From: Clostridia bacterium
GTDB taxonomy: Bacteria; Bacillota; Clostridia; Oscillospirales; CAG-382
Assembly: GCA_017561145.1 (NCBI GenBank)
Contig: JAFZDO010000041.1
Span: 72,576 to 136,575 of the forward strand
Direction: 5' to 3'
DNA: 64,000 nt
In this document: piece after piece, positions 1 through 64,000 of the stretch
Layout of the letters: every line of letters begins with the position of its first letter
Numbering within the stretch: position 1 is the first letter of the stretch
The notes under the pieces: model-generated
Told to the model about the DNA's origin: nothing
Seen by the model: the letters and a program-made list of their open reading frames with translations, nothing else
The model's database searches: none
Position numbers and translations under genes: made by a program

Positions 1-1
1 G

Positions 2-1228
2 CCCTCTTATGCAATTCAGGTATCGCTCAACACCGTCGTCGTTAAGCTTTGCGAGCAGATGGGCGTTGAAAACGTATACAACAACTTCAAAAATTACGGA
101 TATACCACGCTTGTCGATTCGGTTACCCTTTCGAACGGAACCGTGCTTTCGGATATCAACACCTCGCCGCTCGCATTGGGCGGTATGACCTACGGTGTTA
201 CCGTGCGTGAGCACACTCAGGCATATGCAACGCTTGCAAACAGCGGCATTACCTCGAAGGCGAGAACCTATTCCGAGGTGCGCGACAGCAACGGCAGAAT
301 CATCCTTGACAACAAGGAAGAGCACACCGTTAAATACCAGGAAGACACTACCGCAATACTCACCGACCTCCTCAAGGGAGTTGTTTCGGGCCCCTACGGC
401 ACCGCAAGAGCGAGAATCACCTTCTGGAAAAGCTTCGAGGGCCTTGAGGTAGCGGGAAAAACCGGTACCACCAACGACAAAAAGGACGTTTACTTTGCGG
501 GCTACACACCTGATCTTGTTGCTTGCTGCTGGTACGGATATGACCGCAATCAGGTCATCACCGCTTCGGGCAACCCTGCGGCAGACCTTTGGAACGCCGT
601 TTTCAAGGAGATCTACACCTACTACGAAAAGAACGAAATAAGCTATCAGAAGGAATTTGACGTGCCCCCTTCACTTGTGGAAAACATTGAGTTCTGCACG
701 GTTTCGGGCAAGCTTGCCACCGACGCCTGCCGAAACGACCTTAACCACATCAAGGGCGGTATCGATTGCATCGCAACGGGTCTGTTCCGCGATGACGAGG
801 TTCCCACCGAATACTGCGATGCGCACGTTATGGTACAATGGGACTCTGTTACCGGCGCCGTTTGTCTTGACGGATGCTCTTGCCCTGCGGAAAATCTTAT
901 CAGCGTAGGTCTTCGCAAGATGACGCTTGAGGACCGTCTGATTCATATCGGTGCGACCGTTACCGACGCTCAGTATCTTTATATGGACCTCCCCGAAGGT
1001 TATATCTTCCCGACAAGCCCCAACGTTCCTTTCTATCAGAACCTCTTCCCCGAAAATTACAATTTCGGTACCGCGACACCCAAAAACCCCGCAAACCGAA
1101 TCTGTCTTGAACACTATCACCCCGTAACCGATCCGACAGTACCGACAGATCCGACTGTGCCGACAGATCCGACTGTGCCGACAGACCCCAACGTTCTGCC
1201 CAACACGGAAGAACCGATAATACCCTAA
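2..1228 (+). CDS. Class A penicillin-binding protein, transpeptidase and C-terminal part (5' end outside window)
   Basis: Frame is open from base 2, so the ORF-track Met at 59 is internal. SLN (SxN) within the first 10 codons and KTGTTND (KTG box) are PBP transpeptidase motifs. Cys-rich tail, then TDPTVP repeats; terminator follows. Confidence 0.85.
   Translation, partial: PSYAIQVSLNTVVVKLCEQMGVENVYNNFKNYGYTTLVDSVTLSNGTVLSDINTSPLALGGMTYGVTVREHTQAYATLANSGITSKARTYSEVRDSNGRIILDNKEEHTVKYQEDTTAILTDLLKGVVSGPYGTARARITFWKSFEGLEVAGKTGTTNDKKDVYFAGYTPDLVACCWYGYDRNQVITASGNPAADLWNAVFKEIYTYYEKNEISYQKEFDVPPSLVENIEFCTVSGKLATDACRNDLNHIKGGIDCIATGLFRDDEVPTEYCDAHVMVQWDSVTGAVCLDGCSCPAENLISVGLRKMTLEDRLIHIGATVTDAQYLYMDLPEGYIFPTSPNVPFYQNLFPENYNFGTATPKNPANRICLEHYHPVTDPTVPTDPTVPTDPTVPTDPNVLPNTEEPIIP
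1126..1190 (+). repeat. 18-bp in-frame tandem repeat (about 3.3 copies) encoding a (TDPTVP)n linker at the PBP C-terminus
   Basis: acagatccgactgtgccg repeated head-to-tail at 1144 and 1162, with degenerate copies at 1126 and 1180. Confidence 0.9.
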
Positions 1229-1235
1229 AAACATA

Positions 1236-1266
1236 AGAAGACTGTTTAAAGCAGTCTTCTTTTTTT
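1236..1266 (+). terminator. Rho-independent terminator of PBP gene
   Basis: agaagactg / cagtcttct 9-bp stem, 7-nt loop, then T6. Confidence 0.85.
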
Positions 1267-1267
1267 G

Positions 1268-1303
1268 CAAAAAGAAAGAACAGAGAGCTTCTCTGTTCTT
1301 TTC
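1268..1303 (-). terminator. Rho-independent terminator of the YgiQ-VOC unit
   Basis: aagaacagag / ctctgttctt 10-bp stem (1276-1300); followed on the minus strand by TCTTTTT. Confidence 0.75.
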
Positions 1304-1331
1304 TTGATAATTCGATTTTTGTTACCGTTAA

Positions 1332-1718
1332 TTAATGCTCGTCGAAGAATTCAAGCAATTCTCCGTCGGGGCCAAAAACGAATGCGATGCGCATTTTTAT
1401 TACGGGCGTAGCTCCCTCGGGTGCGACCTCGCAGGGCTCACGCATGGGCTTTGCACCTGCGTCAAGCGCCGCTTGATAGGTTCCGTCTACGTCGTCGGTT
1501 TTAAATGCGAGGTGAAGAAAACGCTCGTCAACGCGTTCGCGCGATTCGCCGCGTCCGAAGATTTCGATACAGCCACCGTCACCCATATTCATCATAACGG
1601 CTCTGCCGTCTCCCTCGCCCCAACGTACTCGCTCGGTGAGTCCCAACGCCTTGTAAAATTCGACACTCTTGTCTAAATCGCTTGCATTAAGCGCGATGTG
1701 GTGAAATCCCTTTACCAT
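1332..1718 (-). CDS. VOC (glyoxalase/bleomycin-resistance/dioxygenase fold) family protein
   Basis: 128 aa. The N-terminal FHHIALNASDLDKSVEFYKALG pattern is typical of the VOC fold. Its ATG overlaps the upstream stop (TAATG at 1716-1720). Confidence 0.8.
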   Translation of the reverse strand: MVKGFHHIALNASDLDKSVEFYKALGLTERVRWGEGDGRAVMMNMGDGGCIEIFGRGESRERVDERFLHLAFKTDDVDGTYQAALDAGAKPMREPCEVAPEGATPVIKMRIAFVFGPDGELLEFFDEH

Positions 1719-3607
1719 TATCTTTTACCTCTTTTTTGGTTTTGCGTTTTTTTATTGCTCGATTTGTTGCTCGGCTTGTTGCCCGGTCTTCCGCTTTGCT
1801 TGCCGTTTGCGGGACGTTTTTGAACGTTGACCGCAGGTCGGACAAGACAATCGCGGCCGTGACCGATAAGGTCTTCCCTGCCTGCCTTGATAAGCGCTTT
1901 GCGAACGAGCGGAGCGTTTGCGGGACGCGCAAACTGAAGCAACGCGCGTTGCATCTGCTTTTCCTCGTAATCGCGCGCAACGTAGATCTCTTTCATCGTC
2001 ATCGGATCGTAGCCCGAATAGAACATACAAGTCGATGCCGTGCCCGGCGTGGGATAAAAGTCCTGAACCTGCTCGGGATTCAAATTGTTCTTCTTCAGAT
2101 AAAGCGCAAGCTCGATCGCCGATTCAAGAGTGCTGCCGGGATGGGAGGATATAAGATAAGGAACGATATATTGCTCCTTGCCGGCTTCCTTGGTGAGCGT
2201 TGCGAACTTCGCCTTGAATTTATCGTATTCCTCGATAGGCGGCTTGCCCATAAGCGCAAGCACGTCGTTACAGCAATGCTCGGGTGCGACCTTCAAATGT
2301 CCGCTTACGTGGTCGTTAACAAGCTTGCGGAAGAATTTATTGTTCTTGTCGGCGAGGATATAATCATACCGCAAGCCCGAACGTATAAACACCTTTTTGA
2401 CGCCCTTGACTGCCTCGACAGCCTTCAAAAGCTCGATATATTCGCTGTGATCGACCTGCATATTCTTGCAAACGGTCGGGGTAAGACAGTTTTTGCCCTT
2501 ACAAACGCCGTATTTTTTCGCCTTTTCGCATCCGTTGGTGCGGAAATTCGCACTCGGACCGCCGACGTCGTGGATATATCCCTTGAAATCGGGCATTTGC
2601 GTTATCTTTTCAGCCTCTGCAACGCAGGATTCGATCGAACGCGAGGTTACCGTTCTGCCCTGATGGAAGGCTATCGAGCAGAAATTGCATCCGCCGAAGC
2701 AGCCTCTGTTGTGGGTGACCGAAAATTTAACCTCTTCAATAGCGGGAACGCCGCCCATTGACTCGTATACGGGATGATAGGTTCTCATATAAGGAAGCGA
2801 ATATACCGCATCGAGCTCTTTTCTGGTAAGCGGCGGCATCGGAGGATTCTGAACGAATATCTTTTCGCCGTAGCCCTCGATTATCGCCTTGCCGTAAATA
2901 TGGTCCTGATTGTCCGACTGTATCTTATACGCTTTGGCAAATGCACGCTTATCGCTCTTTATATCGTCAAATTCGCCGCAGAATGCCGATTCGAAATGCG
3001 GCTCGAAATCTCTTTTTTCAAGGAAGCAGGTGCCGCGCACGTCACGTATTTTACGTATCGGCACACCCTTATCGAGCAAAAACGCAAGACGTCTTAAAAT
3101 ATTTTCGCCCATACCGTAGGTGAGCATATCCGCGCGCGAATCGACAAGCACGCTTCTGCGCACGCTGTCCGACCAATAATCGTAATGTGCAAAGCGGCGT
3201 GTAGATGCCTCGAGACCGCCGATAATTATCGGCACGTCCCCGAAGGCCTCACGGATTCGGTTACAATATACTATAACAGCCCTGTCGGGACGGTTGCCGA
3301 TCTTGCATCCGGGCGAATAATAATCGTCGTTGCGGCGCTTTTTCGATGCGGTGTAATGTGCCACCATCGAATCTATGTTACCGGCGTTGACCAAAAAAGC
3401 CAATCTCGGTCTGCCGAAACGCATAAAATCGGTCTTGCTTTTGTAATCGGGCTGAGGTATAATTGCAACAGAATAACCCTCCGCCTCAAGCACGCGCGAA
3501 ATTATTGCGGTGCCGAAGGAGGGATGGTCAACGTATGCATCGCCCGTAACGATAACAAAATCGGGCTGATAATCTATTTCATTCGCAAAAATAGGCAAAA
3601 ACGGCAT
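1718..3607 (-). CDS. YgiQ (UPF0313) family radical SAM protein
   Basis: 629 aa. N-terminus MPFLPIF...DFVIVTGDAYVDHPSFG and the CFGGCNFC (CxxxCxxC) cluster motif match the YgiQ family. Lys/Asn/Gln-rich basic C-tail. Confidence 0.9.
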   Translation of the reverse strand: MPFLPIFANEIDYQPDFVIVTGDAYVDHPSFGTAIISRVLEAEGYSVAIIPQPDYKSKTDFMRFGRPRLAFLVNAGNIDSMVAHYTASKKRRNDDYYSPGCKIGNRPDRAVIVYCNRIREAFGDVPIIIGGLEASTRRFAHYDYWSDSVRRSVLVDSRADMLTYGMGENILRRLAFLLDKGVPIRKIRDVRGTCFLEKRDFEPHFESAFCGEFDDIKSDKRAFAKAYKIQSDNQDHIYGKAIIEGYGEKIFVQNPPMPPLTRKELDAVYSLPYMRTYHPVYESMGGVPAIEEVKFSVTHNRGCFGGCNFCSIAFHQGRTVTSRSIESCVAEAEKITQMPDFKGYIHDVGGPSANFRTNGCEKAKKYGVCKGKNCLTPTVCKNMQVDHSEYIELLKAVEAVKGVKKVFIRSGLRYDYILADKNNKFFRKLVNDHVSGHLKVAPEHCCNDVLALMGKPPIEEYDKFKAKFATLTKEAGKEQYIVPYLISSHPGSTLESAIELALYLKKNNLNPEQVQDFYPTPGTASTCMFYSGYDPMTMKEIYVARDYEEKQMQRALLQFARPANAPLVRKALIKAGREDLIGHGRDCLVRPAVNVQKRPANGKQSGRPGNKPSNKSSNKKTQNQKRGKR

Positions 3608-3687
3608 AATTTTTCCTCATAAGTATTATATTACCTATATCTTAACACCCATAATAAAAAAAGTAAAGAAAAATTGAAAATTTCCTA

Positions 3688-3716
3688 TTGACAAATGCAA
3701 AGCCGTGTGGTATATT
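3688..3716 (+). promoter_or_regulatory. Sigma-A type promoter of the perR-rbr operon
   Basis: TTGACA (3688-3693), 17-nt spacer, TGg-TATATT extended -10 (3711-3716). Confidence 0.75.
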
Positions 3717-3721
3717 CTTAA

Positions 3722-3736
3722 TAGTAAATATTACTA
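3722..3736. promoter_or_regulatory. Fur/PerR-type operator dyad overlapping the predicted transcription start
   Basis: TAGTAA-ATA-TTACTA is a perfect 6-3-6 inverted repeat, AT-rich, starting 6 nt after the -10; a Fur-family gene lies immediately downstream. Confidence 0.55.
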
Positions 3737-3750
3737 ATAAGGAGATGCCG

Positions 3751-4149
3751 ATGATAAAAGAGCGCACTACTAAGCAAAAAACGCTTATACTTTCGGCGGT
3801 GCAGGGCACTAAAACCCACCCGACGGCAGAGCAAGTGCACGCAATGATCACCGACGTAGCACCCAATTTAAGTCTGGGCACGGTTTACCGAAACCTCAAC
3901 CGCCTTGCCGAAACGGGCATTATACGCCGCATTTCGGTTATCAACTCCCCCGACAGGTTTGACGGAGACCTTACACCCCACCATCACATCAGCTGTACCG
4001 ATTGCGGCAAATTTTGCGATTTCTTTGAAATCAATTATGATGCCGAGCTGGACAGAGTTATCGAGGCAAGAAGCGGCTTTTCGATTGCAAAGCACGAAAC
4101 CGTATTTTACGGAAAATGTCCCGAATGTAAAAATAAAGAATTAAATTAA
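3751..4149 (+). CDS. perR: Fur family transcriptional repressor, PerR-like
   Basis: MIKERTTKQK...GTVYRNLNRL winged-helix region plus CTDCG and CPEC CxxC pairs. Start moved to the ATG 6 nt after AAGGAG (ORF-track start 3688 lies in the promoter). Rubrerythrin is downstream. Confidence 0.8.
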   Translation: MIKERTTKQKTLILSAVQGTKTHPTAEQVHAMITDVAPNLSLGTVYRNLNRLAETGIIRRISVINSPDRFDGDLTPHHHISCTDCGKFCDFFEINYDAELDRVIEARSGFSIAKHETVFYGKCPECKNKELN

Positions 4150-4185
4150 AAAAATAAACCAACTATTTTAAAGGAGAAACAACAA

Positions 4186-4725
4186 ATGGAACTCAAGGGC
4201 AGCAGAACAGAACAGAATCTCATGACCGCTTTCGCAGGCGAATCTCAGGCACGTAACAAGTATACCTACTATGCAAGCGAAGCTAAAAAGGCAGGCTATA
4301 CCGTTATCGCAGACATCTTTGAAGAAACCGCTAACAACGAAAAGGAACACGCAAAGCTTTGGTTCAAGCTTCTCCACGGCGACAAGGTTCCCGATACCGC
4401 AACCAACCTTCTCGACGCAGCTGACGGCGAAAACTATGAATGGACCGATATGTATGCAAACTTTGCAAAGACCGCTAAAGAAGAAGGCTTTGACAGAATC
4501 GCATACCTCTTTGAAGCAGTAGGCAAGATCGAAAAGGAACACGAAGAAAGATATCGTGCTATCCTCGAAAAGCTCAACGCTGAAACCATCTTCGTTTCCG
4601 AAGAGGTTCAGGTTTGGATCTGCACCAACTGCGGTCACGTACACGTTGGCAAGAAGGCTCCCGAAATGTGCCCCGTTTGCCAGCATCCCAAGTCCTACTT
4701 CCAGAAGAAGGTAAACGCGTTTTAA
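4186..4725 (+). CDS. rbr: Rubrerythrin
   Basis: 179 aa. N-terminal diiron four-helix region ([29 protein letters not shown]) and a C-terminal rubredoxin-like CTNCG...CPVC. Confidence 0.9.
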
Positions 4726-4736
4726 TTAAACCGATT

Positions 4737-4777
4737 GAAAAAAATCAAGCTTCTCGTTTGAGAAGCTTGTTTTTTTT
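4737..4777. terminator. Bidirectional terminator between rbr and the convergent ABC exporter gene
   Basis: caagcttctc-gttt-gagaagcttg 10-bp stem, flanked by an A-run upstream and T8 downstream. Confidence 0.85.
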
Positions 4778-6518
4778 ATGCCTGTATGCGATTATAAAGA
4801 CCTGCGTAAATACCGCCCTTTGCCAAGAGCTGCTCGTGGTTGCCGCGTTCTGCGATACCGTCTTGGTTGATGACCAATATCTCATCGGCGCTTTGGATCG
4901 TGGAAAGGCGGTGAGCGACGACGATAACGGTTCTGCCCTTTGCAAGACGGTCGAGAGATTGCTGTATCTGCATTTCGGTCACGTTATCGAGCGCGCTCGT
5001 TGCCTCGTCGAGTATGAGTATCGGCGGGTTTTTGAGGAATACGCGTGCGATGGAAATTCTTTGCTTCTGACCGCCCGAAAGGTTGATTCCCCTTTCGCCT
5101 ACCAGAGTGTCATAGCCCTTTTCAAGCGTCATAATGTAATCGTGGATATTGGCGCGCTTTGCCGCTTCAACAATTTCGTCATCGGTCGCATCGAGATTGC
5201 CATAGGCGATATTTTCACGCACCGTTCCCGAAAAGAGGAACACGTCTTGCGCTACGATACCGATGTTTTTGCGGAGAGAATAACGGGAAAGCTCGGTTAT
5301 ATCGATTCCGTCGACGGTGATTTTGCCGCCGTCAAGCTCGTAAAAGCGAGGTATAAGGTTACAAAGCGTTGTTTTGCCGCCGCCCGACGGGCCGACAAGC
5401 GCAACGGTTTTGCCCGAATCGATAGAAAGCGAAAGGTTTTTCAAAACGCCCTTGCCGGTGTCGCCGGTGGGATAGGAAAAGGTCACGTCGGAAAAAACGA
5501 TATCGCCCCTTGCGTTTTCAAGAACTTTTGCGTTCTCGCTTTCGGGCTCGTCTGACTTTTCCATAATTTCACGAAAACGCGAAAAGCCGGTCATGCCGTT
5601 TTGAAGCTGCTCGAAAAGTGAAATAAAGCGGTTTATCGGCTTTAACAGCATCGCCATATAAAGGATGAATGCCGCAAATTCGCCGCTGTCGATCGCAAAG
5701 CTGCTTTCGGGAGAAACGAAGCCGTTATAGAAGAACAGTCCGCCTGCGACAAGCGCGGCAAGATAGAGAAAATCGGTAAAGAAGGTCATTGCGGAATGGA
5801 ACTGTCCCATCGCCTTATAGGCAAAGCCGCGTGCTTCCTTGTATTTTTCGTTTGCCTTATCGAACTTTGCGTTTTCGTGCGATTCGCAGGTATAGGCGCG
5901 GGAAACGCGGATGCCCGAGATCGAGGTTTCGACGTTTGCGTTGACCTCCGCAACCTCCTCACGCGTTTTGGTGAATGCATCCTTCATTCTCTTTCGCATT
6001 TTTACCGAGAAGAAAACAACGAAAGGAATGAGCGCATAGATGATAAGCGTTAACCAAACGTTTATCGTCGAAAGCGCGATAAACGAGCCGATAAACATTA
6101 TTATCGAAAGGAAAAGGTCCTCGGGGCCGTGGTGCGCAAGCTCGGAAACGTCCATAAGGTCGTTAACAAGTCGCGAAAGGATCGTACCCGTTTTGTTCTC
6201 ATCGAAGAAGGAAAAGGGTAATTTTTGGAGCTTTCTGAACATATCGCGCCGCATATCGCCCTGCATTCTTACGCCGACGATGTGTCCCCAATAGGAAACG
6301 ATATAGTTAAGCACCATTTTCAACAGATAGAGCGCCAAAATGATTCCCGACCAAACCAAAAGCAAACGCAGATTGCGGTTGGGAACGTAATCGTTGATGA
6401 TATTTTTCGTGATAATGGGATAAAAAAGGTCTGTCAGCGCAATAAGAAAGGAACAGAACATATCGAACATAAACAGCTTTTTATGCGGCTTGTAGTACTT
6501 GATAAATTCCCGTATCAT
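4776..6518 (-). CDS. ABC exporter, fused permease/ATPase half-transporter (MsbA/multidrug type)
   Basis: 580 aa. Six-helix N-terminal domain, Walker A GPSGGGKTT, signature LSGGQKQR, Walker B ILILDEATSALD. Confidence 0.9.
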   Translation of the reverse strand: MIREFIKYYKPHKKLFMFDMFCSFLIALTDLFYPIITKNIINDYVPNRNLRLLLVWSGIILALYLLKMVLNYIVSYWGHIVGVRMQGDMRRDMFRKLQKLPFSFFDENKTGTILSRLVNDLMDVSELAHHGPEDLFLSIIMFIGSFIALSTINVWLTLIIYALIPFVVFFSVKMRKRMKDAFTKTREEVAEVNANVETSISGIRVSRAYTCESHENAKFDKANEKYKEARGFAYKAMGQFHSAMTFFTDFLYLAALVAGGLFFYNGFVSPESSFAIDSGEFAAFILYMAMLLKPINRFISLFEQLQNGMTGFSRFREIMEKSDEPESENAKVLENARGDIVFSDVTFSYPTGDTGKGVLKNLSLSIDSGKTVALVGPSGGGKTTLCNLIPRFYELDGGKITVDGIDITELSRYSLRKNIGIVAQDVFLFSGTVRENIAYGNLDATDDEIVEAAKRANIHDYIMTLEKGYDTLVGERGINLSGGQKQRISIARVFLKNPPILILDEATSALDNVTEMQIQQSLDRLAKGRTVIVVAHRLSTIQSADEILVINQDGIAERGNHEQLLAKGGIYAGLYNRIQA

Positions 6519-6550
6519 ATTTTCTTCTCTCCGAAATAAACTTCCCTTTA

Positions 6551-6578
6551 ATTATACTGCATTTGAAAATTTTGTCAA
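6551..6578 (-). promoter_or_regulatory. Promoter of ABC exporter gene
   Basis: On the minus strand: TTGACA (6578-6573), 16-nt spacer, TATAAT (6556-6551). Confidence 0.7.
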
Positions 6579-6579
6579 T

Positions 6580-6610
6580 AAAAAGGAGCTTCGTTTTCGA
6601 ACGAAGCTCC
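6580..6610 (-). terminator. Terminator of DUF805 gene
   Basis: ggagcttcgtt-ttcg-aacgaagctcc 11-bp stem with a TTCG loop; T5 follows on the minus strand. Confidence 0.85.
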
Positions 6611-6615
6611 AAAAT

Positions 6616-7113
6616 TTATTCAACGTCAAATCTCGAAACGTAGGGTTTTTCCTCTTCGGCGTCCTCATCGATTTCTTGCTTGGGGTCGCGTCCGAATTTG
6701 TTCTTGCCGACGTTACCCTTTTCCGCCATCCAGATGATAAAGATTATCGAGCATGCGGCGGAAACGATCGTATTCAAAATGCCGCCCAAGCCGACTGCCG
6801 CAAGTATACTCGAAACGGCATAAGGGAGATATTTGATGAACAAATGGAAGATTCCCCTGCCCGTGTCGTGCAATCTTCTTATCGTGATAGCCAGGGTCGG
6901 AACGAGCGAAAGAAACGCATAAGCAACGCAAATTATCCAAGCGAAAACGGTCAGCGTTGTCGACGCGAAGTAACTGCAAAGCACGGCAATTCCCGTCGTA
7001 ACCGACATAACGATAAGATCGCAAAGCGAATACAGCCAGTAATCGCGTCGACGCGTTCTTCCGTCCCAACGCTTCCATTTTTTAAGTCCTTCGATATATG
7101 CACGTATCATCAA
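6616..7113 (-). CDS. DUF805 family inner-membrane protein
   Basis: 165 aa. GRTRRRDYWLY motif followed by several hydrophobic helices, as in the DUF805/YhaH family. Confidence 0.75.
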   Translation of the reverse strand: MMIRAYIEGLKKWKRWDGRTRRRDYWLYSLCDLIVMSVTTGIAVLCSYFASTTLTVFAWIICVAYAFLSLVPTLAITIRRLHDTGRGIFHLFIKYLPYAVSSILAAVGLGGILNTIVSAACSIIFIIWMAEKGNVGKNKFGRDPKQEIDEDAEEEKPYVSRFDVE

Positions 7114-7146
7114 GTCACAACCCTTTCTAACGCATGAGACTAAGGC

Positions 7147-7175
7147 ATTGTATCATACCGTTTAAATTTTGTCAA
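7147..7175 (-). promoter_or_regulatory. Promoter of DUF805 gene
   Basis: Minus strand: TTGACA (7175-7170), 17-nt spacer, TGa-TACAAT (7152-7147). Confidence 0.7.
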
Positions 7176-7182
7176 TACACAC

Positions 7183-7211
7183 TTGACAAAATAAGGAAAT
7201 CATTATATTAT
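7183..7211 (+). promoter_or_regulatory. Promoter of Gfo/Idh/MocA oxidoreductase gene
   Basis: TTGACA (7183-7188), 17-nt spacer, TATTAT (7206-7211); back-to-back with the divergent promoter. Confidence 0.7.
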
Positions 7212-7230
7212 CAAGGTAGTGAAATAATTT

Positions 7231-7245
7231 TGTTGTAATACAACA
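7231..7245. promoter_or_regulatory. Candidate repressor operator (perfect 7-1-7 palindrome) in the 5' leader of the oxidoreductase gene
   Basis: TGTTGTA-A-TACAACA lies between the -10 and the AAAGGAG ribosome-binding site. Confidence 0.5.
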
Positions 7246-7261
7246 TAAAAAGGAGCTAACA

Positions 7262-8323
7262 ATGGAAAAATTAAGAATTGCCATTATCGGCACAGGCGGT
7301 ATCAGTAACAGCCACATGGGCGGTTACAAAGCCATACCCGACAAATGCGAAGTAGTTGCGGTCTGCGACCTTGACGAAAATAAGGCCAAGAACTATGCTA
7401 ACGCATATAACGTACCCGCATATTACACCGATTTTAACGAAATGTTCGCAAAGGAAAAGATAGATGCCGTTTCGGTTTGTACCTGGAATTCCTCGCACGC
7501 GCCCGCGACTATTGCCGCGCTCAACGCAGGCTGTCACGTCATTTGCGAAAAGCCTATGGCTATGAACACCGAAGAAGCAGAGGCTATGCTTGCGGCTGCA
7601 AAGGCTAACAATAAGGTGCTTATGGTCGGCTTCGTCCGCCGTTTCGGTAACGATGCAGATCTTATCCGTCAATTCAGCGACGGCGGTACCTTGGGCGACC
7701 TTTATTATGCAAAAGCAACCTATCTTCGCCGTAACGGCTGCCCCGGCGGCTGGTTCGGTGATAAGGAATATGCAGGCGGCGGTCCTCTTATCGACCTCGG
7801 CGTGCACGTTATCGACCTTGTTCGCTTCCTTGCAGGTAACCCCAAGCCCGTTTCGGCTTACGGCGTGACCTATAACAACCTCGATCCCAACCGTGCAGGC
7901 GGCGGCGAAAGCTGGGTTTCCACCACAAAGGGTCACAACTTTAAATATGACGTTGAAGAAATGGCTGCTGCAATGATTCGCTTTGATAACGGCCTTACCC
8001 TTTCGGTTGAAGCATCCTTCAAGCTCAATATTAAGAACGACCGCGGCGAGATCGAGCTCTTCGGCACCAAGGCAGGCGCAAAGATCGATCCGAACGTTGA
8101 ATTCTTCGGTGATATGAACGGCAGATTCGTTAATATCAAGCCGAGCGGCAATACCGCACTTTCATTCGACGGTCTTTTCGCACGCGAGATCAACCACTTC
8201 GTTGAATGCTGCTTCGGCAACTGCGAATGCATCTCTCCCGCTGAGGACGGCGTTGTTCTTATGAAGATTCTTGACGCTATTTACGAATCGGCAAGAACCG
8301 GTCACGAAGTAATTATTAAGTAA
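7262..8323 (+). CDS. Gfo/Idh/MocA family NAD(P)-dependent oxidoreductase
   Basis: 353 aa. N-terminal Rossmann motif IAIIGTGGIS and the EKPMA motif typical of the family. Confidence 0.9.
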   Translation: MEKLRIAIIGTGGISNSHMGGYKAIPDKCEVVAVCDLDENKAKNYANAYNVPAYYTDFNEMFAKEKIDAVSVCTWNSSHAPATIAALNAGCHVICEKPMAMNTEEAEAMLAAAKANNKVLMVGFVRRFGNDADLIRQFSDGGTLGDLYYAKATYLRRNGCPGGWFGDKEYAGGGPLIDLGVHVIDLVRFLAGNPKPVSAYGVTYNNLDPNRAGGGESWVSTTKGHNFKYDVEEMAAAMIRFDNGLTLSVEASFKLNIKNDRGEIELFGTKAGAKIDPNVEFFGDMNGRFVNIKPSGNTALSFDGLFAREINHFVECCFGNCECISPAEDGVVLMKILDAIYESARTGHEVIIK

Positions 8324-8332
8324 TTTTTCAAA

Positions 8333-8366
8333 ACAAAAAAGGCTGTTAAATACAGCCTTTTTTATT
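8333..8366. terminator. Bidirectional terminator
   Basis: aaggctgt-taaata-acagcctt stem flanked by A-run and T-run; overlaps the stop codon of the minus-strand gene. Confidence 0.8.
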
Positions 8367-9032
8367 TTCTTTTGTTTTATCGTAAATGCGTTCACCGATA
8401 TACCCGATCAGTGCAACAACGACCGCAACTGCGATACCTGCATAAACGTCGAGGATGCTGTGTTGCTTGATAAACACGGTTGACGCCGATATCATCACGC
8501 ACCAGATGCCCGAAAGGATCTTGGCATACACGCTTTTGCACATCGTCTTGCTTTGCAATATCACAAAAAACATCGCAAAGGATATCGAAACGTGCATTGA
8601 GGGCATAACGTTTCTCGGAGGAGTGTCGGCGTTATAGATGATCTTTACCATATCGATAAGGATATTGTCCCTGCCGAGTGAATCGAAATCGGGCCTTAAC
8701 GCCATATCGATTCCGTTGGGAACAAAGGTGCAGATAAACATCGGTATCAGCATCGCTCCCATAAGCACGAGATTCGACCGCAAAAATTCACGTCGGTCGC
8801 TTTTGAAAAGCGGATATATAACGATAGCCGCAATACAGAAATACCAGGTGCAATAAGGGATTATAAACCATTCGCAAAAAGGTATATCCGCATCGAGCGG
8901 ACTTTCTATAAGCAAAACGTTATCGTCAAGATATCCTATGCGCAAAAGCTCGTACCACACCGAATGGAATATCCAATACAGCAATATTACGCTGTATTTA
9001 TGCGCTTTTATGTAATCTTTAATCAATTTCAT
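8346..9032 (-). CDS. PAP2-superfamily (sphingomyelin-synthase-like PAP2_C) membrane protein
   Basis: Multi-pass membrane protein with PSMHVS and HSILD motifs resembling PAP2 C2/C3 boxes. Start set at the ATG after GAGG (MKLIKD); the ORF-track start is 12 nt upstream. Confidence 0.6.
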   Translation of the reverse strand: MKLIKDYIKAHKYSVILLYWIFHSVWYELLRIGYLDDNVLLIESPLDADIPFCEWFIIPYCTWYFCIAAIVIYPLFKSDRREFLRSNLVLMGAMLIPMFICTFVPNGIDMALRPDFDSLGRDNILIDMVKIIYNADTPPRNVMPSMHVSISFAMFFVILQSKTMCKSVYAKILSGIWCVMISASTVFIKQHSILDVYAGIAVAVVVALIGYIGERIYDKTKENKKGCI

Positions 9033-9114
9033 AATATGCCTCAAATGTCGGCTTTTGTCGTATCTTGAGAATTATAACACTTTTTTAACATTTTTGCAAT
9101 AGTTATCGGTGTTT

Positions 9115-9990
9115 TCACATATAAAGCTTCAGCGTTTTTTCGATCCAGTAATCAAATTCCGAATTAGGGCAGAAGCGTTCGAGCTCCTTAAATCGCTTAT
9201 ATGCATCGACTCCGTCGGTCGGGTCGTGCCAGATGTCGGCAAAAATATAGTCGAAATTACAGTCCTTCGCTTGTTTTTCGGCAAATTCAAAGGCATCGGC
9301 ACAAACAATATTGACCTTTTCGGGATGGGCAAAGCAGGGCAAAATAAGCTCGTTAAAGAGGCTGATGACCGATTCGTCCCTCTCGACGACCGTTACGCTT
9401 TCGACCTCATCCTTTCTTGCGCACATAAATGCAAAATAGCCGAGCCCGAGCCCGTACGTGCAGACTCTTCCTCTTGCCTTTTTAATAGGAAGCCGTTGGG
9501 TGACTATCTCGTTTGGCATCATCGTCATCCATTCCCTGCCGTTTTGCAAAACCGAAAGAAACCTAAATTCCTTGTCGAAATATCCGATTTGCGGTATCAC
9601 ACGTCCGTCGGGAAGCGTTAAGGGATCGTCGCATACGAATGCGGCAAAGGGTGGCAATTTATCCTCGCGGAGCTCCCATTCGTTGATCTGCTTTCCGTTT
9701 TTAATACGAACCGCTTTGTAAAATTCGTCGTTTTTGAAATATTCGTCGTCAAGGTGATGAAGCATCAAGGGCGAATAGCTTTCCCAAAGCAGACGGTCGG
9801 CTTCGATTTCGGTATCGAAGCCCAATGCCGCGCAAATAAGAAGCGAATACGCATTCTCGACGGTAAGACCGTAATTTTCGGTCAACTCGCAAACCATTTC
9901 CGAAGTTACGAAATCGGGTTTATTGTTAAGAAGTAATGCAAGTCGGTCAAAAATTATGCCGTTGGACGCCTTTATTTCTTCATAGGTCAT
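9115..9990 (-). CDS. Hypothetical protein with a SAM-methyltransferase / spermidine-synthase-like C-terminal half
   Basis: 291 aa. GLGLGY (GxGxG), VVERD and FADIW motifs in class I MTase order. ATGA overlap with the upstream MATE gene. Confidence 0.5.
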   Translation of the reverse strand: MTYEEIKASNGIIFDRLALLLNNKPDFVTSEMVCELTENYGLTVENAYSLLICAALGFDTEIEADRLLWESYSPLMLHHLDDEYFKNDEFYKAVRIKNGKQINEWELREDKLPPFAAFVCDDPLTLPDGRVIPQIGYFDKEFRFLSVLQNGREWMTMMPNEIVTQRLPIKKARGRVCTYGLGLGYFAFMCARKDEVESVTVVERDESVISLFNELILPCFAHPEKVNIVCADAFEFAEKQAKDCNFDYIFADIWHDPTDGVDAYKRFKELERFCPNSEFDYWIEKTLKLYM

Positions 9991-11360
9991 AACGCCACCG
10001 CCTTTTTACGTCTGCGCAGAATTATCACGAAGCAGGTGAAATGCGCCGCAGTCGTTATGATCCAGGTCGCAGGATAGGAAATATAAAGTATCTCGATCAA
10101 ATGGAACTCCGCAAACACGGTATATATCCAGATAACGCGCAAAAGGCAGGAGCCCACGAGCGAAACTATCGCAGAAACGAGTGAGGCACCCATACCGCGA
10201 AGCATACCCGACATGACCTCCATCATACCGCAAAGAAAGTAGGGTGCACCGACAATAAGCAATCTTGTCATACCGACGCGCATCGTTTCGCTTGTTTCGA
10301 CGGTACCCTCGACGCCGAAAAGCGAAAGAAGCTGCGGGCCGAACAGGAAGCAGGAGATACCGAGCACCAAGCCGACGACAACGACCATCAGCAGGCATTC
10401 GGCGCAAACCTTTTTCACGCGGTCATAGCGCAAAGCACCCGCATTCTGTCCTGCAAACGCAAGTGCGGCGTGATAAAGCGAATTCATTGCGATATATATA
10501 AGTCCGTCGATATTCGCCGCCGCGGTATTTGCCGCCATTGTGGCAGGGCCGAAGCTGTTTATCGACGATTGGATAAGCACGTTCGAAATCGAGAAAAGAC
10601 ATCCCTGCACGCCTGCAGGCACGCCGATCTTAATTATCTTTATAAGCTTATCGCGACGGATGTAAAGATGCTTTATATCGAGCTTACAATAATCGTCAAG
10701 CTTTGTAAGATAGCGCAAAACGAGAAACGCCGAAAGGTATTGCGAGATTATCGTTGCAAGAGCAACGCCCAAAACGTCAAGATGAAAAACTGTAACGAAA
10801 ATAAGGTTAAGACCGACGTTCAAGGCGCCCGAAACCAAAAGGAAGAAAAACGGCCGCCTAGTATCGCCGCGCGCGTTGATTATCGCCGCACCGTAGTTAT
10901 ATGCCATCTGCGCAGGCATTCCCAAAAATATCGTGCGCATATAAAGCGTCGATTGACCGATAACCGTGTCAGGCACGCCCATAAGACCGAGCAGAGGCTC
11001 GGCGGCGAAAAAGCCGAATATCGAAATGATAATACCGAGAATGCCCGAAAGAAATATCGAGGTATGAACGATATCCTTTGCCTGCTCATCCCTGCCCGAG
11101 CCGAACGCATGAGAGATAGAAACGTTCGCACCTACGGCAAGACCGATAAAAAGTCCGGTAATAAGAGCGGATATCGAGCCTGTCGAGCCGACCGCCGCCA
11201 AAGCGGTCTCACCGTCCTGAGCAAAGCGTCCGACGATAACGGTATCCGCAGAATTGTAAAGAAACTGCAAAACGCCCGTGCCCAAAACGGGAAGCGCATA
11301 TTTAACTATATTTTTGAATATCGGCCCCTCGGTCATATTCATTCTTGCATTTGATGCCAT
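9987..11360 (-). CDS. MATE family efflux transporter
   Basis: MTEGPIFKNIVKYALPVLGTGVLQFLYNSADTVIVGRF is a typical MATE N-terminus; 12 hydrophobic segments. Start placed at the ATG after GGGAGCAAGG, because the predicted promoter TATAAT lies almost on the ORF-track start. Confidence 0.9.
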   Translation of the reverse strand: MASNARMNMTEGPIFKNIVKYALPVLGTGVLQFLYNSADTVIVGRFAQDGETALAAVGSTGSISALITGLFIGLAVGANVSISHAFGSGRDEQAKDIVHTSIFLSGILGIIISIFGFFAAEPLLGLMGVPDTVIGQSTLYMRTIFLGMPAQMAYNYGAAIINARGDTRRPFFFLLVSGALNVGLNLIFVTVFHLDVLGVALATIISQYLSAFLVLRYLTKLDDYCKLDIKHLYIRRDKLIKIIKIGVPAGVQGCLFSISNVLIQSSINSFGPATMAANTAAANIDGLIYIAMNSLYHAALAFAGQNAGALRYDRVKKVCAECLLMVVVVGLVLGISCFLFGPQLLSLFGVEGTVETSETMRVGMTRLLIVGAPYFLCGMMEVMSGMLRGMGASLVSAIVSLVGSCLLRVIWIYTVFAEFHLIEILYISYPATWIITTAAHFTCFVIILRRRKKAVAL

Positions 11361-11562
11361 GACCTTGCTCCCAACAGCAAATTTCAACTAAATTATATTC
11401 CTTTTGACCTTAAAGTCAAGGAATTTACAAAAAATCGCTGTTTAGTCGAAAATCCTTTTGTTTTTTGTCTTTTTTTATAACAAATTCATTACAAACGTGT
11501 TTTAAAATGCTGTTACAGTGTGATATAATAAACGTGCTACACGTAAAAAGGGCGGTGAAAAA

Positions 11563-12210
11563 ATGGCAAGAATACTTATTGTTGAGGACGAGCGTCCGAT
11601 ACGCAACCTGATACAGCGTAATTTGGAGCTTATCGGTCATACCTGCGTCGGAGTGGGCGACGGTGTGAGCGCGCTCGAGGTTATGGCCAACGAGCGCTTC
11701 GATCTGATGATCTTCGATATAATGCTTCCCGGTGTTTCGGGATACGAGCTTATCGGGCATGCAAACGGCACACCGACGATATTCGTTACCGCAAAAGAGG
11801 GCATTAACGACCGTTTAAAGGGTCTTTCGCTCGGCGCTGACGATTATATCGTAAAGCCGTTCGAGATCCAAGAGCTGATCCTTCGCGTACGGGCGGTTTT
11901 AAGAAGAACGAAAAAAGACGACAAAAGGCTGGAATTTGACGATATCGTTATCGATTTTTCGGCAAAAAAGGTGTTTAAAAACGGTCTCGAGGCGATTCTT
12001 ACACCAAAAGAATATTCTCTTTTGGAAACGCTTGTGCTTAACCGAAACATAGCCCTCTCGCGAGAGAAGCTGATAAATCTCGTTTGGGGCTTTGATTACG
12101 AGGGCGACACCCGTACCGTCGACGTGCATATCCGACAGCTCCGCGCAAAGCTCGGGCTGACCGACAGATTAAAGACCCTCTACAAGACGGGGTACAGATT
12201 CGAGCTATGA
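11563..12210 (+). CDS. OmpR-family response regulator
   Basis: Receiver domain (ILIVEDE, DLMIFDIMLPG) plus a winged-helix DNA-binding C-terminus (RTVDVHIRQLRAKL). Confidence 0.9.
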   Translation: MARILIVEDERPIRNLIQRNLELIGHTCVGVGDGVSALEVMANERFDLMIFDIMLPGVSGYELIGHANGTPTIFVTAKEGINDRLKGLSLGADDYIVKPFEIQELILRVRAVLRRTKKDDKRLEFDDIVIDFSAKKVFKNGLEAILTPKEYSLLETLVLNRNIALSREKLINLVWGFDYEGDTRTVDVHIRQLRAKLGLTDRLKTLYKTGYRFEL

Positions 12211-13559
12211 GATTCAAGGACAAAACTTACATCATCACCCTCGTGCTGTTTTTGCTCTTTTTGAACGCCGGTATATTTTCACTTGCCTATTACACCCATC
12301 AAAAAAGCGCCACCGCGGCATACGAGCTTTGCCATTCCGAAAAGGGAGTCATCGTCGAGGCGTTCGAGGATGATATAAGTCATCTCGGGCCAAGTGCAAG
12401 AAAGCACGTTATGTATTCCTTCGGTACGCATTACGCCGCAAAGGATATCGGCCTTTGCTTTGTTGATGAAAGCGGAGAGACGCTGTATACAAGCTTTCCT
12501 TCGGGGCTTGAAATTCCCGTTGCGGGTCAAAGCTCCACCCAATATTACGACGGCAAACGCATTTACCTTATTTCAGAAACGGTCGCCAACGGGCAATATA
12601 CCTTTACCTATGCAAAGGATCTTACGCACTTAGACGAGGATTTTAAAAGCATTTCGGTCGTTTTTGTGCTGACCTCGCTGGGTGCCTCGGCACTGCTGGC
12701 AATCGTTTTGTTTTTCGTGCTTCACAAGCTCTCAAGTCCTCTTATGAGATTGCGCGAGGCGACCGAAGCGATTTCGAACGGTGATTTCACCATTCGTGCC
12801 GACGATTCGGGCAGAGACGAATTTTCGCTTCTTGCGGCGGATTTCAACCGTATGGCAGAGCATATAAGCGGGCAGATGCACGAGCTTGAGGCAAGCGCAA
12901 AAATCAAACAGCAGATGCTCGACAACTTAGCCCACGAAATGCGCACACCCCTTACCTCGATAAGAGGCTATGCCGAATATCTTTTGAACGCCAACATCGA
13001 CGAAAAGGAAAAGATTGACGCAACGGAATTCATTATTGCGGAATCCGAACGCTTAAAGGCGATAGGCGAAAAGCTTCTTGACGATGCATTTATTCGTGAA
13101 AACGGAATAAAGCGCGAAAGAGTCAACCTTTCAAGAATCGTTGCCGACACCGCGAAAAAGTTAAATATTTTTGCAAACAATAACGGGGTTTCGATTTCCG
13201 TCAACGCCAAAAGCGTTGAATGCGATTGCGACCCTTTGCTCATCGGGATGCTGCTTACAAACCTTGCAAACAACGCAATAAAGGCGTGCAAGGGCAGCGG
13301 AGCGATAATAATTTCCTGCGGAATACAAAACGAGAAAGCGTTCGTTTCGGTAACCGACAACGGTGTTGGAATGACGAAGGAGCAGCTTTTGCGAATTACC
13401 GAGCCATTTTACCGCACCGACAAATCGCGCGCACGTGAGGACGGCGGAACCGGACTCGGTCTTGCGCTCTGCGAACGTATCGCAAAGGCGCACGACGCCG
13501 TTCTTTCCTTTGAATCCGAGCTTGGAAAAGGAACGGTTGCCACCGTCGTTTTCAAATAA
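12207..13559 (+). CDS. Sensor histidine kinase (two TM, HAMP, HisKA, HATPase)
   Basis: H-box LAHEMRTPLTSIRGY, N-box LANNAIKA, G-boxes DNGVGM and GGTGLGLA. ATGA overlap with the response regulator gene. Confidence 0.9.
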   Translation: MRFKDKTYIITLVLFLLFLNAGIFSLAYYTHQKSATAAYELCHSEKGVIVEAFEDDISHLGPSARKHVMYSFGTHYAAKDIGLCFVDESGETLYTSFPSGLEIPVAGQSSTQYYDGKRIYLISETVANGQYTFTYAKDLTHLDEDFKSISVVFVLTSLGASALLAIVLFFVLHKLSSPLMRLREATEAISNGDFTIRADDSGRDEFSLLAADFNRMAEHISGQMHELEASAKIKQQMLDNLAHEMRTPLTSIRGYAEYLLNANIDEKEKIDATEFIIAESERLKAIGEKLLDDAFIRENGIKRERVNLSRIVADTAKKLNIFANNNGVSISVNAKSVECDCDPLLIGMLLTNLANNAIKACKGSGAIIISCGIQNEKAFVSVTDNGVGMTKEQLLRITEPFYRTDKSRAREDGGTGLGLALCERIAKAHDAVLSFESELGKGTVATVVFK

Positions 13560-13644
13560 AACTTTTACAAATTTATAACAAATCGAGAAAAAATTTAAAA
13601 TATTCCTGCTTTACCATAACGGTACAGAAAGGAGGAGTGTAATT

Positions 13645-14565
13645 ATGAAAAACAAGACACTCGCAATTATCACAGCATCCATTATCACCGTGGCGGCATT
13701 GATCCTTACCGCAAGTCTTTCGCTTCTTAACGGTGCGGCTATCGACATCAGTGACGCACTCGTTTCGACCGCAGAGCCCGTAATCGATAACGGAATTGCA
13801 GACGATAACGTCGAAATTGAGGTCAACGTTGAAGACACCAACGACGTCGAGATCGACAATGACGTTGACGAAGAGATCTACGTTGAAACCGAAGAGGACG
13901 TTACCGTTGAAAACGAAGCTCCCGTTGAATACCTCGACACCACCCTTCCCGCACTCGATACTCTCGAGGTAGTTGCGACAAGCGACGAGCTCGGAACCGA
14001 CTCCCCCGGCTTCGAATACGTTCTCCGCAAGGATATCGTTATCGACGTGTTCGAGCACAAAACCGGCAAATTCGTGGGTCAGGTATGGTTGACCGAGGAC
14101 GAGCTTTACGATGAATTCTGCAGAACCTTCGATGCAGACTTCGATTACACCGCAGGTCTTTTCGACCCCAACAACCCCGATGACGTTCCGGTTTATATCC
14201 CCGAAGCAACCTACCGCGTTGAATTTTATTGGGTAAACCGTCTTACCGCGAACGCAAGCGGCTGTATCGGCTCGCTCGCATTTTCTTACGGCGTAGAGGA
14301 CAACGAAATCTATGAATACACTCAGACCGGCTATTCTCTCGCAAACGGCGAAACTGTTATCGCATTTATGGAATCGCTCGTAGCGGAAAAGATCGCACAG
14401 CTTGAAAACGGCGTCAACGACGACCTTACTGTAGACCAATCCTTTGCGTATATCATCGGCTTCGACGGCGAAAACAGCTGCTGGAACGGCACCACACTCA
14501 GCACCGGTGAATTTCTCCCCGGCGCACCCCGTTATGCAGAACGCTTCCCTTATATTCAGAAATAA
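13645..14565 (+). CDS. Secreted acidic protein of unknown function
   Basis: AAAGGAGG RBS and an N-terminal hydrophobic signal/anchor (LAIITASIITVAALILTASL), then a D/E/V/N-rich region. No family recognised. Confidence 0.65.
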   Translation: MKNKTLAIITASIITVAALILTASLSLLNGAAIDISDALVSTAEPVIDNGIADDNVEIEVNVEDTNDVEIDNDVDEEIYVETEEDVTVENEAPVEYLDTTLPALDTLEVVATSDELGTDSPGFEYVLRKDIVIDVFEHKTGKFVGQVWLTEDELYDEFCRTFDADFDYTAGLFDPNNPDDVPVYIPEATYRVEFYWVNRLTANASGCIGSLAFSYGVEDNEIYEYTQTGYSLANGETVIAFMESLVAEKIAQLENGVNDDLTVDQSFAYIIGFDGENSCWNGTTLSTGEFLPGAPRYAERFPYIQK

Positions 14566-14622
14566 CCCTCCGCTCCTTATTTTTACAATATCGCATGAAC
14601 CCTCTCTTACCTCAGCGATAAC

Positions 14623-14660
14623 AAAACAGCCGAAGCAAATCGCTTCGGCTGTTTTGATTT
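14623..14660. terminator. Bidirectional terminator
   Basis: acagccgaagc-aaatc-gcttcggctgt stem flanked by A-run and T-runs. Confidence 0.85.
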
Positions 14661-14677
14661 TTATGTCGATTTAATTA

Positions 14678-15817
14678 TCAGGGCTTTTTAACGGTATCCT
14701 TAATGCTTTCGTAAACAAACTGTGCGAAGGGCCTATACGTATCGTCCTTCGGGTGAAGTCCGTCTACGAAAACGGATTCGTTTTCCAAGGACCACGCGTG
14801 AAGGTCAACGATCTGAAGCTTTTTGTCGTTTGCGATATCCTTAAGCAAGGGAGTTACGTATTTATCGAGGTTTGCGTTCCACGCATCGGCATTCCATTCG
14901 TCGTTGCCGACCTTGAAAAGCGCACTCGGCAGAAGCATAATGATCTGAACGTCGGGCTTTACGGCTTTAAATTCATTAAAAAGCTCGTTCGTGCTTTGGA
15001 TAAATTTATTTGCTCTGTCGTTCTCTTCGTTTTCCCAATTCTTATAGGGTTGATTCGGTGTGGGATTTGCGTCGTTCGTACCGAGCGCGAAAAGCACTAC
15101 GTCGGGCTTGAAGCTCTTTGCCTGCTGGAATTCGGGCGACTTCTTATAAGCAAACTGATCGGTGCTTACAATAGAATAGCCGGAAATACCTGCATTGAAC
15201 ACGTAATAATCAAGTCCGAGCATTTCTTGAAGAAATACGGGATAGGTCTTGTTTTTGTTAGTAGATGTAGCGCCGTAGGTGATGCTGTCGCCGACACACG
15301 CAACTCTTACAACCTTCTTTTCGCCTTCGAATTTCATATCTGTCACCTTTTCGGATTCGGAAAGTTTTGTTAAAAACGCTTCACTCGCGCCCAAAGCACC
15401 GTTTGCATAGGTAGCCGCAAAAAGAACCTTTTTATCTTTTACCTCAACGCAATATTTGCCGATATCGTATCTTGCGGTATAATCCTTGCAGATATCGCGG
15501 TTGTCGATAACGCCGAAAATGATTTCATATTCATTTTCCTTGGCAGAATCGGTCACACAGCGAAGCGAAACGCCATACTCTGCCTTGACCTTTTTGATAA
15601 ACGACTGTGCCGCGGTGCTGAATTTCGCCGCGTCGCCGCTGTTGTTCTTGAAAACAACCGTAAACTTGGAAAGTGATACTCCGTTAATTTTGGGAATCTT
15701 TATTTCAACGGGTTTCGAAGCCTCTGCCGAGCTTTCCGAAGACTCTTCATCGCCGCACGCGGCAAGACAAAATACGAAGGTTAACGCGAGAAAAAAGCAC
15801 AAAAATCTTTTGATCAT
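14678..15817 (-). CDS. SGNH/GDSL-type esterase lipoprotein
   Basis: Lipobox LAAC. C-terminal domain has VGDSITYG (block I), GTNDA (block III) and DGLHP (block V). The N-terminal ~150-aa domain is unknown. Confidence 0.8.
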   Translation of the reverse strand: MIKRFLCFFLALTFVFCLAACGDEESSESSAEASKPVEIKIPKINGVSLSKFTVVFKNNSGDAAKFSTAAQSFIKKVKAEYGVSLRCVTDSAKENEYEIIFGVIDNRDICKDYTARYDIGKYCVEVKDKKVLFAATYANGALGASEAFLTKLSESEKVTDMKFEGEKKVVRVACVGDSITYGATSTNKNKTYPVFLQEMLGLDYYVFNAGISGYSIVSTDQFAYKKSPEFQQAKSFKPDVVLFALGTNDANPTPNQPYKNWENEENDRANKFIQSTNELFNEFKAVKPDVQIIMLLPSALFKVGNDEWNADAWNANLDKYVTPLLKDIANDKKLQIVDLHAWSLENESVFVDGLHPKDDTYRPFAQFVYESIKDTVKKP

Positions 15818-15849
15818 TTTTAACGTTCTCCGTTTTCTTTAAATTCTGT

Positions 15850-16974
15850 TCAGATTCTGGTTGCGCGCCATACCAAAGCACTTCTTGCAGGCACGTCTGC
15901 AAAAGCACCGCATGAAAATTCGCCGAGATCGACGTGATTTACACAGTCGCGGATGCGCACCTTGTCGGTAATTTCCCAACCGCAATAATCCCAGGAAAGG
16001 ATCATCTTTTTGGGGGTATCGGTTTCGTTAACAAGGCAGAACGCGATATCGCCGTTTGCAAGAGGACGCGCGAGAATGAAATCGTTATTGCTCATCGGAG
16101 GAAGAGTATATGCCTGAACTCCCAAATCGTCCTGATTTATCGCTATAAGCTCCTTATTAAGCAAAATATTTGCTATTTCGGGAGTGGTCTTCCTTACGTC
16201 GTGGCCCATAAGCAGAGGCGCGGAAAGCATACACCAGATCGAAAAATGAGCGCTGTATTCGTTAAGGGTACATCCTCCGCCGATCTGACCTACCCAGCCC
16301 TCGCCGTTGAGTCCGACGACCATCATATCAGGGTCGTTCCATCCGCAGGGACCCGAATAAGCACCGACGGTAAGCGCGTTCTTCGCTACCTTGATTATAG
16401 ATTCCCAGCTATCCTGAATATCACCCGAAAGGCGCCACATCGAAGCACCCGTCTGGCGCATCCATTGGGTAACGTGGGTGTGACCGTAGCAACCCGAGAA
16501 AATAATATCTCTGCCGCTTTCGCGCAATGCCTGACCCATTCTTCTGAAAAGGTGCGAGGGATCCTGTCCCGGTGCAACGTAGCCGAAATCGTATTTAAGA
16601 AGGTCAACGCCCCATTCGGCAAATTTCTTTGCGTCCTGACGCTCGTGTCCGAAGCTGCCCTCGCAGTTTGCATAAGTAAGTACACCCGCGCCCGCATAAA
16701 GACCGTATTTAAATCCGCGCTCGTGCAGATAATCACCGATAGCCTTCATACCCGAAGGGAATCGTTCCTTCTGGGGCACAAGGTCGCCGTTTTCGTCACG
16801 GCCTCTTTGAAGCCAGGCATCGTCTATCGAAACGATGTTATAGCCAGCCTCCAAAAAGCCCATATCCTTCATTGCGTCGGCGGTTTCCTTGACCACCGTT
16901 TCGTTTATATGCTCCCAACCGAAATAGTTCCAAGCGTTCCAGCCCATCGGCGGCTTTAATAAATGCATTGCCAT
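15850..16974 (-). CDS. Glycoside hydrolase family 27 alpha-galactosidase-like enzyme (no signal peptide)
   Basis: PPMGWNAWNYF...SIDDAWL...LKYDF motifs are typical of GH27 melibiase. The protein starts directly with the catalytic domain. Confidence 0.85.
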   Translation of the reverse strand: MAMHLLKPPMGWNAWNYFGWEHINETVVKETADAMKDMGFLEAGYNIVSIDDAWLQRGRDENGDLVPQKERFPSGMKAIGDYLHERGFKYGLYAGAGVLTYANCEGSFGHERQDAKKFAEWGVDLLKYDFGYVAPGQDPSHLFRRMGQALRESGRDIIFSGCYGHTHVTQWMRQTGASMWRLSGDIQDSWESIIKVAKNALTVGAYSGPCGWNDPDMMVVGLNGEGWVGQIGGGCTLNEYSAHFSIWCMLSAPLLMGHDVRKTTPEIANILLNKELIAINQDDLGVQAYTLPPMSNNDFILARPLANGDIAFCLVNETDTPKKMILSWDYCGWEITDKVRIRDCVNHVDLGEFSCGAFADVPARSALVWRATRI

Positions 16975-17083
16975 AATTTGCCTCTTTAACTTGGTTTTGT
17001 GTTAATTTATTCTATACCACCTTATGCCATTTGTCAATGCGAAAATAAAAAAAGAGAGAAGCTGTCACTTCCCTCTTATCCAA

Positions 17084-17518
17084 TTATAAATACTGCCGCA
17101 TCTGCATCGCAAGGTCATCCTCGAGCTTGATCAGGCGGTTTGCAAAGCCCTTCGAAACGCTGTCGGCTTGCGAATATTGGTTAAGGTAGCGGTTTAGGGA
17201 CTTCACACCCATATTGCATCCGTCGGTGATAAGGTCGGCGATCGTTTTGTCGGAATAATCGAAAGCCATTTTCATGTTCGTCTTTATCCAACTCATCCCC
17301 TTTGCCGCGGGTGCAGGCTCCTTGCCGCTATCGCAATGCTCAACAAGCTTTGCCTTGATATCGGCAAGCAAGGTCTCGTGCTGATTGCGGCAATCCGCAA
17401 GACTCTCGCGCATTTCCTTTGCTCTTACGTCGGGAAGAACGTCATTTATCGAGGAAACTCCCATTTTTACGCCTGCATCACATTCGCGAAGCAGCTTTAA
17501 GGTATCGTTTTCGTGCAT
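17084..17518 (-). CDS. Hypothetical helical protein
   Basis: Start set at the ATG 7 nt after AAAGGAG (MHENDTL). Its own terminator is downstream (17049-17076). No family assigned with confidence. Confidence 0.6.
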   Translation of the reverse strand: MHENDTLKLLRECDAGVKMGVSSINDVLPDVRAKEMRESLADCRNQHETLLADIKAKLVEHCDSGKEPAPAAKGMSWIKTNMKMAFDYSDKTIADLITDGCNMGVKSLNRYLNQYSQADSVSKGFANRLIKLEDDLAMQMRQYL

Positions 17519-17580
17519 ATTTATTCTCCTTTGCATTTCGTTTTTTATAGTATGCACGCCGATCGACCGATTCATTCATA

Positions 17581-17609
17581 TTGACAAAATTTCAAAGCAG
17601 TTATAAAAT
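17581..17609 (+). promoter_or_regulatory. Promoter of DUF4434-like lipoprotein gene
   Basis: TTGACA (17581-17586), 17-nt spacer, TAAAAT (17604-17609). Confidence 0.7.
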
Positions 17610-17637
17610 AAAAAACGGAACACGGAGGTAATTTGAT

Positions 17638-19608
17638 ATGAAAAAACATATTTTCCCGATATTTTTATCTATATTGCTGCCCTTTTCGGCAATGCTTTAC
17701 TCCTGCTCGACCGAATCGGAGGAGGCAAGCACGCCCGAATCCGAAAGCGAAATTGCTATCGCCGAGTCCGAGACCGTCAACGAGGAGACTACGTCCGATA
17801 CCTCTGACACTGCGTCGGAAGAAGCCTCGGATAACACCTCGAGCGACGTTTCGGACGAAAGCGATGAAGCAATCAAAAACGAACCGATAATCCGCCCGAC
17901 CGACTACCCGACGCTTTGCGGAAGCTTTATGCAGGCTACGATGTTTAAGGACTATTCCTATGACCGTATGAAGGCGCATTTGCAAAATATGTACGACGTA
18001 GGAATTGATATTCTTATCGTGCAATGGACCTTTGAAACGACCTCTGACGGCGTTAAAAGCGTTCTTTTTGATGACAGCTTCGGCGCTGACGAAAAGACCG
18101 CGGACTTTGACGGAAGCGGTAGTGCTACGCTTGAAACGATATTAAAAGCATCCGAAGAGATCGGTATAAAGGTTTTTATCGGTCTCAACGACAATGCGGA
18201 GTGGTGGCAAAAATCTGTCACCGACAAAAATTGGATAGAACAGCAATCCAAGCTCGGCCTTGACGGCGCAAAGCAGATGCACGAAAAATACAAAACGCTC
18301 TACCCCAACGCATTTTACGGCTGGTATTTCGTTTTCGAGTTTTATAATATGCAGGCGCCCGAGCAGTTGCTTGACAACGCGGCTTATCTTTTAAACCTCT
18401 ACCGCGACGGGCTTTACGGCATCGACCCCGAAATGCCGATGATGCTATCACCTTATATTTCTGCATCCGGCGCTTCTCCCGATGACACTCAAAAGCTTTG
18501 GACGAGAGTTTTCGGCAAGACGAATTTCAGAAGCGGAGACATATTCTGCTGTCAGGATTCTGTCGGTGCGGGACACATTACGATCGACAGACTTGATGCA
18601 TACTACAGCGCGATAAAGAACGCAGTCGACACTAAAGCCGAGCTCAGATTCTGGGCAAACAACGAGTGCTTCACCCAATCCGACTGGACGACCGCACCGC
18701 TCGACAGATTTGTCGAACAGATGAACATATCTTCGAAATACGTCGAGGCACACATCACCTTTGCCTATTCACACTACGCAAATCCCGACACCGGAAAAAC
18801 GGGATACCACCTTGCATACAAAAAATATTACGAAACGGGAAAGATTCCCGAATCGATTCTCAAAAAGCCCGAAATAACCTTTACGTCCGAATCGTCGGGT
18901 GCTACCGTTAAGATAAGCGGCAGTATACAAAACCCCGACAAAACGCTTATGGGAGTACGTATTTACAAAGACGGCGAGATGATAAAGCTTATCGACCTTT
19001 CGGCACAGTACGGCAAGCCAAGCTATGATATAAGCCTTACAGATTACAACTTAAACGGAAGCGGTAAAGCAAAATATTCGGTCTGCGGTGTCGATTATTA
19101 TAACAACGACGGCGAAGCGGTTGAGTTCGAGGTTGATTTTAAGGGTAAAAACGGCAAAAACGTCGCAATAGGCAAGGCCTACAGCATTCTCACACCGCCC
19201 GAGGCGAATTACCCCGATGAAGACGGCAAAGCGCTTACCGACGGCATTTTTGGCAAAGAAGCCTACTGGAGCCCCGAATGGGTAGGTTTCCTTACCAAGC
19301 CCGAGATCGTCATAGACCTCGGCAAGACCGAAAAGAGCATTTATGCAATCGAGGTCAACACCTTAGGCGGCGGAAATGCGGCGGTATATGCCCCGACCGA
19401 AATAACGGTGTTTGTTTCCGATGACGGTAAGAATTTTAAGCAGGTATCCTTTGAAGCCTTTTCTCCCGATCTCGGCGTTGACTCCCAAAAAGCAATCATG
19501 CGCGGCGTTATGCTCGGCAACGAGGCTTCGGGCAGATACGTAAAAATAGCAATAGGAACCAACCAAAGCTGGATCTTCATTGACGAAATAAGCATTTACG
19601 CGGAATAA
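17638..19608 (+). CDS. Lipoprotein with a DUF4434-like (glycoside-hydrolase-like TIM barrel) domain and a C-terminal F5/8 type C (discoidin) domain
   Basis: Lipobox LYSC, acidic S/T/E-rich stalk, central region with ILIVQWTFE as I recall for DUF4434, and a C-terminal discoidin-like pattern (GRYVKIAI...WIFIDEISIY). Confidence 0.7.
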   Translation: MKKHIFPIFLSILLPFSAMLYSCSTESEEASTPESESEIAIAESETVNEETTSDTSDTASEEASDNTSSDVSDESDEAIKNEPIIRPTDYPTLCGSFMQATMFKDYSYDRMKAHLQNMYDVGIDILIVQWTFETTSDGVKSVLFDDSFGADEKTADFDGSGSATLETILKASEEIGIKVFIGLNDNAEWWQKSVTDKNWIEQQSKLGLDGAKQMHEKYKTLYPNAFYGWYFVFEFYNMQAPEQLLDNAAYLLNLYRDGLYGIDPEMPMMLSPYISASGASPDDTQKLWTRVFGKTNFRSGDIFCCQDSVGAGHITIDRLDAYYSAIKNAVDTKAELRFWANNECFTQSDWTTAPLDRFVEQMNISSKYVEAHITFAYSHYANPDTGKTGYHLAYKKYYETGKIPESILKKPEITFTSESSGATVKISGSIQNPDKTLMGVRIYKDGEMIKLIDLSAQYGKPSYDISLTDYNLNGSGKAKYSVCGVDYYNNDGEAVEFEVDFKGKNGKNVAIGKAYSILTPPEANYPDEDGKALTDGIFGKEAYWSPEWVGFLTKPEIVIDLGKTEKSIYAIEVNTLGGGNAAVYAPTEITVFVSDDGKNFKQVSFEAFSPDLGVDSQKAIMRGVMLGNEASGRYVKIAIGTNQSWIFIDEISIYAE

Positions 19609-19610
19609 CA

Positions 19611-19642
19611 AAAAGCGGCAGGATGATTCCTGCCGCTTTTTT
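19611..19642. terminator. Bidirectional terminator
   Basis: aaaagcggcagg-atgatt-cctgccgctttt 12-bp stem plus T-run. Confidence 0.9.
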
Positions 19643-19668
19643 GCTTTTATATCGTTTTACTTTATTCG

Positions 19669-20967
19669 TTATTCGTCGTCTTCTTCGCCGAGGTTGATGA
19701 CCTTTCTGGGGGTGATATCGCCTGCTTTTGTAAGCGCGATCTTTGTAAGCATAGGACCTACAAGCTCGTAGATAAGCACTGCGAAGAGAGTAATGTTACG
19801 GATCATTGCGCCGGATTCGCCAAGGCTTTCAGCCGCGATGAGCGACATGCCCAACGCAACGCCCGCTTGGGGAAGAAGCGTAATGCCGAGATATTTGGTA
19901 ATAGTCGGGTCGCACTTGGTCATCTTTGCACTCAACGATGCGCCAACGATCTTACCGATCGAACGGGTGATGATGTAAACCACGCCGACGAGCACAACGA
20001 GCCAGTTGCCGAACATATCGAACTTGAGCTCTGCGCCCGAAAGCACGAAGAACAAGAGGAACAAGGGTGCGGTCCATTTGTCGGTCTTGCCCATAATTTC
20101 GTCCGAGAAGTCGCACATGTTGCAGAACACGGTACCGAGCATCATACAAACGAGGAGCGAGGAGAACTTGATGTGGATGTCGCCGATGTGAGTTTCGAAC
20201 ATCGAAAGAGCAACCGCCATTATTACAAAGGTGATGGAAAGAGTAAGACGCTTACTGTTGGATTTGAAGTACTTTTCAGCCGCACTGAAGAGGATACCGA
20301 GCACAAGACCGAGAAGGAGCGAAAGAACGACCTCCAAAAGCGGTTCAACGAGCACCGAGATAGCGCTGAGAGCCGCACCGCTGTGCAACGAGCCTGCGAT
20401 ACCGAAGGAAACCGCAAACACAACAAGACCAACTGCGTCGTCGATTGCAACGACGGGAAGAAGGATATCGGTAAGCTTACCTTTAGCCTTATACTGACGA
20501 ACGACCATAAGGGTTGCCGCAGGAGCGGTAGCGGTCGCAACTGCGCCGAGCACCAACGCCGCAGGGGTATTGATAACGTCCTCGGGAAGGAACTGACAAA
20601 GTCCGATAAGAGCAAGGTCGACAACCAAGGTTGCGACAAGTGCCTGAACTATACCGATAACGGTTGCCTGTTTGCCTATCTTCTTAAGCTGATTGATACG
20701 GAATTCATCGCCAATCGCAAACGCGATAAAGCCCAAAGCAACCTTCGAAAGGATGCTGTTGCTTTCAACCGCTTCGGCATTTGCAAAGCCGAGCCATTCA
20801 ACGCCGGTGAGCGTTGCAAGCTGACCGAGGCAATAGGGGCCGACGAGGATACCTGCAATAAGATAACCGGTAACGGCGGGAAGCTTGAATTTTTTAACAA
20901 GACGCGAGAGCAAAAGGCCCGCGGTCATTGCTATACCTATTGGCATCAAAGTTTCCAAATCATACAC
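19669..20967 (-). CDS. Cation:proton antiporter (CPA1/CPA2 Na+/H+ exchanger family)
   Basis: 432 aa, about 12 TM. N-terminal LPAVTGYLIAGILVGP motif typical of Na_H_Exchanger family proteins. Confidence 0.85.
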   Translation of the reverse strand: MYDLETLMPIGIAMTAGLLLSRLVKKFKLPAVTGYLIAGILVGPYCLGQLATLTGVEWLGFANAEAVESNSILSKVALGFIAFAIGDEFRINQLKKIGKQATVIGIVQALVATLVVDLALIGLCQFLPEDVINTPAALVLGAVATATAPAATLMVVRQYKAKGKLTDILLPVVAIDDAVGLVVFAVSFGIAGSLHSGAALSAISVLVEPLLEVVLSLLLGLVLGILFSAAEKYFKSNSKRLTLSITFVIMAVALSMFETHIGDIHIKFSSLLVCMMLGTVFCNMCDFSDEIMGKTDKWTAPLFLLFFVLSGAELKFDMFGNWLVVLVGVVYIITRSIGKIVGASLSAKMTKCDPTITKYLGITLLPQAGVALGMSLIAAESLGESGAMIRNITLFAVLIYELVGPMLTKIALTKAGDITPRKVINLGEEDDE

Positions 20968-21133
20968 CTGACTTTCATATATTTAAATAAAAAATCTTGA
21001 TTTCCAAACGCAGATGATATCACAACAAAATACCGTTTTCAAGTGTTTTTTCGAATTTGTATTTTTTTCTAAATTCGACACAGTAAACCCATATTAAACT
21101 GCAAAAAACAGAACAAATTTAACAAAACGTCGG

Positions 21134-21163
21134 TTGACATAGCCGCCAAAGCTTTGATATAAT
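21134..21163 (+). promoter_or_regulatory. Promoter of GH25 gene
   Basis: TTGACA (21134-21139), 18-nt spacer, TGa-TATAAT (21158-21163). The -10 overlaps the ORF-track ATG at 21162. Confidence 0.7.
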
Positions 21164-21197
21164 GGATCGAAAATTAAGAAAGAGTAAAGATGATGTA

Positions 21198-21938
21198 ATG
21201 AACAAGACCGCCAAAATAACGATCCTTTCCGTTTTATCGGTGCTTGCGATATCCGCGTCGATCCTTGCATTGCTTTTCTGGAACGGAGAAATACTTATCA
21301 ACAACCCGAATTATGAGGAATATCCCGTTCGCGGAGTAGACGTTTCGGCATATCAGGGAGAAATCGATTGGCAGACTCTCGCATCGCAGGATATAGACTT
21401 TGCCTTTATCAAGGCAACCGAAGGAAGCTCTTTTACGGATAAACGCTTTGCATATAACCACAGCGAAGCGTTAAAGACCGATATCCGTATCGGCGCTTAT
21501 CACTTCTTCAGCTTTGAAAGCGGCGGGGACACGCAAGCCGAAAACTTCATAAAAGCAGTTCCGAAAACCGAAAATATGCTTCCGCCTGTCGTCGACGTTG
21601 AATTTTACGGCAATTTTTCCGCCAAAAACACAGACAAAGACGCGATCGTTTCGGAGCTCAAGACAATGATAGCCGCGCTTTATTCTCACTACGGTATCCA
21701 CCCGATAATATATACCGCCGAGGAGGAATATGCTCTTTTCATCGAGGGCGGATTTGAAAGCAATCCGATATGGATAAGAGGGGTTTATTCAAAGCCGCAG
21801 ATATCGGACGGACGCGTTTGGACATTTTGGCAATTCACAAACCGCGCCAAGCTCGACGGTTATGACGGAGAGGAACGGTTTATCGATATGAACGTCTTTA
21901 ACGGAAGCCGTGAGGAGTTCGAAAATTTCTGTAAATAG
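21198..21938 (+). CDS. Glycoside hydrolase family 25 muramidase (lysozyme), membrane-anchored
   Basis: GVDVSAYQGEIDW and FAFIKATEG are GH25 motifs; N-terminal hydrophobic anchor. Start moved to MNKTAK because ATG 21162 lies inside the -10. Confidence 0.85.
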   Translation: MNKTAKITILSVLSVLAISASILALLFWNGEILINNPNYEEYPVRGVDVSAYQGEIDWQTLASQDIDFAFIKATEGSSFTDKRFAYNHSEALKTDIRIGAYHFFSFESGGDTQAENFIKAVPKTENMLPPVVDVEFYGNFSAKNTDKDAIVSELKTMIAALYSHYGIHPIIYTAEEEYALFIEGGFESNPIWIRGVYSKPQISDGRVWTFWQFTNRAKLDGYDGEERFIDMNVFNGSREEFENFCK

Positions 21939-21943
21939 GCAAC

Positions 21944-21971
21944 AAAAAAGAGCCTTCACGGCTCTTTTTTC
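21944..21971. terminator. Bidirectional terminator
   Basis: aagagcc-ttcac-ggctctt stem flanked by A6 and T6. Confidence 0.8.
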
Positions 21972-21972
21972 G

Positions 21973-22863
21973 TTACGGAATGTCTTCGACAACACATTCG
22001 GGCGGGGTGTCTAAAAGATAAGGATTTCGTATCAAGCTGTTAAAATAGCGGAGCGACACCGAATATGCGTGTCCGTCGGCAATTCGCTCATCACAGGAAA
22101 TGCGGTAGTCCATATAGGAGATCCTTTTCACGCTACCGTCGGTCTGAAGCTCGTTTTCCTTATATCTTCTGCCAAAGGCGAAGAATATGGGAATATTGCC
22201 GAAGTTATACAAATGATGATAAACCGGCGGAATACCGAGCGATGCAAGCGAAGTTATAACAAGACTTCCGTGGAAGGGCGAAACCGAGGTTAAGGATTTC
22301 GGCAAAAGTCCGTAAAACTCAAGCTTTTCCAAAAACCACATAATGATCCTTAACAAAAATCTCGGCATTTTATTAAGCGTTTTCGCAACTCCCTCGAAAT
22401 CGTCGTTTGCACCAAGCGCAGCCTTGATAACGTCGTTGGTGATCCTGTAAACGTCATCTGCCGTCGATTCGGGCGGATAGACAAACTTAACCACCGTGTC
22501 GTCGGCATTAAGCTTCATTTCCTTCTTGACGGTCATAACTATTTCGATGTTATTTCTTGCATAAATACGTCTTCCGCGAACAAAGCGGTTCATTTCGGGA
22601 TGCTGAGAATACATTCTTACCAGCGCGGCAAGGAAAATATGCATTATACTGAAATCGGTAAATCCCGCTTCGCGCTTTTGCTTAATGTATTCCTCTGCGT
22701 TGCCGATATCGAGCTTTTCGGAAAAATAGTTCGTTGCATCGTTGCGATCCTTCATAAGGTAAAGCGCAACGTAGTGCATCGGGTCGAGCGATCGAACGCG
22801 TCTTCCCTCTTTTTTGGATTTGCTTTTTAAGGCTTTTGCGGCTTTCTTGTCTTCGATACTCAT
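21973..22863 (-). CDS. 2-oxoacid dehydrogenase E2-like (CAT-fold) acyltransferase domain protein, stand-alone
   Basis: 296 aa. The C-terminal LSCDERIADGHAYSVSLRYFNSLIRNP aligns to the E2 catalytic signature S-x-DHR-x-x-DG...F...L..P, but with Glu in place of His. No lipoyl or E3-binding domain. Confidence 0.65.
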   Translation of the reverse strand: MSIEDKKAAKALKSKSKKEGRRVRSLDPMHYVALYLMKDRNDATNYFSEKLDIGNAEEYIKQKREAGFTDFSIMHIFLAALVRMYSQHPEMNRFVRGRRIYARNNIEIVMTVKKEMKLNADDTVVKFVYPPESTADDVYRITNDVIKAALGANDDFEGVAKTLNKMPRFLLRIIMWFLEKLEFYGLLPKSLTSVSPFHGSLVITSLASLGIPPVYHHLYNFGNIPIFFAFGRRYKENELQTDGSVKRISYMDYRISCDERIADGHAYSVSLRYFNSLIRNPYLLDTPPECVVEDIP

Positions 22864-23043
22864 ACAAAGTCCTCCGTATCAACAAAGTCGGTATTAACAA
22901 TATATTAACATATTCCCGCGGATTTTGCAAGTATGTCTTTTTACGTAAAAAGAGATAAAAATATACTTGAAATCGCATTTTGAATGTGTTATCATCTACT
23001 TGTATAAGTGTGCATATGCATAAAATATTACGGAGGAAATTTC

Positions 23044-24642
23044 ATGAACAAGTTCAGACTTTTATCTCTCATTCTCGTTCTTTGCTTTGTGAGTGCACTT
23101 GCTTTGACCGCATGTGACGATACTACCGTGCAAATGAACCAATCAAACGCAGGAACCGACGATCCCAATGCTTCGGCAGACACCTCGACGGACGTTTCCT
23201 ACGGTGAATTTCAGGATTCTACCGGCAAATACGTCGGCTCGACCAGCGGTACCAGCTACAGCGGTAAGACCATCACCTTCCTTACCTGTAGCGTTAACTC
23301 TACATACGAATCCGAAATACTTTACAATCCCTATGCAGACGAATCCAAAAAGACTTACGTAGACGGCACCACCGTTACCATGCCCGAGGTGCTTAACGAC
23401 AGCCTTAAGCGCCGTGCAGAGCTTGTTGAAGAAAAGCTCGGCATCACTATCGAAGAATTAAAGGTTCTCGACGGCCCCCGTCCCGGCGGCGGTATGTCAA
23501 AAGCTATCAAGGAAGGTAACCTTTCCTTTACCGATGAATATCAGATCGTTGTTCCCTGCCTTTATGACGGCGCGGCTCTTTCGGTCAACAATATGTTCTA
23601 TAATCTTTACGATATCACCAGTCTCCAGATGGACGCTCCCTGGTGGAATCAGGCGTTCAACGAAAGCATGACTTATGCGGGTCAGCTTTATTTCACCATA
23701 GGCGATCTCGGTATCGGCAACAAATCGAGCACCGCGGCTCTTTACGTAAACATCGACCTTTGGACAAAGAACGGCCTTACCGAAAAATTCGGTGCCAACC
23801 CTTACGACCTCGTACGTCAGGGCAAGTGGACCGTTGATACCGTTTTCGAAGCAGCATCCCTCATCTCTCGTGACGTTGACGGCTCGGGCGTTATCGATTA
23901 CAAGGACGAATTCGGTTGGGGCGGTCAGCTCGACGATATGTGGAGCATCTTCTACGGCTCGGGCGAAAGAATAGCTAAGGCAGACGCAAACGGTTATCCC
24001 GCTCTTTCAATGTACAGCGAACGCAGTGCAAAGCTTATGGAAACCTTGCAGGAATTCGTTCAGAGCGATACCTACTATATTTCCGCAAACGACTACTTCG
24101 GCGTAGTTCAATGGCCGAGCGTTCTCGTTCAGGAGGCATTTACCTCTGGCAGAGCACTCTTCTACAACGGTAACGTAGGCACCGTTATCGAGCTTGGCGT
24201 TATGGAGCAGCACTTCGGTATGATGCCCATTCCCAAGGCTGACGAGATTCAGGAAGAATATTATTCCCTCGTTAACCCCTGGTCCAGCACCTGCTTTGCT
24301 ATTCCCGTATGCGTGCCCGAATCTCAGCTCCAGATGGTATCCGACGTCCTTAACGTTATGGGCGCAGAAAGTATGAACGTCGTATCTCCCAACTACAAGG
24401 AAATTCTCGAATACATGAAGATACGTGACGACGATTCCGTTGATATGCTCAACAACTACATCCTCCCCAACCGCGGATGTGATATCGGTATGGCATTCAA
24501 GTGGGGCGGACTCGATACCCTTCTTCACGATATGGCAAGCGCAACCGTAGGCACCTTCGCTTCTGCTTATCAGAACAAGGAAACCATCGCACAGAACCAG
24601 CTCAACGCAACACTTGAATTCTTCAAGGACAACGAAAAATAA
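23044..24642 (+). CDS. Large extracellular solute-binding lipoprotein (ABC SBP family 1, LplA/LipO-like)
   Basis: GGAGG RBS, lipobox LTAC, ~530 aa, SBP-like composition. No permease or ATPase gene is adjacent. Confidence 0.7.
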   Translation: MNKFRLLSLILVLCFVSALALTACDDTTVQMNQSNAGTDDPNASADTSTDVSYGEFQDSTGKYVGSTSGTSYSGKTITFLTCSVNSTYESEILYNPYADESKKTYVDGTTVTMPEVLNDSLKRRAELVEEKLGITIEELKVLDGPRPGGGMSKAIKEGNLSFTDEYQIVVPCLYDGAALSVNNMFYNLYDITSLQMDAPWWNQAFNESMTYAGQLYFTIGDLGIGNKSSTAALYVNIDLWTKNGLTEKFGANPYDLVRQGKWTVDTVFEAASLISRDVDGSGVIDYKDEFGWGGQLDDMWSIFYGSGERIAKADANGYPALSMYSERSAKLMETLQEFVQSDTYYISANDYFGVVQWPSVLVQEAFTSGRALFYNGNVGTVIELGVMEQHFGMMPIPKADEIQEEYYSLVNPWSSTCFAIPVCVPESQLQMVSDVLNVMGAESMNVVSPNYKEILEYMKIRDDDSVDMLNNYILPNRGCDIGMAFKWGGLDTLLHDMASATVGTFASAYQNKETIAQNQLNATLEFFKDNEK

Positions 24643-24650
24643 GTGTCAGC

Positions 24651-24683
24651 AGAAGCCCGATAAGTCTTTCGGGCTTCTCTTTA
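24651..24683 (+). terminator. Stem-loop after SBP gene (weak terminator or attenuator)
   Basis: agaagcccga-8 nt-tcgggcttct 10-bp stem followed only by CTTT. Confidence 0.55.
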
Positions 24684-24695
24684 AAAGGTACAACT

Positions 24696-25547
24696 ATGAA
24701 AATACTGTCATTCGGTGAAATTCTTTGGGATATGTTTCCCGACGAAAAAAAGATAGGCGGCGCGCCCTTTAACTTTGCGGCACACGCTGCAAGATTGGGT
24801 GCGGAAAGCTATATGGTATCCGCAGTCGGCAACGACGAAAACGGCACAGACGCAATGCAAGAGATCGAAAGACTCGGCATCAAGCGCGATTATATCCACG
24901 TCGACCGCAAATACAAAACCGGCTATTGCGCGGTCACACTTAACGACGGCAAGCCTAGCTACGATCTCGTAAGAGACGTTGCATACGACCACATCCCCGA
25001 CGTTTGTCCCCGCGGCAAGTTCGATGCGCTTTATATGGGCACGCTCGCAATGCGCTCTCCCGATTCGAGAAGAGCATTTGAAAAGCTTCTTAAGTACATC
25101 GATACCAAAGAGGTCTTCTTCGACGTAAACTTCCGCGGTGATTTTTATACCCGTGAGCTCGTTAACACCTTTTTGAAGGAAACGACTATACTGAAGATAA
25201 GCGACGAGGAGATCGGCTTCTTCGGCAAGCGCGACCATATCAACGTGCTTCTCGATATTTCGAAAAACAATCCCAAGCTTAAATACATCTGTCTTACTCT
25301 CGGCAAAGACGGCGCATTGGTCTACGATTGCCGCAACAAGACGGTGCTTTATTCCGACAAGCCAAAGGGCGCGGTAGTTTCGACCGTCGGCGCGGGCGAC
25401 AGCTTTGCCGCTTGCTTCCTCGTAAGCCTTCTTTCGGGCAAATCGGTCAGCGCCTCGCTCGACCGTGCGGTGATTTTAAGCGATTTCGTAGTTACCCAAT
25501 TGGGCGCCGTGCCTGATTATGACCCGAAGGCATTGTTCGGCAAATAA
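24696..25547 (+). CDS. PfkB-family carbohydrate kinase (fructokinase-like)
   Basis: 283 aa. N-terminal FGEILWDMFP...GGAPFNFA and C-terminal GAGDSF motifs of ribokinase/PfkB-type kinases. Confidence 0.85.
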   Translation: MKILSFGEILWDMFPDEKKIGGAPFNFAAHAARLGAESYMVSAVGNDENGTDAMQEIERLGIKRDYIHVDRKYKTGYCAVTLNDGKPSYDLVRDVAYDHIPDVCPRGKFDALYMGTLAMRSPDSRRAFEKLLKYIDTKEVFFDVNFRGDFYTRELVNTFLKETTILKISDEEIGFFGKRDHINVLLDISKNNPKLKYICLTLGKDGALVYDCRNKTVLYSDKPKGAVVSTVGAGDSFAACFLVSLLSGKSVSASLDRAVILSDFVVTQLGAVPDYDPKALFGK

Positions 25548-25631
25548 AAAATATCGATTTTTTCGTTTTTTCTCTTGCAATTGCACGAAAATAGTATTAA
25601 AATAAAATAAAGTAATTTTTGGAGGTACATT

Positions 25632-25871
25632 ATGGGTATTCTTAAGAAAATCTGGCCTTACTCGTTCGTTAACAAAAACGGTGTTGCAGGTCTTGTAATC
25701 AACGTTATTATCCAACTCGTTATCGGTATCGTTCTCGGTTTCGTAATCGGTCTTTTGGCAGGCATTCCGATCGTAGGTATCCTCGTTGGTCTTGTTTGCG
25801 GTCTTCTCGACCTTTACATCACCGTTGGTATCGTTCTCTCTTTCCTCGATTATTTTAAAGTTATTAAATAA
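25632..25871 (+). CDS. Small hydrophobic membrane protein (79 aa), unknown function
   Basis: GGAGG RBS 7 nt upstream, two Gly/Ile/Val-rich TM helices, strong terminator downstream. Confidence 0.55.
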   Translation: MGILKKIWPYSFVNKNGVAGLVINVIIQLVIGIVLGFVIGLLAGIPIVGILVGLVCGLLDLYITVGIVLSFLDYFKVIK

Positions 25872-25887
25872 CCAAGGCAAACTTAAT

Positions 25888-25919
25888 TACCGCTTGTTTG
25901 TTCAAGCGGTATTTTTTTG
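25888..25919 (+). terminator. Rho-independent terminator
   Basis: taccgcttg-tttgtt-caagcggta stem then T7. Confidence 0.85.
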
Positions 25920-25974
25920 TTGCAAAAACACGAAAAACTTTGCTGAAAAAAGTGCATTTACTTTCAGTAATTTC

Positions 25975-26003
25975 TTGACTTTGAAGAAAGCAAATGGTAC
26001 AAT
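25975..26003 (+). promoter_or_regulatory. Promoter of polA
   Basis: TTGACT (25975-25980), 17-nt spacer, TGg-TACAAT (25998-26003). Confidence 0.7.
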
Positions 26004-26033
26004 AATACTGAATAATTATGTGAGGCAAACGCT

Positions 26034-28511
26034 ATGGGCAAGGCATTGATTTTTGACGGAAACAGCATATTGAACCGCGCTTTTTACGGTGTGCGTCCCT
26101 TGACCGCGCCCGACGGTACGCCGACGAACGCGCTTTACGGATTTATCGGCATGATAAACAAGGCGATATCTCAGATCGGCGGCAACCCTTCGTATGCGGC
26201 GATCGCGTTTGACCTTAAAGAAAAAACCTTCCGACACAAGGCGTGTGACAGCTACAAGGCAACGCGCAAGCCGATGCCCGAGGAATTGGCGCTTCAATTA
26301 CCTATCGCACATGAGATTGCAACCGCTTTGGGCTTGCAGGTCATTGAGATACCCGGCTATGAGGCAGACGATATTCTCGGCACGCTTTCCTACGAATTCA
26401 CGAAAATGGGCGAGCATACCTTTATCGTAACCGGCGACCGCGACAGCTTTCAGCTTGTAAACGAAAACGTAACCGTTTTACTCGCCGCAAACGACGAAAC
26501 GAAGGTTACGACACCGAAGGAAATTTTTGAAAAATACGGCGTTGAGCCGAAAAAGCTTATCGACGTCAAGGCGATAATGGGCGACAGCTCCGATAACATC
26601 GCAGGCGTTCCCGGTATCGGAGAAAAGGGCGCGACAAAGCTTATTGCCGAATACGGCTCGCTCGACGGCGTTTACGAAAATATCGATAAGATCACGGGAG
26701 CTACCAACAAAAAGCTCGCCGACGGAAAGGAAAGTGCGTATATTTCACGCTTCCTCGCCGAAATAAAGCTCGACGTTCCGCTTAATTGCGCTCTTGACGA
26801 CTGTCTTTACAAGGGCGGTGACGTTTTAAGACTGCGCGATATATATACCCGTCTCGGCTTCCGTCAATTCCTCGAAAAGCTCGATACCGTCGCTCCCGAG
26901 GCGGCATCCGACGAGGAATTCAAGCCTATCGGCACACTAGATGCGACCGGCAAGACGGTCTACCTCCACTGTGAGGACGAAAAGCTTTTTGTTTCCTGCG
27001 AAAACGCTCTCTATTTGGGCGATGCAAAGGATATTGCACGTCTGTCGGGATGCGATAGCTGCGTTTGCTGGTCGGCCAAGGACGCTTTGCACATTGCAAA
27101 GAACGAGAACGCGGAATTCTGTTCCAAGCTTGACGACGTTTCGCTTCTCGCATACGTAGTGTCCCCTGCCGACAACGGCGTAACGTTTGGCAAGCTTGCG
27201 CTCGATATGCTCGGCGTTTCATCGAGTGACGTCAAGGTTTCGCTTTTGCCCGACATTTACGGCAAGCTTAACGAAAAGATCACCGAGGAGCAACGCTCGC
27301 TTTACGAGAACATCGAGCTTCCGCTCGCAAACGTGCTTTGCGATATGGAGCATCGCGGTTTCAAGGTGGACAGATTTGCGCTTGACAGCTTCGGTGCTCA
27401 GCTTGATGCGGCAATAACCGAGGGCGAAGAGGCGATATGGTCGCTCGCAGGCGAAAAATTCAACATAAATTCCCCCAAGCAGCTCGGCTCGATACTTTTT
27501 GAGGACCTCGGTCTTCCCCATTTCCGCAAGACGAAAAGCGGTTATTCGACCGACGTTTCGGTTTTGGAAAAGCTTGTCGATTATCACCCGATAATCGAGC
27601 ATATACTTGATTACCGCAAGGATACGAAGCTGAAAAACACCTATTGCGACGGCTTGGGCAAGCAGATTACCGAAGAGGGACGGATACACACGACCTTCAA
27701 GCAGACCCAAACGCTTACAGGTCGGCTTTCCTCGGCAGAGCCGAATTTGCAAAACATCCCCGTGCGAAGTGAAAAGGGCAAGGAATTGCGTCGATTCTTC
27801 GTTGCAGACGAGGGAAATATTCTTATCGACGCCGACTATTCGCAGATCGAGCTTCGCGTGCTCGCACACGTGTCGGACGACGAAACGCTTATCAACGCCT
27901 TTTTAAGCGGTGAGGATATCCACACCGTTACGGCAAGTCAGGTGTTCGGCGTGCCTGCCGAATTTGTGACAAGCGAAATGAGAAAGCGCGCCAAGGCGGT
28001 CAACTTCGGTATAATCTACGGCATAGGCGATTACTCGCTTTCGCAGGATCTGAAGATACCGAAAAAGGTCGCGGCGGAATATATCAAAAGCTACCTTGCA
28101 AAATACAGCGGTGTTTCGGAATATCTCGAATCGACAAAAAGCTTTGCCCGTGAAAACGGATACGTAGATACGATATTCGGCAGAAGGCGCTATATTCCCG
28201 AAATAAACGCAACCAACAAAAATCTTCAGGCGTTCGGCGAGCGAGTCGCGATGAACACACCGATACAGGGCGCGGCGGCAGACCTGATAAAGATCGCAAT
28301 GATCCGCACCGACAAAATGCTTCGCGAGGCGGGATTAAAAGCACGTCTTATACTGCAGATACACGACGAGCTGATAATCGAAGCTCCTATCGAAGAGGCG
28401 GAAAAGGCGGAAGCGATCCTGCGCGAAGCGATGCAGGGCGCGGCAGACCTTAAGGTACCGTTGCAGGTAGACGTCGGAACAGGCAAAAGCTGGTTCGATG
28501 CAAAGGATTAA
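26034..28511 (+). CDS. polA: DNA polymerase I
   Basis: 825 aa. 5'-3' exonuclease domain (GYEADDILGT), polymerase motifs DYSQIELRVLAH (motif A), RRxAKAVNFGIIYG (motif B) and QIHDELI (motif C). Confidence 0.95.
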   Translation: MGKALIFDGNSILNRAFYGVRPLTAPDGTPTNALYGFIGMINKAISQIGGNPSYAAIAFDLKEKTFRHKACDSYKATRKPMPEELALQLPIAHEIATALGLQVIEIPGYEADDILGTLSYEFTKMGEHTFIVTGDRDSFQLVNENVTVLLAANDETKVTTPKEIFEKYGVEPKKLIDVKAIMGDSSDNIAGVPGIGEKGATKLIAEYGSLDGVYENIDKITGATNKKLADGKESAYISRFLAEIKLDVPLNCALDDCLYKGGDVLRLRDIYTRLGFRQFLEKLDTVAPEAASDEEFKPIGTLDATGKTVYLHCEDEKLFVSCENALYLGDAKDIARLSGCDSCVCWSAKDALHIAKNENAEFCSKLDDVSLLAYVVSPADNGVTFGKLALDMLGVSSSDVKVSLLPDIYGKLNEKITEEQRSLYENIELPLANVLCDMEHRGFKVDRFALDSFGAQLDAAITEGEEAIWSLAGEKFNINSPKQLGSILFEDLGLPHFRKTKSGYSTDVSVLEKLVDYHPIIEHILDYRKDTKLKNTYCDGLGKQITEEGRIHTTFKQTQTLTGRLSSAEPNLQNIPVRSEKGKELRRFFVADEGNILIDADYSQIELRVLAHVSDDETLINAFLSGEDIHTVTASQVFGVPAEFVTSEMRKRAKAVNFGIIYGIGDYSLSQDLKIPKKVAAEYIKSYLAKYSGVSEYLESTKSFARENGYVDTIFGRRRYIPEINATNKNLQAFGERVAMNTPIQGAAADLIKIAMIRTDKMLREAGLKARLILQIHDELIIEAPIEEAEKAEAILREAMQGAADLKVPLQVDVGTGKSWFDAKD

Positions 28512-28559
28512 AACGAATGATGAAAGGCCACGGATAAATATACGTGTGAAATAAATACT

Positions 28560-30110
28560 ATGGAACTTAAAAATCTCAACGGCAGAAAAGCAAGAATGCT
28601 GCTTGTTTACCCCGACTATACCGACCGCGAGCTCACAGGTAAGCTCACCGGCGGTAACTACAGCGAAGGCTTAGCATCCATCTCGGCAGTTATGAAGCAG
28701 GGCGGTCACGACGTCAAGCTTATGCACCTGCTCTATCTCCATAACGAGCAGGAATTCAAGGAAAAGCTTAAGGCCTTGGGCGAATTCGATATTATCGGTT
28801 TTTCGATCCGTACCACCGCTTTCCCCGATAGCCAGCTTTATATTAAATGGACAAGAGAAGTCTGCCCCGACGTTCTTATTACCGCGGGCAGCTATCACTG
28901 CACACTCGCACCCGAAGAGGTAATCGCACTCGACGATCTCGATGCATTGACCATCGGTGACGGCGAATATCAGGCGCTTGAGCTTGCAGACAAGATGAGC
29001 GCAGGCGAGGATTATACCAACATCCTTTCGATGTGGTTCAGAATGGACGACGGAAGCATTAAAAAGAACCCCGTTGCTCCCCTCTTTGCCGATCTTGACA
29101 GACTTCCCATCCCCGACTTTGATCTTTTCGATTACGACAACCTCGACAGCGTTAAGGTTGGTACTGCGATCGTTATGATGAGCCGCGGATGCAGATACAA
29201 CTGTACCTATTGCGGCAACTCGCAGTTCAGAAACGTTTACCCCAACAAGAAGATCTATTCTCGTTTCCGTTCGCCCCAAAACGGTATTCTTTATCTCAAG
29301 ACTCTTCTTGAAAAGCATCCCCAGATCAAGGTCATCAACTTCCGTGACGCTATCTTCAATATGATGCCCGATTGGACCGAGGAATTTTTGGCGCTCTATA
29401 CCAAGGAGATCCATCTTCCCTTCACCGGTAACATCCGCTTTGACATCCTTACCGAGGAATCGGTTCGTTTGTTGAAGGAGGCGGGATGCTATACCATCGA
29501 TATGGGTCTCGAAAGCGGCGATCAGGAAATGCGCTTTAAGTATCTCAAGCGCTATATGACCGACGAAATGATCATCAACTGCAGCAAGTGGTTCCACAAG
29601 CACGGTATCGCTCAGCTTACCTATAACATAATCGGTCTTCCCTATGAGGACAAGCACCGCGCGCTTAAAACGATCAAGCTCAACGCAAAGGCAGGTGCCG
29701 ACCGCGTTATCCCCAACATCTTCTATCCCTATCCCGGAACAAAGCTTTACGATATCGCGAAGGAAGGCGGCTTTATCCCCGAGGGCGGCGTTTCGCCCGA
29801 TGCGCGCGTGCCGCTCGTTCAGCCTCAATTCCCTGAGCACGAGGTTTTGTATTTGCAGGCATATTTCTCTCACTTCGTAAGAAGATACAAATGGGCTTAC
29901 GCGATGCCCAAGTGGCTCGGAAAGCCTTATGAAAAATGGCTCGACCACCGCGCAACAGGTAAGCACGTTCCCTATAAGCTTCTCGTTAAGCTTCACGACG
30001 GCTATGCAAAGGTTCGCAACGGCCTTAAAAACTTCCTCGTTGACCATCTCCCCAAGGTCTATATGAAGCTTCGCGTGCTCAAGCACCGCAAGAGAGCAAA
30101 GAAAGTTTAA
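28560..30110 (+). CDS. B12-binding-domain radical SAM protein (class B)
   Basis: 516 aa. N-terminal Rossmann-like B12-type domain (ITAGSYHCTLAPEE) followed by SRGCRYNCTYC (CxxxCxxC). No terminator separates it from polA or rsmI. Confidence 0.85.
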   Translation: MELKNLNGRKARMLLVYPDYTDRELTGKLTGGNYSEGLASISAVMKQGGHDVKLMHLLYLHNEQEFKEKLKALGEFDIIGFSIRTTAFPDSQLYIKWTREVCPDVLITAGSYHCTLAPEEVIALDDLDALTIGDGEYQALELADKMSAGEDYTNILSMWFRMDDGSIKKNPVAPLFADLDRLPIPDFDLFDYDNLDSVKVGTAIVMMSRGCRYNCTYCGNSQFRNVYPNKKIYSRFRSPQNGILYLKTLLEKHPQIKVINFRDAIFNMMPDWTEEFLALYTKEIHLPFTGNIRFDILTEESVRLLKEAGCYTIDMGLESGDQEMRFKYLKRYMTDEMIINCSKWFHKHGIAQLTYNIIGLPYEDKHRALKTIKLNAKAGADRVIPNIFYPYPGTKLYDIAKEGGFIPEGGVSPDARVPLVQPQFPEHEVLYLQAYFSHFVRRYKWAYAMPKWLGKPYEKWLDHRATGKHVPYKLLVKLHDGYAKVRNGLKNFLVDHLPKVYMKLRVLKHRKRAKKV

Positions 30111-30112
30111 TT

Positions 30113-30943
30113 ATGGCAGGAACACTTTATATCGTACCTACCCCCATCGGCAATATGGGTGATATGACTCCGCGCGCAAAAGAGGTTTTGGAAAGCGTCG
30201 ATTTCGTCGCGAGCGAGGACACGCGCGTAGGAGGCAAGCTTTTAATGCTTTTGGGCATCAAAAAGCCGCTTGTGAGCTATCACGAGCATACGAGCAAAAA
30301 CGCCACCGATTCGATAATCGAGCGCATCAAATGCGGCGAAAGCTGTGCGCTCATTACCGATGCAGGCACGCCTGCGGTAAGCGACCCCGGCGAAAAGCTT
30401 GTAAGCGCCTGCGCCGAAGCGGGAGTTGAAATAACCGCACTCCCGGGAGCGTGCGCGGCGGTAACGGCAATATCTGCTTCGGGATTGGCATCGAGAAGAT
30501 TCTGCTTCGAGGGATTTCTTCCCGAAAACAAGCGTGAAAGACGCGAAAGAATCGAGGAATTATCACGCGAGAAGCGCACCTTTATCCTTTATATCTCTCC
30601 GCACGATATCGACGGCTATCTCCCTGAATTGGCAGATAAGCTTGGCGACCGCAAATGCATTCTCGCCAAGGAGCTTACCAAGATCCACGAGCGCTATTTC
30701 CGCGGTACGGTAAGCGAAATTGCCGAAAAATTCCAATCCCTCTCCCCTTCCGAAAAGAAGGGCGAATTCGTTATGATCTGCGAGGGTATGAGCGAAGAGG
30801 ACGCCTTCTGGAAGGATATGTCGATTGAGGAGCACGTCGACCACTATATTTCGCTCGGACTTTCGAAAATGGACGCCTGCAAGGCAACCGCGCGCGACCG
30901 CGGTGTTGGCAAGGGCGAGATCTACAAAAGCGTAAACAACTGA
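30113..30943 (+). CDS. rsmI: 16S rRNA (cytidine1402-2'-O)-methyltransferase
   Basis: LYIVPTPIGNMGDMTPRA...VASEDTR...ITDAGTPAVSDPG is the RsmI/tetrapyrrole-methylase-fold signature. Confidence 0.9.
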   Translation: MAGTLYIVPTPIGNMGDMTPRAKEVLESVDFVASEDTRVGGKLLMLLGIKKPLVSYHEHTSKNATDSIIERIKCGESCALITDAGTPAVSDPGEKLVSACAEAGVEITALPGACAAVTAISASGLASRRFCFEGFLPENKRERRERIEELSREKRTFILYISPHDIDGYLPELADKLGDRKCILAKELTKIHERYFRGTVSEIAEKFQSLSPSEKKGEFVMICEGMSEEDAFWKDMSIEEHVDHYISLGLSKMDACKATARDRGVGKGEIYKSVNN

Positions 30944-30956
30944 AAGGACTGTTTTC

Positions 30957-32363
30957 ATGAGATCTTTCGGGATCAGATTTTTAATAACTCTCCTCATTTT
31001 TTGCCTTACTTTTCCCTTTTTTACAGTCAACGCTCAAGGCGAGGCTGTGGAAATCGTTTTGTCGTTCGACGGCGAAGCATACCGCGGAGGCACGATGATG
31101 CTCACCGTTTCGGTGAAAAAGCCGTCCGTCGCACTTGCAGGGCTTGAATTCACACTTGAATACGACAACAAATACGTCAAGCCTCAAATTACCGAAAACA
31201 ACGAAGACGTGCTTGAAATGAACGCACTTGTTTCTTCGAAGCCGAACGGTTGGGAACAGATAAGTAGCCACAAGGACGGTATTTACACCTTCCGATTCGC
31301 TTCGGCGTTCGATAGCTCGGATATGCTCGACAAGGAAAACGAGCTTGTTTTAAGCATTCCTTTTACCGTCCAAGCGGCAGGCTCGTTTGACTTTTGCGTT
31401 GCAAGCGGCGATATATTGGCGGTTGCAAACGATAAGGAAAGCACGGTTTATTCGGGCAAGGGCGGTAACATTTCGGTCGTTGCCGCAAGCGAAGCACAAA
31501 AGATCGGCATCGGTACAAAGGGTGCCGATACCGCTAACGAAAAGGGCGAATATCTGCTTCAGGTCGAAACGCTCAACCTCGGCGACGCAAGCGGAATCGT
31601 TGCGTTTGAATTTGACCTTACCTATGACAAAAGCGTTTTCGCGCCTGTTGTAAAGACCAACGAAAACGAAGAAATGAACGTCTTTATGCAGGATATGCCG
31701 GGCGATTGGGAGCAGATGTGCTCGTTTGACGAGGCAAAGGGCAGATACACACTTCGTTTCGCCGCAAAAAACGCCGAATCGCTCACAAATGCCGACGTTC
31801 TTAAATCGGGCGAAAAAGCAATCCTTTCCATTCCCTTCAAGGTTATCGGAAGCGAGGGCAACGTCGCTTCGTTTACGGTAGACTCGGCATCTGTCATCGG
31901 CTTGAGCTGTTCAAACGTCATTCTCTCCGGCACGGGAAGCGTCAAGTCGGTTTCTATCGAAAAAGCGCCTTCAGGCACCATTCCCGACGATATCGGATAT
32001 ATTATTAAAGACGGATTTTTGATGTACGTCGACGAAAAGACCAAGGTTTCCGATTTCTTAAAGCCCTTCGGCTCTGCCTTTTCGGTAAATTCAAAAGGTG
32101 AGTATATTTGTACCGGTGACGTCCTTACCGACGGAAACGCCATTGCTCTTACAATAATCGTCCGCGGCGATATAAACGGCTCGGGCGATATCGAAAAATA
32201 CGATTATATCCTCGTAAAGCGCTACTGTATGAACACGATCGCGTTCAGCGATGCACAGCTTCTTGCCGCAGATGCAACCAACGACGGCAAGATCGACAGA
32301 TACGATTACATCCGAATCAAGCGCCACTGTCTTGGTACTTTTACTATAAAGGAAGACCGATAA
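30957..32363 (+). CDS. Secreted protein with two cohesin-like modules and a C-terminal dockerin
   Basis: Signal peptide ending VNAQG. Two internally repeated modules (LAGLEFTLEYD...LSIPFTV and VAFEFDLTYD...LSIPFKV). Dockerin F-hand pair GDINGSGDIEKYDYILVKRY / DATNDGKIDRYDYIRIKRH. Confidence 0.75.
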   Translation: MRSFGIRFLITLLIFCLTFPFFTVNAQGEAVEIVLSFDGEAYRGGTMMLTVSVKKPSVALAGLEFTLEYDNKYVKPQITENNEDVLEMNALVSSKPNGWEQISSHKDGIYTFRFASAFDSSDMLDKENELVLSIPFTVQAAGSFDFCVASGDILAVANDKESTVYSGKGGNISVVAASEAQKIGIGTKGADTANEKGEYLLQVETLNLGDASGIVAFEFDLTYDKSVFAPVVKTNENEEMNVFMQDMPGDWEQMCSFDEAKGRYTLRFAAKNAESLTNADVLKSGEKAILSIPFKVIGSEGNVASFTVDSASVIGLSCSNVILSGTGSVKSVSIEKAPSGTIPDDIGYIIKDGFLMYVDEKTKVSDFLKPFGSAFSVNSKGEYICTGDVLTDGNAIALTIIVRGDINGSGDIEKYDYILVKRYCMNTIAFSDAQLLAADATNDGKIDRYDYIRIKRHCLGTFTIKEDR

Positions 32364-32366
32364 ATT

Positions 32367-32813
32367 ATGATCAAAAGGTTATTTGCCGTTCTTTTGGCGG
32401 CTTTTACGGTTTTTTCACTCGCAGCCTGCACAGCTCAATATGAAAAGGCCGATAATTATGCAAGAAACTTCATTTCGGCGCTCTGTCTTGGCGACGAGGC
32501 AAAAATGAAGGAATACACTCACCCCGATTATACCGACCAAGCGATTCCCGACGAAGCCTTTTATGAAACGCTTTCTACCCAATTTTTCACCGTCGGCAAC
32601 GAAATGACGGAGTTAAACGGCGTCGGCAAGGCAAATCTTGAAAACGAAGAATCGTTCGACGGCGAGGTTATGAAATGCACCTACGTTGCACGCGTCAACG
32701 AGCTTTTTTACACCGTCGAGCTTATCACTCTCGAAAACGACAACGGCTACGGCATCGTTTCCGTTGCGATGGTGCTTAACACCGATTTAGATTATTATTT
32801 TCAAGGTGAATGA
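32367..32813 (+). CDS. Small lipoprotein, unknown function
   Basis: Lipobox LAAC, 148 aa. Starts 3 nt after the cohesin gene stop; its stop overlaps the YitT start (ATGA). Confidence 0.6.
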   Translation: MIKRLFAVLLAAFTVFSLAACTAQYEKADNYARNFISALCLGDEAKMKEYTHPDYTDQAIPDEAFYETLSTQFFTVGNEMTELNGVGKANLENEESFDGEVMKCTYVARVNELFYTVELITLENDNGYGIVSVAMVLNTDLDYYFQGE

Positions 32814-33679
32814 TGAAAAAATTTTCAACGACCTTCAAAAATTACACTTTAATAACTGTCGGATGCGTTCTTTTCGCGGCAGGCGTTTCGATTTTTCTTG
32901 AGCCTAACCAGCTTGCTTCGGGCGGCGTTTCGGGTCTCGGCATCATTCTTAACAGCTTTATCGACTTCATCCCCGTCGGTATGTGGTCGATCATCTTCAA
33001 CATACCGATAATGATCTGCGGAGTTTGGAAGCTCGGCGCAAAAATCCTTGTGCCCACCTTCTATGCGCTTGCGGTAAGCTCGGGCGTTATGACTTTGTTT
33101 GAATTGTTCTGCCCTCCCATCACTTACAATCCCATGCTCGCGTGTGTGTGTGGCGGTGCGCTTGTTGCGGCAGGTGTAGGACTTGTTTTCCGCGGCGGCG
33201 CAACCACGGCCGGCACCGATATTATCGTAAAGCTTTTAAGACTTAAATACCGCCATATTTCGACCGGCGCTATCTTTCTTTTCGCAGACGGCTTGGTATG
33301 TCTTACATCGGGCTTTGTATTCAACAACTTCGAAAACGCGCTTTACGCGGCGATTTCCTTGTTTATCCAGATGTTTGTGCTCAATATGGTGCTTTACGGC
33401 TCGGATGAAGCAAGAATGGTTTATATCATCAGCGACCGTGACGAGATCATCGCAAAGCGCCTTCTTGAAGAGATCGATGCGGGCGCTACCTATTTGTACG
33501 GCAATGGCGCTTACACAGGCAAGGACCGCAAGGTGCTTATGTGCGCGCTTAAGATGCGTGCCGTCCCCCAAGCGCGTGAGATCATCCGCCAAGAGGACAG
33601 CGACGCATTCGTTATCGTTACCAAAGCAACAAACGTATTCGGTGAAGGCTTTAAGAGTCACGTTGAGGAAGATCTATGA
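32810..33679 (+). CDS. YitT family membrane protein (with DUF2179-like C-terminal domain)
   Basis: LITVGCVLFAAGVSIFLEPNQLASGGVSGLGIIL is typical of YitT. Soluble C-terminal domain with the VIVTKATNVFGEGF ending. Confidence 0.85.
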   Translation: MMKKFSTTFKNYTLITVGCVLFAAGVSIFLEPNQLASGGVSGLGIILNSFIDFIPVGMWSIIFNIPIMICGVWKLGAKILVPTFYALAVSSGVMTLFELFCPPITYNPMLACVCGGALVAAGVGLVFRGGATTAGTDIIVKLLRLKYRHISTGAIFLFADGLVCLTSGFVFNNFENALYAAISLFIQMFVLNMVLYGSDEARMVYIISDRDEIIAKRLLEEIDAGATYLYGNGAYTGKDRKVLMCALKMRAVPQAREIIRQEDSDAFVIVTKATNVFGEGFKSHVEEDL

Positions 33680-34749
33680 TACGTGAAACGGTCGAAGCAC
33701 TTCCTTCGCTTATCGACACTCTGAAAAACGAAGAACGGAAAATATTCCTTTACGGAATGGGCAACGGCGCAGAAAAAATATATGCCTATCTTATCTGTCA
33801 CGGCATAGAGATCGATGGTGTCGTCGCGTCAGACGGATTTGTTCGCGGTCAGGATTTTTTGGGGTTTAAGGTGATTTCAATAACCGAAGCAAGCGAAAGA
33901 TACGGCTCGCTATGTTTGATCCTTTGCTTTGGTCTCGAGGGCGAAAAATCGCATTTTTTAACCGATCTGGCAAATAATCACCGCATACTTTCACCTAATC
34001 TTCCGGTTTTCGGCGACGGTGCTTGCGACAAGGATTTTATTCTCGAAAACGCCGAATCGTTTGAGCGCGTTTATGAAATGCTTGCCGACGGCGAATCTAA
34101 GGAAATATTTTTAAACATACTCAAATATAATGTCACGGGCGAGATAGCTTTTCTCGAAAAGGGAAAGTCGCTTGATTGCCCCGAGGAGTTTTACAACCAC
34201 GAAAAAAGGCATATCGACGTAGGCGCATACGACGGCGATACTGTTTTGGAATTTACAGAGCATAGCGATAAATACAACGATATCGTTGCGTTTGAGCCGG
34301 ATGTGCTCACCTTCCGTCATTTCAAAAGAAACACCGAAGACATTCGCGATTGCATCGGCATAAACGCCGCCGTCGGCAGATACGACAGAAAGGTTTCGTT
34401 TGCATCGGGCGGCGGAAGAGCATCGCACTGCGAAGCTTTCGGCGAAGGAACGGTCGATTGCGTTTCTATCGACAAATTCTGCGGCTTCACACACATCAAT
34501 GCAAGCGGCACACCCGTCGGCAGTATCAAGATCGATGCCGAGGGCATGGATGAGGACGTTATCTGCGGTGCGGTCAACACGATATATTGCTGCAAGCCAC
34601 ATTTGGCAGTCGCGCTTTACCATCGCGCGTCCGATTTGATCGACCTGCCGTTGCTTATAAGAAAGCACTATCATAAATACGAATTTTATTTGAGAAAAAA
34701 GGAATACGTCCCTGCCTGGGATATATTCCTCTATGCTATAAAACGGTAA
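33676..34749 (+). CDS. FkbM-family methyltransferase with an extra N-terminal Rossmann-like domain
   Basis: HIDVGAYDGDTVLEF and IKIDAEGMDEDVI match FkbM motifs. The ~150-aa N-terminal extension (KIFLYGMGNGAEKIY) is additional. ATGA overlap with the YitT gene. Confidence 0.75.
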   Translation: MIRETVEALPSLIDTLKNEERKIFLYGMGNGAEKIYAYLICHGIEIDGVVASDGFVRGQDFLGFKVISITEASERYGSLCLILCFGLEGEKSHFLTDLANNHRILSPNLPVFGDGACDKDFILENAESFERVYEMLADGESKEIFLNILKYNVTGEIAFLEKGKSLDCPEEFYNHEKRHIDVGAYDGDTVLEFTEHSDKYNDIVAFEPDVLTFRHFKRNTEDIRDCIGINAAVGRYDRKVSFASGGGRASHCEAFGEGTVDCVSIDKFCGFTHINASGTPVGSIKIDAEGMDEDVICGAVNTIYCCKPHLAVALYHRASDLIDLPLLIRKHYHKYEFYLRKKEYVPAWDIFLYAIKR

Positions 34750-34765
34750 ATACGGAGGTATTTTA

Positions 34766-35269
34766 ATGTCTTTTAAAGAAATAAAGCCGTCGGATATCAA
34801 CAGTTCGGTTTTTACTGATATCGGAAGCAAATGGATGCTTATCAGCGCACAAAAGCCCGACGGAAGCATTAACACGATGACAGCAAGCTGGGGTACCATG
34901 GGCGTACTTTGGAATAAAAATATTTTTGTTTGCTTTGTAAGACCTCAACGCTTTACTCACGAATTTACCGAAGCGAGCGACAGGATATCGATCTCGTTTT
35001 TCGGCGAGGAATACCACGAAGCGCTTACGGTTTGCGGCAGAAAAAGCGGCAGAGATTGCGATAAGATAAAGCTTGCCGGTCTCACACCGTTTACCACCGA
35101 AAACGGTGTCGGATTTAACGAAGCCGAGCGCATTATCTACGGCAAAAAGATATACGTCGGCAAGCTTGACCCGAAATGCTTCCTTTCGGATGATATCGAA
35201 AAGCATTACAACAACGACTACCACACCGTATATATCTGTGAAATAGAAAAGATCGAAGAAAAGGAATAA
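34766..35269 (+). CDS. Flavin reductase-like (flavoredoxin) domain protein
   Basis: 167 aa. NTMTASWGT...FVRPQRFT pattern typical of the flavin reductase-like FMN-binding family. Confidence 0.75.
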   Translation: MSFKEIKPSDINSSVFTDIGSKWMLISAQKPDGSINTMTASWGTMGVLWNKNIFVCFVRPQRFTHEFTEASDRISISFFGEEYHEALTVCGRKSGRDCDKIKLAGLTPFTTENGVGFNEAERIIYGKKIYVGKLDPKCFLSDDIEKHYNNDYHTVYICEIEKIEEKE

Positions 35270-35275
35270 CATAAA

Positions 35276-36559
35276 ATGCGCGTCAACGAACTTATAACTG
35301 CAATAAACAACGGCGATTACGACAACGTGATCAAAAAGCTTTACCCCAACAAGGATATTATCAACAGAAGAGAACGCTTAATAAAGCTTGCAAACGATTT
35401 TTCCGAGCTTTACGGCGATATGGACGTAACTCTTTTCTCGGTCCCCGGCAGAACCGAGCTTTCGGGTAACCATACCGACCACAACAACGGCAGAGTTCTT
35501 GCCGCAAGCGTAGATATCGATATCATTGCCATCGCATCAAAGGTCGAAGGTAGCACCGTCCGCATTAAATCGGTAGGCTACCGCGAGGATGCCGTTGACA
35601 TAAAAGATCCCTCTCCCGAAAACGTTCGCAAGGGTAGCTCCTCGGCGATAATTTCGGGCATTGCCGATTATTTCAACAAGCACGGATACGTATCGGGCGG
35701 ATTTTACGCCTATACCACAAGCGACGTTATGACCGGCTCGGGACTTTCGTCCTCCGCCGCTTTCGAAGTTATGTGCGCGCGCATCTTCTCGGAATTTTAC
35801 AATGACGGCAAAATCCCCGCAATGGAGCTTGCAAAGGCAGGCAAATATGCAGAAAACGAATTTTTCGGAAAGCCCTGCGGACTTATGGACCAAGCCGCTT
35901 GCGCTTCCGGTGGTTGCTTGTGGATGGATTTTGAAAACAATACCGACCCCAAAACCGAAAAGATCGATTTTGATCTTTCCAAATACGGTTATTCGCTTTG
36001 CATCGTAAATACGGGCGGCAACCACGCCGACCTTACCGAGGATTACGCGGCAGTGCCTTCCGAAATGCGTTCTATCGCGGCGCTTATGGGTAAAACCGTT
36101 TTGCGTTGCTGTGATGAAGAAGATTTTATGGGAAGAATTTCCTATCTCCGCACGCTCGTCGGCGACCGCGCAATTATGCGCGCAATGCACTATTTTGCCG
36201 AAAACAAGCGTGTTGACGCTCAAAGGGATGCACTCTCCAACGGCAGGATCGACGAATATCTTAACCTCGTTACCGCATCCGGTAATTCCTCGTTCAAATT
36301 CCTTCAAAACGTATTTACCACTCACAACGTAAGTGAGCAGGGCATCTCGCTCGCACTTGCTATTACCGAGCGCTTCGGTGCGGTTTGCCGTGTGCACGGC
36401 GGCGGCTTTGCAGGCACGGTTCAGGCATACATCCCCACCGAAAAGGTAGCAGACTACAAAAATACCGTTGAAGCGGTATTCGGCGAAAACGCTTGTAACG
36501 TTTATACCATCCGTCCTTACGGCGCGGCTGTGGTTACTAAGGAAGATATTATAGGTTAA
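35276..36559 (+). CDS. galK: Galactokinase (GHMP kinase)
   Basis: PGRTELSGNHTDHNNGRVLA (galactokinase signature) and GSGLSSSAAFEV (GHMP ATP motif). Confidence 0.85.
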   Translation: MRVNELITAINNGDYDNVIKKLYPNKDIINRRERLIKLANDFSELYGDMDVTLFSVPGRTELSGNHTDHNNGRVLAASVDIDIIAIASKVEGSTVRIKSVGYREDAVDIKDPSPENVRKGSSSAIISGIADYFNKHGYVSGGFYAYTTSDVMTGSGLSSSAAFEVMCARIFSEFYNDGKIPAMELAKAGKYAENEFFGKPCGLMDQAACASGGCLWMDFENNTDPKTEKIDFDLSKYGYSLCIVNTGGNHADLTEDYAAVPSEMRSIAALMGKTVLRCCDEEDFMGRISYLRTLVGDRAIMRAMHYFAENKRVDAQRDALSNGRIDEYLNLVTASGNSSFKFLQNVFTTHNVSEQGISLALAITERFGAVCRVHGGGFAGTVQAYIPTEKVADYKNTVEAVFGENACNVYTIRPYGAAVVTKEDIIG

Positions 36560-37350
36560 TGGAAAAAGCTAAGGTTTATATGCTCTTTTCCTCGTCAAAG
36601 GGAAATTGCGCATACATAAAATACGGCAGGGACGAAATACTTATCGATTGCGGTGCATCGGCAAGAGCGATCGACTGCGCACTCAAATCGCTGGGAACAA
36701 GCCTTTGCAATATAAACGCCGTGTTCATCACGCATGAGCACAGCGACCATATCCGCGGACTTAATGCGATATCGAAGCATATAAACGCAAAATTCTATGC
36801 ACCCGAGGGATGCTTAGATTATATTTCGACCTATATGCATAACGCGAAAAGGCCGTTTGCGCTTGTGTCAAACACGCCGATAAAGCTTTATGACCTTGCT
36901 GTCTGTCCGATCCCCACGCCGCACGATGCAAGAGGAAGCGTCGGCTTCCGCATCCTTGCAGGAGAAGAACGGATAGGCTATTTCACCGATATCGGACATC
37001 TTTCCGAGGGTCTTTTACGCGGACTTTCAGGCTGTGAAAGAGTCGTTATCGAGTCGAATCACGATATTGAAATGTTAAAAAACGGAAGCTATCCTTATTC
37101 CTTAAAGCAAAGAATACTCGGCGCGACAGGCCACCTTTCGAATGAAATGTGCGCCAAGCTCCTTCCCCATCTTGCACACCACGGAAGCAGATCGTTTATG
37201 CTCGCCCATCTTAGCGAGGAAAACAACACTCCAGAAATCGCATTTGACGAATGCCTATGCTCCTTAAAGGAAGCAGGCTTTTCGGTTTGCGAGGATGGCG
37301 GAATCAACCTTGCCGTCGCACCGGTTTGCGGTGTTGCCGAGCTTGTATAA
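36559..37350 (+). CDS. MBL-fold metallo-hydrolase
   Basis: ITHEHSDHIRGL (HxHxDH motif). TAATG overlap with galK. Confidence 0.8.
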   Translation: MEKAKVYMLFSSSKGNCAYIKYGRDEILIDCGASARAIDCALKSLGTSLCNINAVFITHEHSDHIRGLNAISKHINAKFYAPEGCLDYISTYMHNAKRPFALVSNTPIKLYDLAVCPIPTPHDARGSVGFRILAGEERIGYFTDIGHLSEGLLRGLSGCERVVIESNHDIEMLKNGSYPYSLKQRILGATGHLSNEMCAKLLPHLAHHGSRSFMLAHLSEENNTPEIAFDECLCSLKEAGFSVCEDGGINLAVAPVCGVAELV

Positions 37351-37356
37351 AAAACA

Positions 37357-37391
37357 AAAGACAGAGAATACAAAATTCTCTGTCTTTTTTG
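37357..37391. terminator. Bidirectional terminator
   Basis: aaagacagagaat-acaaa-attctctgtcttt 13-bp stem flanked by A and T runs. Confidence 0.9.
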
Positions 37392-37400
37392 TTATCGAAC

Positions 37401-37895
37401 TTAAAGCACCGCGGAAATATAGATCAACGCCAGCGCAAAATTAACAAGCATCACGGCGACGAACATTCCCAACGAAACGGCAATCTTTGCTGCGATATTT
37501 TTCATCGGCTTGATGATAAAAAGTGCTGCCGCCGCACCCAAGCCCGCAACGACACCGCCAAGCGCACCGCCGACCACCGGGAAGATCATGCAAAGAGCTT
37601 CACTGACCGACCAAACGAGATAAATCGCTACCCATGCAAACGATAAAACATAATCATACCACTTTGCAGGCTCGGTCATACGGAATTTATCGCCGTTAAC
37701 GTCAATGATCGCGCCCGAAAGAAAGCTTCCCGCGATAAGCGCGGTAACCTGTTCGCCGTTGATTTCGCCCACAAAGGTCTTTTTGTTTACCTTTTTAAGC
37801 TGAACACCGCCGACGGTTACGGTCTTTTTGCCGGTCCAATAGCTTTCGTCATAAACGATCTCACCGTATTTTTGAGTTTGAATTACAGATCTCAT
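37401..37895 (-). CDS. Hypothetical membrane protein
   Basis: 164 aa. Soluble N-terminal ~75 aa, then three Gly/Ala-rich TM helices. No family recognised. Confidence 0.55.
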   Translation of the reverse strand: MRSVIQTQKYGEIVYDESYWTGKKTVTVGGVQLKKVNKKTFVGEINGEQVTALIAGSFLSGAIIDVNGDKFRMTEPAKWYDYVLSFAWVAIYLVWSVSEALCMIFPVVGGALGGVVAGLGAAAALFIIKPMKNIAAKIAVSLGMFVAVMLVNFALALIYISAVL

Positions 37896-37970
37896 AGCAT
37901 TTCTCCTTTAGCTTGATATCTTGATTGTAACATACGAAAGCGCCTATGTCAACAGCAACTGTCGAAAACG

Positions 37971-38513
37971 TTAGCCGTTCTTTCGGTCGTGTCTTATCAT
38001 ACCGATAACGATTGAAAACATCGCCAGAATTTCGCAGATAATTCCGCCCAACGCAAAGTTAAACACGTTGTATATCAACCACGAAGGACTGCTTATCAAG
38101 CCCATTTGGCGCATGGTTTTGGGGGTGTTGAGATAAAAGGCGATACCCGTTGAAAACATACCGATAAGCGGCAAAAATTCGATAATAAAGTTAAACAGCG
38201 TCGGCTCCTTGTCGAATACCAAGAAGGAAAGCGCGTACGCCAAAATATAAAACACGCCGAACACGAAAAACCAAACGAGCTTATCTGCGCGGAAGGTCTT
38301 GCGGTTTGTGTATACGAATGCACGGCAAGCGCCGATAAGGTTCAAAAATCCGCCCGCAACCGCGCCTATCATAAACATATTCACGGCAAAAAGCACGTTG
38401 CCGCAAAGCTGCATTATAATAATATTCTTTTGACTTTTCTGCTGAAATGAAAGTATGATCATCGCCATTGCGACAATCCCTATCGACTGTGCAATAATAT
38501 CGTAAGCTTCCAT
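37971..38513 (-). CDS. YgjV-like inner membrane protein
   Basis: Five to six TM helices; resembles the YgjV family. Start set at the ATG after GAGGTG (the ORF-track start is an upstream TTG). Confidence 0.55.
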   Translation of the reverse strand: MEAYDIIAQSIGIVAMAMIILSFQQKSQKNIIIMQLCGNVLFAVNMFMIGAVAGGFLNLIGACRAFVYTNRKTFRADKLVWFFVFGVFYILAYALSFLVFDKEPTLFNFIIEFLPLIGMFSTGIAFYLNTPKTMRQMGLISSPSWLIYNVFNFALGGIICEILAMFSIVIGMIRHDRKNG

Positions 38514-38631
38514 AGCCACCTCGAAAAACAACTTGCCTTAACGCCTTGATTAAAGGACAATTCATAATATCACATTTAAAAACGAATTGCAATACGCGAT
38601 ATTTTGTGATACAATAAATCGAGGTGATATT

Positions 38632-39834
38632 ATGAGCTATGAAAAGCTGTCTTCGACGGTTGAAAACCAAATAATCGCCGACCGAGAAAGCGGAAAGGCA
38701 TCGCCTTATGCCTTCTCTGCCGAAAACGCGTTTCGCCGCGACAACGGACACGATGCGCAATCGGTTTTAAGAAGCGCCTTTATCCGCGACACCGAAAAGA
38801 TACTTCATTGTCCCTATTATAACCGCTATGCCGACAAGACTCAGGTATTTTCCTTTTATAAAAACGACGATATAACAAGGCGCGCTCTTCACGTTCAGCT
38901 TGTTTCGCGCGTTGCCAGAACGATCGGACGTGCGCTTGATTTAGAGCTTGACCTTATCGAGGCGATATCGCTCGGACACGATATCGGTCATACCCCCTTC
39001 GGTCACGCGGGCGAAACCTATCTTGACGAGCTTTTCAGCGAGCACGCAGGCAGACGCTTCTCGCACAATATCCATTCGGTGCGCGTGCTTGACGAAATTT
39101 TCCCGTTAAACCTCACCCTTCAAACGCTTAACGGCATCGCCGCACACAACGGCGAGGAGGAGCTGACGAAATATATCCCTCAACCGATAAAAAGCTTTGA
39201 CGAATTTGATTCGCAAATTGAAAAATGCTATATCGACCGCAGTAATGCGCGACATATCCAACCCGACACGCTTGAAGCGTGTGTAATGCGCATTTCGGAT
39301 ATCATCGCATATCTCGGCAAGGACAGGCAGGATGCCGAACGCGCCGATATCGAGCTTGCCGACGGGTTTGAAGAAAGCGTTATCGGAACTAAAAACGCCG
39401 AAATGATCAACAACCTTACCGTAAATATCGTTGAGCACAGCTATGGCAAGCCGTTTATCGAAATGGACGAAGCGCATTTTAACGCACTTAAGCAGGCAAA
39501 GGACGCCAATTACGCGCGCATCTACAAAAATGATCTGGTAAGAGCGTTTTTCGACGATACCGTAAAACCGATGATGGGCGATATTTACGAAAAAATGCTT
39601 TCCGACCTTATAAATAACAAAACCGATTCGCCGATATTCAGGCACCATATTGATTTTCTGGAAAAGCCCTATTTCCGCAGAGCTACACCCTATTCCGAAA
39701 CCGAGCCGAACCAGGTAGTCGTCGACTATATCGCAAGCATGACCGACGATTATTTAATAGACCTGCACGCTTATCTTTTCCCCGACAGCAAGCTGAAGAT
39801 AGAATATAAGGGCTATTTCAACAAGGAGTTTTAA
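38632..39834 (+). CDS. HD-domain dNTP triphosphohydrolase-like protein (dGTPase family)
   Basis: RRALHVQLV...SLGHDIGHTPFGHAGE is the dGTPase-type HD motif. Start at the ATG after GAGGTG (ORF-track TTG start rejected). Confidence 0.8.
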   Translation: MSYEKLSSTVENQIIADRESGKASPYAFSAENAFRRDNGHDAQSVLRSAFIRDTEKILHCPYYNRYADKTQVFSFYKNDDITRRALHVQLVSRVARTIGRALDLELDLIEAISLGHDIGHTPFGHAGETYLDELFSEHAGRRFSHNIHSVRVLDEIFPLNLTLQTLNGIAAHNGEEELTKYIPQPIKSFDEFDSQIEKCYIDRSNARHIQPDTLEACVMRISDIIAYLGKDRQDAERADIELADGFEESVIGTKNAEMINNLTVNIVEHSYGKPFIEMDEAHFNALKQAKDANYARIYKNDLVRAFFDDTVKPMMGDIYEKMLSDLINNKTDSPIFRHHIDFLEKPYFRRATPYSETEPNQVVVDYIASMTDDYLIDLHAYLFPDSKLKIEYKGYFNKEF

Positions 39835-39836
39835 AT

Positions 39837-40463
39837 ATGAAAAGATTCGTCCTGCTCGGCGGCGCGCCGATTGAGGATTATGAAAGCATAAAAAAGCATT
39901 TAAGAGATGACGATTATTTTGCCGTTTGCGATTGCGGATTAAGGCATTGCGAAGCGCTTGATATCACGCCCGACCTTATAATCGGCGATTTCGATTCGTA
40001 TGCTTTGCCGAATACCGAAAAAGAATTGATCGTTCTTCCGCGCGAAAAGGACGATACCGATACCTTTTTTGCCGCAAAAGAGGGCGTTAAGCGCGGATTT
40101 GATGAATTTTTGCTTCTCGGCGTAATCGGCGGACGGCTCGACCACAGCATCGGCAATATTTCGATACTTTTATATCTCGAATCATTGGGCTTGACGGCAA
40201 AAGCGGTTGACGATTATTCTGTTATCGAAATCGTTTCGCACAACGTTGCTTATATCGAAAGCAAATATAAATTCTTCTCGCTTTTAAATATCACCGGCGT
40301 GGCAAAAGGAATCACGATCAGAAACGCAAAATTCCCGCTTGAAAACGGCGAGATAAATTGCGAATATCAATACGGCGTTAGCAACGAAACGATAAACAAC
40401 TCCCCTGCTGAGGCTTCGGTCAAGGAAGGAAAATTATTGCTTATCAAGGTCATAAAAGATTAA
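39837..40463 (+). CDS. thiN: Thiamine diphosphokinase
   Basis: 208 aa. IIGDFDS and GGRLDH motifs and a C-terminal thiamine-binding beta domain pattern. Confidence 0.8.
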   Translation: MKRFVLLGGAPIEDYESIKKHLRDDDYFAVCDCGLRHCEALDITPDLIIGDFDSYALPNTEKELIVLPREKDDTDTFFAAKEGVKRGFDEFLLLGVIGGRLDHSIGNISILLYLESLGLTAKAVDDYSVIEIVSHNVAYIESKYKFFSLLNITGVAKGITIRNAKFPLENGEINCEYQYGVSNETINNSPAEASVKEGKLLLIKVIKD

Positions 40464-40491
40464 AAAGAGAGGAAAATTCCCTCTCTTTTTT
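40462..40491. terminator. Bidirectional terminator
   Basis: agagagg-aaaattc-cctctct stem flanked by A5 and T6. Confidence 0.8.
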
Positions 40492-40493
40492 CG

Positions 40494-41075
40494 TTATTCT
40501 TCTGTCGTTTCTTCGATGTCATCAAGCTCGTAAAATTTGGTGTTATATACGGCGATGGGTTTATTGGGCTTATCGTCGTATACCAAAACGTAGCAAGCGT
40601 CACCCTCTGAATTTAAATATGTTTCCTCCAAGGAAATTACAACGCGACCGCAACGGTAAAGATACATCGCGTGCTCGTAATAACCGCTCCAACCATGCAT
40701 TCTGCGTCTATAAACGTATTTATCGTCAGTAACGACTCGCTCAATAGTATCGGTTATCAACGAATACGAGCCACCGACGGTTTGCTTCATCTTGATGTAT
40801 TCCAAAACAATTAATATCACGCATACGATTACCGGAAGCGAACCAAAAACGTATATGATAACCATATCCGTGCTCTTCTCAAAATCAAATATTTCGGTTA
40901 TTCCGATGCCGAAAAGTATGCCGATACCGCTCGAAACGATCATTACAACGAAATAAAACACAAAATTCCATTTGTGCACCGCAATAAGCGCTTTGTGTGT
41001 TGCTTTCGGTCTTATCTTCTTTTTTCCCTCTTCCTTTTCGCCATCTTCAAGGTTCGGGCTTTTATAATTTGCCAT
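40494..41075 (-). CDS. Hypothetical two-TM membrane protein downstream of the HTH-TPR regulator
   Basis: Start set at the ATG after GAGGTG (MANYKSP). Lys-rich N-terminus, two TM helices, ~95-aa C-terminal domain. Begins 46 nt after the regulator stop (19 nt if the upstream ORF-track start 41102 is used). Confidence 0.55.
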   Translation of the reverse strand: MANYKSPNLEDGEKEEGKKKIRPKATHKALIAVHKWNFVFYFVVMIVSSGIGILFGIGITEIFDFEKSTDMVIIYVFGSLPVIVCVILIVLEYIKMKQTVGGSYSLITDTIERVVTDDKYVYRRRMHGWSGYYEHAMYLYRCGRVVISLEETYLNSEGDACYVLVYDDKPNKPIAVYNTKFYELDDIEETTEE

Positions 41076-41121
41076 ATTCACACCTCTGCTTTCCGAGGTC
41101 ATTATAACAAAGTTTTACACA

Positions 41122-41937
41122 TTAGTCAACAACATTTTGCTTTTCGACCATTCTTGCGATCTGGCGCTCGAAGAACATAACGTAATTTTCATAAAAATAG
41201 TTGCAATCGTTGGTCGAATTTCCGATTATCGCAATAAGCTTCAAAGCCTTTTCGACTTCTTCGATTGCCGAATCGATCTCGCCGTTTTTCTCATAGCATT
41301 CGGCAAGGTGCCACATCATTTGTATAAGGTTTTCAAACGAGACCCATTTTTGCTTTTCGGCGGCATCGAATTTTTCCTCGCCGTCGAATATATATGCTAT
41401 CTCGGTCAATCTTGTGAAATATATTTCGGGGATCTGATCGATCGCCATTTTTGCGCTTTTCATATCGCCCTTTGCCTTATATGCGTAAGCCATAAAACGC
41501 AACGCATCGTAAATAATACTGTGGTCGGTCGCCTTGTCGATAAGCTTTGTAGCAACCGCAATGGTTTCGTCGGGGTTGCCCGTGCAATCTATAACGTAAA
41601 GCAGATTGTTAAGAAGGATATCGTTTTCGGGATACTTTTTCAAGCCCGTTTCCAAAATTCTTCGGCTTTCCTCGGGGTCGCTTTGGCGGTATTTATAAGC
41701 CTCGTCGGCAATCGCCTCGACGTCGGATTCGATCTGCTTTAAATTAAAATCAAAAAGCTCGTCCATCGAAACCGAAAAATAAGCCGCAAGCTTCGGTGCA
41801 AGTGCAATATCGGGCAGAGCGATACCGTTTTCCCATTTGGAAACCGCTTGGAACGATATACCGATGCTTGCCGCAAGCTGTTCCTGAGTGATTCCACGCG
41901 CTTTTCTTAATTCCTTTATTTTACTTCCTATATTCAT
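41122..41937 (-). CDS. XRE-family HTH transcriptional regulator with TPR-like C-terminal domain
   Basis: IKELRKARGITQEQLAASIGISFQAVSKWENG HTH_XRE motif, then a helical-repeat region (AYAYKAKGDMKSAKMA). Confidence 0.8.
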   Translation of the reverse strand: MNIGSKIKELRKARGITQEQLAASIGISFQAVSKWENGIALPDIALAPKLAAYFSVSMDELFDFNLKQIESDVEAIADEAYKYRQSDPEESRRILETGLKKYPENDILLNNLLYVIDCTGNPDETIAVATKLIDKATDHSIIYDALRFMAYAYKAKGDMKSAKMAIDQIPEIYFTRLTEIAYIFDGEEKFDAAEKQKWVSFENLIQMMWHLAECYEKNGEIDSAIEEVEKALKLIAIIGNSTNDCNYFYENYVMFFERQIARMVEKQNVVD

Positions 41938-42044
41938 AAAACCTCCCTAAACGTACAGAGTTTTTACAGTATAGCATATATTTTTTCCTTCTGCAATAAC
42001 TTCGCAAGCGATATATTTCGCTCCTCGGTTGAAGTAAAAAAGGT

Positions 42045-42078
42045 TTTCCTTGACAACAAGGAAATCAAATATTAAAAT
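42045..42078 (+). promoter_or_regulatory. Promoter of the serine-hydrolase operon with an 8-bp inverted repeat over the -35
   Basis: TTTCCTTG-ACAA-CAAGGAAA (42045-42064) contains TTGACA (42050-42055); 17-nt spacer; TAAAAT (42073-42078). Confidence 0.65.
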
Positions 42079-42109
42079 ATAAGCAAGTATTATTTGGAGG
42101 CGTTCGCAT

Positions 42110-43015
42110 ATGGAAGCAAAGGTAAAGGCATTGATAGAAGCGATAAACAACGACAACCCCGGTGTTGAATCGGTAGCGCTTTGGAAGGACGGCGAAATGA
42201 AGCTGATTCAACGCTATGTGCCCAAGCGCTCGCGCCTTATTTATTCCCACACGAAAAGCTTTGTGTCCACCGCGGTCGGTATTGCGGTCGACGAGGGCAT
42301 TTTGTCGCTCGACACCAAGCTTTTGGACGTTTTCCCCGAATATATTGATAAGATTACCGACGAAAGGGTTAAGGAGATCGAGCTTAGGCACCTTTTAACG
42401 ATGAGCTCGGGATTCGGAAATGCGTTTCTTATGAGCTCCAACCGCCGCCGTGACGAGGGTTATCCCGATTACGTCGGTTATATGCTGCAAAAGGAAATGA
42501 AATATAACCCCGGCGAAAGGTTTGTTTATTCAAACGCCGATACTCATCTTTGCGGCTGTATGGTTCAGCGCGCAAGCGGCACTACGCTTTTGAAATATAC
42601 TCACGACAAGCTTTTTTCAAAGCTCGATATGGGCTTCCCTGCTTGGGAGACCGACCCCGACGGCGTTGCTTTCGGCGGAAGCGGTCTTTATCTCGATATA
42701 ACAGAAATGATGAAGCTTGGTATACTTTATCTTAACAAGGGCATTTTTAACGGCGAACGAGTTGTATCAAGCGAATGGGTCGAGCTTGCCTCGAGCAATC
42801 AAATACCCACCGGTCACGAAACGCTTTGGCACGGTCAATACGGATTTCAATTTTGGTTGGTAGGACAGAAAAAGGGCGCGTTCAGAGCCGACGGTATGTA
42901 CGGTCAGTTTTCCATCGTTCTGCCCGAGGACAACGCGGTTATCGCAACACAGTGCTGTGAAGAAAACGACGTCGGCAAATTTGTCGATATGATCATCGAA
43001 TACACAATGAAGTAG
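42110..43015 (+). CDS. Serine hydrolase, beta-lactamase/class C-like family (no signal peptide)
   Basis: SHTKSF (SxxK) and YSN (YxN) motifs in the correct order; 301 aa. Confidence 0.8.
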   Translation: MEAKVKALIEAINNDNPGVESVALWKDGEMKLIQRYVPKRSRLIYSHTKSFVSTAVGIAVDEGILSLDTKLLDVFPEYIDKITDERVKEIELRHLLTMSSGFGNAFLMSSNRRRDEGYPDYVGYMLQKEMKYNPGERFVYSNADTHLCGCMVQRASGTTLLKYTHDKLFSKLDMGFPAWETDPDGVAFGGSGLYLDITEMMKLGILYLNKGIFNGERVVSSEWVELASSNQIPTGHETLWHGQYGFQFWLVGQKKGAFRADGMYGQFSIVLPEDNAVIATQCCEENDVGKFVDMIIEYTMK

Positions 43016-43023
43016 GTTTTCAT

Positions 43024-44889
43024 ATGAAGCTTCTTATTATTACAAAAAAAGAAAACGACCTTTCTTTAATACTTTCCTCTTCCTGCGAAGCAAAAATTCT
43101 TGCGCCCGAAAAGGCAGAATACGAGGATATTTTATCGTTTGACGCTATGGCGATACTTGGCGGAACAGACAACAAGCCTATGATGCTTAACCCCTATCTT
43201 CGCAGTAAAGCCGAAGGCTTTGCAAAAAGCGGCAAGCCGATTTTTCTTGAATTCGTTCCTTCGTTTTCCTGTATATATTCCGCACAACCGACAAAAATCA
43301 CGTCGCACCGATTGGTTTCGGTTTGCGATTTATCAGATGAGATCAAATGCGGCGATTTGCTTGACAGTCGTCACAACGATTATATCCGTCCGCATTTTCT
43401 TATGCCCGACACAAAGGCGTTGATGTATTATCATCAATACACCCCCGCGCACGATAAATTGAACAAAGAAGGCGGCGAGCTTGTATCGAACGATATCGCG
43501 CTTTTCTCCTATGGCAACGTTCTGTTTTGCTCCTTCCGTATGTGCGATTATCTAAAAGCCGCGTTTGCGCCTGTTTCGCGTTGGAATTCGTTGGTCGAAT
43601 ATATTTGCGAATTTTTGGGTATCGAAAAGCCGAAGGAATTCGCAAAGCCCTCTTATACCGCAAAGGGCAAGCTAAACGGAGATTTCTTCGAAGAATTGAA
43701 AAAATGCACGGACAACAGTCTTGCGCTTTTAAAGAATTACCTTGTCACCCCCGACGGAAAATACGGCATCCGCGAGGGCTTGAGCCATAACATTCTCCCC
43801 GACGGAACAAGACTCGGCGCAGATTATGTCCGCACCGACTGCACGGGCGAGGCGGCAGGAGCATTTTTCTTCTCGTTTGACGATAAATTAAAGCAGATTG
43901 CCGAAAATATGTATTCGCTTTGCTACGGACCGCTTACAGTTCACGACGGCGAATACGACGGAATGGTTCGTTGGACCGAGGAAGCATGGGAGGTTTGTTA
44001 TCAGGACGACGTTGCCCGTGCGATAATCCCCTCGTTGTTGTTTGACTATTTCGGCATTTCGGACAAATACAGAAGCAACGCTCATAACGCGCTTAAATTC
44101 CTTTGCGAAACGACCTGCAAGGACGGACTACGCCCTGCACGAACCGACGTTTTGGAATTTATGAAAAGCGGCAAGCCGATACGCTCGCTTACCGAAGAGG
44201 AAAGCGGACTTGCAAGCGCACACTACAACGCATATTACAGTGCCGCACTTCTTTTGGGTTATATTACAAACGGCAACGAGGAATTTAAAGCCGTTGGCGT
44301 TCGCGGTTTGGAAACGCTTATGTCGCTTTATCCCGACACGGTGCGCGAGCATAGCGAAACAAGCGAGCTTTGCCGTCTTATCCTTCCTCTTGCGATACTT
44401 TTTAAAGCAACGGGCGAGGAAAAGCACAAGGAAATGCTTTACCGCGTGTTTAACGATCTTCAAAATTACAAGCACGCAAGCGGCGGATTTGCCGAATGGG
44501 ATACGGGATACAAGGCTTCTTGCTTTAACAACGCGGGCGGAGAATGCTCGCTTCTTGCACAAAACGGCGATAACGTTGCCGATCTGCTTTATTCATTGAA
44601 CTGGCTACCGTTGGGCTTTGCACTCGCTTGGCAGATTACGGGCGACGGTATATTCTATACCGCTTGGCAAGAGATTTGCGAATTCTTTATAAAAGCGCAG
44701 CTTGTTAGCGAAAACGAGCTTGTAAACGGCGGTTGGTGTCGAGGAATCGACCTCGATCGACTTGAATATTGCGGCATTCCGCACGACGTGGGCTGGGGTC
44801 CTTGCTGTATCGAAACCGGTTGGACGGTTTCCGAAATTACAATGGGTATGCTCGTCGGCAAAGCGCTTGCGGAAGGCAAAATTAAGTAA
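43024..44889 (+). CDS. Hypothetical 621-aa cytoplasmic protein
   Basis: Starts 8 nt after the hydrolase stop; long uninterrupted ORF with protein-like composition. The helix-rich C-terminal two thirds suggest an alpha/alpha toroid, but I recognise no family. Confidence 0.65.
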   Translation: MKLLIITKKENDLSLILSSSCEAKILAPEKAEYEDILSFDAMAILGGTDNKPMMLNPYLRSKAEGFAKSGKPIFLEFVPSFSCIYSAQPTKITSHRLVSVCDLSDEIKCGDLLDSRHNDYIRPHFLMPDTKALMYYHQYTPAHDKLNKEGGELVSNDIALFSYGNVLFCSFRMCDYLKAAFAPVSRWNSLVEYICEFLGIEKPKEFAKPSYTAKGKLNGDFFEELKKCTDNSLALLKNYLVTPDGKYGIREGLSHNILPDGTRLGADYVRTDCTGEAAGAFFFSFDDKLKQIAENMYSLCYGPLTVHDGEYDGMVRWTEEAWEVCYQDDVARAIIPSLLFDYFGISDKYRSNAHNALKFLCETTCKDGLRPARTDVLEFMKSGKPIRSLTEEESGLASAHYNAYYSAALLLGYITNGNEEFKAVGVRGLETLMSLYPDTVREHSETSELCRLILPLAILFKATGEEKHKEMLYRVFNDLQNYKHASGGFAEWDTGYKASCFNNAGGECSLLAQNGDNVADLLYSLNWLPLGFALAWQITGDGIFYTAWQEICEFFIKAQLVSENELVNGGWCRGIDLDRLEYCGIPHDVGWGPCCIETGWTVSEITMGMLVGKALAEGKIK

Positions 44890-44928
44890 AAAAAGAACGG
44901 AAGACTTTAAAAAGCCTTCCGTTTTTTG
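44890..44928. terminator. Bidirectional terminator
   Basis: aacggaag-12 nt-cttccgtt stem flanked by A7 and T6. Confidence 0.75.
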
Positions 44929-44931
44929 CGT

Positions 44932-46614
44932 TTATTTTTCGACTGCAAATATCATCGGTTCAGGGTTTTGATGGACACCATCGTAATCATTATCGTAATC
45001 TCCATCGTATAAGTATCCGCGCTTCATCGCCTCGCGCACGGTTGCAAAAAGCATAGAACTAATGCAATTCCAATATTGCTTTGCCAACGGAACGCTGTCA
45101 ATATGCGGCGGGATATATGTCCGCTTATCCCTGCAAAATTCGCCAAGCGGCTTAGTAAGCTCATCTTGCATTACGGAAATTGCTCGTGCAGTAATCGCGC
45201 GAAGGTCGAAAAATTCGTTTCTTTCTATCACGGGTATATTCAAAATCGGCCTGCCGTTTTCCTCGCGCAGTATTCGGCATCTTACAAGCTGAGGAATGGC
45301 CTTGAACACCTCTGTATTAAAACCGACGGAATTTGGATCGATGTTTTCGTGGATAATATAAAACAGCTTTAAAAAGATTGCGTCGATCGACATTCCCTCG
45401 CACGAGAAGGTATAATCCGGGCAACGGTTATACGACCACGTGGGGAATCCATCCGCGCCGTACATCGCAACCAAAAACGACTTTGCTCCGTACATATTAC
45501 GGAACTCCTCCCAACGTTCGCCCGAATAAAGATGCGCCATATAGGATATATGCTCCATCGGATCAAACGGCTTGAAATCGACTCTGCCGAATGCGACCCA
45601 CTGTCCGCCGTTTGGGCGTTCAGGAAGAACCTGCTTCTCTCCAACCGCCGCCTCCAACGCACCAAAAAATCCGTAATCAAGGCAACGGAACGCAACGTAA
45701 AGCTCCATTGCTTCTCTTTGATCGGCGTTTTGGCGTTTGTAGTAGTCCTTTTCTCGTATTTCGGCAAGGACTTCTTCAACTCGTTTCCATATCAGGTCAA
45801 AGTTTTCACAAACAAATTTCTTTTGATCATCGATATAGCGTTCGTAATCCTCGACGGTTTCGATAAGAAAGTCGGAATAATACCTATTCCCGACGCGCCT
45901 CATAAGTTCGCCGTCGGATAGCTTTTTAAGTATCGGTTCGATATATGCACTCGCTATACCGATGGCATCGGAAAGTTCTTCGACGGTAAGCGGTTTTTTG
46001 TAGGCGAGCCAAAGAAGATTTTGAGCAATAAGATCATTTCTTATAAGCGAATGGGGTTCAAAGTCTCTGCCGACATTACCGCTGTTGTTAAGAATAAGCT
46101 GTATCGGCGAATAGCTTTGAGCAGAATACTTTTCCATTGATTCAATACCTTTCTTCATCTGTTCTCTGCCCGAATGCAGACGACTTTTCACCGTTCCCTC
46201 GGAAATTCCGAGCGCAAGTGCGATTTCACCGACGCTTTCCCCGTTCATATAATGCCGCACTATCACCTCGCGGTAAATGCTCGCAAGGCGCGAAATTGCC
46301 CTGCGAACCTGCTCACCTTCATCGGTCAAGCATATCTCTTCGATCTCGTCGCGCTCGTCCGCAACATCAAATCCGTCGGAAATATGGGATATTGGACGGT
46401 TATATTGCTTCCTTAACATATCGTAATACTTTCGATTAAGAACCGTTAACAGCCAAGCACGCATATCGGATATTTCGTTTCCGCGCCTAATATACGCTAA
46501 TGCCGAAAGCATCGTTTCCTGCACGATATCCTCCGCGTCATATACGTTGCCGCATTTTTTGATCGCCGCAGTAAGCAAAAAGTCTATTTCGTTTTCTAAT
46601 TTAATTTTCTGCAT
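44932..46614 (-). CDS. ECF-type sigma-70 family factor fused to a ~395-aa C-terminal extension
   Basis: Region 2 (DAEDIVQETMLSALAYI...WLLTVLNRKYYDMLRK) and region 4 (GESVGEIALALGISEGTVKSRLHSGR) lie in the first ~175 aa; the rest is unassigned. Start probably at MQKIKLE after AAAGGA; the ORF-track start 46644 remains possible. Confidence 0.8.
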   Translation of the reverse strand: MQKIKLENEIDFLLTAAIKKCGNVYDAEDIVQETMLSALAYIRRGNEISDMRAWLLTVLNRKYYDMLRKQYNRPISHISDGFDVADERDEIEEICLTDEGEQVRRAISRLASIYREVIVRHYMNGESVGEIALALGISEGTVKSRLHSGREQMKKGIESMEKYSAQSYSPIQLILNNSGNVGRDFEPHSLIRNDLIAQNLLWLAYKKPLTVEELSDAIGIASAYIEPILKKLSDGELMRRVGNRYYSDFLIETVEDYERYIDDQKKFVCENFDLIWKRVEEVLAEIREKDYYKRQNADQREAMELYVAFRCLDYGFFGALEAAVGEKQVLPERPNGGQWVAFGRVDFKPFDPMEHISYMAHLYSGERWEEFRNMYGAKSFLVAMYGADGFPTWSYNRCPDYTFSCEGMSIDAIFLKLFYIIHENIDPNSVGFNTEVFKAIPQLVRCRILREENGRPILNIPVIERNEFFDLRAITARAISVMQDELTKPLGEFCRDKRTYIPPHIDSVPLAKQYWNCISSMLFATVREAMKRGYLYDGDYDNDYDGVHQNPEPMIFAVEK

Positions 46615-46682
46615 CACAGGCATCCTTTTTGTGAAAGCTTTCATCTACAAGGTCGCGCAGACAAACAAAAGGTTCAGTAGTT

Positions 46683-47117
46683 TCAAAACATTTTTTTATA
46701 ATTCTTTTGCATCTTATCACTTGTGAATCCGCATTTTTCATAAAAGCTGTGTGCGATCACTCTGCTTTCTCCCGAAACAAGCCGTATTCCGCAAGCATCG
46801 GTAGATTTTGCCCAATTTTCAACTCTCGCCATCAACGCACTGCCGATACCATTACCGCAATATTCCGAAAAAACTGCCAATGCCAATATGTTTTTCATTG
46901 ATGGTAAAAACAGCAAGTCATAATCGCACGCGTGTATATATCCGACAACCTTTTCGCCGCAAATCGCAACGTATATTCTATCGGTTCCCCGAGACAACGC
47001 CGCACGTAATTTGATGGCAGTTTCTTCAGGAGAATATTCATATCCCATTTCGATCGCATTAAGCTCCGATAATGCTTCGGCATCGGCAATAATCGCTTCG
47101 CGTATAGTAAATTCCAT
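46683..47117 (-). CDS. GNAT family N-acetyltransferase
   Basis: 144 aa. CGNGIGSALMARVENWA matches the acetyl-CoA binding motif A (Q/RxxGxG/A). Confidence 0.85.
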   Translation of the reverse strand: MEFTIREAIIADAEALSELNAIEMGYEYSPEETAIKLRAALSRGTDRIYVAICGEKVVGYIHACDYDLLFLPSMKNILALAVFSEYCGNGIGSALMARVENWAKSTDACGIRLVSGESRVIAHSFYEKCGFTSDKMQKNYKKMF

Positions 47118-47182
47118 TTCAAACTTTCTTCCTTTTTCATATAAGTTTTATAGCTGCCGCGAATATGCGACAGCTATATCTT

Positions 47183-48235
47183 TTACTTATTGTAATATTT
47201 ATCCATAACGTCCAAAACCTTAAGCATTGTTTCGGGCGCGCCTGCGTAATATGCGGTGGGACGGCTTCCGACAAATTCGCCAAAGCCCTTTTCGTAAGCG
47301 TAATAGCGCGGAGGATATGCCTCGTTTGTGAAGAATTGGTGGTCGATCTCCATTTCAAAGCCGATTTCGGTGTTCGAGGTCTTGACTCCTCCGATAATAT
47401 CGCCGTTGATGTCAACGACCGCCTGCTTTCTCACGCAATCCGAAACGATTCTTATTTCGTCAACACGCGCGGGGTTGAAGAAGAACGAGGGTTGGATTAT
47501 CGCTGTGTCGAAAATATCGGTGAGGTTTACGATGTGGCCCATATTCTTCGAGGAGGAAGCCGCCTCGTGATAATAGGGTATCCAAAGCATATTCTTACCG
47601 AACGAGCGAACACGGTCGGAAACGGTACGCATAGCGTAAACTATCGGGTTGTTAAAGTTTTCATCGGGCTTATCGTTATCAAAGCGTGTATATCCTGCGG
47701 TAACAACGTCCTCGCCCGAGAAGTAGATGCCCTGAACGTTGTTGTTCCAAATATCCTCGCGCACGGTGTTCTTTATAAGGTCAACCGTATCTGCCCAAGG
47801 CGAAGCGAAAAGATGCGTAAGCGCGTGCCAGCACTCGCACATAGGAACCGAAAACCAAATTTTCACGTCCTTTTTGATAGCAACCAATCTTTCGGCATAG
47901 GCATTGGCATCATCAACGTAATCCTTAACGTGGTAATTGCCCTTAAGGATCTTGTCGGCAGTCGCGTGGTATTCCTTTTTAATGGTTTCCAAACGATTGG
48001 GGTCGCCGACCATATCGGGAGTCATCGAATCGATAATTTCACGGGTGACAACCTCGATCTCGTTACCGTTGCGGTCGGTAAAGCGGTTAAAAACGATAAT
48101 GGGAATAAGGAGTATTTCGTCGGTAACCGCAAGGAGGCGAGAAAGCTCCTCGTCGGTGGGATTGTAATATTTGGTGTTGCTGTAGCTGTTGTAGCTCGTG
48201 TAAAGCAAAACGCCTTTTTTCATCAAAGTGCTCAT
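47183..48235 (-). CDS. Hypothetical protein, possibly DUF4855-like (glycoside-hydrolase-like fold)
   Basis: 350 aa, AAGGAG upstream, protein-like composition (WIPYYHEA, GIYFSGED). Family name is from memory only. The 377-aa plus-strand ORF over it is a codon-aligned shadow. Confidence 0.6.
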   Translation of the reverse strand: MSTLMKKGVLLYTSYNSYSNTKYYNPTDEELSRLLAVTDEILLIPIIVFNRFTDRNGNEIEVVTREIIDSMTPDMVGDPNRLETIKKEYHATADKILKGNYHVKDYVDDANAYAERLVAIKKDVKIWFSVPMCECWHALTHLFASPWADTVDLIKNTVREDIWNNNVQGIYFSGEDVVTAGYTRFDNDKPDENFNNPIVYAMRTVSDRVRSFGKNMLWIPYYHEAASSSKNMGHIVNLTDIFDTAIIQPSFFFNPARVDEIRIVSDCVRKQAVVDINGDIIGGVKTSNTEIGFEMEIDHQFFTNEAYPPRYYAYEKGFGEFVGSRPTAYYAGAPETMLKVLDVMDKYYNK

Positions 48236-48272
48236 TTTTTAAGGTGCTCCTTATCGATTTTGAAAAATGGGG

Positions 48273-48301
48273 TTGACAAATTTGGTTGGTTGTTGTAGAC
48301 T
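48273..48301 (+). promoter_or_regulatory. Candidate distal promoter P1 (plus strand) in the divergent intergenic region
   Basis: TTGACA (48273-48278), 17-nt spacer, TAGACT (48296-48301). Confidence 0.45.
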
Positions 48302-48366
48302 AACGTTGTGGTTGCTAATTGCAAACCAATATCGACACTGCCGATTTTTACCTAAATTCTACTTTA

Positions 48367-48394
48367 ATTATACCAAACGACTGTTTTTTGTCAA
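48367..48394 (-). promoter_or_regulatory. Promoter of the DUF4855-like gene, giving a ~125-nt leader
   Basis: Minus strand: TTGACA (48394-48389), 16-nt spacer, TATAAT (48372-48367). Confidence 0.65.
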
Positions 48395-48457
48395 TACAAA
48401 TTCCCCATAAAGAAATTTTAAAAAACATCAAACCTTTTCGAGCTTTTCCCGACTATA

Positions 48458-48486
48458 TTTACAAATCCATTACATTTTCATATTAT
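48458..48486 (+). promoter_or_regulatory. Proximal promoter P2 of the lipoprotein gene
   Basis: TTTACA (48458-48463), 17-nt spacer, TATTAT (48481-48486). Confidence 0.6.
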
Positions 48487-48522
48487 AATATGAAAAATCT
48501 TTACGCAAGGAGCGATATTTTT

Positions 48523-50466
48523 ATGAAACGTTGTTTTTGTTTGCTTTTTTCTGCGCTGATACTTATTTCTTCGTTTGTTGCCTGCGGAGAAGAGCCTGAA
48601 GGCACTTCGTCTACGGAAGAACAAAGCCGATCCGAAACGAGCACAGACGCATCAAGCCAAGCAGAGCAAAGCGAAGCAACCGTAAGCTCTGCCGACGTTT
48701 CCGAAAATTCTTCGGAGTCCGAAAACAACGAGTCCTCTTTGGAAGAATCAAGCGAGCCCGAGGAATCAAGCGAGCCCGAGGAATCGAGCGAGCCCGAGGA
48801 ATCGAGCGAGCCCGAAACGAGCGAGCCGGAGGACGATACAAGCGAGGTCGCATTCCGTATTTCGAGCATCGATGACGTTACCGACGAAACGGCGACGCGT
48901 GTATATTCCGTATATGCGCCCTATACCGACACGTATACCTTAAAGGGCAAGAACGTTAAAAGCATCGTTCTTGAGCAAAACGGCAACAGAATAAAAAAAG
49001 GCAGTGACGAGATATCGGTTTCGCTTAAAGCAAACGAGATCTACACGCTTACCGTCACCACAAAAGAACAAAACAGCGATTTTAAAATAACCACCACGGC
49101 AGAAAATCACGTCGTAACCCTTCCCTATGACGTTGCATCTCCTGCAGACACCTCGGGATTCGACGTCAACGGAAATTCCCCTCTCGTTCCCTCAAAGGTT
49201 GATTACATCAAGCGCGAGGGCGGAACCTACGTTTATTCAAACAACCCCGAGCAATTCGGTTCACAGCACGTCGGCAAGGCATTTATGCGTAACGAGGGAC
49301 TTACGGGCGAGGTATACGTTACCTTTGAGCACGCAAACTATTCGGGAAGCGACGCTTACCTTGGTTATCAGCTCAAAAACGATACCGACCACGACGTTTA
49401 TATTACAATAACCAACGTGGGCTATCAATGGATCGGAACTTGGTTCGGTCAGCTTGCTTGGTATAAGTTTTATAACACCTCGTTTGAACTCCCCGACGAT
49501 TATTTTAACGCAAACGGAAGCATTTCTTCAAAATACTCGGGGCTCGATTATGCATACGTAAAGCACACTCCGAGAATTTATCAGCCCACAACCTACCGCT
49601 TGCCTGCAGGCGAAAAGTTTTGGGTAATCGGCGGCACTACCGCAGATGCATATCGCAATATCAACGTAGACGACTCGGCAAACCGACCGGTAAACCCGAT
49701 AAGATGTGCCAACGGCAACGTAAAATTCACCGTAACCGGCGGTGAGGTCACGGGAACAATGTATTGCTATTCCAATCCCTCGCAAATAAAGGATGAACAC
49801 ACGCCTATCGGTTACGTTGCGGCAGGCTATTCACAGCAGTATTCCGGCATTGCCTACCACCACGGCGTTATCGATAATTATATGGAATGGACCTTTGGTG
49901 ACGGCGATAAATCGGGTTATCTCCCCGTTACCTACACAAGCAAATATGCCGATTCGGTACCCTCCTATGCAAAGCCCTATTCGGCATACAACAGCACCGA
50001 CCACACAGTAGCCAAATCGAACACCTGGATGACTCACCTTAATCCCCAAAACGACCACAGAGCGGTCGGAATGGATATGGTCGAATTTATATGGCACGAC
50101 CAAAACGGCAAAGAGATCGTTATCGATAACCACCACGCCGACGGCGGCGGAGCGCCCGCAAACACCGCCAACTGGATGATCGAATACCAAGACCATTTCA
50201 CATTCGTCAACCAAGGCGATAAGGAGCGCACCGTCACCCTGCATCTTCGCGACCACGGCACGCTTGCTCTTTTGGTACGCGACAGTAAAACCGGCGAGGT
50301 TTTGGAAGCATCCTACACCGCAGGACTCGGTGAAAACGGAAACGTATTTTCGAACTACACCTACACCCTAACCATACCTCCGCACAGCATCGAGCAAATT
50401 ACGCTCGATTATCTGCTCGTCGCCTGTTCCTACGGCAGCGTTATGCACGCAGTACAGCTTAAATAA
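48523..50466 (+). CDS. Large lipoprotein of unknown function with an acidic repeat stalk
   Basis: AGGAG RBS, signal plus lipobox (LISSFVAC), S/E-rich stalk, then a ~520-aa Tyr/Asn/Thr-rich region of beta-rich appearance. The ORF-track TTG start at 48319 is rejected. Confidence 0.7.
   Translation: MKRCFCLLFSALILISSFVACGEEPEGTSSTEEQSRSETSTDASSQAEQSEATVSSADVSENSSESENNESSLEESSEPEESSEPEESSEPEESSEPETSEPEDDTSEVAFRISSIDDVTDETATRVYSVYAPYTDTYTLKGKNVKSIVLEQNGNRIKKGSDEISVSLKANEIYTLTVTTKEQNSDFKITTTAENHVVTLPYDVASPADTSGFDVNGNSPLVPSKVDYIKREGGTYVYSNNPEQFGSQHVGKAFMRNEGLTGEVYVTFEHANYSGSDAYLGYQLKNDTDHDVYITITNVGYQWIGTWFGQLAWYKFYNTSFELPDDYFNANGSISSKYSGLDYAYVKHTPRIYQPTTYRLPAGEKFWVIGGTTADAYRNINVDDSANRPVNPIRCANGNVKFTVTGGEVTGTMYCYSNPSQIKDEHTPIGYVAAGYSQQYSGIAYHHGVIDNYMEWTFGDGDKSGYLPVTYTSKYADSVPSYAKPYSAYNSTDHTVAKSNTWMTHLNPQNDHRAVGMDMVEFIWHDQNGKEIVIDNHHADGGGAPANTANWMIEYQDHFTFVNQGDKERTVTLHLRDHGTLALLVRDSKTGEVLEASYTAGLGENGNVFSNYTYTLTIPPHSIEQITLDYLLVACSYGSVMHAVQLK
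48745..48831 (+). repeat. 18-bp in-frame tandem repeat (4 full copies plus a partial) encoding (ESSEPE)n
   Basis: gaatcaagcgagcccgag at 48745 and 48763; gaatcgagcgagcccgag at 48781; gaatcgagcgagcccgaa at 48799. Confidence 0.9.
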
Positions 50467-50470
50467 AATT

Positions 50471-50511
50471 TCACCGCCGAGAGATATTTCATCCTTCGGC
50501 GGTGATTTTTC
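50471..50511. terminator. Terminator between convergent genes
   Basis: tcaccgccga-15 nt-tcggcggtga 10-bp stem then T5. Confidence 0.75.
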
Positions 50512-50512
50512 G

Positions 50513-51574
50513 TTAATATACAGCAATTTCCTCGAGTTTTTCTTTGATTGCTTTCATTCGAGCGTCGTTTGTGAATTCCGAATAAAATTCGCTGTTGAGC
50601 TCCCTTAAAAACAATGCGGATTGGTTCTCTTCATGGTTCTTTGTTGTGCTCGCAACGCGAATCTCAATACGGTTTACCATAAACGAGGTGTGCTTTCCAT
50701 CTTTTCTCAAATCGAATTTTATGCTATGCTCTGCGGCATTTTCAAGAGCGTCAAGCATTTTATCGATTTGATTAAGTGACTTGTAGCTTTTCGCAAGCGC
50801 CCGGTACACATGTTCGACTTCCCAATGATAAAATTCAAGATCGCCGTCTTCATATAAAAGTTCGAAGCTGTTAAGTATGAATTGATAGGCTTTTATTGCC
50901 CCTTCGGTTGACAAGTGATTTGCCATTCTTGTTCCGTTGCGCCATATCATTTCAAAAAGCTGCTGAATGTTATGCTGACAGTATTCAACCGCTTCTTCAC
51001 CGCTAAGCAAAGTCGGCATTAGCTCGTTAACTGTTACCGAATAACCATATGACATATTCGCGTATTCCTTCGCCTTGTCGATATCGCCCTTTGCTCTATA
51101 TGCAAAAGCAAGACATTGAATTGCACCGCTTCGACGGTTGTTATCGGTCGATTCATTAAGCAGGCGCTCGCCCAGCGAAATGATCTCATCCGCGTATGCT
51201 TTTTTATTTTCCGACAGCAAAGCATACATCAAAAAATACCACACACGGTGATCGTTCGGAAATTCCTTTTGCGCCTCGCGCCAAAGCTCGACCATCTCTT
51301 TGGTTTTTCCCTCGTGCGCAAGAATATCTTCTTTGTCAAGATATTCATCGATTTTCCTTTCCTTTTCGATCTCGTCTACACCCAAAAGCGTATCAATGCT
51401 TATATTAAAAAACGAAGCGATTGACGGTAAAAGCGAAATATCGGGCAACCCTTCAGCCCTTTCCCATTTTGAAACAGCCTGAACGGTAATGCCCAAATGA
51501 TTTGCAAGCTCCTCCTGCGTAACGTTCTTTTCCTTGCGTAAAGCTTTTAGTTGTTTATCTAACGTTATGTCCAT
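50513..51574 (-). CDS. XRE-family HTH transcriptional regulator with TPR-like C-terminal domain (paralogue of 41122-41937)
   Basis: LKALRKEKNVTQEELANHLGITVQAVSKWERAEGLPD HTH; shares AFAYRAKGDIDKAKEY with the paralogue's AYAYKAKGDMKSAKMA. Confidence 0.8.
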   Translation of the reverse strand: MDITLDKQLKALRKEKNVTQEELANHLGITVQAVSKWERAEGLPDISLLPSIASFFNISIDTLLGVDEIEKERKIDEYLDKEDILAHEGKTKEMVELWREAQKEFPNDHRVWYFLMYALLSENKKAYADEIISLGERLLNESTDNNRRSGAIQCLAFAYRAKGDIDKAKEYANMSYGYSVTVNELMPTLLSGEEAVEYCQHNIQQLFEMIWRNGTRMANHLSTEGAIKAYQFILNSFELLYEDGDLEFYHWEVEHVYRALAKSYKSLNQIDKMLDALENAAEHSIKFDLRKDGKHTSFMVNRIEIRVASTTKNHEENQSALFLRELNSEFYSEFTNDARMKAIKEKLEEIAVY

Positions 51575-51693
51575 AAAATACTCCTGTCAAACTATATTTA
51601 GCAAGGCCTTGTTCCGATAACAGTATAACAAGAATAACAAACAAAAACAATGACCGCGTCGTTTATTTTTAGTTGATTTTTTAAACTGTTGGT

Positions 51694-52029
51694 TTACTCC
51701 TGATCGTAAGACTTTCTGCACATCGTCCTTTCCTTACAGCAGGGGCATTTCGTTATAAATTCAAAGCTGTCGCGCGAATGAGAAGCAAAACGGAAGAGAA
51801 CGCGCTTTTTCATGTAAAATCTGTTTTGACATTTGGTGCAGTAAGCCCAAAAGTTTTTCGGCATATCGCTTATTATCAGCACAGCGCCAAATATTAAAAA
51901 CGGAAGGGCAAAAAGGATGAACGCCAACCACCAAGGAACGTCATAACGCGCTTCGCCGAAATGCACCTCACACCCCGAAAGCGCAGATAATGACAAAATA
52001 CAATTAATGATAAGAAGAACCTTTTTCAT
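51694..52029 (-). CDS. Small membrane protein with a C-terminal CxxC...CxxC zinc-ribbon-like motif
   Basis: 111 aa. Signal/lipobox-like LSGC, one further TM, then CTKCQN...CPCCKE. Its ATG is 1 nt after the MerR stop. Confidence 0.55.
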   Translation of the reverse strand: MKKVLLIINCILSLSALSGCEVHFGEARYDVPWWLAFILFALPFLIFGAVLIISDMPKNFWAYCTKCQNRFYMKKRVLFRFASHSRDSFEFITKCPCCKERTMCRKSYDQE

Positions 52030-52030
52030 A

Positions 52031-52729
52031 TCACACCTCGTAATAACTCAGCCAAAAACCGTGAATTTTCCCCTGTGCCTTTTCGCGGCAAAGCACGAAT
52101 TTAATAAGCAACCCCAATTTTTCGTACCTAAGATAACAGTAAAACACGTTTTTTAGCTCACTGTCGGCAACGGTTTTTTCAATTGCTGCGAAATTCCCCA
52201 AAGAAGCAAGCACGTCGGAAATAATGCGCTTCAATGCAGATAAAGGAGTATAGTCTCTAAGCATTTCGGAAAACATCGAAAACAGCTTTTCATAATCGCC
52301 TTTTATAAATTCATCAACGGCGGCATCTACGATCTCGTGATATGGACTAAGATTATTCTCGCTGTCGGTTTTCTCGACAAAAATATCGCCTCCGTCAGTT
52401 AATACGTGTAACGCTTCGTCAAGCAATCTTATTTCTTTTGACTTCGCGACCATTCGCGCTATTATCTCGGCTTTCCGCTCGACAATTGCATTTTTCAGGT
52501 CGCTGTCGCCCTTTTGTATCGCTTGTATTTTGGCAACAGACAAGCCGAGCGAACGTAAAACCAATATCTTTTTTATAAGCTCAAGCTGACTGTCTGAATA
52601 TTTACGTCGGTTTGAAAATTCCTTTGTGCTTTCAACAAGCCCCTTTTCCTCATAAAAACGCAAGCTTCGCGAAGATATGCCCAGCATCGAGCATACCTCG
52701 GATATGTCGTAAAGGCTTTTGTCTTTCAT
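52031..52729 (-). CDS. MerR family transcriptional regulator with an unassigned ~130-aa effector domain
   Basis: YDISEVCSMLGISSRSLRFYEEKGLV HTH_MerR motif and a coiled-coil linker. A 19-bp-spacer promoter lies upstream. Confidence 0.85.
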   Translation of the reverse strand: MKDKSLYDISEVCSMLGISSRSLRFYEEKGLVESTKEFSNRRKYSDSQLELIKKILVLRSLGLSVAKIQAIQKGDSDLKNAIVERKAEIIARMVAKSKEIRLLDEALHVLTDGGDIFVEKTDSENNLSPYHEIVDAAVDEFIKGDYEKLFSMFSEMLRDYTPLSALKRIISDVLASLGNFAAIEKTVADSELKNVFYCYLRYEKLGLLIKFVLCREKAQGKIHGFWLSYYEV

Positions 52730-52748
52730 ACACTCACCACCCGATTAT

Positions 52749-52779
52749 ATTATAGCACTTGACGCAAGGTCAATGTCAA
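52749..52779 (-). promoter_or_regulatory. MerR-type promoter with 19-bp spacer and internal operator dyad
   Basis: Minus strand: TTGACA (52779-52774), 19-nt spacer TTGACCTTGCGTCAAGTGC containing the TTGAC-CTTGC-GTCAA dyad (52773-52759), TATAAT (52754-52749). Confidence 0.75.
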
Positions 52780-52798
52780 GATTTTTTTGTTTTTTCTC

Positions 52799-52827
52799 TT
52801 GCGAAAAGCAATATCATTATATATAAT
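52799..52827 (+). promoter_or_regulatory. Promoter of the sialate-O-acetylesterase-like gene
   Basis: TTGCGA (52799-52804), 17-nt spacer, TATAAT (52822-52827). Confidence 0.65.
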
Positions 52828-52856
52828 AAGAAAAGAAAGCGTATGGGAGAAAAATT

Positions 52857-53852
52857 ATGAAATTAAACGCTATTTTTGCATCGAATATGGTTTTTGCGGC
52901 TAACAAGCCGATACGCGTTTACGGCGAGGGTGCCGGAAATGCCGAAATCAGCTTTGCGGGCAAGGTAATCAACGCAAATTCTAACGGCGGATTCTGGATG
53001 GTCGAATTTCCCGAAATGGGATACGGCGGCCCTTATGAGCTGACCTTTAAAAGCGAAACGGGCACGGTAATTCTGTCCGATATTTACGTTGGCGAGGTCT
53101 ATTTGTTCGCAGGTCAATCGAATATGCAATTCAAGCTTAACGAATCGTTGACCCCCAAGGAAAATTATGAAACCAACGAGCTTATGCGCCTTTACTCGAC
53201 CGAAAGGATCGAAAAAACAGACCGTTTTACCCCCAATGACGGTTGGGTCAAATGTCTTGCCGAGCAAGCGGGCGATTGGTCTGCGATAGGCTATCTCGTT
53301 TCTCGTCATATCTGCAAGGAAAAGGGCGTCGCTATCGGTGCGATCGTATGCTACCAGGGCGCATCTGTTATCGAAAGCTGGGTGCCCGCGGGAACCTTTG
53401 GCAAGCTGGGCATAAATCTTTTGCCCGAGGAAAAGCATCAAGACCATTTTCTCGACATTTTCTCGGAATGGAACGGCGACGGAACGCTTTATTCCTTTGC
53501 GTTTTCGCAGATCACCCCCTATTCCCTCTCGGCGGTCGTTTGGTATCAGGGCGAAAGCGATACCTCGCTTACCGAATCGAAGCTTTACAAGACCGAGCTT
53601 ACCGAAATGATAAAAATTTGGCGTGCCGACCTTAAAAACGATTCCCTTCCCTTTGTTATCGTTCAGATCGCCGATTTCGAGCCGCGTGATGACGAGGGCT
53701 GGCATACGGTTCAAAAGGCGCAAGCTGAAATTCAGCACGAAGTCGATTTCGTGAAGACCGTGATCTCCGCCGACGTCTGCGAAAAGGATAACATCCACCC
53801 GCCCACAAAGGACATCCTTTCCGAAAGAATAGCGAAAGCATTAACTGAATAA
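52857..53852 (+). CDS. Sialate O-acetylesterase-like (SASA/SGNH-type) carbohydrate esterase, no signal peptide
   Basis: VYLFAGQSNMQF and WYQGESD motifs are typical of the SASA domain. Confidence 0.8.
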   Translation: MKLNAIFASNMVFAANKPIRVYGEGAGNAEISFAGKVINANSNGGFWMVEFPEMGYGGPYELTFKSETGTVILSDIYVGEVYLFAGQSNMQFKLNESLTPKENYETNELMRLYSTERIEKTDRFTPNDGWVKCLAEQAGDWSAIGYLVSRHICKEKGVAIGAIVCYQGASVIESWVPAGTFGKLGINLLPEEKHQDHFLDIFSEWNGDGTLYSFAFSQITPYSLSAVVWYQGESDTSLTESKLYKTELTEMIKIWRADLKNDSLPFVIVQIADFEPRDDEGWHTVQKAQAEIQHEVDFVKTVISADVCEKDNIHPPTKDILSERIAKALTE

Positions 53853-53858
53853 ACATAT

Positions 53859-53896
53859 AACACAGCCGAAAAAATACATCGGCTGTGTTTTTTCTT
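53859..53896 (+). terminator. Rho-independent terminator
   Basis: aacacagccga-9 nt-tcggctgtgtt 11-bp stem then T6. Confidence 0.9.
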
Positions 53897-53932
53897 TCGG
53901 ATTAAGATTCGGTAAAGATACGGGTGATTCCG

Positions 53933-53961
53933 TTGACAATATACAGTCCAAATGTTAATAT
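53933..53961 (+). promoter_or_regulatory. Promoter of hppA, giving a ~130-nt leader
   Basis: TTGACA (53933-53938), 17-nt spacer, TGt-TAATAT (53956-53961). Confidence 0.7.
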
Positions 53962-54096
53962 CGTCTTCGATTGGTGTAAGCGCATAAGCGTTTTGAACGC
54001 GCAAATTTAGTCGGTTTTTTGCTTGATTTCGCGCATTAAAAAAACAGTTTCGAGCGCTTATTACCTAATAAAAATTAATACGGAGGGTAACCTACC

Positions 54097-56199
54097 ATGA
54101 CGATCTTTTATGGCATTTCTATTTTGATTGCCGCGATCGCTTTTGCGTTTGCAGCTTACCTTTACTTCTGGGTAAAGAAGCAACAGCAAAACAACAAGCG
54201 TATCACCGAAGTTGCCGGTCTCATTCGTGACGGCGCCAACACATTTATGAAGAGAGAGTATAAGATCCTTGCGGTTTTCGCGCTTATCGTTGCAGTTCTT
54301 ATCACGCTCTTCCTCCCCAACCCCATCTGGAACGCTGAAACAGTTGACGGCAGATGGAGCGGTTGGAACAACATCACTATGGCTATCGCTTATATTTGCG
54401 GTACCATCCTTTCCGCTATCGCAGGCAAGCTCGGACTTGTTGTTGCATCTCTTTCCAACGGCAGATCTGCAGAAGCTGCCGCAAAAGGCATAAAGCCCGC
54501 ATTTCTTATCGGCTTCCGCGGTGGTTCCGTAATGGGTCTTATCGTGGTAGGCTGCGCGGTGCTCGGCGTTTCTGTTGCTCTTTGGACGCTTCACGACGCT
54601 TCTCTCCTTCTCGGCTTCTCCTTCGGTGCAAGCTCGCTTGCATTGTTCGCAAAGGCAGGCGGCGGCATTTTCACCAAAACCGCAGACGTTGCAGCTGACC
54701 TTACCGGTAAGGTAGAGCTCGGAATCGCAGAAGACGACCCCAGAAACCCTGCGGTTATTGCAGATAACGTTGGCGACAACGTCGGCGACGTTGCAGGTAT
54801 GGGTGCTGACCTTTTCGACTCTAACGTTGCCGCACTTACCTCTGCGCTCGTTATCGCAACCTCCCTTACCCAAGGCATGGTTGAACTCAGTATGAAGATG
54901 GTTCTCTGCTATGCGGCCCTCGGCCTTCTCGCTTCCATCATCGGTATCGCTACCGCTCGTATCACCAAGAACGGTACGCCCACCGGCGCACTCAATTCCT
55001 CTACTTACGTAACCTCTGCAGTATTTATGGCATTCACTGCCGCTGCTACCTATTTCTTTGATTTCTCTTGGCACATTTGGGGCTGTTCCACTCTCGGTCT
55101 TGTTGTCGGCGTTATCATCGGTCTTGCCACCGACTACTTCACCGACGACTCGAAGCCCATCGTTAAAAAGGTTGCTCACGCTTCCAAGAGCGGCCCTGCA
55201 TTCACCGTTCTTTCAGGTGTTTCCTACGGCTTCCTTTCCGCACTTCCCGCAATGATCGGTATCGCAGTTTCTGCGCTCGTTTCCTATAAAATTTGCGACA
55301 CCGAAGCGCTTCTCGCCGAATACGGCGCAAACTTCCCCTTGTTCGGTATCTCTATGGCGGCGGTCGGTATGCTTTCCATTGTTGCTATGATCATCTCTAA
55401 CGACGCTTACGGCCCCATCGTTGACAACGCACGCGGTCTTGCAGAAATGGGCGGACTCGGAGAAGATGCAATTCGCATTGCCGACGAGCTCGACTCTGCG
55501 GGTAACACCGTTAAGGCAGTTACCAAGGGCTTCTCGATAGGCGCTGCAGGTCTTACCGTTATTTCCTTGCTCGGTACCTTTATGGCAGAAGCAGAAGCAG
55601 CGGGCCATACCTTCCTCAGCGGCTTTGATATCATGAATCCCACCGTATTCTTCGGCATTCTTATCGGTGCCGCTATTCCCGCAGTATTCTCTGCAATGCT
55701 CATCCTCGGTGTTGATAAGAACGCTCAAAAGATGGTTGCCGAGATTCACCGTCAGTTCGATACCATCCCCGGTCTTAAGGAAGGCAAAGAAGACGCAAAG
55801 CCCGAATATGACAAGTGTATCGACGTTGCTACTACCGGTTCTCTCCGCGAGCTTATCCCCGCAGGCATGGTTGCTATTCTTTCCACCATCGCAGTCGGCT
55901 TCATCGGCGGTCCCGAAGCAATCGGCGGCTTCTTGCTCGGTAACATTGTTTCCGGTCTTCTCCTCTCGCTCTTCATGTCCAATGCGGGCGGTCTTTGGGA
56001 CAACTCCAAAAAATACGTTGAAGCCGGTAATGAAGGCGGCAAGGGCTCTGAAGCTCATAAGGCGGCGGTTATCGGCGATACCGTCGGCGACCCCTTCAAG
56101 GATACCGCAGGTCCTTCGATCAACACTCAGATCACCGTTGTTTCTCTCGTAGCATCGCTTCTTTCTGCGTTATTCGTCCAGTATAATATTTTCGGTTAA
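54097..56199 (+). CDS. hppA: Membrane-bound proton-translocating pyrophosphatase, K+-independent subtype
   Basis: 700 aa, ~16 TM, with DNVGDNVGD and GGLWDNSKKY motifs. GNTVKAVT (55501-55524) has the Lys/Thr pair characteristic of K+-independent H+-PPases. Confidence 0.95.
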   Translation: MTIFYGISILIAAIAFAFAAYLYFWVKKQQQNNKRITEVAGLIRDGANTFMKREYKILAVFALIVAVLITLFLPNPIWNAETVDGRWSGWNNITMAIAYICGTILSAIAGKLGLVVASLSNGRSAEAAAKGIKPAFLIGFRGGSVMGLIVVGCAVLGVSVALWTLHDASLLLGFSFGASSLALFAKAGGGIFTKTADVAADLTGKVELGIAEDDPRNPAVIADNVGDNVGDVAGMGADLFDSNVAALTSALVIATSLTQGMVELSMKMVLCYAALGLLASIIGIATARITKNGTPTGALNSSTYVTSAVFMAFTAAATYFFDFSWHIWGCSTLGLVVGVIIGLATDYFTDDSKPIVKKVAHASKSGPAFTVLSGVSYGFLSALPAMIGIAVSALVSYKICDTEALLAEYGANFPLFGISMAAVGMLSIVAMIISNDAYGPIVDNARGLAEMGGLGEDAIRIADELDSAGNTVKAVTKGFSIGAAGLTVISLLGTFMAEAEAAGHTFLSGFDIMNPTVFFGILIGAAIPAVFSAMLILGVDKNAQKMVAEIHRQFDTIPGLKEGKEDAKPEYDKCIDVATTGSLRELIPAGMVAILSTIAVGFIGGPEAIGGFLLGNIVSGLLLSLFMSNAGGLWDNSKKYVEAGNEGGKGSEAHKAAVIGDTVGDPFKDTAGPSINTQITVVSLVASLLSALFVQYNIFG

Positions 56200-56209
56200 T
56201 AAAAAATAA

Positions 56210-56242
56210 AAAGAGGCTGTTGAAATATACAGTCTCTTTTGT
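56210..56242 (+). terminator. Rho-independent terminator of hppA
   Basis: aaagaggctgt-8 nt-acagtctcttt stem (one G-T pair) then TTTTGTT. Confidence 0.75.
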
Positions 56243-56282
56243 TAAAATTAAATCATCACAGGGACGCAAAAAGGAGCAGGAA

Positions 56283-57341
56283 ATGAAGAAAAGCGTTATA
56301 AAGGATATAGCAAAAACGGTGGTGTTTCTCGTTACCGCATTTTTTATAAGCGTCATATTTCAGGATATTTTCGAAATTGACGAGCACGTTTCTACCCTTT
56401 TTGCATTTGCAATCTTTCTTATTTCGTTAAGCACCAACGGTTATATTTACGGCATCGTTTCGGCTTTTATCGGCACGCTTGCAATAAACTATGCATTCAC
56501 CTTTCCCTATTTTGCATTTAACTTCACGATTCCCGTTAACCTTATTTCGGCAATCGTTATGGTTACGATCGCATTACTCACAAGCGCGTTAACAACAAAA
56601 ATAAAACGCCAGGAAGCGATCAAAGCGGAAAGCGAACGTGAAAGAATGCGTGCAAATCTGCTTCGCGCAGTTTCACACGATATCAGAACGCCGCTTACTA
56701 CCATCTACGGCTCTGCAGAAGCGTTGATCGAAAACGGCAAAACGCTTACCGAGCAGCAAAAAAGCAAAATGCTTGAGGGTATTAAAGAGGATGCAGTTTG
56801 GCTTGTGCGAATGGTCGAAAACCTTCTTTCGGTCACTAAAATCGATAGCGGCAGAGTTAAAATCATCAAAACGCCCGTTGTGCTCGACGAGCTTATCGAT
56901 GCGGTTTTGGTCAAGTTCAAAAAACGCTATCCCCAGCAGTCCGCCGAAATATTGCTGCCCGAGGAAATCGTTGTCATTCCCGCTGATGCAATACTTATCG
57001 AACAGGTTATCATCAACCTTTTGGAAAACGCGGTTATGCACGCAGGTGATTTTACAAGATTGACGCTCCGTGTATACGTAAAAGATTCTACCGCCTATTT
57101 CGAGGTTGAGGACGACGGCTGCGGTATCCCAAGCGAAAAGCTTTTGAAGCTTTTTGACGGCTATCAAGGCTCCGAAAGTGATGACAAAGCCGACTCCAAA
57201 AAGAAAAACGCAGGCATCGGTCTTTCGGTCTGCGCCTCTATCATTCATGCGCACGGCGGAGAAATCACCGCCGAAAATACAACAAACGGAGCGATTTTCC
57301 GTTTTTCACTCAAAATTGAGGAGAATAGGGATGAACAATAA
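56283..57341 (+). CDS. Sensor histidine kinase of the KdpD C-terminal type (DUF4118-like membrane domain, HisKA, HATPase), lacking the KdpD N-terminal sensor
   Basis: Start at the ATG after AAAGGAG. Four-TM region as in KdpD, H-box LRAVSHDIRTPLTTIYG, N-box LLENAVMHA, G-box DDGCGI. Confidence 0.85.
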   Translation: MKKSVIKDIAKTVVFLVTAFFISVIFQDIFEIDEHVSTLFAFAIFLISLSTNGYIYGIVSAFIGTLAINYAFTFPYFAFNFTIPVNLISAIVMVTIALLTSALTTKIKRQEAIKAESERERMRANLLRAVSHDIRTPLTTIYGSAEALIENGKTLTEQQKSKMLEGIKEDAVWLVRMVENLLSVTKIDSGRVKIIKTPVVLDELIDAVLVKFKKRYPQQSAEILLPEEIVVIPADAILIEQVIINLLENAVMHAGDFTRLTLRVYVKDSTAYFEVEDDGCGIPSEKLLKLFDGYQGSESDDKADSKKKNAGIGLSVCASIIHAHGGEITAENTTNGAIFRFSLKIEENRDEQ

Positions 57342-58032
57342 ATATAAAATTCTTATTATCGAGGACGAATCGAATATCCGCACAATGGTCTCAACAATGC
57401 TCGAAACAAACGGCTATCAAGTTATTCTTGCAGAAACCTGTTCTACCGCAAAATTGATATTTGACTCGCACCTGCCCGACCTTGTTATTCTTGATTTGGG
57501 GCTTCCCGATGCAGACGGAATCCAGTTTATCAAGCACGTTCGAAAGAATTTGTTAACGCCTATAATCGTACTTTCGGCACGAACATCCGAAAGTGACAAG
57601 GTGATAGCACTCGACTGCGGCGCAAACGATTACGTTACAAAACCATTCGGTGCTGCAGAGTTTCTTGCGCGTGTGCGAACGGCATTACGAATCAACCGTC
57701 ACAGCACAAAGGAGGGCAAGCTCCCCGGAGGAAAATTCACGCTTGGAGATATGACGATCGACTATGATGCAAGGCGAGTTTCTATCCGCGGCGACGAGAT
57801 CAAGCTCACCCAAACAGAATATAATATTCTCGCAGTCCTGTCGGAGCATTGCGGAAAAATGATGACATACTCGGCGATAATAAAAGCTATTTGGGGTGAA
57901 TCCGCAGACGAAGGAAGCATTAAAAAGCTTCAGGTAAATATGGCAAACATCCGAAGAAAGCTTGGAATAAAACCGGGTGAGGCAAAATATATCATTAACG
58001 AGCTCGGCGTAGGCTACCGAATGGATCAATAA
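57331..58032 (+). CDS. OmpR-family response regulator, KdpE-like
   Basis: Start at the ATG after GAGGAG, overlapping the kinase end by 11 nt. ILIIEDE, DLGLPDADG, PIIVLSAR..E.DKV.ALD.GA.DYVTKPF pattern and a winged-helix C-terminus. Confidence 0.9.
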   Translation: MNNKYKILIIEDESNIRTMVSTMLETNGYQVILAETCSTAKLIFDSHLPDLVILDLGLPDADGIQFIKHVRKNLLTPIIVLSARTSESDKVIALDCGANDYVTKPFGAAEFLARVRTALRINRHSTKEGKLPGGKFTLGDMTIDYDARRVSIRGDEIKLTQTEYNILAVLSEHCGKMMTYSAIIKAIWGESADEGSIKKLQVNMANIRRKLGIKPGEAKYIINELGVGYRMDQ

Positions 58033-58092
58033 TAGCATAAACATTCTTTAGATCTTCGGTGCAAAAGCGACAAGCATTAACCAAATAACGTC

Positions 58093-58129
58093 AAAAGCAC
58101 TTGCAAATGATTTTGCAAGTGCTCTTTTG
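58093..58129 (+). terminator. Rho-independent terminator of the two-component operon
   Basis: agcacttgcaaa-tgat-tttgcaagtgct 12-bp stem then CTTTT. Confidence 0.85.
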
Positions 58130-58136
58130 TTAGCAT

Positions 58137-58168
58137 AAAAACACCGCCAAGGAAATCCTTGGCGGTTA
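58137..58168 (-). terminator. Rho-independent terminator of the opp-type operon
   Basis: acaccgccaagg-aaat-ccttggcggt stem; T-run follows on the minus strand. Confidence 0.85.
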
Positions 58169-58172
58169 TTTT

Positions 58173-58451
58173 TTAATCGAACCAAACGTAAATGCAGAAC
58201 AAAATGAACAGAAGACCTGCAAGGGCGAAGATTCCCGCAACCAACAACGCCGCCGCGAAAACGCCGCCCATCATTGCGCGTGTTTCCGACCTTGTAAGCG
58301 GAACGTCATCGATCGGTCTTTCCCCTTTTTCCTTTTTCTTGCCGCCGAAAATAGATTTCTTCTCGGTGTACCAAGGCATACCGTCGATGTTCATCGGAGA
58401 TATTACTCTTCCGTCATCATCGTCGTATTCTTTCTTCTTTCGTTTGCTCAT
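58173..58451 (-). CDS. Small tail-anchored membrane protein (92 aa) at the end of the opp-type operon
   Basis: Starts 5 nt after the ATPase stop. Lys/Asp-rich N-terminus and a single C-terminal TM (VFAAALLVAGIFALAGLLFILFCIYVWF). RBS spacing is long, so coding status is uncertain. Confidence 0.5.
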   Translation of the reverse strand: MSKRKKKEYDDDDGRVISPMNIDGMPWYTEKKSIFGGKKKEKGERPIDDVPLTRSETRAMMGGVFAAALLVAGIFALAGLLFILFCIYVWFD

Positions 58452-58456
58452 AAATA

Positions 58457-59581
58457 TTACATATTCTCCTGCTTGTCATACAAGTGGCAAGCTACGAAAT
58501 GGCCGGGCTCATATTCCTTGAATTCGGGTGCTTCGTTCTTGCAACGCTCGGTGCACTGTGCGCAACGGGTGTGGAACTTACATCCCTTCGGGGGATTTGC
58601 AGGGCTGGGAAGATCGCCGTCAAGCACGATACGATTCATCTTCACGTCGGGATCGGGAACGGGGATCGCAGAAAGGAGTGCCTTTGTGTAGGGATGCATC
58701 GGATTTTCGAACAAATTGTCCTTCGATGCCTTTTCAACCATACTGCCAAGGTACATAACCGCAACCTCATCCGAGATGTGCTGTACAACCGAAAGGTCGT
58801 GCGAAATGAAGATGTAGGTCAGTCCTCTTTCCTTCTGAAGGTCCTTAAGAAGGTTGATGATCTGTGCCTGAATCGAAACGTCAAGTGCGGAAACGGGCTC
58901 GTCGCAAACGACAACCTTAGGCTTCATCGCAAGTGCACGTGCGATACAAATTCTCTGTCTTTGACCGCCCGAGAATTCGTGAGGATATCTGTCCTTATGA
59001 TATTCCTGCAAGCCGCAGTCCTTCATAACAGAGCTGATATAATCGTCAAATTCTTCCTTGGGAACAATTTCGTGTTCTCTGACTGCCTCGCCGATGATTT
59101 CACCGATGGGAAGTCTGGGGCTAAGGCTGGAATAGGGGTCCTGGAAAATGATCTGGATATCGGGGCGGAGCTTGTTAAGAGCTTTTCTGCCCAATCTGTT
59201 GATATCGATACCGTTTTGATCAAAATATTCAAGAAGCGAATTCTTGTCCGAGCCGACGGTGCTTGCCGCTTCCTTGGGCAACGCTTTTTTAAGCTCTGCA
59301 ACGGTAAGCTTTTCAAGGCTGAGACCGCGATAGAGAACCTCGCCCTCGGTAATGGGGTAAAGACGGAGCATAGTTCTGCCCATAGTCGTCTTACCGCAGC
59401 CCGATTCGCCAACGACGCCGAGAGTAGTACCGGGTTTGATCTCAAACGATACGTCATCAACAGCCTTTACGTTGCCGATAGTCTTTTTAAAGAAGCTCGA
59501 TTTGATCGGGAAATACTTTTTAAGTCCGTGTACCTCTACGATAGGCTTATCCATAGTATTGCCGAAAGTATTAGAGTTCAT
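58457..59581 (-). CDS. Oligopeptide/dipeptide ABC transporter ATP-binding protein (OppF position)
   Basis: GGAGGTG RBS. Walker A GESGCGKTT, signature FSGGQRQR, Walker B VVCDEPVSALD, and the C-terminal Opp/Dpp Cys-containing extension. Confidence 0.9.
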   Translation of the reverse strand: MNSNTFGNTMDKPIVEVHGLKKYFPIKSSFFKKTIGNVKAVDDVSFEIKPGTTLGVVGESGCGKTTMGRTMLRLYPITEGEVLYRGLSLEKLTVAELKKALPKEAASTVGSDKNSLLEYFDQNGIDINRLGRKALNKLRPDIQIIFQDPYSSLSPRLPIGEIIGEAVREHEIVPKEEFDDYISSVMKDCGLQEYHKDRYPHEFSGGQRQRICIARALAMKPKVVVCDEPVSALDVSIQAQIINLLKDLQKERGLTYIFISHDLSVVQHISDEVAVMYLGSMVEKASKDNLFENPMHPYTKALLSAIPVPDPDVKMNRIVLDGDLPSPANPPKGCKFHTRCAQCTERCKNEAPEFKEYEPGHFVACHLYDKQENM

Positions 59582-60776
59582 TCAAAAGCACCTCCGGATC
59601 TACAGTCTTGGGATATTCAACGAATTCGCCCTCATCTCCGCGGTAGCAGGAAACGTAGTGAGTATCGCTGACCTTATACATAGGCGGATATTTTCCGTCG
59701 CACTTTTCGGTGCAATAATCGCAACGGTCCTTGAAATAGCAGTAGTTAGGCATATTTACAGGGTTGGGAACGCTGCCGCGGATGTTATAAAGCGCATCGA
59801 CCTTCTTGTTGATAGCAGGCTTGCTCTTCATAAGACCGATAGTATAGGGGTGGATCGGGTTGTGGAAGATATCTTCCTTGGTACCCTTTTCAACGATTCT
59901 GCCCGCATACATAACCACAACGTAGTCCGCCATGTGAGCGATAACGCCGAGGTCGTGGGTGATAAGCATGATGGAACTGTTGATCTTGTCCTTCAATTCC
60001 TGAAGAAGATCAAGTATCTGCGCCTGAATGGTAACGTCAAGCGCGGTAGTGGGTTCGTCAGCAATAATAAGCTCGGGGTTACATACAAGCGCCATTGCGA
60101 TCATAACACGCTGACGCATACCGCCCGAAAGCTCGTGAGGGAACATTTTGTAAACGCCCTCTGCGTTTGCGATACCAACCTGCTTGAGCATATCGATGGT
60201 CTTAGCCTTGACCTCTTCCTTTGTAAGACCGGGAGAGTGAAGGTTAATAACTTCATCGACCTGCATACCGATACGGAACACAGGGTTCAAGCTTGTCATC
60301 GGCTCCTGGAAGATCATCGAGATCTTGTTGCCGCGTATTTTCATCATTTCCGAATTGGGAACGTTTACGATATTGTAGGCTTTGCCGTCATCGAAATTGA
60401 AACGGATCTCGCCGCCTACTACCTGACCGACAGGTCTTTGGAGAAGCTGCATAACCGAAAGCGAGGTAACGCTCTTGCCGCAGCCCGATTCACCAACAAC
60501 GCCGACGGTGCTGTTCTTCGGAATGTCAAAGCTGATACCGTCGACCGCCTTTACTGTACCGATATCGGTAAAGAAGAAGGTACAAACGTTATCAAATTCA
60601 AGAATATTGTTCTTATCGCGCATTTCGGTGATATAAGTGTCGGGATTGACGTTATTCGCCGCTCTGCGCTTTTCGAGCTTTTTGGTGAGCTTTTTGTTGA
60701 AAGCGGAAATCTTGCGCGATTCTTTGCTGTTGATATATGAGCTCTTCTTTTTGGTTTTTTCAGTGTTAGTACTCAT
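59571..60776 (-). CDS. Oligopeptide/dipeptide ABC transporter ATP-binding protein (OppD position) with a ~50-aa basic N-terminal extension
   Basis: AAAGGAGG RBS. Walker A GESGCGKS, signature LSGGMRQR, Walker B IIADEPTTALD. 11-nt overlap with the next gene. Confidence 0.9.
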   Translation of the reverse strand: MSTNTEKTKKKSSYINSKESRKISAFNKKLTKKLEKRRAANNVNPDTYITEMRDKNNILEFDNVCTFFFTDIGTVKAVDGISFDIPKNSTVGVVGESGCGKSVTSLSVMQLLQRPVGQVVGGEIRFNFDDGKAYNIVNVPNSEMMKIRGNKISMIFQEPMTSLNPVFRIGMQVDEVINLHSPGLTKEEVKAKTIDMLKQVGIANAEGVYKMFPHELSGGMRQRVMIAMALVCNPELIIADEPTTALDVTIQAQILDLLQELKDKINSSIMLITHDLGVIAHMADYVVVMYAGRIVEKGTKEDIFHNPIHPYTIGLMKSKPAINKKVDALYNIRGSVPNPVNMPNYCYFKDRCDYCTEKCDGKYPPMYKVSDTHYVSCYRGDEGEFVEYPKTVDPEVLLNEL

Positions 60777-60788
60777 TTTCCGCCTCCT

Positions 60789-62708
60789 TTAACGTTTCAT
60801 CTTCGGGTCGAAAGCGTCTCTCAAGCCGTCGCCCACAAAGTTAAAGGCAATAACCGCCAAGCAGATAAGGCATCCGATAGGAACCCAGATATAAGCATAC
60901 GCTTGTAGATATTCAACCTTTTGAGTGATGTTGTTCATCATGTTGCCCCAGGTTGCCATCGGGTGCTTAACGCCGAGACCGAGGAACGAAAGGGTAGATT
61001 CGGTAATAATAACCGAGCCGAGACCCATTGTAGCCTGAACGATAAGCTGAGGCATTACGTTGGGAACGAGGTGACGGAAGATACGGCGGCTTGTGCTAAG
61101 ACCGGATGCTTCTGCCGCAACCATGAATTCCTGTTCACGGAGAGAAAGGATCTGACCTCTTACCATTCTTGCAACGCCTGCCCAGCCAAGGAAGCCGAGT
61201 ATCGCCATCATCCAGATAAGTCTGGTCTTATAGTCCATTTCAAGCGAGTCAAAGAGTGCACCGGTGATGATAAGGATAGGCATCGAGGGGATACAGTAGA
61301 AGATATCGACCAAACGCATGATAAGGTTGTCTACCATGCCGCCGAAGTAACCTGCGATACCGCCCATGATAACGCCGATGAACATTTCGATAATAACAAC
61401 TACAAAACCTACGAGAAGCGAGATTCTGCCGCCGTACATAATTCTTGCAAGAACGTCCATACCGTTAGCGTCGGTACCGAGAATATGCTCGGAGCTGGGG
61501 TCTTCGTAAATTCTAATCAAATACTTAGCCTGATCGCTCCAAACGGTAAAGTCGTTTTGTTCTCTTATGACCTTAAACGAAACGTTATCCATTACTACGT
61601 TGCCGTTTTCATCCTTTTGAACCTTGTCCTCGATAATAACGGGAGCAATTGCGGTAAAAGGAGTTTCAGCGCCGACGCCGGATGCGTTTTCGATCATTTT
61701 CATAACCGTCTGTTCAAATTCGAGAACGAATTCGATATTAAGAGCGGTCTTGGTATCGTAGCTCGAAGCTACGAAGGGAGAAAGGAACGCAAAATCACTG
61801 CCACCCTTGGTGATGATCACAGTGCCTTCGTCATTTCTTACACCAAACGCTTCGTTTTTATAGGTGAATTCGGTCGCACCGGTAAACACCTTGGAATATG
61901 CAACGTATTTGAATTCACTGTCCTTGTTATAAGTATCGAAATCCGCGGTTTTGTAGAAGGTGGGAGCGTTGACGGTAGAAACGAAATAATACTTTGCTTC
62001 TCTGCCTTCTCCGATATCGCAATAAATATCGTAATCGAGCTTGGAGCCCTTTTTATCCTTTACGATATCGTATTTTTTGCCGTTGAATTCAAAGCTGCCG
62101 GACTTGATACCTGCAGCAGCTGCTGCAGCAAATTCCTCGCCGAGGTCTTCAAAGCCCTCACGGAAGGTGGCCTTACCGCCCACGATCGCATTACCGGAAA
62201 AGTCAGCAATTACAACGTAGGTACTGTCCTTAAGTGCATAAGCATCGTCGGTAAGCTTTACGAGGGTGTAATAAGAACCGTCGTCGGAAGCAATATTGTA
62301 GCTGCTCTTATCAGCTTCGTTTTCGGACTCGAGCATTGTTTTGATAGTGCTGTTAACGTTACGCTCAACAAAGCTTAACGATTTTTTTGTATCCTGATCG
62401 ATTTCGGGATTCCAATAGTTGATAAACTCTTCACGGATCTGACCGACAGCGTATTTACTGTTCTGATATTTGTATCCGTAGAAGGTTTCGTCCTGTGAAT
62501 AGGGATAGAAAATAGGTCCGACAAAGCAGAAAAGGAACAATATAACGAGCACGCAGGTGCCGAATATTGCAAGCTTGTTACGGATAAAACGCTTAAATAC
62601 CAAGCGCGAGGGGCTTAATACCTTAACGCGCGCCGCATCGTCAAGCGCCATTTTGGGCTCTTGATTAGGCTTTTCGTTAAGATTTTCGTCCTGAATCTTG
62701 TTACTCAC
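60789..62708 (-). CDS. OppC-type ABC permease with a ~335-aa extracytoplasmic insertion after TM1
   Basis: GTG start 7 nt after AGGAGGTG. TM1 at aa 46-67. The conserved LGTDANGMDVLARI motif appears only at aa ~410, followed by a normal 232-aa BPD-type core. Confidence 0.9.
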   Translation of the reverse strand: MSNKIQDENLNEKPNQEPKMALDDAARVKVLSPSRLVFKRFIRNKLAIFGTCVLVILFLFCFVGPIFYPYSQDETFYGYKYQNSKYAVGQIREEFINYWNPEIDQDTKKSLSFVERNVNSTIKTMLESENEADKSSYNIASDDGSYYTLVKLTDDAYALKDSTYVVIADFSGNAIVGGKATFREGFEDLGEEFAAAAAAGIKSGSFEFNGKKYDIVKDKKGSKLDYDIYCDIGEGREAKYYFVSTVNAPTFYKTADFDTYNKDSEFKYVAYSKVFTGATEFTYKNEAFGVRNDEGTVIITKGGSDFAFLSPFVASSYDTKTALNIEFVLEFEQTVMKMIENASGVGAETPFTAIAPVIIEDKVQKDENGNVVMDNVSFKVIREQNDFTVWSDQAKYLIRIYEDPSSEHILGTDANGMDVLARIMYGGRISLLVGFVVVIIEMFIGVIMGGIAGYFGGMVDNLIMRLVDIFYCIPSMPILIITGALFDSLEMDYKTRLIWMMAILGFLGWAGVARMVRGQILSLREQEFMVAAEASGLSTSRRIFRHLVPNVMPQLIVQATMGLGSVIITESTLSFLGLGVKHPMATWGNMMNNITQKVEYLQAYAYIWVPIGCLICLAVIAFNFVGDGLRDAFDPKMKR

Positions 62709-62721
62709 GTTGCGGCACCTC

Positions 62722-63711
62722 CTAATTAAGTCTTACGCGCGGGTCAACAACTGCGTAGAGAATATCGGACATCAAAGTGCCCAAAAGAATAAGTATCGAC
62801 GAGAACGCCAGATAGAACATGGTAAACGGAATATCGCCGCCGACCATAGAGTGATAAGAAATGTAACCGATACCTCTGATGTCAAACAGCGTTTCGGTGA
62901 TAAGCGCACCCGAGAAAAGACCGGGGAGCGAACCGCCTACGATAGTTACGATAGGTATAAGTGTATTTCTGAAAGCATGGTAGCCGATAACGCGTTTTTC
63001 CGAAAGACCCTTTGCTCTTGCGGTTCTGATGTAGTCTGCATTAAGAACCTCGAGAGTGTTGGTACGGGTATAACGCATAAGGCCGCCGATACCGATTATA
63101 GTCAAAGTTACAACGGGCAATACCATGTGATGGCAGGTGTCAAGGAACTGACCGAACGCATCAAGGGTAAGATAATCTCTGCCCTGCATACCGCCGATAT
63201 CGAACCAATTAAGGTTTGCGGCAAATACCAATTTCAAAAGTGAAGCAAGGAAGAAGGTAGGCATCGAAATACCAACCAGTGCAACGACCGATATGGTATA
63301 ATCGGCAACTCCGTACTGCTTCTTGGCGGCCAGTATACCCAATGGTATAGCTATTGCCGTCTCCAATATGAATGCAATTACACTAAGTACAAAGCTGTAC
63401 CAAATAACGTCCTGGAATTTATCAACAACAGGCACCGTCCAGCTCCAGCTATCGCCGAATTCGCCTTGCACGGCATTTCCGAGCCAGGTAACGTAACCCG
63501 TGACAATATCTTTATCCATACCGAGATTTGCTTCCATCTCGGAAACCAATTGCTCGTAGCTCTTCGTCATACCGGGCTGAGTAGCAAGCGCACGTGCCTG
63601 CTTTTCGATATAACCGGAAGGCAAGCTTGCCATAAGAGTGTATATAACGAACATTACGATAAACAGTATCAGCGTACAGTAAAGAAGACGCTTGATAATG
63701 AATTTTAACAT
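62722..63711 (-). CDS. OppB-type ABC permease
   Basis: MLKFIIKRLLY N-terminus and the YIRTARAKGLSE (EAA-loop region) typical of OppB/DppB. Confidence 0.9.
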   Translation of the reverse strand: MLKFIIKRLLYCTLILFIVMFVIYTLMASLPSGYIEKQARALATQPGMTKSYEQLVSEMEANLGMDKDIVTGYVTWLGNAVQGEFGDSWSWTVPVVDKFQDVIWYSFVLSVIAFILETAIAIPLGILAAKKQYGVADYTISVVALVGISMPTFFLASLLKLVFAANLNWFDIGGMQGRDYLTLDAFGQFLDTCHHMVLPVVTLTIIGIGGLMRYTRTNTLEVLNADYIRTARAKGLSEKRVIGYHAFRNTLIPIVTIVGGSLPGLFSGALITETLFDIRGIGYISYHSMVGGDIPFTMFYLAFSSILILLGTLMSDILYAVVDPRVRLN

Positions 63712-63756
63712 AAAATTTCACCGTCCTAAGAAAAAATGAGCGGTTGCTAATACTCA

Positions 63757-63787
63757 GTAAGAGTCTGCGGAATCCGCAGACTCTTAC
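63757..63787 (-). other. Perfect 14-bp intercistronic stem-loop between the SBP gene and the permease genes
   Basis: gtaagagtctgcgg-aat-ccgcagactcttac; no U-run on the transcribed (minus) strand. Confidence 0.8.
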
Positions 63788-63830
63788 CAAAAATCATTAA
63801 TTTAAACTAATTAGATAACCGATTCTGCTA

Positions 63831-64000
63831 TTAGTTCATTTCGAGGTTTTCGATATCGTTCATCCAGCCCCAGAAGGTAGTGATGTCGGGAGTCATGGTA
63901 GATACCTTAACTGCTTCGGTAGAAGCGATGATAGCGTTCTGTCTCTGGTAGGTAGGAACTTCTACTGCCCAGTCGAGGATGAGTTCGAGACATGCCTTGT
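63831..64000 (-). CDS. 3' end of a probable peptide-binding SBP gene (OppA position); remainder outside window
   Basis: Open frame to the window edge ending ...TTFWGWMNDIENLEMN-stop (TAA at 63833-63831). Position at the head of the B-C-D-F gene order. Too short for a family-level call. Confidence 0.5.
   Translation of the reverse strand, partial: KACLELILDWAVEVPTYQRQNAIIASTEAVKVSTMTPDITTFWGWMNDIENLEMN

Follow-up and report, generated by a model that had tools for sequence, protein, structure and literature searches.

Several described proteins carry cohesins and a dockerin on one polypeptide. The adaptor scaffoldins ScaC and ScaH of Ruminococcus flavefaciens are precedents for this combination, and the same system has documented functional dockerins with a single calcium-binding repeat, the group 2 dockerins (PMC12270676). 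Amy4/Sca1 of Ruminococcus bromii likewise joins a cohesin and a dockerin, and its self-recognition has been demonstrated; in the R. bromii amylosome dockerins are also borne by LRR proteins, peptidases and proteins of unknown function (PMC4611034). The window analysed here, a 64-kb stretch of DNA from a Clostridia bacterium, encodes a further protein of this kind, CohDoc (ORF 30957-32363; Table 1). We lean towards reading CohDoc as a secreted, non-catalytic, adaptor-type mini-scaffoldin that serves a non-cellulolytic surface-display network and is the passenger of a housekeeping operon, which would make it a small connector of the kind that gut bacteria use to assemble surface proteins.

Table 1. 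Features of the CohDoc locus (positions in the window)
Feature	Position	Strand	Basis and remarks
Terminator-like hairpin closing the upstream unit	25888..25911	+	9-pair stem, 5 GC pairs, T-run
Best promoter-like site on this strand	25975..26003	+	30 nt before polA; TTGACT-17-TACAAT
polA, B12-binding radical SAM (28560-30110), rsmI-like TP_methylase (30113-30943)	26034..30943	+	Pfam; gaps 48, 2, 13 nt
CohDoc, signal peptide	30957..31034	+	aa 1-26; predicted cleavage after VNA; type I, without lipobox
CohDoc, cohesin module 1	31038..31490	+	aa 28-178; Pfam Cohesin stretch 41-142; AF2 beta-sandwich
CohDoc, cohesin module 2	31494..31964	+	aa 180-336; internal duplicate of module 1
CohDoc, middle module, ~65 aa, alpha/beta	31968..32165	+	aa 338-403; uncharacterised; X-Doc-like dyad
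CohDoc, dockerin, type-I-like, two canonical Ca loops	32166..32342	+	aa 404-462; Pfam Dockerin_1
148-aa lipoprotein, NTF2-like fold	32367..32813	+	Lipobox; AF2 pLDDT 89; Foldseek
YitT-family 5-TM membrane protein, C-terminal DUF2179	32810..33679	+	Pfam PF02588 + PF10035
Cytoplasmic FkbM-family methyltransferase, N-terminal Rossmann-like domain	33676..34749	+	Pfam PF05050, TIGR01444
Flavin reductase-like gene, galactokinase, MBL-fold hydrolase	34766..37350	+	Pfam; gaps 16, 6, -1 nt
Strong bidirectional terminator ending the ten-gene block	37356..37388		14-pair stem, T-run on both strands

Architecture of CohDoc

The original prediction placed CohDoc at the head of four ORFs, all of which were found exactly at their predicted coordinates, and described it as a secreted protein with two cohesins and a dockerin. 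That description is borne out by Pfam scores above threshold, the AF2 model and fold matches to solved cohesins. From the N to the C terminus the protein consists of a signal peptide, two cohesins, the middle module and the dockerin, and no domain other than Cohesin and Dockerin_1 reaches its cutoff in the Pfam scan. The signal peptide, as read from the sequence, has a basic n-region, a hydrophobic core and the motif VNA/QG; P20 and A26 are conserved, and the AF2 monomer (pLDDT 88, pTM 0.60) has residues 2-21 in a helix and then low confidence over 19-25. CohDoc carries no anchor of its own. Non-catalytic, secreted judging by its signal peptide and with cohesins and a dockerin on one chain, CohDoc has the architecture of an adaptor scaffoldin, which could take up dockerins and also dock onto another cohesin, as had been proposed and as HMMs, fold matches and a PDB profile search agree.

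The Pfam Cohesin family (PF00963) matches CohDoc over two stretches with 33.5 bits (cutoff 24.1). The two modules are repeats of each other (BLASTP E=9e-14), the HMM of each matches the other with 88 and 68 bits, and an invariant WEQ motif is common to both. The internal repeat had thus been recognised correctly, but the modules are about 150 aa long and not ~115 aa. In Foldseek comparisons with the solved cohesins 2vo8, 2jh2, 6kgf and 4fl4 they reach target-normalised TM scores of 0.57-0.79 (2vo8, 0.79 with an rmsd of 3.0; 2jh2, 0.67-0.75; 6kgf, 0.69-0.71; 4fl4_K, 0.57). Their sequences are very divergent: alignments with solved cohesins span some 50 residues and get no better than E=0.02-0.2, and most CohDoc orthologues have precomputed Pfam cohesin matches graded 'faint' or 'weak'.

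The middle module between cohesin 2 and the dockerin did not figure in the original account. It has no sequence match in Pfam or the PDB, and AF2 assigns secondary structure to residues 349-402. About 70 of the best 150 representative matches to the CohDoc family profile cover positions ~345-471 only, and the middle module therefore travels with the dockerin. The dockerin itself, predicted to be C-terminal with two Ca loops, scores 42.3 bits against Dockerin_1 (PF00404; cutoff 22.9; aa 404-457), and both loops, DINGSGDIEKYD and DATNDGKIDRYD, read as canonical; the family profile matches solved dockerins (E between 1e-14 and 1e-6). Across the family loop 1 alone is conserved. Loop 2 is canonical in the window's own clade, whereas most orthologues have a degenerate version of it within a second repeat of full length.

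The genes behind CohDoc and the ten-gene block

The identities that had been assigned to the downstream trio are confirmed by the lipobox, Pfam and TIGR01444. In the lipobox (LAAC) of the lipoprotein, Cys21 is invariant in 20 orthologues and also in a set of 31 sequences, and Foldseek matches its model to DUF4783 and NTF2-like proteins, a fold that is neither a cohesin nor a known dockerin receptor. The next ORF matches YitT_membrane (E=2.5e-55, 187.5 bits) and DUF2179 (E=1.1e-18, 67.3 bits), the latter part also matching PDB 3hlu (E=4e-20). The methyltransferase scores above cutoff with both Methyltransf_21/FkbM (PF05050; E=4.2e-10, 40.4 bits against 22.7) and TIGR01444 (E=1.6e-13, 51.3 bits against 37.7), and aligns with the FkbM structure 2py6 over aa 122-353 (E=2e-6). 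Its N-terminal domain contains a GxGxxG-like motif, YGMGNGAEK, its orthologues carry a precomputed PF22674 (C2185-like_N) match, and its sequence reads without a signal peptide.

The junctions are as tight as had been claimed, with a 3-nt gap (32363/32367) and ATGA overlaps at 32810 and 33676. The second of these is kept in 24 of 28 loci, and with so strong a conservation YitT and FkbM could well be linked in function. The four genes could in principle form a dedicated surface module, in which the lipoprotein helps to display CohDoc while YitT and FkbM export or methylate a surface component, and the spacing (3, -4 and -4 nt), the YitT-FkbM overlap and a gene order conserved in about 25 species-level MAGs would all suit such an arrangement. 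We nevertheless regard it as highly improbable. From polA to the MBL hydrolase (26034-37350) ten co-directional genes follow one another, all nine junctions measuring -4 to 48 nt, and the four are no more tightly packed than the rest. The predicted transcription signals bracket these ten genes: the promoter-like site before polA has 10/12 matches with an extended -10 TG, those inside the block are all at the chance level of 9/12 in the prediction scan, and the scans found no strong terminator besides the two hairpins of Table 1. In these scans the four genes have no promoter or terminator to themselves, and the "four-gene unit" of the original prediction gives way to a predicted unit of ten. 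Moreover, a literature search found no paper in which cohesin, dockerin and FkbM occur together. To judge from the predicted signals, CohDoc is probably a passenger on the constitutive transcript of this ~11-kb ten-gene housekeeping operon, and its close packing with the three genes that follow it is a gene order inherited within the operon.

A profile search of the 64-kb window found cohesins and a dockerin in CohDoc alone, in agreement with the earlier remark that neither scaffoldins nor dockerin-bearing enzymes flank the gene. Dispersed scaffoldin genes are normal in R. bromii-type systems. Scaffoldin genes do not usually occupy a fixed place in a housekeeping operon, and the position of CohDoc may hint at another role, intrinsic to the cell.

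Orthologues, synteny and co-evolution

The CohDoc orthologue family comprises 83 clusters of 34-99% identity with full-length coverage, and at 50% identity it has about 25 representatives; members with 24-31% identity keep the full architecture, and the length is constant at ~470 aa. The 22 species-level MAGs, all of ruminant-hindgut origin, have one copy each, and the family is vertically inherited in an uncultured clade of ruminant-hindgut Clostridia. The whole ten-gene block is conserved in about 30 related loci of these organisms, and the order reaches well beyond this strain. The four genes stay together only where the whole block is kept. Upstream, CohDoc follows polA-(rSAM)-rsmI in every locus in which that side is visible, including the distant relatives L032-L035, which have CohDoc without the lipoprotein, YitT and FkbM. 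Conversely, FkbM orthologues occur in other lineages (L028, L029, L031) without CohDoc, the lipoprotein and YitT, and in L028 the flavin reductase, galK and MBL genes still lie downstream of FkbM. Within the conserved block, the lipoprotein is missing in L004/L005 beside an intact CohDoc, and in L025 YitT and FkbM lie apart, with a 1.1-kb insertion between them. These breakpoints, along with the ten-gene signals, the nil mirror-tree result described below and the NTF2-like fold of the lipoprotein, speak against the distinct surface-assembly or surface-modification module that had been suggested, and the cytoplasmic character of FkbM adds to this.

In the partial mirror-tree comparison CohDoc scores -0.02 with YitT and 0.14 with FkbM (not significant), and 0.28 with the lipoprotein, below the control genes MBL (0.56) and rsmI (0.40). 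By this tree-based measure CohDoc shows no specific co-evolution with its neighbours. A narrower association could still be imagined, in which CohDoc and the lipoprotein are a pair, the NTF2-like protein anchoring CohDoc, for instance via the dockerin or middle module, with YitT and FkbM unrelated. Wherever the lipoprotein gene is present it lies next to CohDoc (gaps -4 to 26 nt), the lipoprotein family is limited to the CohDoc lineage (44 clusters only), and both proteins diverge at about three times the rate of the housekeeping genes (mean distances 0.87 and 0.85 versus about 0.3); an anchor would also supply what CohDoc lacks. This pairing seems quite unlikely to us, as CohDoc persists intact where the lipoprotein is missing (L004/L005 and L032-L035), their partial correlation falls short of the control pairs and dockerin receptors with an NTF2-like fold are not known. 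The three genes behind CohDoc are its neighbours by descent, and nothing found links their functions to it.

What comes next in the distant CohDoc loci is either spoIIAA-spoIIAB-sigF, as in L034, or convergent genes. This adjacency, the fixed housekeeping place behind polA-rsmI across the clade, the divergence of the cohesins with their own invariant WEQ motif and the degenerate second Ca loop would be in keeping with a protein whose cohesins no longer bind dockerins, and which retains the folds as a structural component of the cell envelope or one associated with sporulation. We judge this very unlikely: the spoIIA adjacency occurs in one lineage only, neither it nor that to rsmI has a functional logic, and the matching dockerin and dyad proteins and 'WE'-subtype cohesins of related genomes, described next, argue for a working network.

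Dockerin carriers and the proposed role of CohDoc

In related genomes the same dockerin subtype is found on GDSL esterases, BspA-type LRR proteins, CotH, NAGPA/FIVAR and F5/8-type-C proteins, and the sampled dockerin-bearing proteins are neither cellulases nor hemicellulases. The dockerin of the GDSL esterase P0080 is 63% identical to that of CohDoc, a GDSL esterase with a dockerin is encoded 2.4 kb from the CohDoc orthologue on the same contig in L035, and L029 has a NAGPA protein with a dockerin. Related genomes also encode further carriers of the dockerin or the dyad (P0080-P0083 among the carriers), other multi-cohesin proteins and additional cohesins of the 'WE' subtype. An anchoring scaffoldin of the SLH or sortase type was not identified.

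With these candidates in view, we infer that the cohesins of CohDoc would capture proteins that bear the dockerin subtype of its lineage, while its own dockerin would plug the complex into another cohesin. The receiving cohesin might be that of a further scaffoldin or of another CohDoc molecule, and in the second case multimers would form, as in R. bromii Amy4. The dockerin of CohDoc resembles the enzyme-borne dockerins, with which it has a helix signature in common, and self-binding is therefore equally possible; one cohesin type may bind both. Carried further, this would turn CohDoc into a self-polymerising matrix, its dockerin binding the cohesins of other copies to form chains or, as each dockerin comes with two cohesins, branched networks that surround the cell, with enzyme recruitment no longer the main role. 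The self-recognition of Amy4 is a precedent (PMC4611034), and a single-copy, constitutively placed gene would fit, but the pTM of the AF2 monomer is only 0.60 and most members have a degenerate second loop in the dockerin; we consider such a matrix unlikely, if worth keeping in mind. The adaptor-type mini-scaffoldin is the role that we prefer for CohDoc.

Comparison with known systems

Like ScaC and ScaH of R. flavefaciens, CohDoc is small, secreted and non-catalytic, with cohesins and a C-terminal dockerin. It differs from them in having two cohesins and an unrelated X-like module, its cohesin sequences are only remotely similar, and its gene lies outside a sca cluster, inside the polA-to-MBL block. 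Unlike with cellulosome adaptors, the sampled dockerin carriers near the CohDoc lineage are not cellulases or hemicellulases. R. bromii Amy4 shares the presence of cohesin and dockerin on one polypeptide but has a GH13 catalytic module, whereas CohDoc is non-catalytic and nothing points to a part in starch use. Structurally, the closest single-domain matches to CohDoc are the cohesins of Clostridium perfringens glycoside hydrolases (2vo8, 2jh2, 2w1n; target-normalised TM 0.67-0.79), non-cellulosomal cohesins whose pairing with dockerins is used outside cellulose degradation; these sit on large toxin-type enzymes, whereas CohDoc is a stand-alone two-cohesin protein.

The small module directly N-terminal to the dockerin, inherited with it as a unit, recalls the X-Doc dyads of C. 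thermocellum CipA (type II) and R. flavefaciens ScaB/CttA (XDoc). The X module of CipA is an Ig-like beta-sandwich, whereas the X-like one in CohDoc is a ~65-aa alpha/beta module, and the CohDoc profile matches the CipA X-Doc chain weakly (E=0.17). Finally, as in the group 2 dockerins of R. flavefaciens, most members of the CohDoc family keep one canonical Ca loop; unlike in that group, the second repeat is degenerate and not truncated, and in the window's clade it is canonical.

Modular structure of the cohesin-dockerin protein

All four open reading frames of the original prediction are present as described, and the first of them, CohDoc (468 aa), carries both domain types proposed for it, with Pfam scores above cutoff for Cohesin (33.5 bits against 24.1, in two stretches) and for Dockerin_1 (42.3 bits against 22.9, aa 404-457). 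The internal repeat is equally clear, since module 1 matches module 2 in BLASTP (E=9e-14) and the HMMs of the two modules cross-match. An AlphaFold2 model computed from 31 family sequences (mean pLDDT 88.2, pTM 0.60) divides the protein into the modules listed in the table. Its best single-domain PDB matches in Foldseek are true cohesins, among them C. perfringens 2vo8 (target-normalised TM 0.79), 2jh2, C. acetobutylicum CohA2 (6kgf) and C. thermocellum 4fl4. Against solved dockerins the family profile reaches E values between 1e-14 and 1e-6, but it matches solved cohesins only marginally in sequence, so the CohDoc cohesins are highly divergent, with a WEQ motif of their own that is invariant in the family. 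Divergence of this kind would also suit a structural protein that has lost dockerin binding, a reading that we regard as very improbable. With its cohesins, its dockerin and their adaptor-scaffoldin architecture, CohDoc shows the defining features for which it was examined; it has no catalytic domain and, as read from its sequence, no SLH domain, sortase motif or lipobox. The top Foldseek matches of the whole chain, to streptococcal AgI/II C-terminal domains and an integrin, were rejected as homologues (query-normalised TM 0.19-0.22, rmsd around 15), and were judged to express a generic likeness between tandem beta-sandwich domains.

The middle module of CohDoc has no Pfam match and no PDB sequence match. 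In a profile search, roughly 70 of the top 150 representative proteins match the middle module and dockerin only, mostly at the C-terminus. The module, some 65 aa long and directly N-terminal to the dockerin, recurs with it as a C-terminal dyad (proteins P0270-P0387) on carriers of many kinds (LRR, CotH, NAGPA, F5/8C, GDSL and other scaffoldins). It may represent an undescribed X-Doc-type family, perhaps worth description as a new one. The dockerin of the window's CohDoc has two canonical Ca loops; most family members, down to those at 24-31% identity, have a canonical first loop only, which suggests that a dockerin with a single binding mode is the common state. In the family alignments (A1, A5) the second loop is canonical in the window's own clade only and degenerate in most orthologues, the most distant included.

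Features of the window and of loci from related genomes (window positions unless a locus is named)
Feature	Position	Description
GDSL lipase	14678-15817 (-)	no dockerin
DUF4434 + F5/8-type-C protein	17638-19608 (+)	no dockerin
ORF, 544 aa	23008-24642 (+)	no Pfam match
Strong terminator	25888-25911	consensus scan
Promoter-like site	25975-26003	best site, directly before polA
Ten-gene block	26034-37350	polA to MBL hydrolase
B12-binding radical SAM	28560-30110 (+)	
Antisense ORF, 471 aa	28671-30086 (-)	opposite radical SAM
CohDoc (ORF1)	30957-32363 (+)	
Signal peptide	CohDoc N-terminus	helix (AlphaFold2)
Cohesin modules	aa 28-178 and 180-336	two beta-sandwiches (AlphaFold2)
Middle module	31968-32165 (about aa 338-403)	small alpha/beta (AlphaFold2)
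Dockerin	32166-32342	three helices (AlphaFold2)
Lipoprotein (ORF2)	32367-32813	
YitT/DUF2179 (ORF3)	32810-33679	
FkbM (ORF4)	33676-34749	
Antisense ORF, 262 aa	34111-34899 (-)	opposite FkbM
Strong terminator	37356-37388	consensus scan
ORF, 621 aa	43024-44889 (+)	no Pfam match
ORF, 570 aa	44932-46644 (-)	ECF-type sigma-70 regions 2 and 4 in first ~165 residues
L034, CohDoc orthologue	9512-10963	spoIIAA-spoIIAB-sigF directly after
L035, GDSL esterase	11858-12721 (-)	canonical two-loop dockerin
L036, paralogous pair	6222-9482	570-aa protein directly upstream of 493-aa Coh-Coh-X-Doc

Transcription unit and neighbouring genes

The tight junctions on which the four-gene proposal was built are real (a 3-nt gap and two ATGA overlaps), but the same tightness runs through ten co-directional genes spaced by -4 to 48 nt, in the order polA, B12-binding radical SAM, rsmI-like methylase, CohDoc, lipoprotein, YitT, FkbM, flavin reductase-like, galK and MBL hydrolase. 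The limits of this block are predicted from consensus scans, in which the only strong terminators around it lie at its two ends, the best promoter-like site precedes polA, and promoter matches inside are at chance level. Because the ten genes are equally tight and the predicted signals stand only at the block's ends, the coupling does not set the four apart. Each of the four has a Shine-Dalgarno-like motif, Rfam has no match over the whole 64-kb window, hence neither rRNA nor tRNA there and no riboswitch in the block, and their GC content (0.47-0.50) is that of the flanks, giving no sign of recent horizontal transfer. The two antisense ORFs within the block are most probably not genes but shadow ORFs.

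The lipoprotein returned nothing significant in Pfam, NCBIfam or PDB sequences. Its lipobox (LAAC, Cys21) is invariant across orthologues, and its confident AlphaFold2 model (pLDDT 89.2) is an NTF2-like cone whose nearest structures in Foldseek are functionally uncharacterised DUF4783 and NTF2-like proteins; the assignment comes from model and Foldseek, not from sequence. By its fold it is no cohesin, and the idea of a hidden cohesin or dockerin receptor was rejected. ORF3 has YitT_membrane and DUF2179 domains in Pfam and is a standard member of its family, for which the literature searched holds no functional characterisation. ORF4 is a Methyltransf_21/FkbM protein (Pfam; TIGR01444 in NCBIfam) that matches 2py6, a solved structure of FkbM, across aa 122-353 and has no signal peptide. 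The Rossmann-like N-terminal domain proposed as extra, with a GxGxxG-like motif and a precomputed match to PF22674 (C2185-like_N) in several orthologues, marks a known two-domain FkbM subtype. No paper that mentions cohesin, dockerin and FkbM together was found in the literature searched.

Elsewhere in the window, the 570-aa ORF with sigma-70 regions continues into a C-terminal extension of ~400 aa without Pfam match and may be a sigma/anti-sigma-like fusion. A gene of 515-528 aa, similar in size to the two large ORFs without Pfam match and itself without one, adjoins a PfkB kinase gene in three related loci (L001, L002, L004).

Conservation and breakpoints in relatives

The CohDoc family, whose members are about 470 aa long and 34-99% identical, falls into 83 clusters, with ~25 full-length representatives in an exhaustive profile search. 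A scan of species-representative genomes with nine closer family sequences found CohDoc once per genome in 22 MAGs, all of uncultured Clostridia or Eubacteriales from the hindgut of yak, sheep, goat, buffalo or roe-deer. When the ten window proteins were mapped, the whole block was kept in the first 27 loci with scattered losses of radical SAM (L003, L020), flavin reductase (L003, L004/5, L020, L023), lipoprotein (L004/5) and galK (L015), and a 1.1-kb insertion between YitT and FkbM in L025. All junctions are tight in the loci mapped, the YitT-FkbM ATGA overlap recurring in 24 of 28. CohDoc (median identity 46%) and the lipoprotein (54%) are the fastest-evolving genes of a block in which polA, galK and radical SAM stand at 77-92%. 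Radical SAM, separated from rsmI by 1-5 nt in almost every locus, is the most conserved block protein (74-98%, median 92%), above polA or galK.

The gene order is kept in ~25 species but breaks in more distant relatives, and a four-gene module is not supported. Distant loci read polA-radical SAM-rsmI-CohDoc followed by spoIIAA-spoIIAB-sigF (L034, a single distant lineage) or by convergent genes (L035), and polA-rsmI-CohDoc followed by a convergent gene (L032, L033). FkbM orthologues at 46-54% identity (L028, L029, L031) have no adjacent CohDoc, lipoprotein or YitT, and in L028 flavin reductase, galK and MBL hydrolase still follow. Since distant loci keep rsmI-CohDoc and lose the later genes, the ancestral partner of CohDoc is rsmI on its upstream side. 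That gene encodes a cytoplasmic rRNA methylase, for which no functional connection to CohDoc is conceivable. The conserved partners of FkbM seen outside the lineage lie downstream only (L028), and the four-gene arrangement is a lineage-specific juxtaposition.

A mirror-tree analysis, using partial correlations of pairwise distances over 19 loci controlled for polA and galK divergence, gave no specific co-evolution signal for any proposed partner of CohDoc: values were -0.02 with YitT, 0.14 with FkbM (not significant) and 0.28 with the lipoprotein, against 0.56 and 0.40 with the control genes MBL and rsmI. Such generic residual correlations, highest with controls, were rejected as evidence of functional pairing. 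An anchor pair of CohDoc and the lipoprotein has the NTF2-like fold, the loss in L004/5 and this correlation to contend with, and we consider it quite improbable. A new surface-assembly or surface-modification system of all four genes is unsupported, with the breakpoints, the missing co-evolution signal and the predicted transcription signals against it, and is the least probable reading of all. As a caution, start/stop overlaps and an order kept in ~25 species did not mark a functional module in this case, as only the breakpoints in more distant relatives revealed.

A wider dockerin network

As the original prediction held, the window contains no other cohesin or dockerin, and its other genes are ordinary; its GDSL lipase and DUF4434+F5/8-type-C protein resemble in kind the GDSL esterase and the DUF4434 gene of L035, but both lack dockerins. 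Sampled non-family matches of the CohDoc profile are other proteins with one to three cohesins and a dockerin, BspA-type LRR, CotH, NAGPA+FIVAR, F5/8-type-C, Flg_new and Ricin-lectin proteins, with no classical cellulases among them. The dockerin of one GDSL esterase (P0080) shares 63% identity and the helix signature with that of CohDoc, L035 encodes a dockerin-bearing GDSL esterase beside a DUF4434 gene 2.4 kb from the CohDoc orthologue, and L029 a NAGPA protein with dockerin. The Coh-Coh-X-Doc protein P0262 (L036) was set aside as a paralogue in another setting, adjacent to a protein of 570 aa with N-terminal domain, cohesin, middle module and dockerin; the pair shows that several scaffoldin-like proteins are present in these lineages.

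We lean, by a little, towards CohDoc as a mini-scaffoldin of the adaptor type in a surface-display network that is not cellulolytic. In this reading the cohesins would capture dockerins of the lineage's type, the X-Doc would dock onto a further cohesin, which may be one of CohDoc's own, and expression would come with the predicted housekeeping operon, in which the gene is a passenger. Self-binding has been shown for R. bromii Amy4 (PMC4611034), a precedent that a mainly self-polymerising matrix protein could also invoke; we find that reading improbable. A wider proposal, unlikely as it stands, is that the family is the vertically inherited, constitutively expressed cell-surface organiser of the whole uncultured ruminant-hindgut Clostridia clade, displaying BspA-LRR, CotH, NAGPA and GDSL esterase proteins rather than polysaccharide-degrading enzymes through divergent WEQ cohesins and a new X-Doc dyad in which frequently just one Ca loop works. 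If true, cohesin-dockerin assembly would be a housekeeping trait in this clade and not a nutritional add-on.

Comparison with known scaffoldins

The family adds an undescribed, well-conserved group of small cohesin-dockerin proteins from uncultured bacteria, and its network of adhesin-like and esterase proteins, not cellulases, supports the view that gut Firmicutes use the cohesin-dockerin pair generally as a means of surface display. CohDoc shares its architecture with the adaptor scaffoldins ScaC and ScaH (PMC12270676) and with the R. bromii precedent. It departs from them in its very divergent cohesins, its undescribed middle module, a dockerin that is often half-degenerate in the family, its fixed place in a housekeeping block and an apparently non-cellulolytic clientele.

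Follow-up and report, generated by a model that had tools for sequence, protein, structure and literature searches.

A single gene of a Clostridia bacterium probably encodes a working ECF sigma factor that is subject to positive autoregulation and has a built-in regulator, and the initiation signals of the gene predict two products, the sigma factor fused to its regulatory domain and that domain alone. The gene lies in a stretch of 64,000 nucleotides (the window; contig JAFZDO010000041.1) and is a member of an extensive family that occurs in Clostridia of the gut and rumen and has yet to be characterised. Three conserved features of the family are new: a self-promoter (TGAACC-N15-GCGAC), a palindrome in the leader, and a Shine-Dalgarno (SD) sequence with an ATG at the junction between the sigma core and the extension. 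More tentatively, this one open reading frame may amount to a complete sigma/antagonist circuit, in which the predicted free module keeps the sigma factor in check in trans or else binds to the palindrome.

Fused extensions are regarded as the least understood form of ECF control; a 2022 review gives no known mechanism for 15 of 26 extension-bearing ECF groups (PMC8999054). The family described here offers testable features in this respect, namely a self-promoter of precise sequence, a palindrome specific to the family at the start of transcription, and a predicted internal start.

Gene Structure and Domain Layout

The first-pass annotation of this DNA placed the gene at 44932..46644(-). This reading frame encodes 570 amino acids, and its translation contains both of the peptides quoted by that annotation. 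The gene is real, but its start was miscalled. The third ATG (M11, 46614), 10 codons downstream of the start of the reading frame, is the true start; it was assigned because the homologues begin at the same Met and because an SD sequence, AAAGGA (46623..46628(-)), is found 8 nt upstream of this start codon (46614-46612). The revised coding sequence spans 44932..46614(-), stop codon included, and encodes a protein of 560 amino acids that begins MQKIKLE. The first 10 "codons" of the called reading frame are 5'-UTR and contain the conserved palindrome. Residue numbers of the domains and of M170 below refer to the 570-residue reading frame as first called. The miscalled start, the leader palindrome, and the candidate internal start site had all been missed in the first-pass annotation.

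The N-terminal part of the protein contains sigma region 2 (46405..46581(-), residues 22-80; Pfam PF04542, Sigma70_r2, E 5.6e-10), which also matches ECF sigma factors in the PDB, and sigma region 4 (46156..46314(-), residues 111-163; Pfam PF08281, Sigma70_r4_2, E 1.3e-14). The two regions are joined by a linker of ~30 residues, and the absence of regions 1.1 and 3 identifies the protein as an ECF (group 4) sigma factor. Consistent with this assignment, the NCBIfam model TIGR02937 (sigma70-ECF) scores 78.1 bits against a cutoff of 42.9, and the best PDB matches of the protein are the ECF factors SigL, SigH, SigE, and SigW. The Pfam, NCBIfam, and PDB matches of the sigma core are confined to residues 20-170, in agreement with the earlier statement that regions 2 and 4 are limited to the first ~175 residues.

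Structure of the C-Terminal Extension

The remaining ~395 residues (44935..46119(-), residues 176-570) are predicted to form one compact, soluble module (AlphaFold2 pLDDT 96.4, pTM 0.93), which as modelled is a MarR/TrmB-like winged helix followed by an otherwise novel alpha/beta body. The absence of a transmembrane segment, already remarked upon in the first-pass annotation, is borne out by a maximal 19-residue Kyte-Doolittle mean of 1.37 in this protein and of at most 1.55 across the family. Nothing in residues 176-570 exceeds a Pfam or NCBIfam threshold; the only signal is a sub-threshold one for MarR/TrmB winged helices at residues 210-255. Foldseek comparison of the extension with the PDB and BFVD returned no match to the global fold (best query-normalised TM-score 0.16), and a profile search of PDB sequences with the extension matched winged-helix (wHTH) domains only. 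In a full-length AlphaFold model, the sigma part has a pLDDT of 58-77 and the pTM is 0.69, versus 0.93 for the extension alone, and the docking of the two parts is not confident; a cis-inhibitory contact between sigma core and module is consequently unsupported by this model.

The first winged helix (45856..46032(-), residues 205-263) bears out the earlier description of the start of the extension as winged-helix-like, as it superposes in Foldseek on the wHTH domains of SelB-WH, ArsR/SmtB, and OhrR with an rmsd of 1.4-2.6 A over 52-66 residues. Pfam matches to TrmB (34/74) and MarR (15/74) among 74 family members all fall below or near thresholds, and the scores of the window protein (MarR, 17.3 bits against a cutoff of 24.6; TrmB, 14.8 bits against 25.6) are below family-level membership. 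With a family median pI of 5.2, this domain is acidic; the recognition helix contains an invariant Glu and few basic residues, and such features are atypical of a DNA binder. A second winged-helix-like alpha3-beta3 module (45223..45387(-), residues 420-474) is suggested by its DSSP secondary-structure pattern only, with no separate fold match. Finally, the Asp/Tyr-rich acidic stretch noted previously at the C-terminus is present, but it is not a loose tail; rather, the stretch forms a motif conserved in the family (consensus LYDGxYDDDS..NQxPCPMV) and runs into the final beta-strand.

Conservation and Distribution of the Fusion

A search with the extension alone retrieved 131 proteins, nearly all of which are 545-590 residues long and contain sigma domains. 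An exhaustive search yielded 451 clusters at 50% identity, with the match starting mostly at residue ~165-175. The extension is preceded by a sigma core in every traceable case, the remainder being fragments, and the two parts share a single frame at every locus with sufficient contig except for three frameshifted copies (L048, L067, and L087). These split copies are 1-nt frameshifts that lack a proper start codon. Natural stand-alone extension proteins were also considered and rejected, as every short form that could be traced is either a contig-edge truncation, as in P0121, or a 1-nt frameshift, as in P0089 with its TTG "start". The fusion is genuine and not an artefact, which disposes of the concern raised at first that two genes had been joined by a sequencing error.

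The family is abundant in animal gut and rumen metagenomes, where clusters reach 486 members, and the named matches examined are annotated solely as "RNA polymerase sigma factor". Cultured carriers include Paenibacillus oryzae 1DrF-4 (L036) and "Bacterium D16-50" (L082). No plasmid-borne copies were found among the family members, and tandem paralogues occur at two loci (L011 and L078).

Self-Promoter and Locus Context

A search for an ECF-type promoter upstream of the gene, as the first-pass annotation had proposed, located a -35 element TGAACC (46671..46676(-)) and a -10 element GCGAC (46652..46656(-)), the latter followed by CTTGTAG, with a spacer of 15 nt from AACC to CGAC. The site at 46676-46652 has the hallmarks of an ECF-family promoter, with AAC at -35, CGT or CGA at -10, and a position before the sigma factor's own gene, and its PWM score of 27.9 is close to the training median of 28.2. 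The same element (TGAACC-N14/15-GCGAC) is present in 76 of 79 loci, mostly at a fixed 54-62 nt ahead of the start codon; a spacer of 15 nt (56 loci) predominates over one of 14 nt (16 loci). When 770 kb of flanking sequence was scanned, matches at the same threshold were almost exclusively self-promoters. A conserved ECF-type self-promoter of this kind implies positive autoregulation.

No regulon member was found in PWM scans of the window and of the family flanks. The only other promoter-like site in the window, a candidate second target at 48426(+) (PWM 19.1) upstream of a lipoprotein ORF, was rejected as a regulon member. The chance expectation for such a site is ~0.07 per 64 kb; in the closest relative (L006) its -35 and -10 elements have not been preserved, unlike those of an adjoining sigma70-type promoter. 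A perfect sigma70-type promoter (TTGACA-16-TATAAT with TG; 48367..48394(-)) lies ahead of the DUF4855 and GNAT genes, and since no terminator is predicted before the sigma gene, read-through from this promoter could give basal expression.

The neighbours are as first described: a GNAT gene upstream (46683-47117), an intrinsic terminator hairpin between convergent genes downstream (44896..44923(-)), and no anti-sigma gene visible in the window. Clustering of neighbouring ORFs revealed no conserved partner gene, as each neighbouring gene family recurs in at most 12 of 75 non-redundant homologous loci. An adjacent regulon or a hidden anti-sigma gene was rejected on the basis of the flank scans and of this clustering. 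The earlier proposal that the extension replaces a separate anti-sigma factor is supported, and we infer that the extension regulates the sigma core.

Leader Palindrome

The leader contains a 12-bp palindrome, TGAAAGCTTTCA (46632..46643(-)), which overlaps the "MKAF" codons of the reading frame as first called. Placed at about +1/+2 of the transcript, the palindrome begins 12 nt past the C of CGAC and ends 3-4 nt ahead of the SD sequence. Transcription is predicted to start ~10-12 nt past that C, either at the palindrome or 1-2 nt ahead of it. It is a perfect inverted repeat in 62 of 64 distinct leaders, which include 20 variants with compensated changes. The sequence of the palindrome, and not its symmetry alone, is kept in ~70% of leaders across proteins that are only 33% identical, and 61 of the 62 copies of GAAAGCTTTC in 834 kb fall in family leaders. 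The half-sites abut, and insertions of 1-4 bp at the centre occur.

Several candidate roles for the palindrome were rejected or set aside. The predicted hairpin energy of the dominant RNA form is 0 to -0.6 kcal/mol, the MFE z-scores of the leaders are ~0, and Rfam has no match in the window; given this negligible folding energy and the empty Rfam search, neither a stable RNA hairpin nor membership of a known RNA family was retained as a reading. An operator for a global regulator (cre-like) was rejected because the palindrome is essentially absent outside family leaders. A half-site that mimics the -35 element and is read by sigma4 was set aside as a mere lead; the G-to-A change in the -35 element of a second subfamily has no counterpart in the palindrome. 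The tandem paralogues of L078 differ in their palindromes. In addition, an ECF gene with an unrelated extension (L080) carries a palindrome at the same offset, which suggests that the module may not be its reader.

Internal Start at the Domain Junction

The junction between sigma region 4 and the extension contains signals of translation initiation (46135..46154(-)), consisting of an SD-like AGAAAGG (46154-46148), a 10-nt spacer, and the ATG of M170 (46137-46135). Residue 170 is Met in 71 of 72 genes. The median energy of the duplex with the anti-SD sequence is -10.1 kcal/mol at the M170 site, compared to -7.1 kcal/mol at the annotated starts and -2.7 kcal/mol at 1,015 other internal ATGs, of which only 0.6% match the M170 site in SD strength. 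Resampling of synonymous codons gave a null value of -7.06 +/- 0.26 kcal/mol versus the observed -9.79 kcal/mol, which was reached in none of 300 resamples (0/300). The amino acid variants found at the internal SD (KKG, REE, KEE, KKE, and KRG) all retain GGAG, GAGG, or AAGGA, and in the two paralogues that are 26% identical no internal ATG has a better SD than the boundary Met. The mRNA around M170 is unstructured and AT-rich in all 71 genes, with a local GC of 0.34.

In these sequence signals, an SD and a start codon within the gene that together look like a typical initiation region, the gene resembles known dual-start genes, and a second, internal start probably also makes the extension as a separate protein. 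The predicted products are ~65 kDa for the fusion and ~46 kDa for the form that begins MEKY at M170. The linker that carries M170 is modelled with low confidence. The A-rich Lys/Glu composition of this linker could exaggerate the resemblance to an SD as well as the absence of structure; the codon resampling controls for the amino acid sequence.

Proposed Mechanism and Alternatives

By analogy with ECF41 and ECF42, the fused module may provide the sigma core with its own sensor and regulator. The sigma factor would read its own promoter, creating a positive loop, and the resulting mRNA would begin at the family-specific palindrome and carry two ribosome-binding sites. The first of these would direct synthesis of the sigma-module fusion, while the second, at the domain junction, is predicted to direct synthesis of the module alone. 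The free module might then restrain this loop in trans, whether by pairing with the fusion in the manner of an anti-sigma factor or by binding the palindrome in DNA or mRNA.

Other explanations of the same features have to be weighed. The extension may act in cis only, as in ECF41 and ECF42, with the internal SD and Met reflecting a constraint on the protein where sigma4 passes into the linker (K-K-G...M) or a pause of translation between the two domains. We regard this as unlikely, though it must be taken seriously, as the fusion is conserved family-wide, a natural stand-alone module was not found, Lys-rich sigma4 ends and hydrophilic linkers occur widely and are A/G-rich by nature, and the low local GC may be a matter of composition. 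However, the codon bias at the junction exceeds what the amino acids need (-9.79 versus -7.06 kcal/mol), the SD persists where the amino acids change, the ATG is kept in all but one gene despite lying in a low-confidence linker, few other internal ATGs are as strong, and the feature survives in the 26%-identical paralogues. An artefact, in which a sigma gene and an unrelated neighbour were joined through sequencing or assembly error, can be almost entirely discounted: the same single-frame architecture recurs in hundreds of independent assemblies, and the split frames of L048, L067, and L087, which together with the unusual length could be read in its favour, are themselves 1-nt frameshifts with no proper start.

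The palindrome raises two further possibilities. The extension might be an autonomous one-component regulator, with a wHTH domain and a ligand-binding body, that uses the palindrome as its operator and is coupled to the sigma factor, by fusion and shared expression, chiefly to provide positive-plus-negative feedback, with no action on the sigma core. An N-terminal MarR/TrmB-type wHTH, long helices, and an alpha/beta body of ~300 residues resemble the layout of such regulators, and a palindrome that is almost confined to family genes, lies at ~+1, is unstable as an RNA hairpin, and differs between the L078 paralogues could serve as an operator. This possibility is nevertheless rather doubtful, as the wHTH is acidic (pI ~5.2) with a recognition helix poor in basic residues, a MarR-type dimer is a poor match for a 12-bp palindrome whose half-sites abut and whose centre takes insertions of 1-4 bp, and a palindrome has the same position in L080, where the extension is unrelated. 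Alternatively, the palindrome could be a mere 5'-terminal stem-loop of the mRNA that protects against 5'-exonucleases or tunes the first SD, with no specific reader. Its location from ~+1 to 3-4 nt ahead of the SD would suit this role, and covarying arms and tolerated central insertions fit a hairpin better than an operator; yet the dominant form is predicted not to fold, the leader z-scores are ~0, and the sequence itself is conserved among distant members, making a simple stem-loop improbable.

If the gene does make both a fusion and a free regulatory domain, and the latter curbs the sigma factor or binds the palindrome, it would represent a new design of ECF control. This design would be shared by hundreds of Clostridia species from gut and rumen and would rely on a protein fold of which no relative has been solved. 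ECF sigma factors have reportedly been exploited already as orthogonal switches in synthetic biology. Confirmation would extend the ECF repertoire by a new form of regulation and would supply a compact, partner-free, orthogonal switch for such uses.

Comparison with Known Systems

The first ~60 residues of the module are similar to MarR, TrmB, and ArsR regulators, upon which they superpose at 1.4-2.6 A, and many members have weak Pfam matches to these families. In contrast to these regulators, the wHTH of the module is acidic, the remaining ~310 residues have no counterpart, and the effector domains of TrmB are unmatched. The family also differs from class I anti-sigma domains (ASD, ZAS, RskA-like), as anti-sigma Pfam domains are absent in the 74 members and no anti-sigma structure occurs among the best 50 Foldseek matches listed for the extension. 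With an extension of more than 50 residues (395 residues, in all members) and no conserved neighbouring gene, the family has the architecture of the generic class of ECFs with regulatory C-terminal extensions, and its own extension may likewise regulate the sigma core.

Within this class, the closest analogues are ECF41, with a SnoaL-like (NTF2-fold) extension of ~100 residues, and ECF42, with a TPR-containing extension of ~200 residues. These groups, exemplified by M. tuberculosis SigJ for ECF41, likewise carry a soluble domain C-terminal to the sigma2-sigma4 core. As in the present family, an anti-sigma gene is absent and the type of extension tracks the sigma clade, following a "one-component" sigma logic (PMC8999054, PMC7826278). 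The family differs in that its extension is 2-4 times longer, has an unrelated fold, and is paired with a different promoter. SnoaL is absent from the Pfam matches of the 74 members, and SigJ (5xe7) and SigG1 (7qh5) align over the sigma core only; TPR and DUF6596 are also absent from these members, and the modelled fold of the extension is wHTH plus alpha/beta. Both a leader palindrome and an internal SD-ATG are found in the family, and neither appears in the ECF literature examined.

Two ECF 2.0 groups of Firmicutes, ECF262 and ECF264, resemble the family in having long extensions and no anti-sigma factor. ECF264 (Paenibacillaceae) carries a DUF1835 extension of ~350 residues and has a GTAACCTT...GGCACATT promoter. 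The first-pass annotation was right that the present extension is long, but given the ECF264 precedent its length alone is not unprecedented. DUF1835 is absent in the 74 members, and the TGAACC...GCGAC promoter differs from GTAACCTT...GGCACATT. ECF262 (Clostridiales) is sometimes encoded in tandem, as are the family paralogues in L011 and L078; its extensions are heterogeneous (POM121, L35, DUF2749, TFIIB-Zn, and some TM helices) and it has no conserved promoter. In contrast, the family is homogeneous and soluble, lacks the listed domains, and has the TGAACC...GCGAC promoter. Identity with ECF262 found no confirmation, and the comparison with the group description argues against it. No fit was found among the ECF 2.0 group descriptions compared, which cover part of that classification, and the family signature peptides do not occur in the available portion of the listed ECF sequences. 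No member from R. albus surfaced among the homologues. Taken with the lack of a global fold match, the absence of SnoaL, TPR/DUF6596, and DUF1835 and the misfit to the ECF262 and ECF264 descriptions uphold the original view that the extension cannot be assigned to a family.

The promoters of sigX, sigW, sigV, and sigM in B. subtilis have "AAC" at -35 and "CGAC/CGTC/CGTA" at -10 and are autoregulated. The family promoter is of the same type, with an AAC-containing -35, a spacer of ~16 nt, and CGAC at -10 directly upstream of the sigma gene. [quoted passage not shown] In the present family, the "gene" downstream is joined in frame to the sigma gene, and the -10 element is followed by a palindrome.

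A literature search found no example of an in-frame internal start in a sigma factor. In-frame internal-start pairs are known from the Tn5 transposase and its inhibitor, CheA-L and CheA-S, ClpB, and IF2; the shorter Tn5 product is an antagonist of the longer one. The family shares with these pairs a layout in which one ORF carries two ribosome-binding sites and the short product, predicted here, corresponds to the C-terminal part of the long one.

ECF sigma core and its fused extension

The gene at 44932-46644(-) is a member of a large ECF sigma factor family, uncatalogued or at least uncharacterised, whose extension has a novel fold. Translation of the 570-aa ORF contains both peptides cited in the first-pass annotation. 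Pfam places sigma-70 region 2 at aa 22-80 and region 4 at aa 111-163, the generic NCBIfam ECF model TIGR02937 scores 78.1 bits (cutoff 42.9), and matches to PDB sequences (SigL, SigH, SigE, SigW and others) are confined to aa ~20-170, confirming the proposed ECF sigma factor; no specific NCBIfam equivalog passes its cutoff. The reading frame first annotated is real, but its start lies ten codons too early. Homologues begin at the equivalent of M11 (ATG at 46614), which in the window has the SD sequence AAAGGA 8 nt upstream, indicating that the real protein has 560 aa and that the first ten codons are 5'-UTR (the 570-aa numbering is kept here).

The remaining ~395 aa (aa 176-570, the extension) match no Pfam or NCBIfam family above threshold, the sole family signal being a sub-threshold MarR/TrmB winged helix at aa 210-255. 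As first noted, there is no transmembrane segment (maximum 19-residue hydropathy 1.37, and at most 1.55 across the family). Modeled alone with a 74-sequence alignment, the extension forms a single compact module (pLDDT 96.4, pTM 0.93) made up of an N-terminal strand, a winged helix (aa 205-263), long helices, a beta-sheet subdomain, a second winged-helix-like module (aa 420-474), a long helix and a C-terminal strand. The model supports the winged-helix-like start originally suggested; the acidic tail exists as a conserved YDGxYDDD motif, but it is not terminal, as the last strand follows it. The full-length model gives the sigma core no confident placement relative to the module.

Foldseek searches of PDB and BFVD returned no global fold relative (best query-normalised TM-score 0.16), and a profile search of PDB sequences added no further relatives. 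Only the first winged helix matches known structures, with an rmsd of 1.4-2.6 Å to SelB-WH, ArsR/SmtB and OhrR. Across the 74 members, Pfam detects TrmB in 34, MarR in 15 and no other family in the extension, which thus remains as unassignable as first described beyond this domain. The first winged helix is acidic (median pI 5.2), and its recognition helix contains an invariant Glu.

Extent of the family

Queried by itself, the extension retrieved 131 proteins, nearly all of 545-590 aa with the same sigma domains. When 1.84 billion representative proteins were scanned exhaustively, 451 clusters matched at E <= 1e-3, most of them from residue ~165-175 onward. Sigma core and extension share one frame at every locus with enough contig, except three frameshifted copies, and other non-fused forms are contig-edge truncations. 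Together these results rule out the fusion as an artefact of two genes joined by a sequencing error. In the frameshifted loci (L048, L067 and L087/L088) core and extension occupy separate ORFs. Because two samples from a single sequencing project both show the L087/L088 frameshift, it could be a genuine allele or a pseudogene instead of an error.

Among the best 80 of 122 matching loci in species-representative genomes, the hosts are Oscillospiraceae, Lachnospiraceae, Acutalibacteraceae and unclassified Clostridia from animal guts and rumen, and the named strains are Paenibacillus oryzae and 'Bacterium D16-50'. Every named member carries only a generic annotation. Metagenomes hold a second subfamily (~35% identical) in great abundance, with clusters reaching 486 members. 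At two loci, tandem divergent paralogues (~26% identity) of the same architecture adjoin the main copy (L011:2350-3957 and L078:2758-4371; 536 and 538 codons). Each has its own promoter variant (TTAACC..CGATAC and CCAACC..CCCAC, respectively) and its own palindrome (CGAAAGCTTTCA and AAGAACGTTCTT), suggesting families of orthogonal paralogues inside one genome.

Self-promoter and gene neighborhood

Alignment of upstream regions reveals an ECF-type promoter, (T/C)(G/A)AACC, N14-15, (G)CGAC, then YTxTAR, in 76/79 loci, mostly 54-62 nt from the start codon. In the window, the -35 TGAACC (46676-46671(-)) and -10 GCGAC (46656-46652(-)) occupy the narrow gap that separates the sigma gene from the stop codon of GNAT, and the site scores 27.9 with a PWM built from the family promoters. 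PWM matches in 770 kb of homologous flanks are almost exclusively the sigma genes' own promoters. Such conservation combined with near-exclusive self-targeting is, as predicted from these sites, the classic signature of positive autoregulation. Elsewhere in the 64-kb window the PWM has a single match, at 48426 (score 19.1); it is not retained in L006, the closest relative, and was rejected as a regulon promoter.

Each neighbouring gene family is found at 12/75 loci at most, indicating neither a conserved anti-sigma partner, in line with the first-pass annotation, nor an adjacent regulon. The neighbours it described are also present: a GNAT acetyltransferase gene upstream (46683-47117(-)) and a terminator hairpin downstream, between convergent genes. 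A functional link between GNAT and the sigma family is unlikely, as this adjacency is common only to the window and L006. The GNAT gene is co-directional with the sigma gene, as is a DUF4855 gene (47183-48235(-)). A perfect sigma70-type promoter (TTGACA-16-TATAAT with TG, 48367-48394(-)) precedes both and could be a source of basal sigma gene expression, as no terminator is predicted in between.

Further upstream lies a predicted lipoprotein of ~650 aa (MKRCFCLLFSALILISSFVACG; 48319-50466(+), likely start 48490 or 48523) with an acidic Ser/Glu/Pro repeat linker (SEPEES...), no Pfam family besides a weak low-complexity match, and a conserved sigma70-type promoter (TTTACA-17-TATTAT). The convergent gene encodes a 621-aa protein (43024-44889(+)) with no Pfam or NCBIfam match and is preceded by a beta-lactamase-family gene (42110-43015). 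The region is flanked by two HTH_3 (Xre) + TPR regulators (50513-51574(-) and 41122-41937(-)), whose architecture recalls that of Rgg/PlcR-type peptide-sensing regulators.

Leader palindrome

The palindrome TGAAAGCTTTCA (46643-46632(-)) lies 12 nt past the C of CGAC, presumably at ~+1/+2 of the transcript by analogy with Bacillus ECF promoters. A perfect inverted repeat occupies this position in 62/64 distinct leaders, with arms of at least 5 nt in 58 (shuffled mean 6.2, maximum 14). The 20 variants include compensated arm changes (GAACGCGTTC, GTAAGCTTAC, GGAAGCTTCC, GAATGTACATTC) and centre insertions of 1-4 nt. As RNA, the dominant palindrome has no predicted fold (0 to -0.6 kcal/mol), leader MFE z-scores are ~0, and the window gives no Rfam hit. 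Of 62 copies of GAAAGCTTTC in 834 kb (chance expectation ~0.9), 61 lie in family-gene leaders. This distribution argues against a global-regulator site, which was rejected, and marks the palindrome as a cis-element specific to the family. Paralogues of one genome (L078) carry different palindromes.

On the opposite strand (46632-46656), the palindrome's TGAAAG is followed 16 nt on by CGCAAC, the reverse complement of the -10 region; this faint resemblance to an antisense ECF promoter is probably a by-product of symmetry. The ECF sigma factor at L080:1777-3051 (425 codons), whose C-terminal extension is of another, beta-rich type, has TGAACC-N15-CCGTC-TATATAAG and then the palindrome AAACCGGTTT at the same offset, and SD-like sequences precede Met codons near its sigma4 end. 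Since its extension is unrelated, the promoter-plus-palindrome layout may belong to a wider ECF clade.

Predicted internal initiation region

M170, at the junction of sigma4 and extension, is invariant (Met in 71/72 non-redundant genes) although it lies in a low-confidence linker of the model. It is preceded by AAGAAAGGA-N9-ATG, of which AGAAAGGA matches the Firmicute SD consensus (window: AGAAAGG at 46154-46148(-), ATG at 46137-46135(-)). The median anti-SD duplex energy is -10.1 kcal/mol here, -7.1 kcal/mol at annotated start codons and -2.7 kcal/mol at 1,015 other internal ATGs, 0.6% of which are as strong. Synonymous resampling with family codon usage gave -7.06 +/- 0.26 versus the observed -9.79, a value reached in 0/300 resamplings, and amino-acid variants (KKG to REE, KEE, KKE or KRG) still encode GGAG, GAGG or AAGGA. 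The 45 nt around this ATG are the gene's least structured part (mean MFE -1.7 kcal/mol, compared with -7.5 for the gene background and -3.3 for the primary start), as holds in 71/71 genes. In the two tandem paralogues, the boundary Met has the strongest SD among internal ATGs. Judged by these features, the region bears the hallmarks of a translation-initiation region. As the strand at aa 182-190, just past M170, is part of the folded module, the predicted short product would be the complete module.

Proposed mechanism and comparison with known systems

The original finding is real and its interpretation essentially right; what is added are three conserved cis-features. At the level of sequence, the gene combines an ECF core and conserved fusion with a self-promoter, a palindrome at the presumed transcript start and two predicted initiation regions per mRNA. 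The self-promoter, leader palindrome and internal initiation region together suggest a self-contained sigma/regulator gene. The sigma factor would activate its own transcription, and the fused module would sense and regulate in place of the absent anti-sigma factor, like the extensions of ECF41 and ECF42. Free module from the putative internal start could then serve as a trans-acting brake, either by pairing with the fusion in an anti-sigma-like manner or by binding the palindrome on DNA or the mRNA 5' end beside the first SD.

The extension corresponds to none of the described ECF C-terminal domain families compared here. The family lacks the defining SnoaL extension of ECF41 and TPR extension of ECF42, and it has neither the DUF1835 nor the promoter of ECF264. 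ECF262 is described as heterogeneous, with some TM helices and no conserved promoter, a description that this family does not match. Among the ECF 2.0 table entries examined, no group combines Firmicutes, a GAACC...CGAC promoter and a ~390-aa soluble extension, and none contains the family's signature peptides. A literature search found no sigma factor gene that makes its own extension from an internal start. The nearest functional analogy is with in-frame dual-start genes such as Tn5 transposase/inhibitor, the internal start of the sigma gene being a predicted one.
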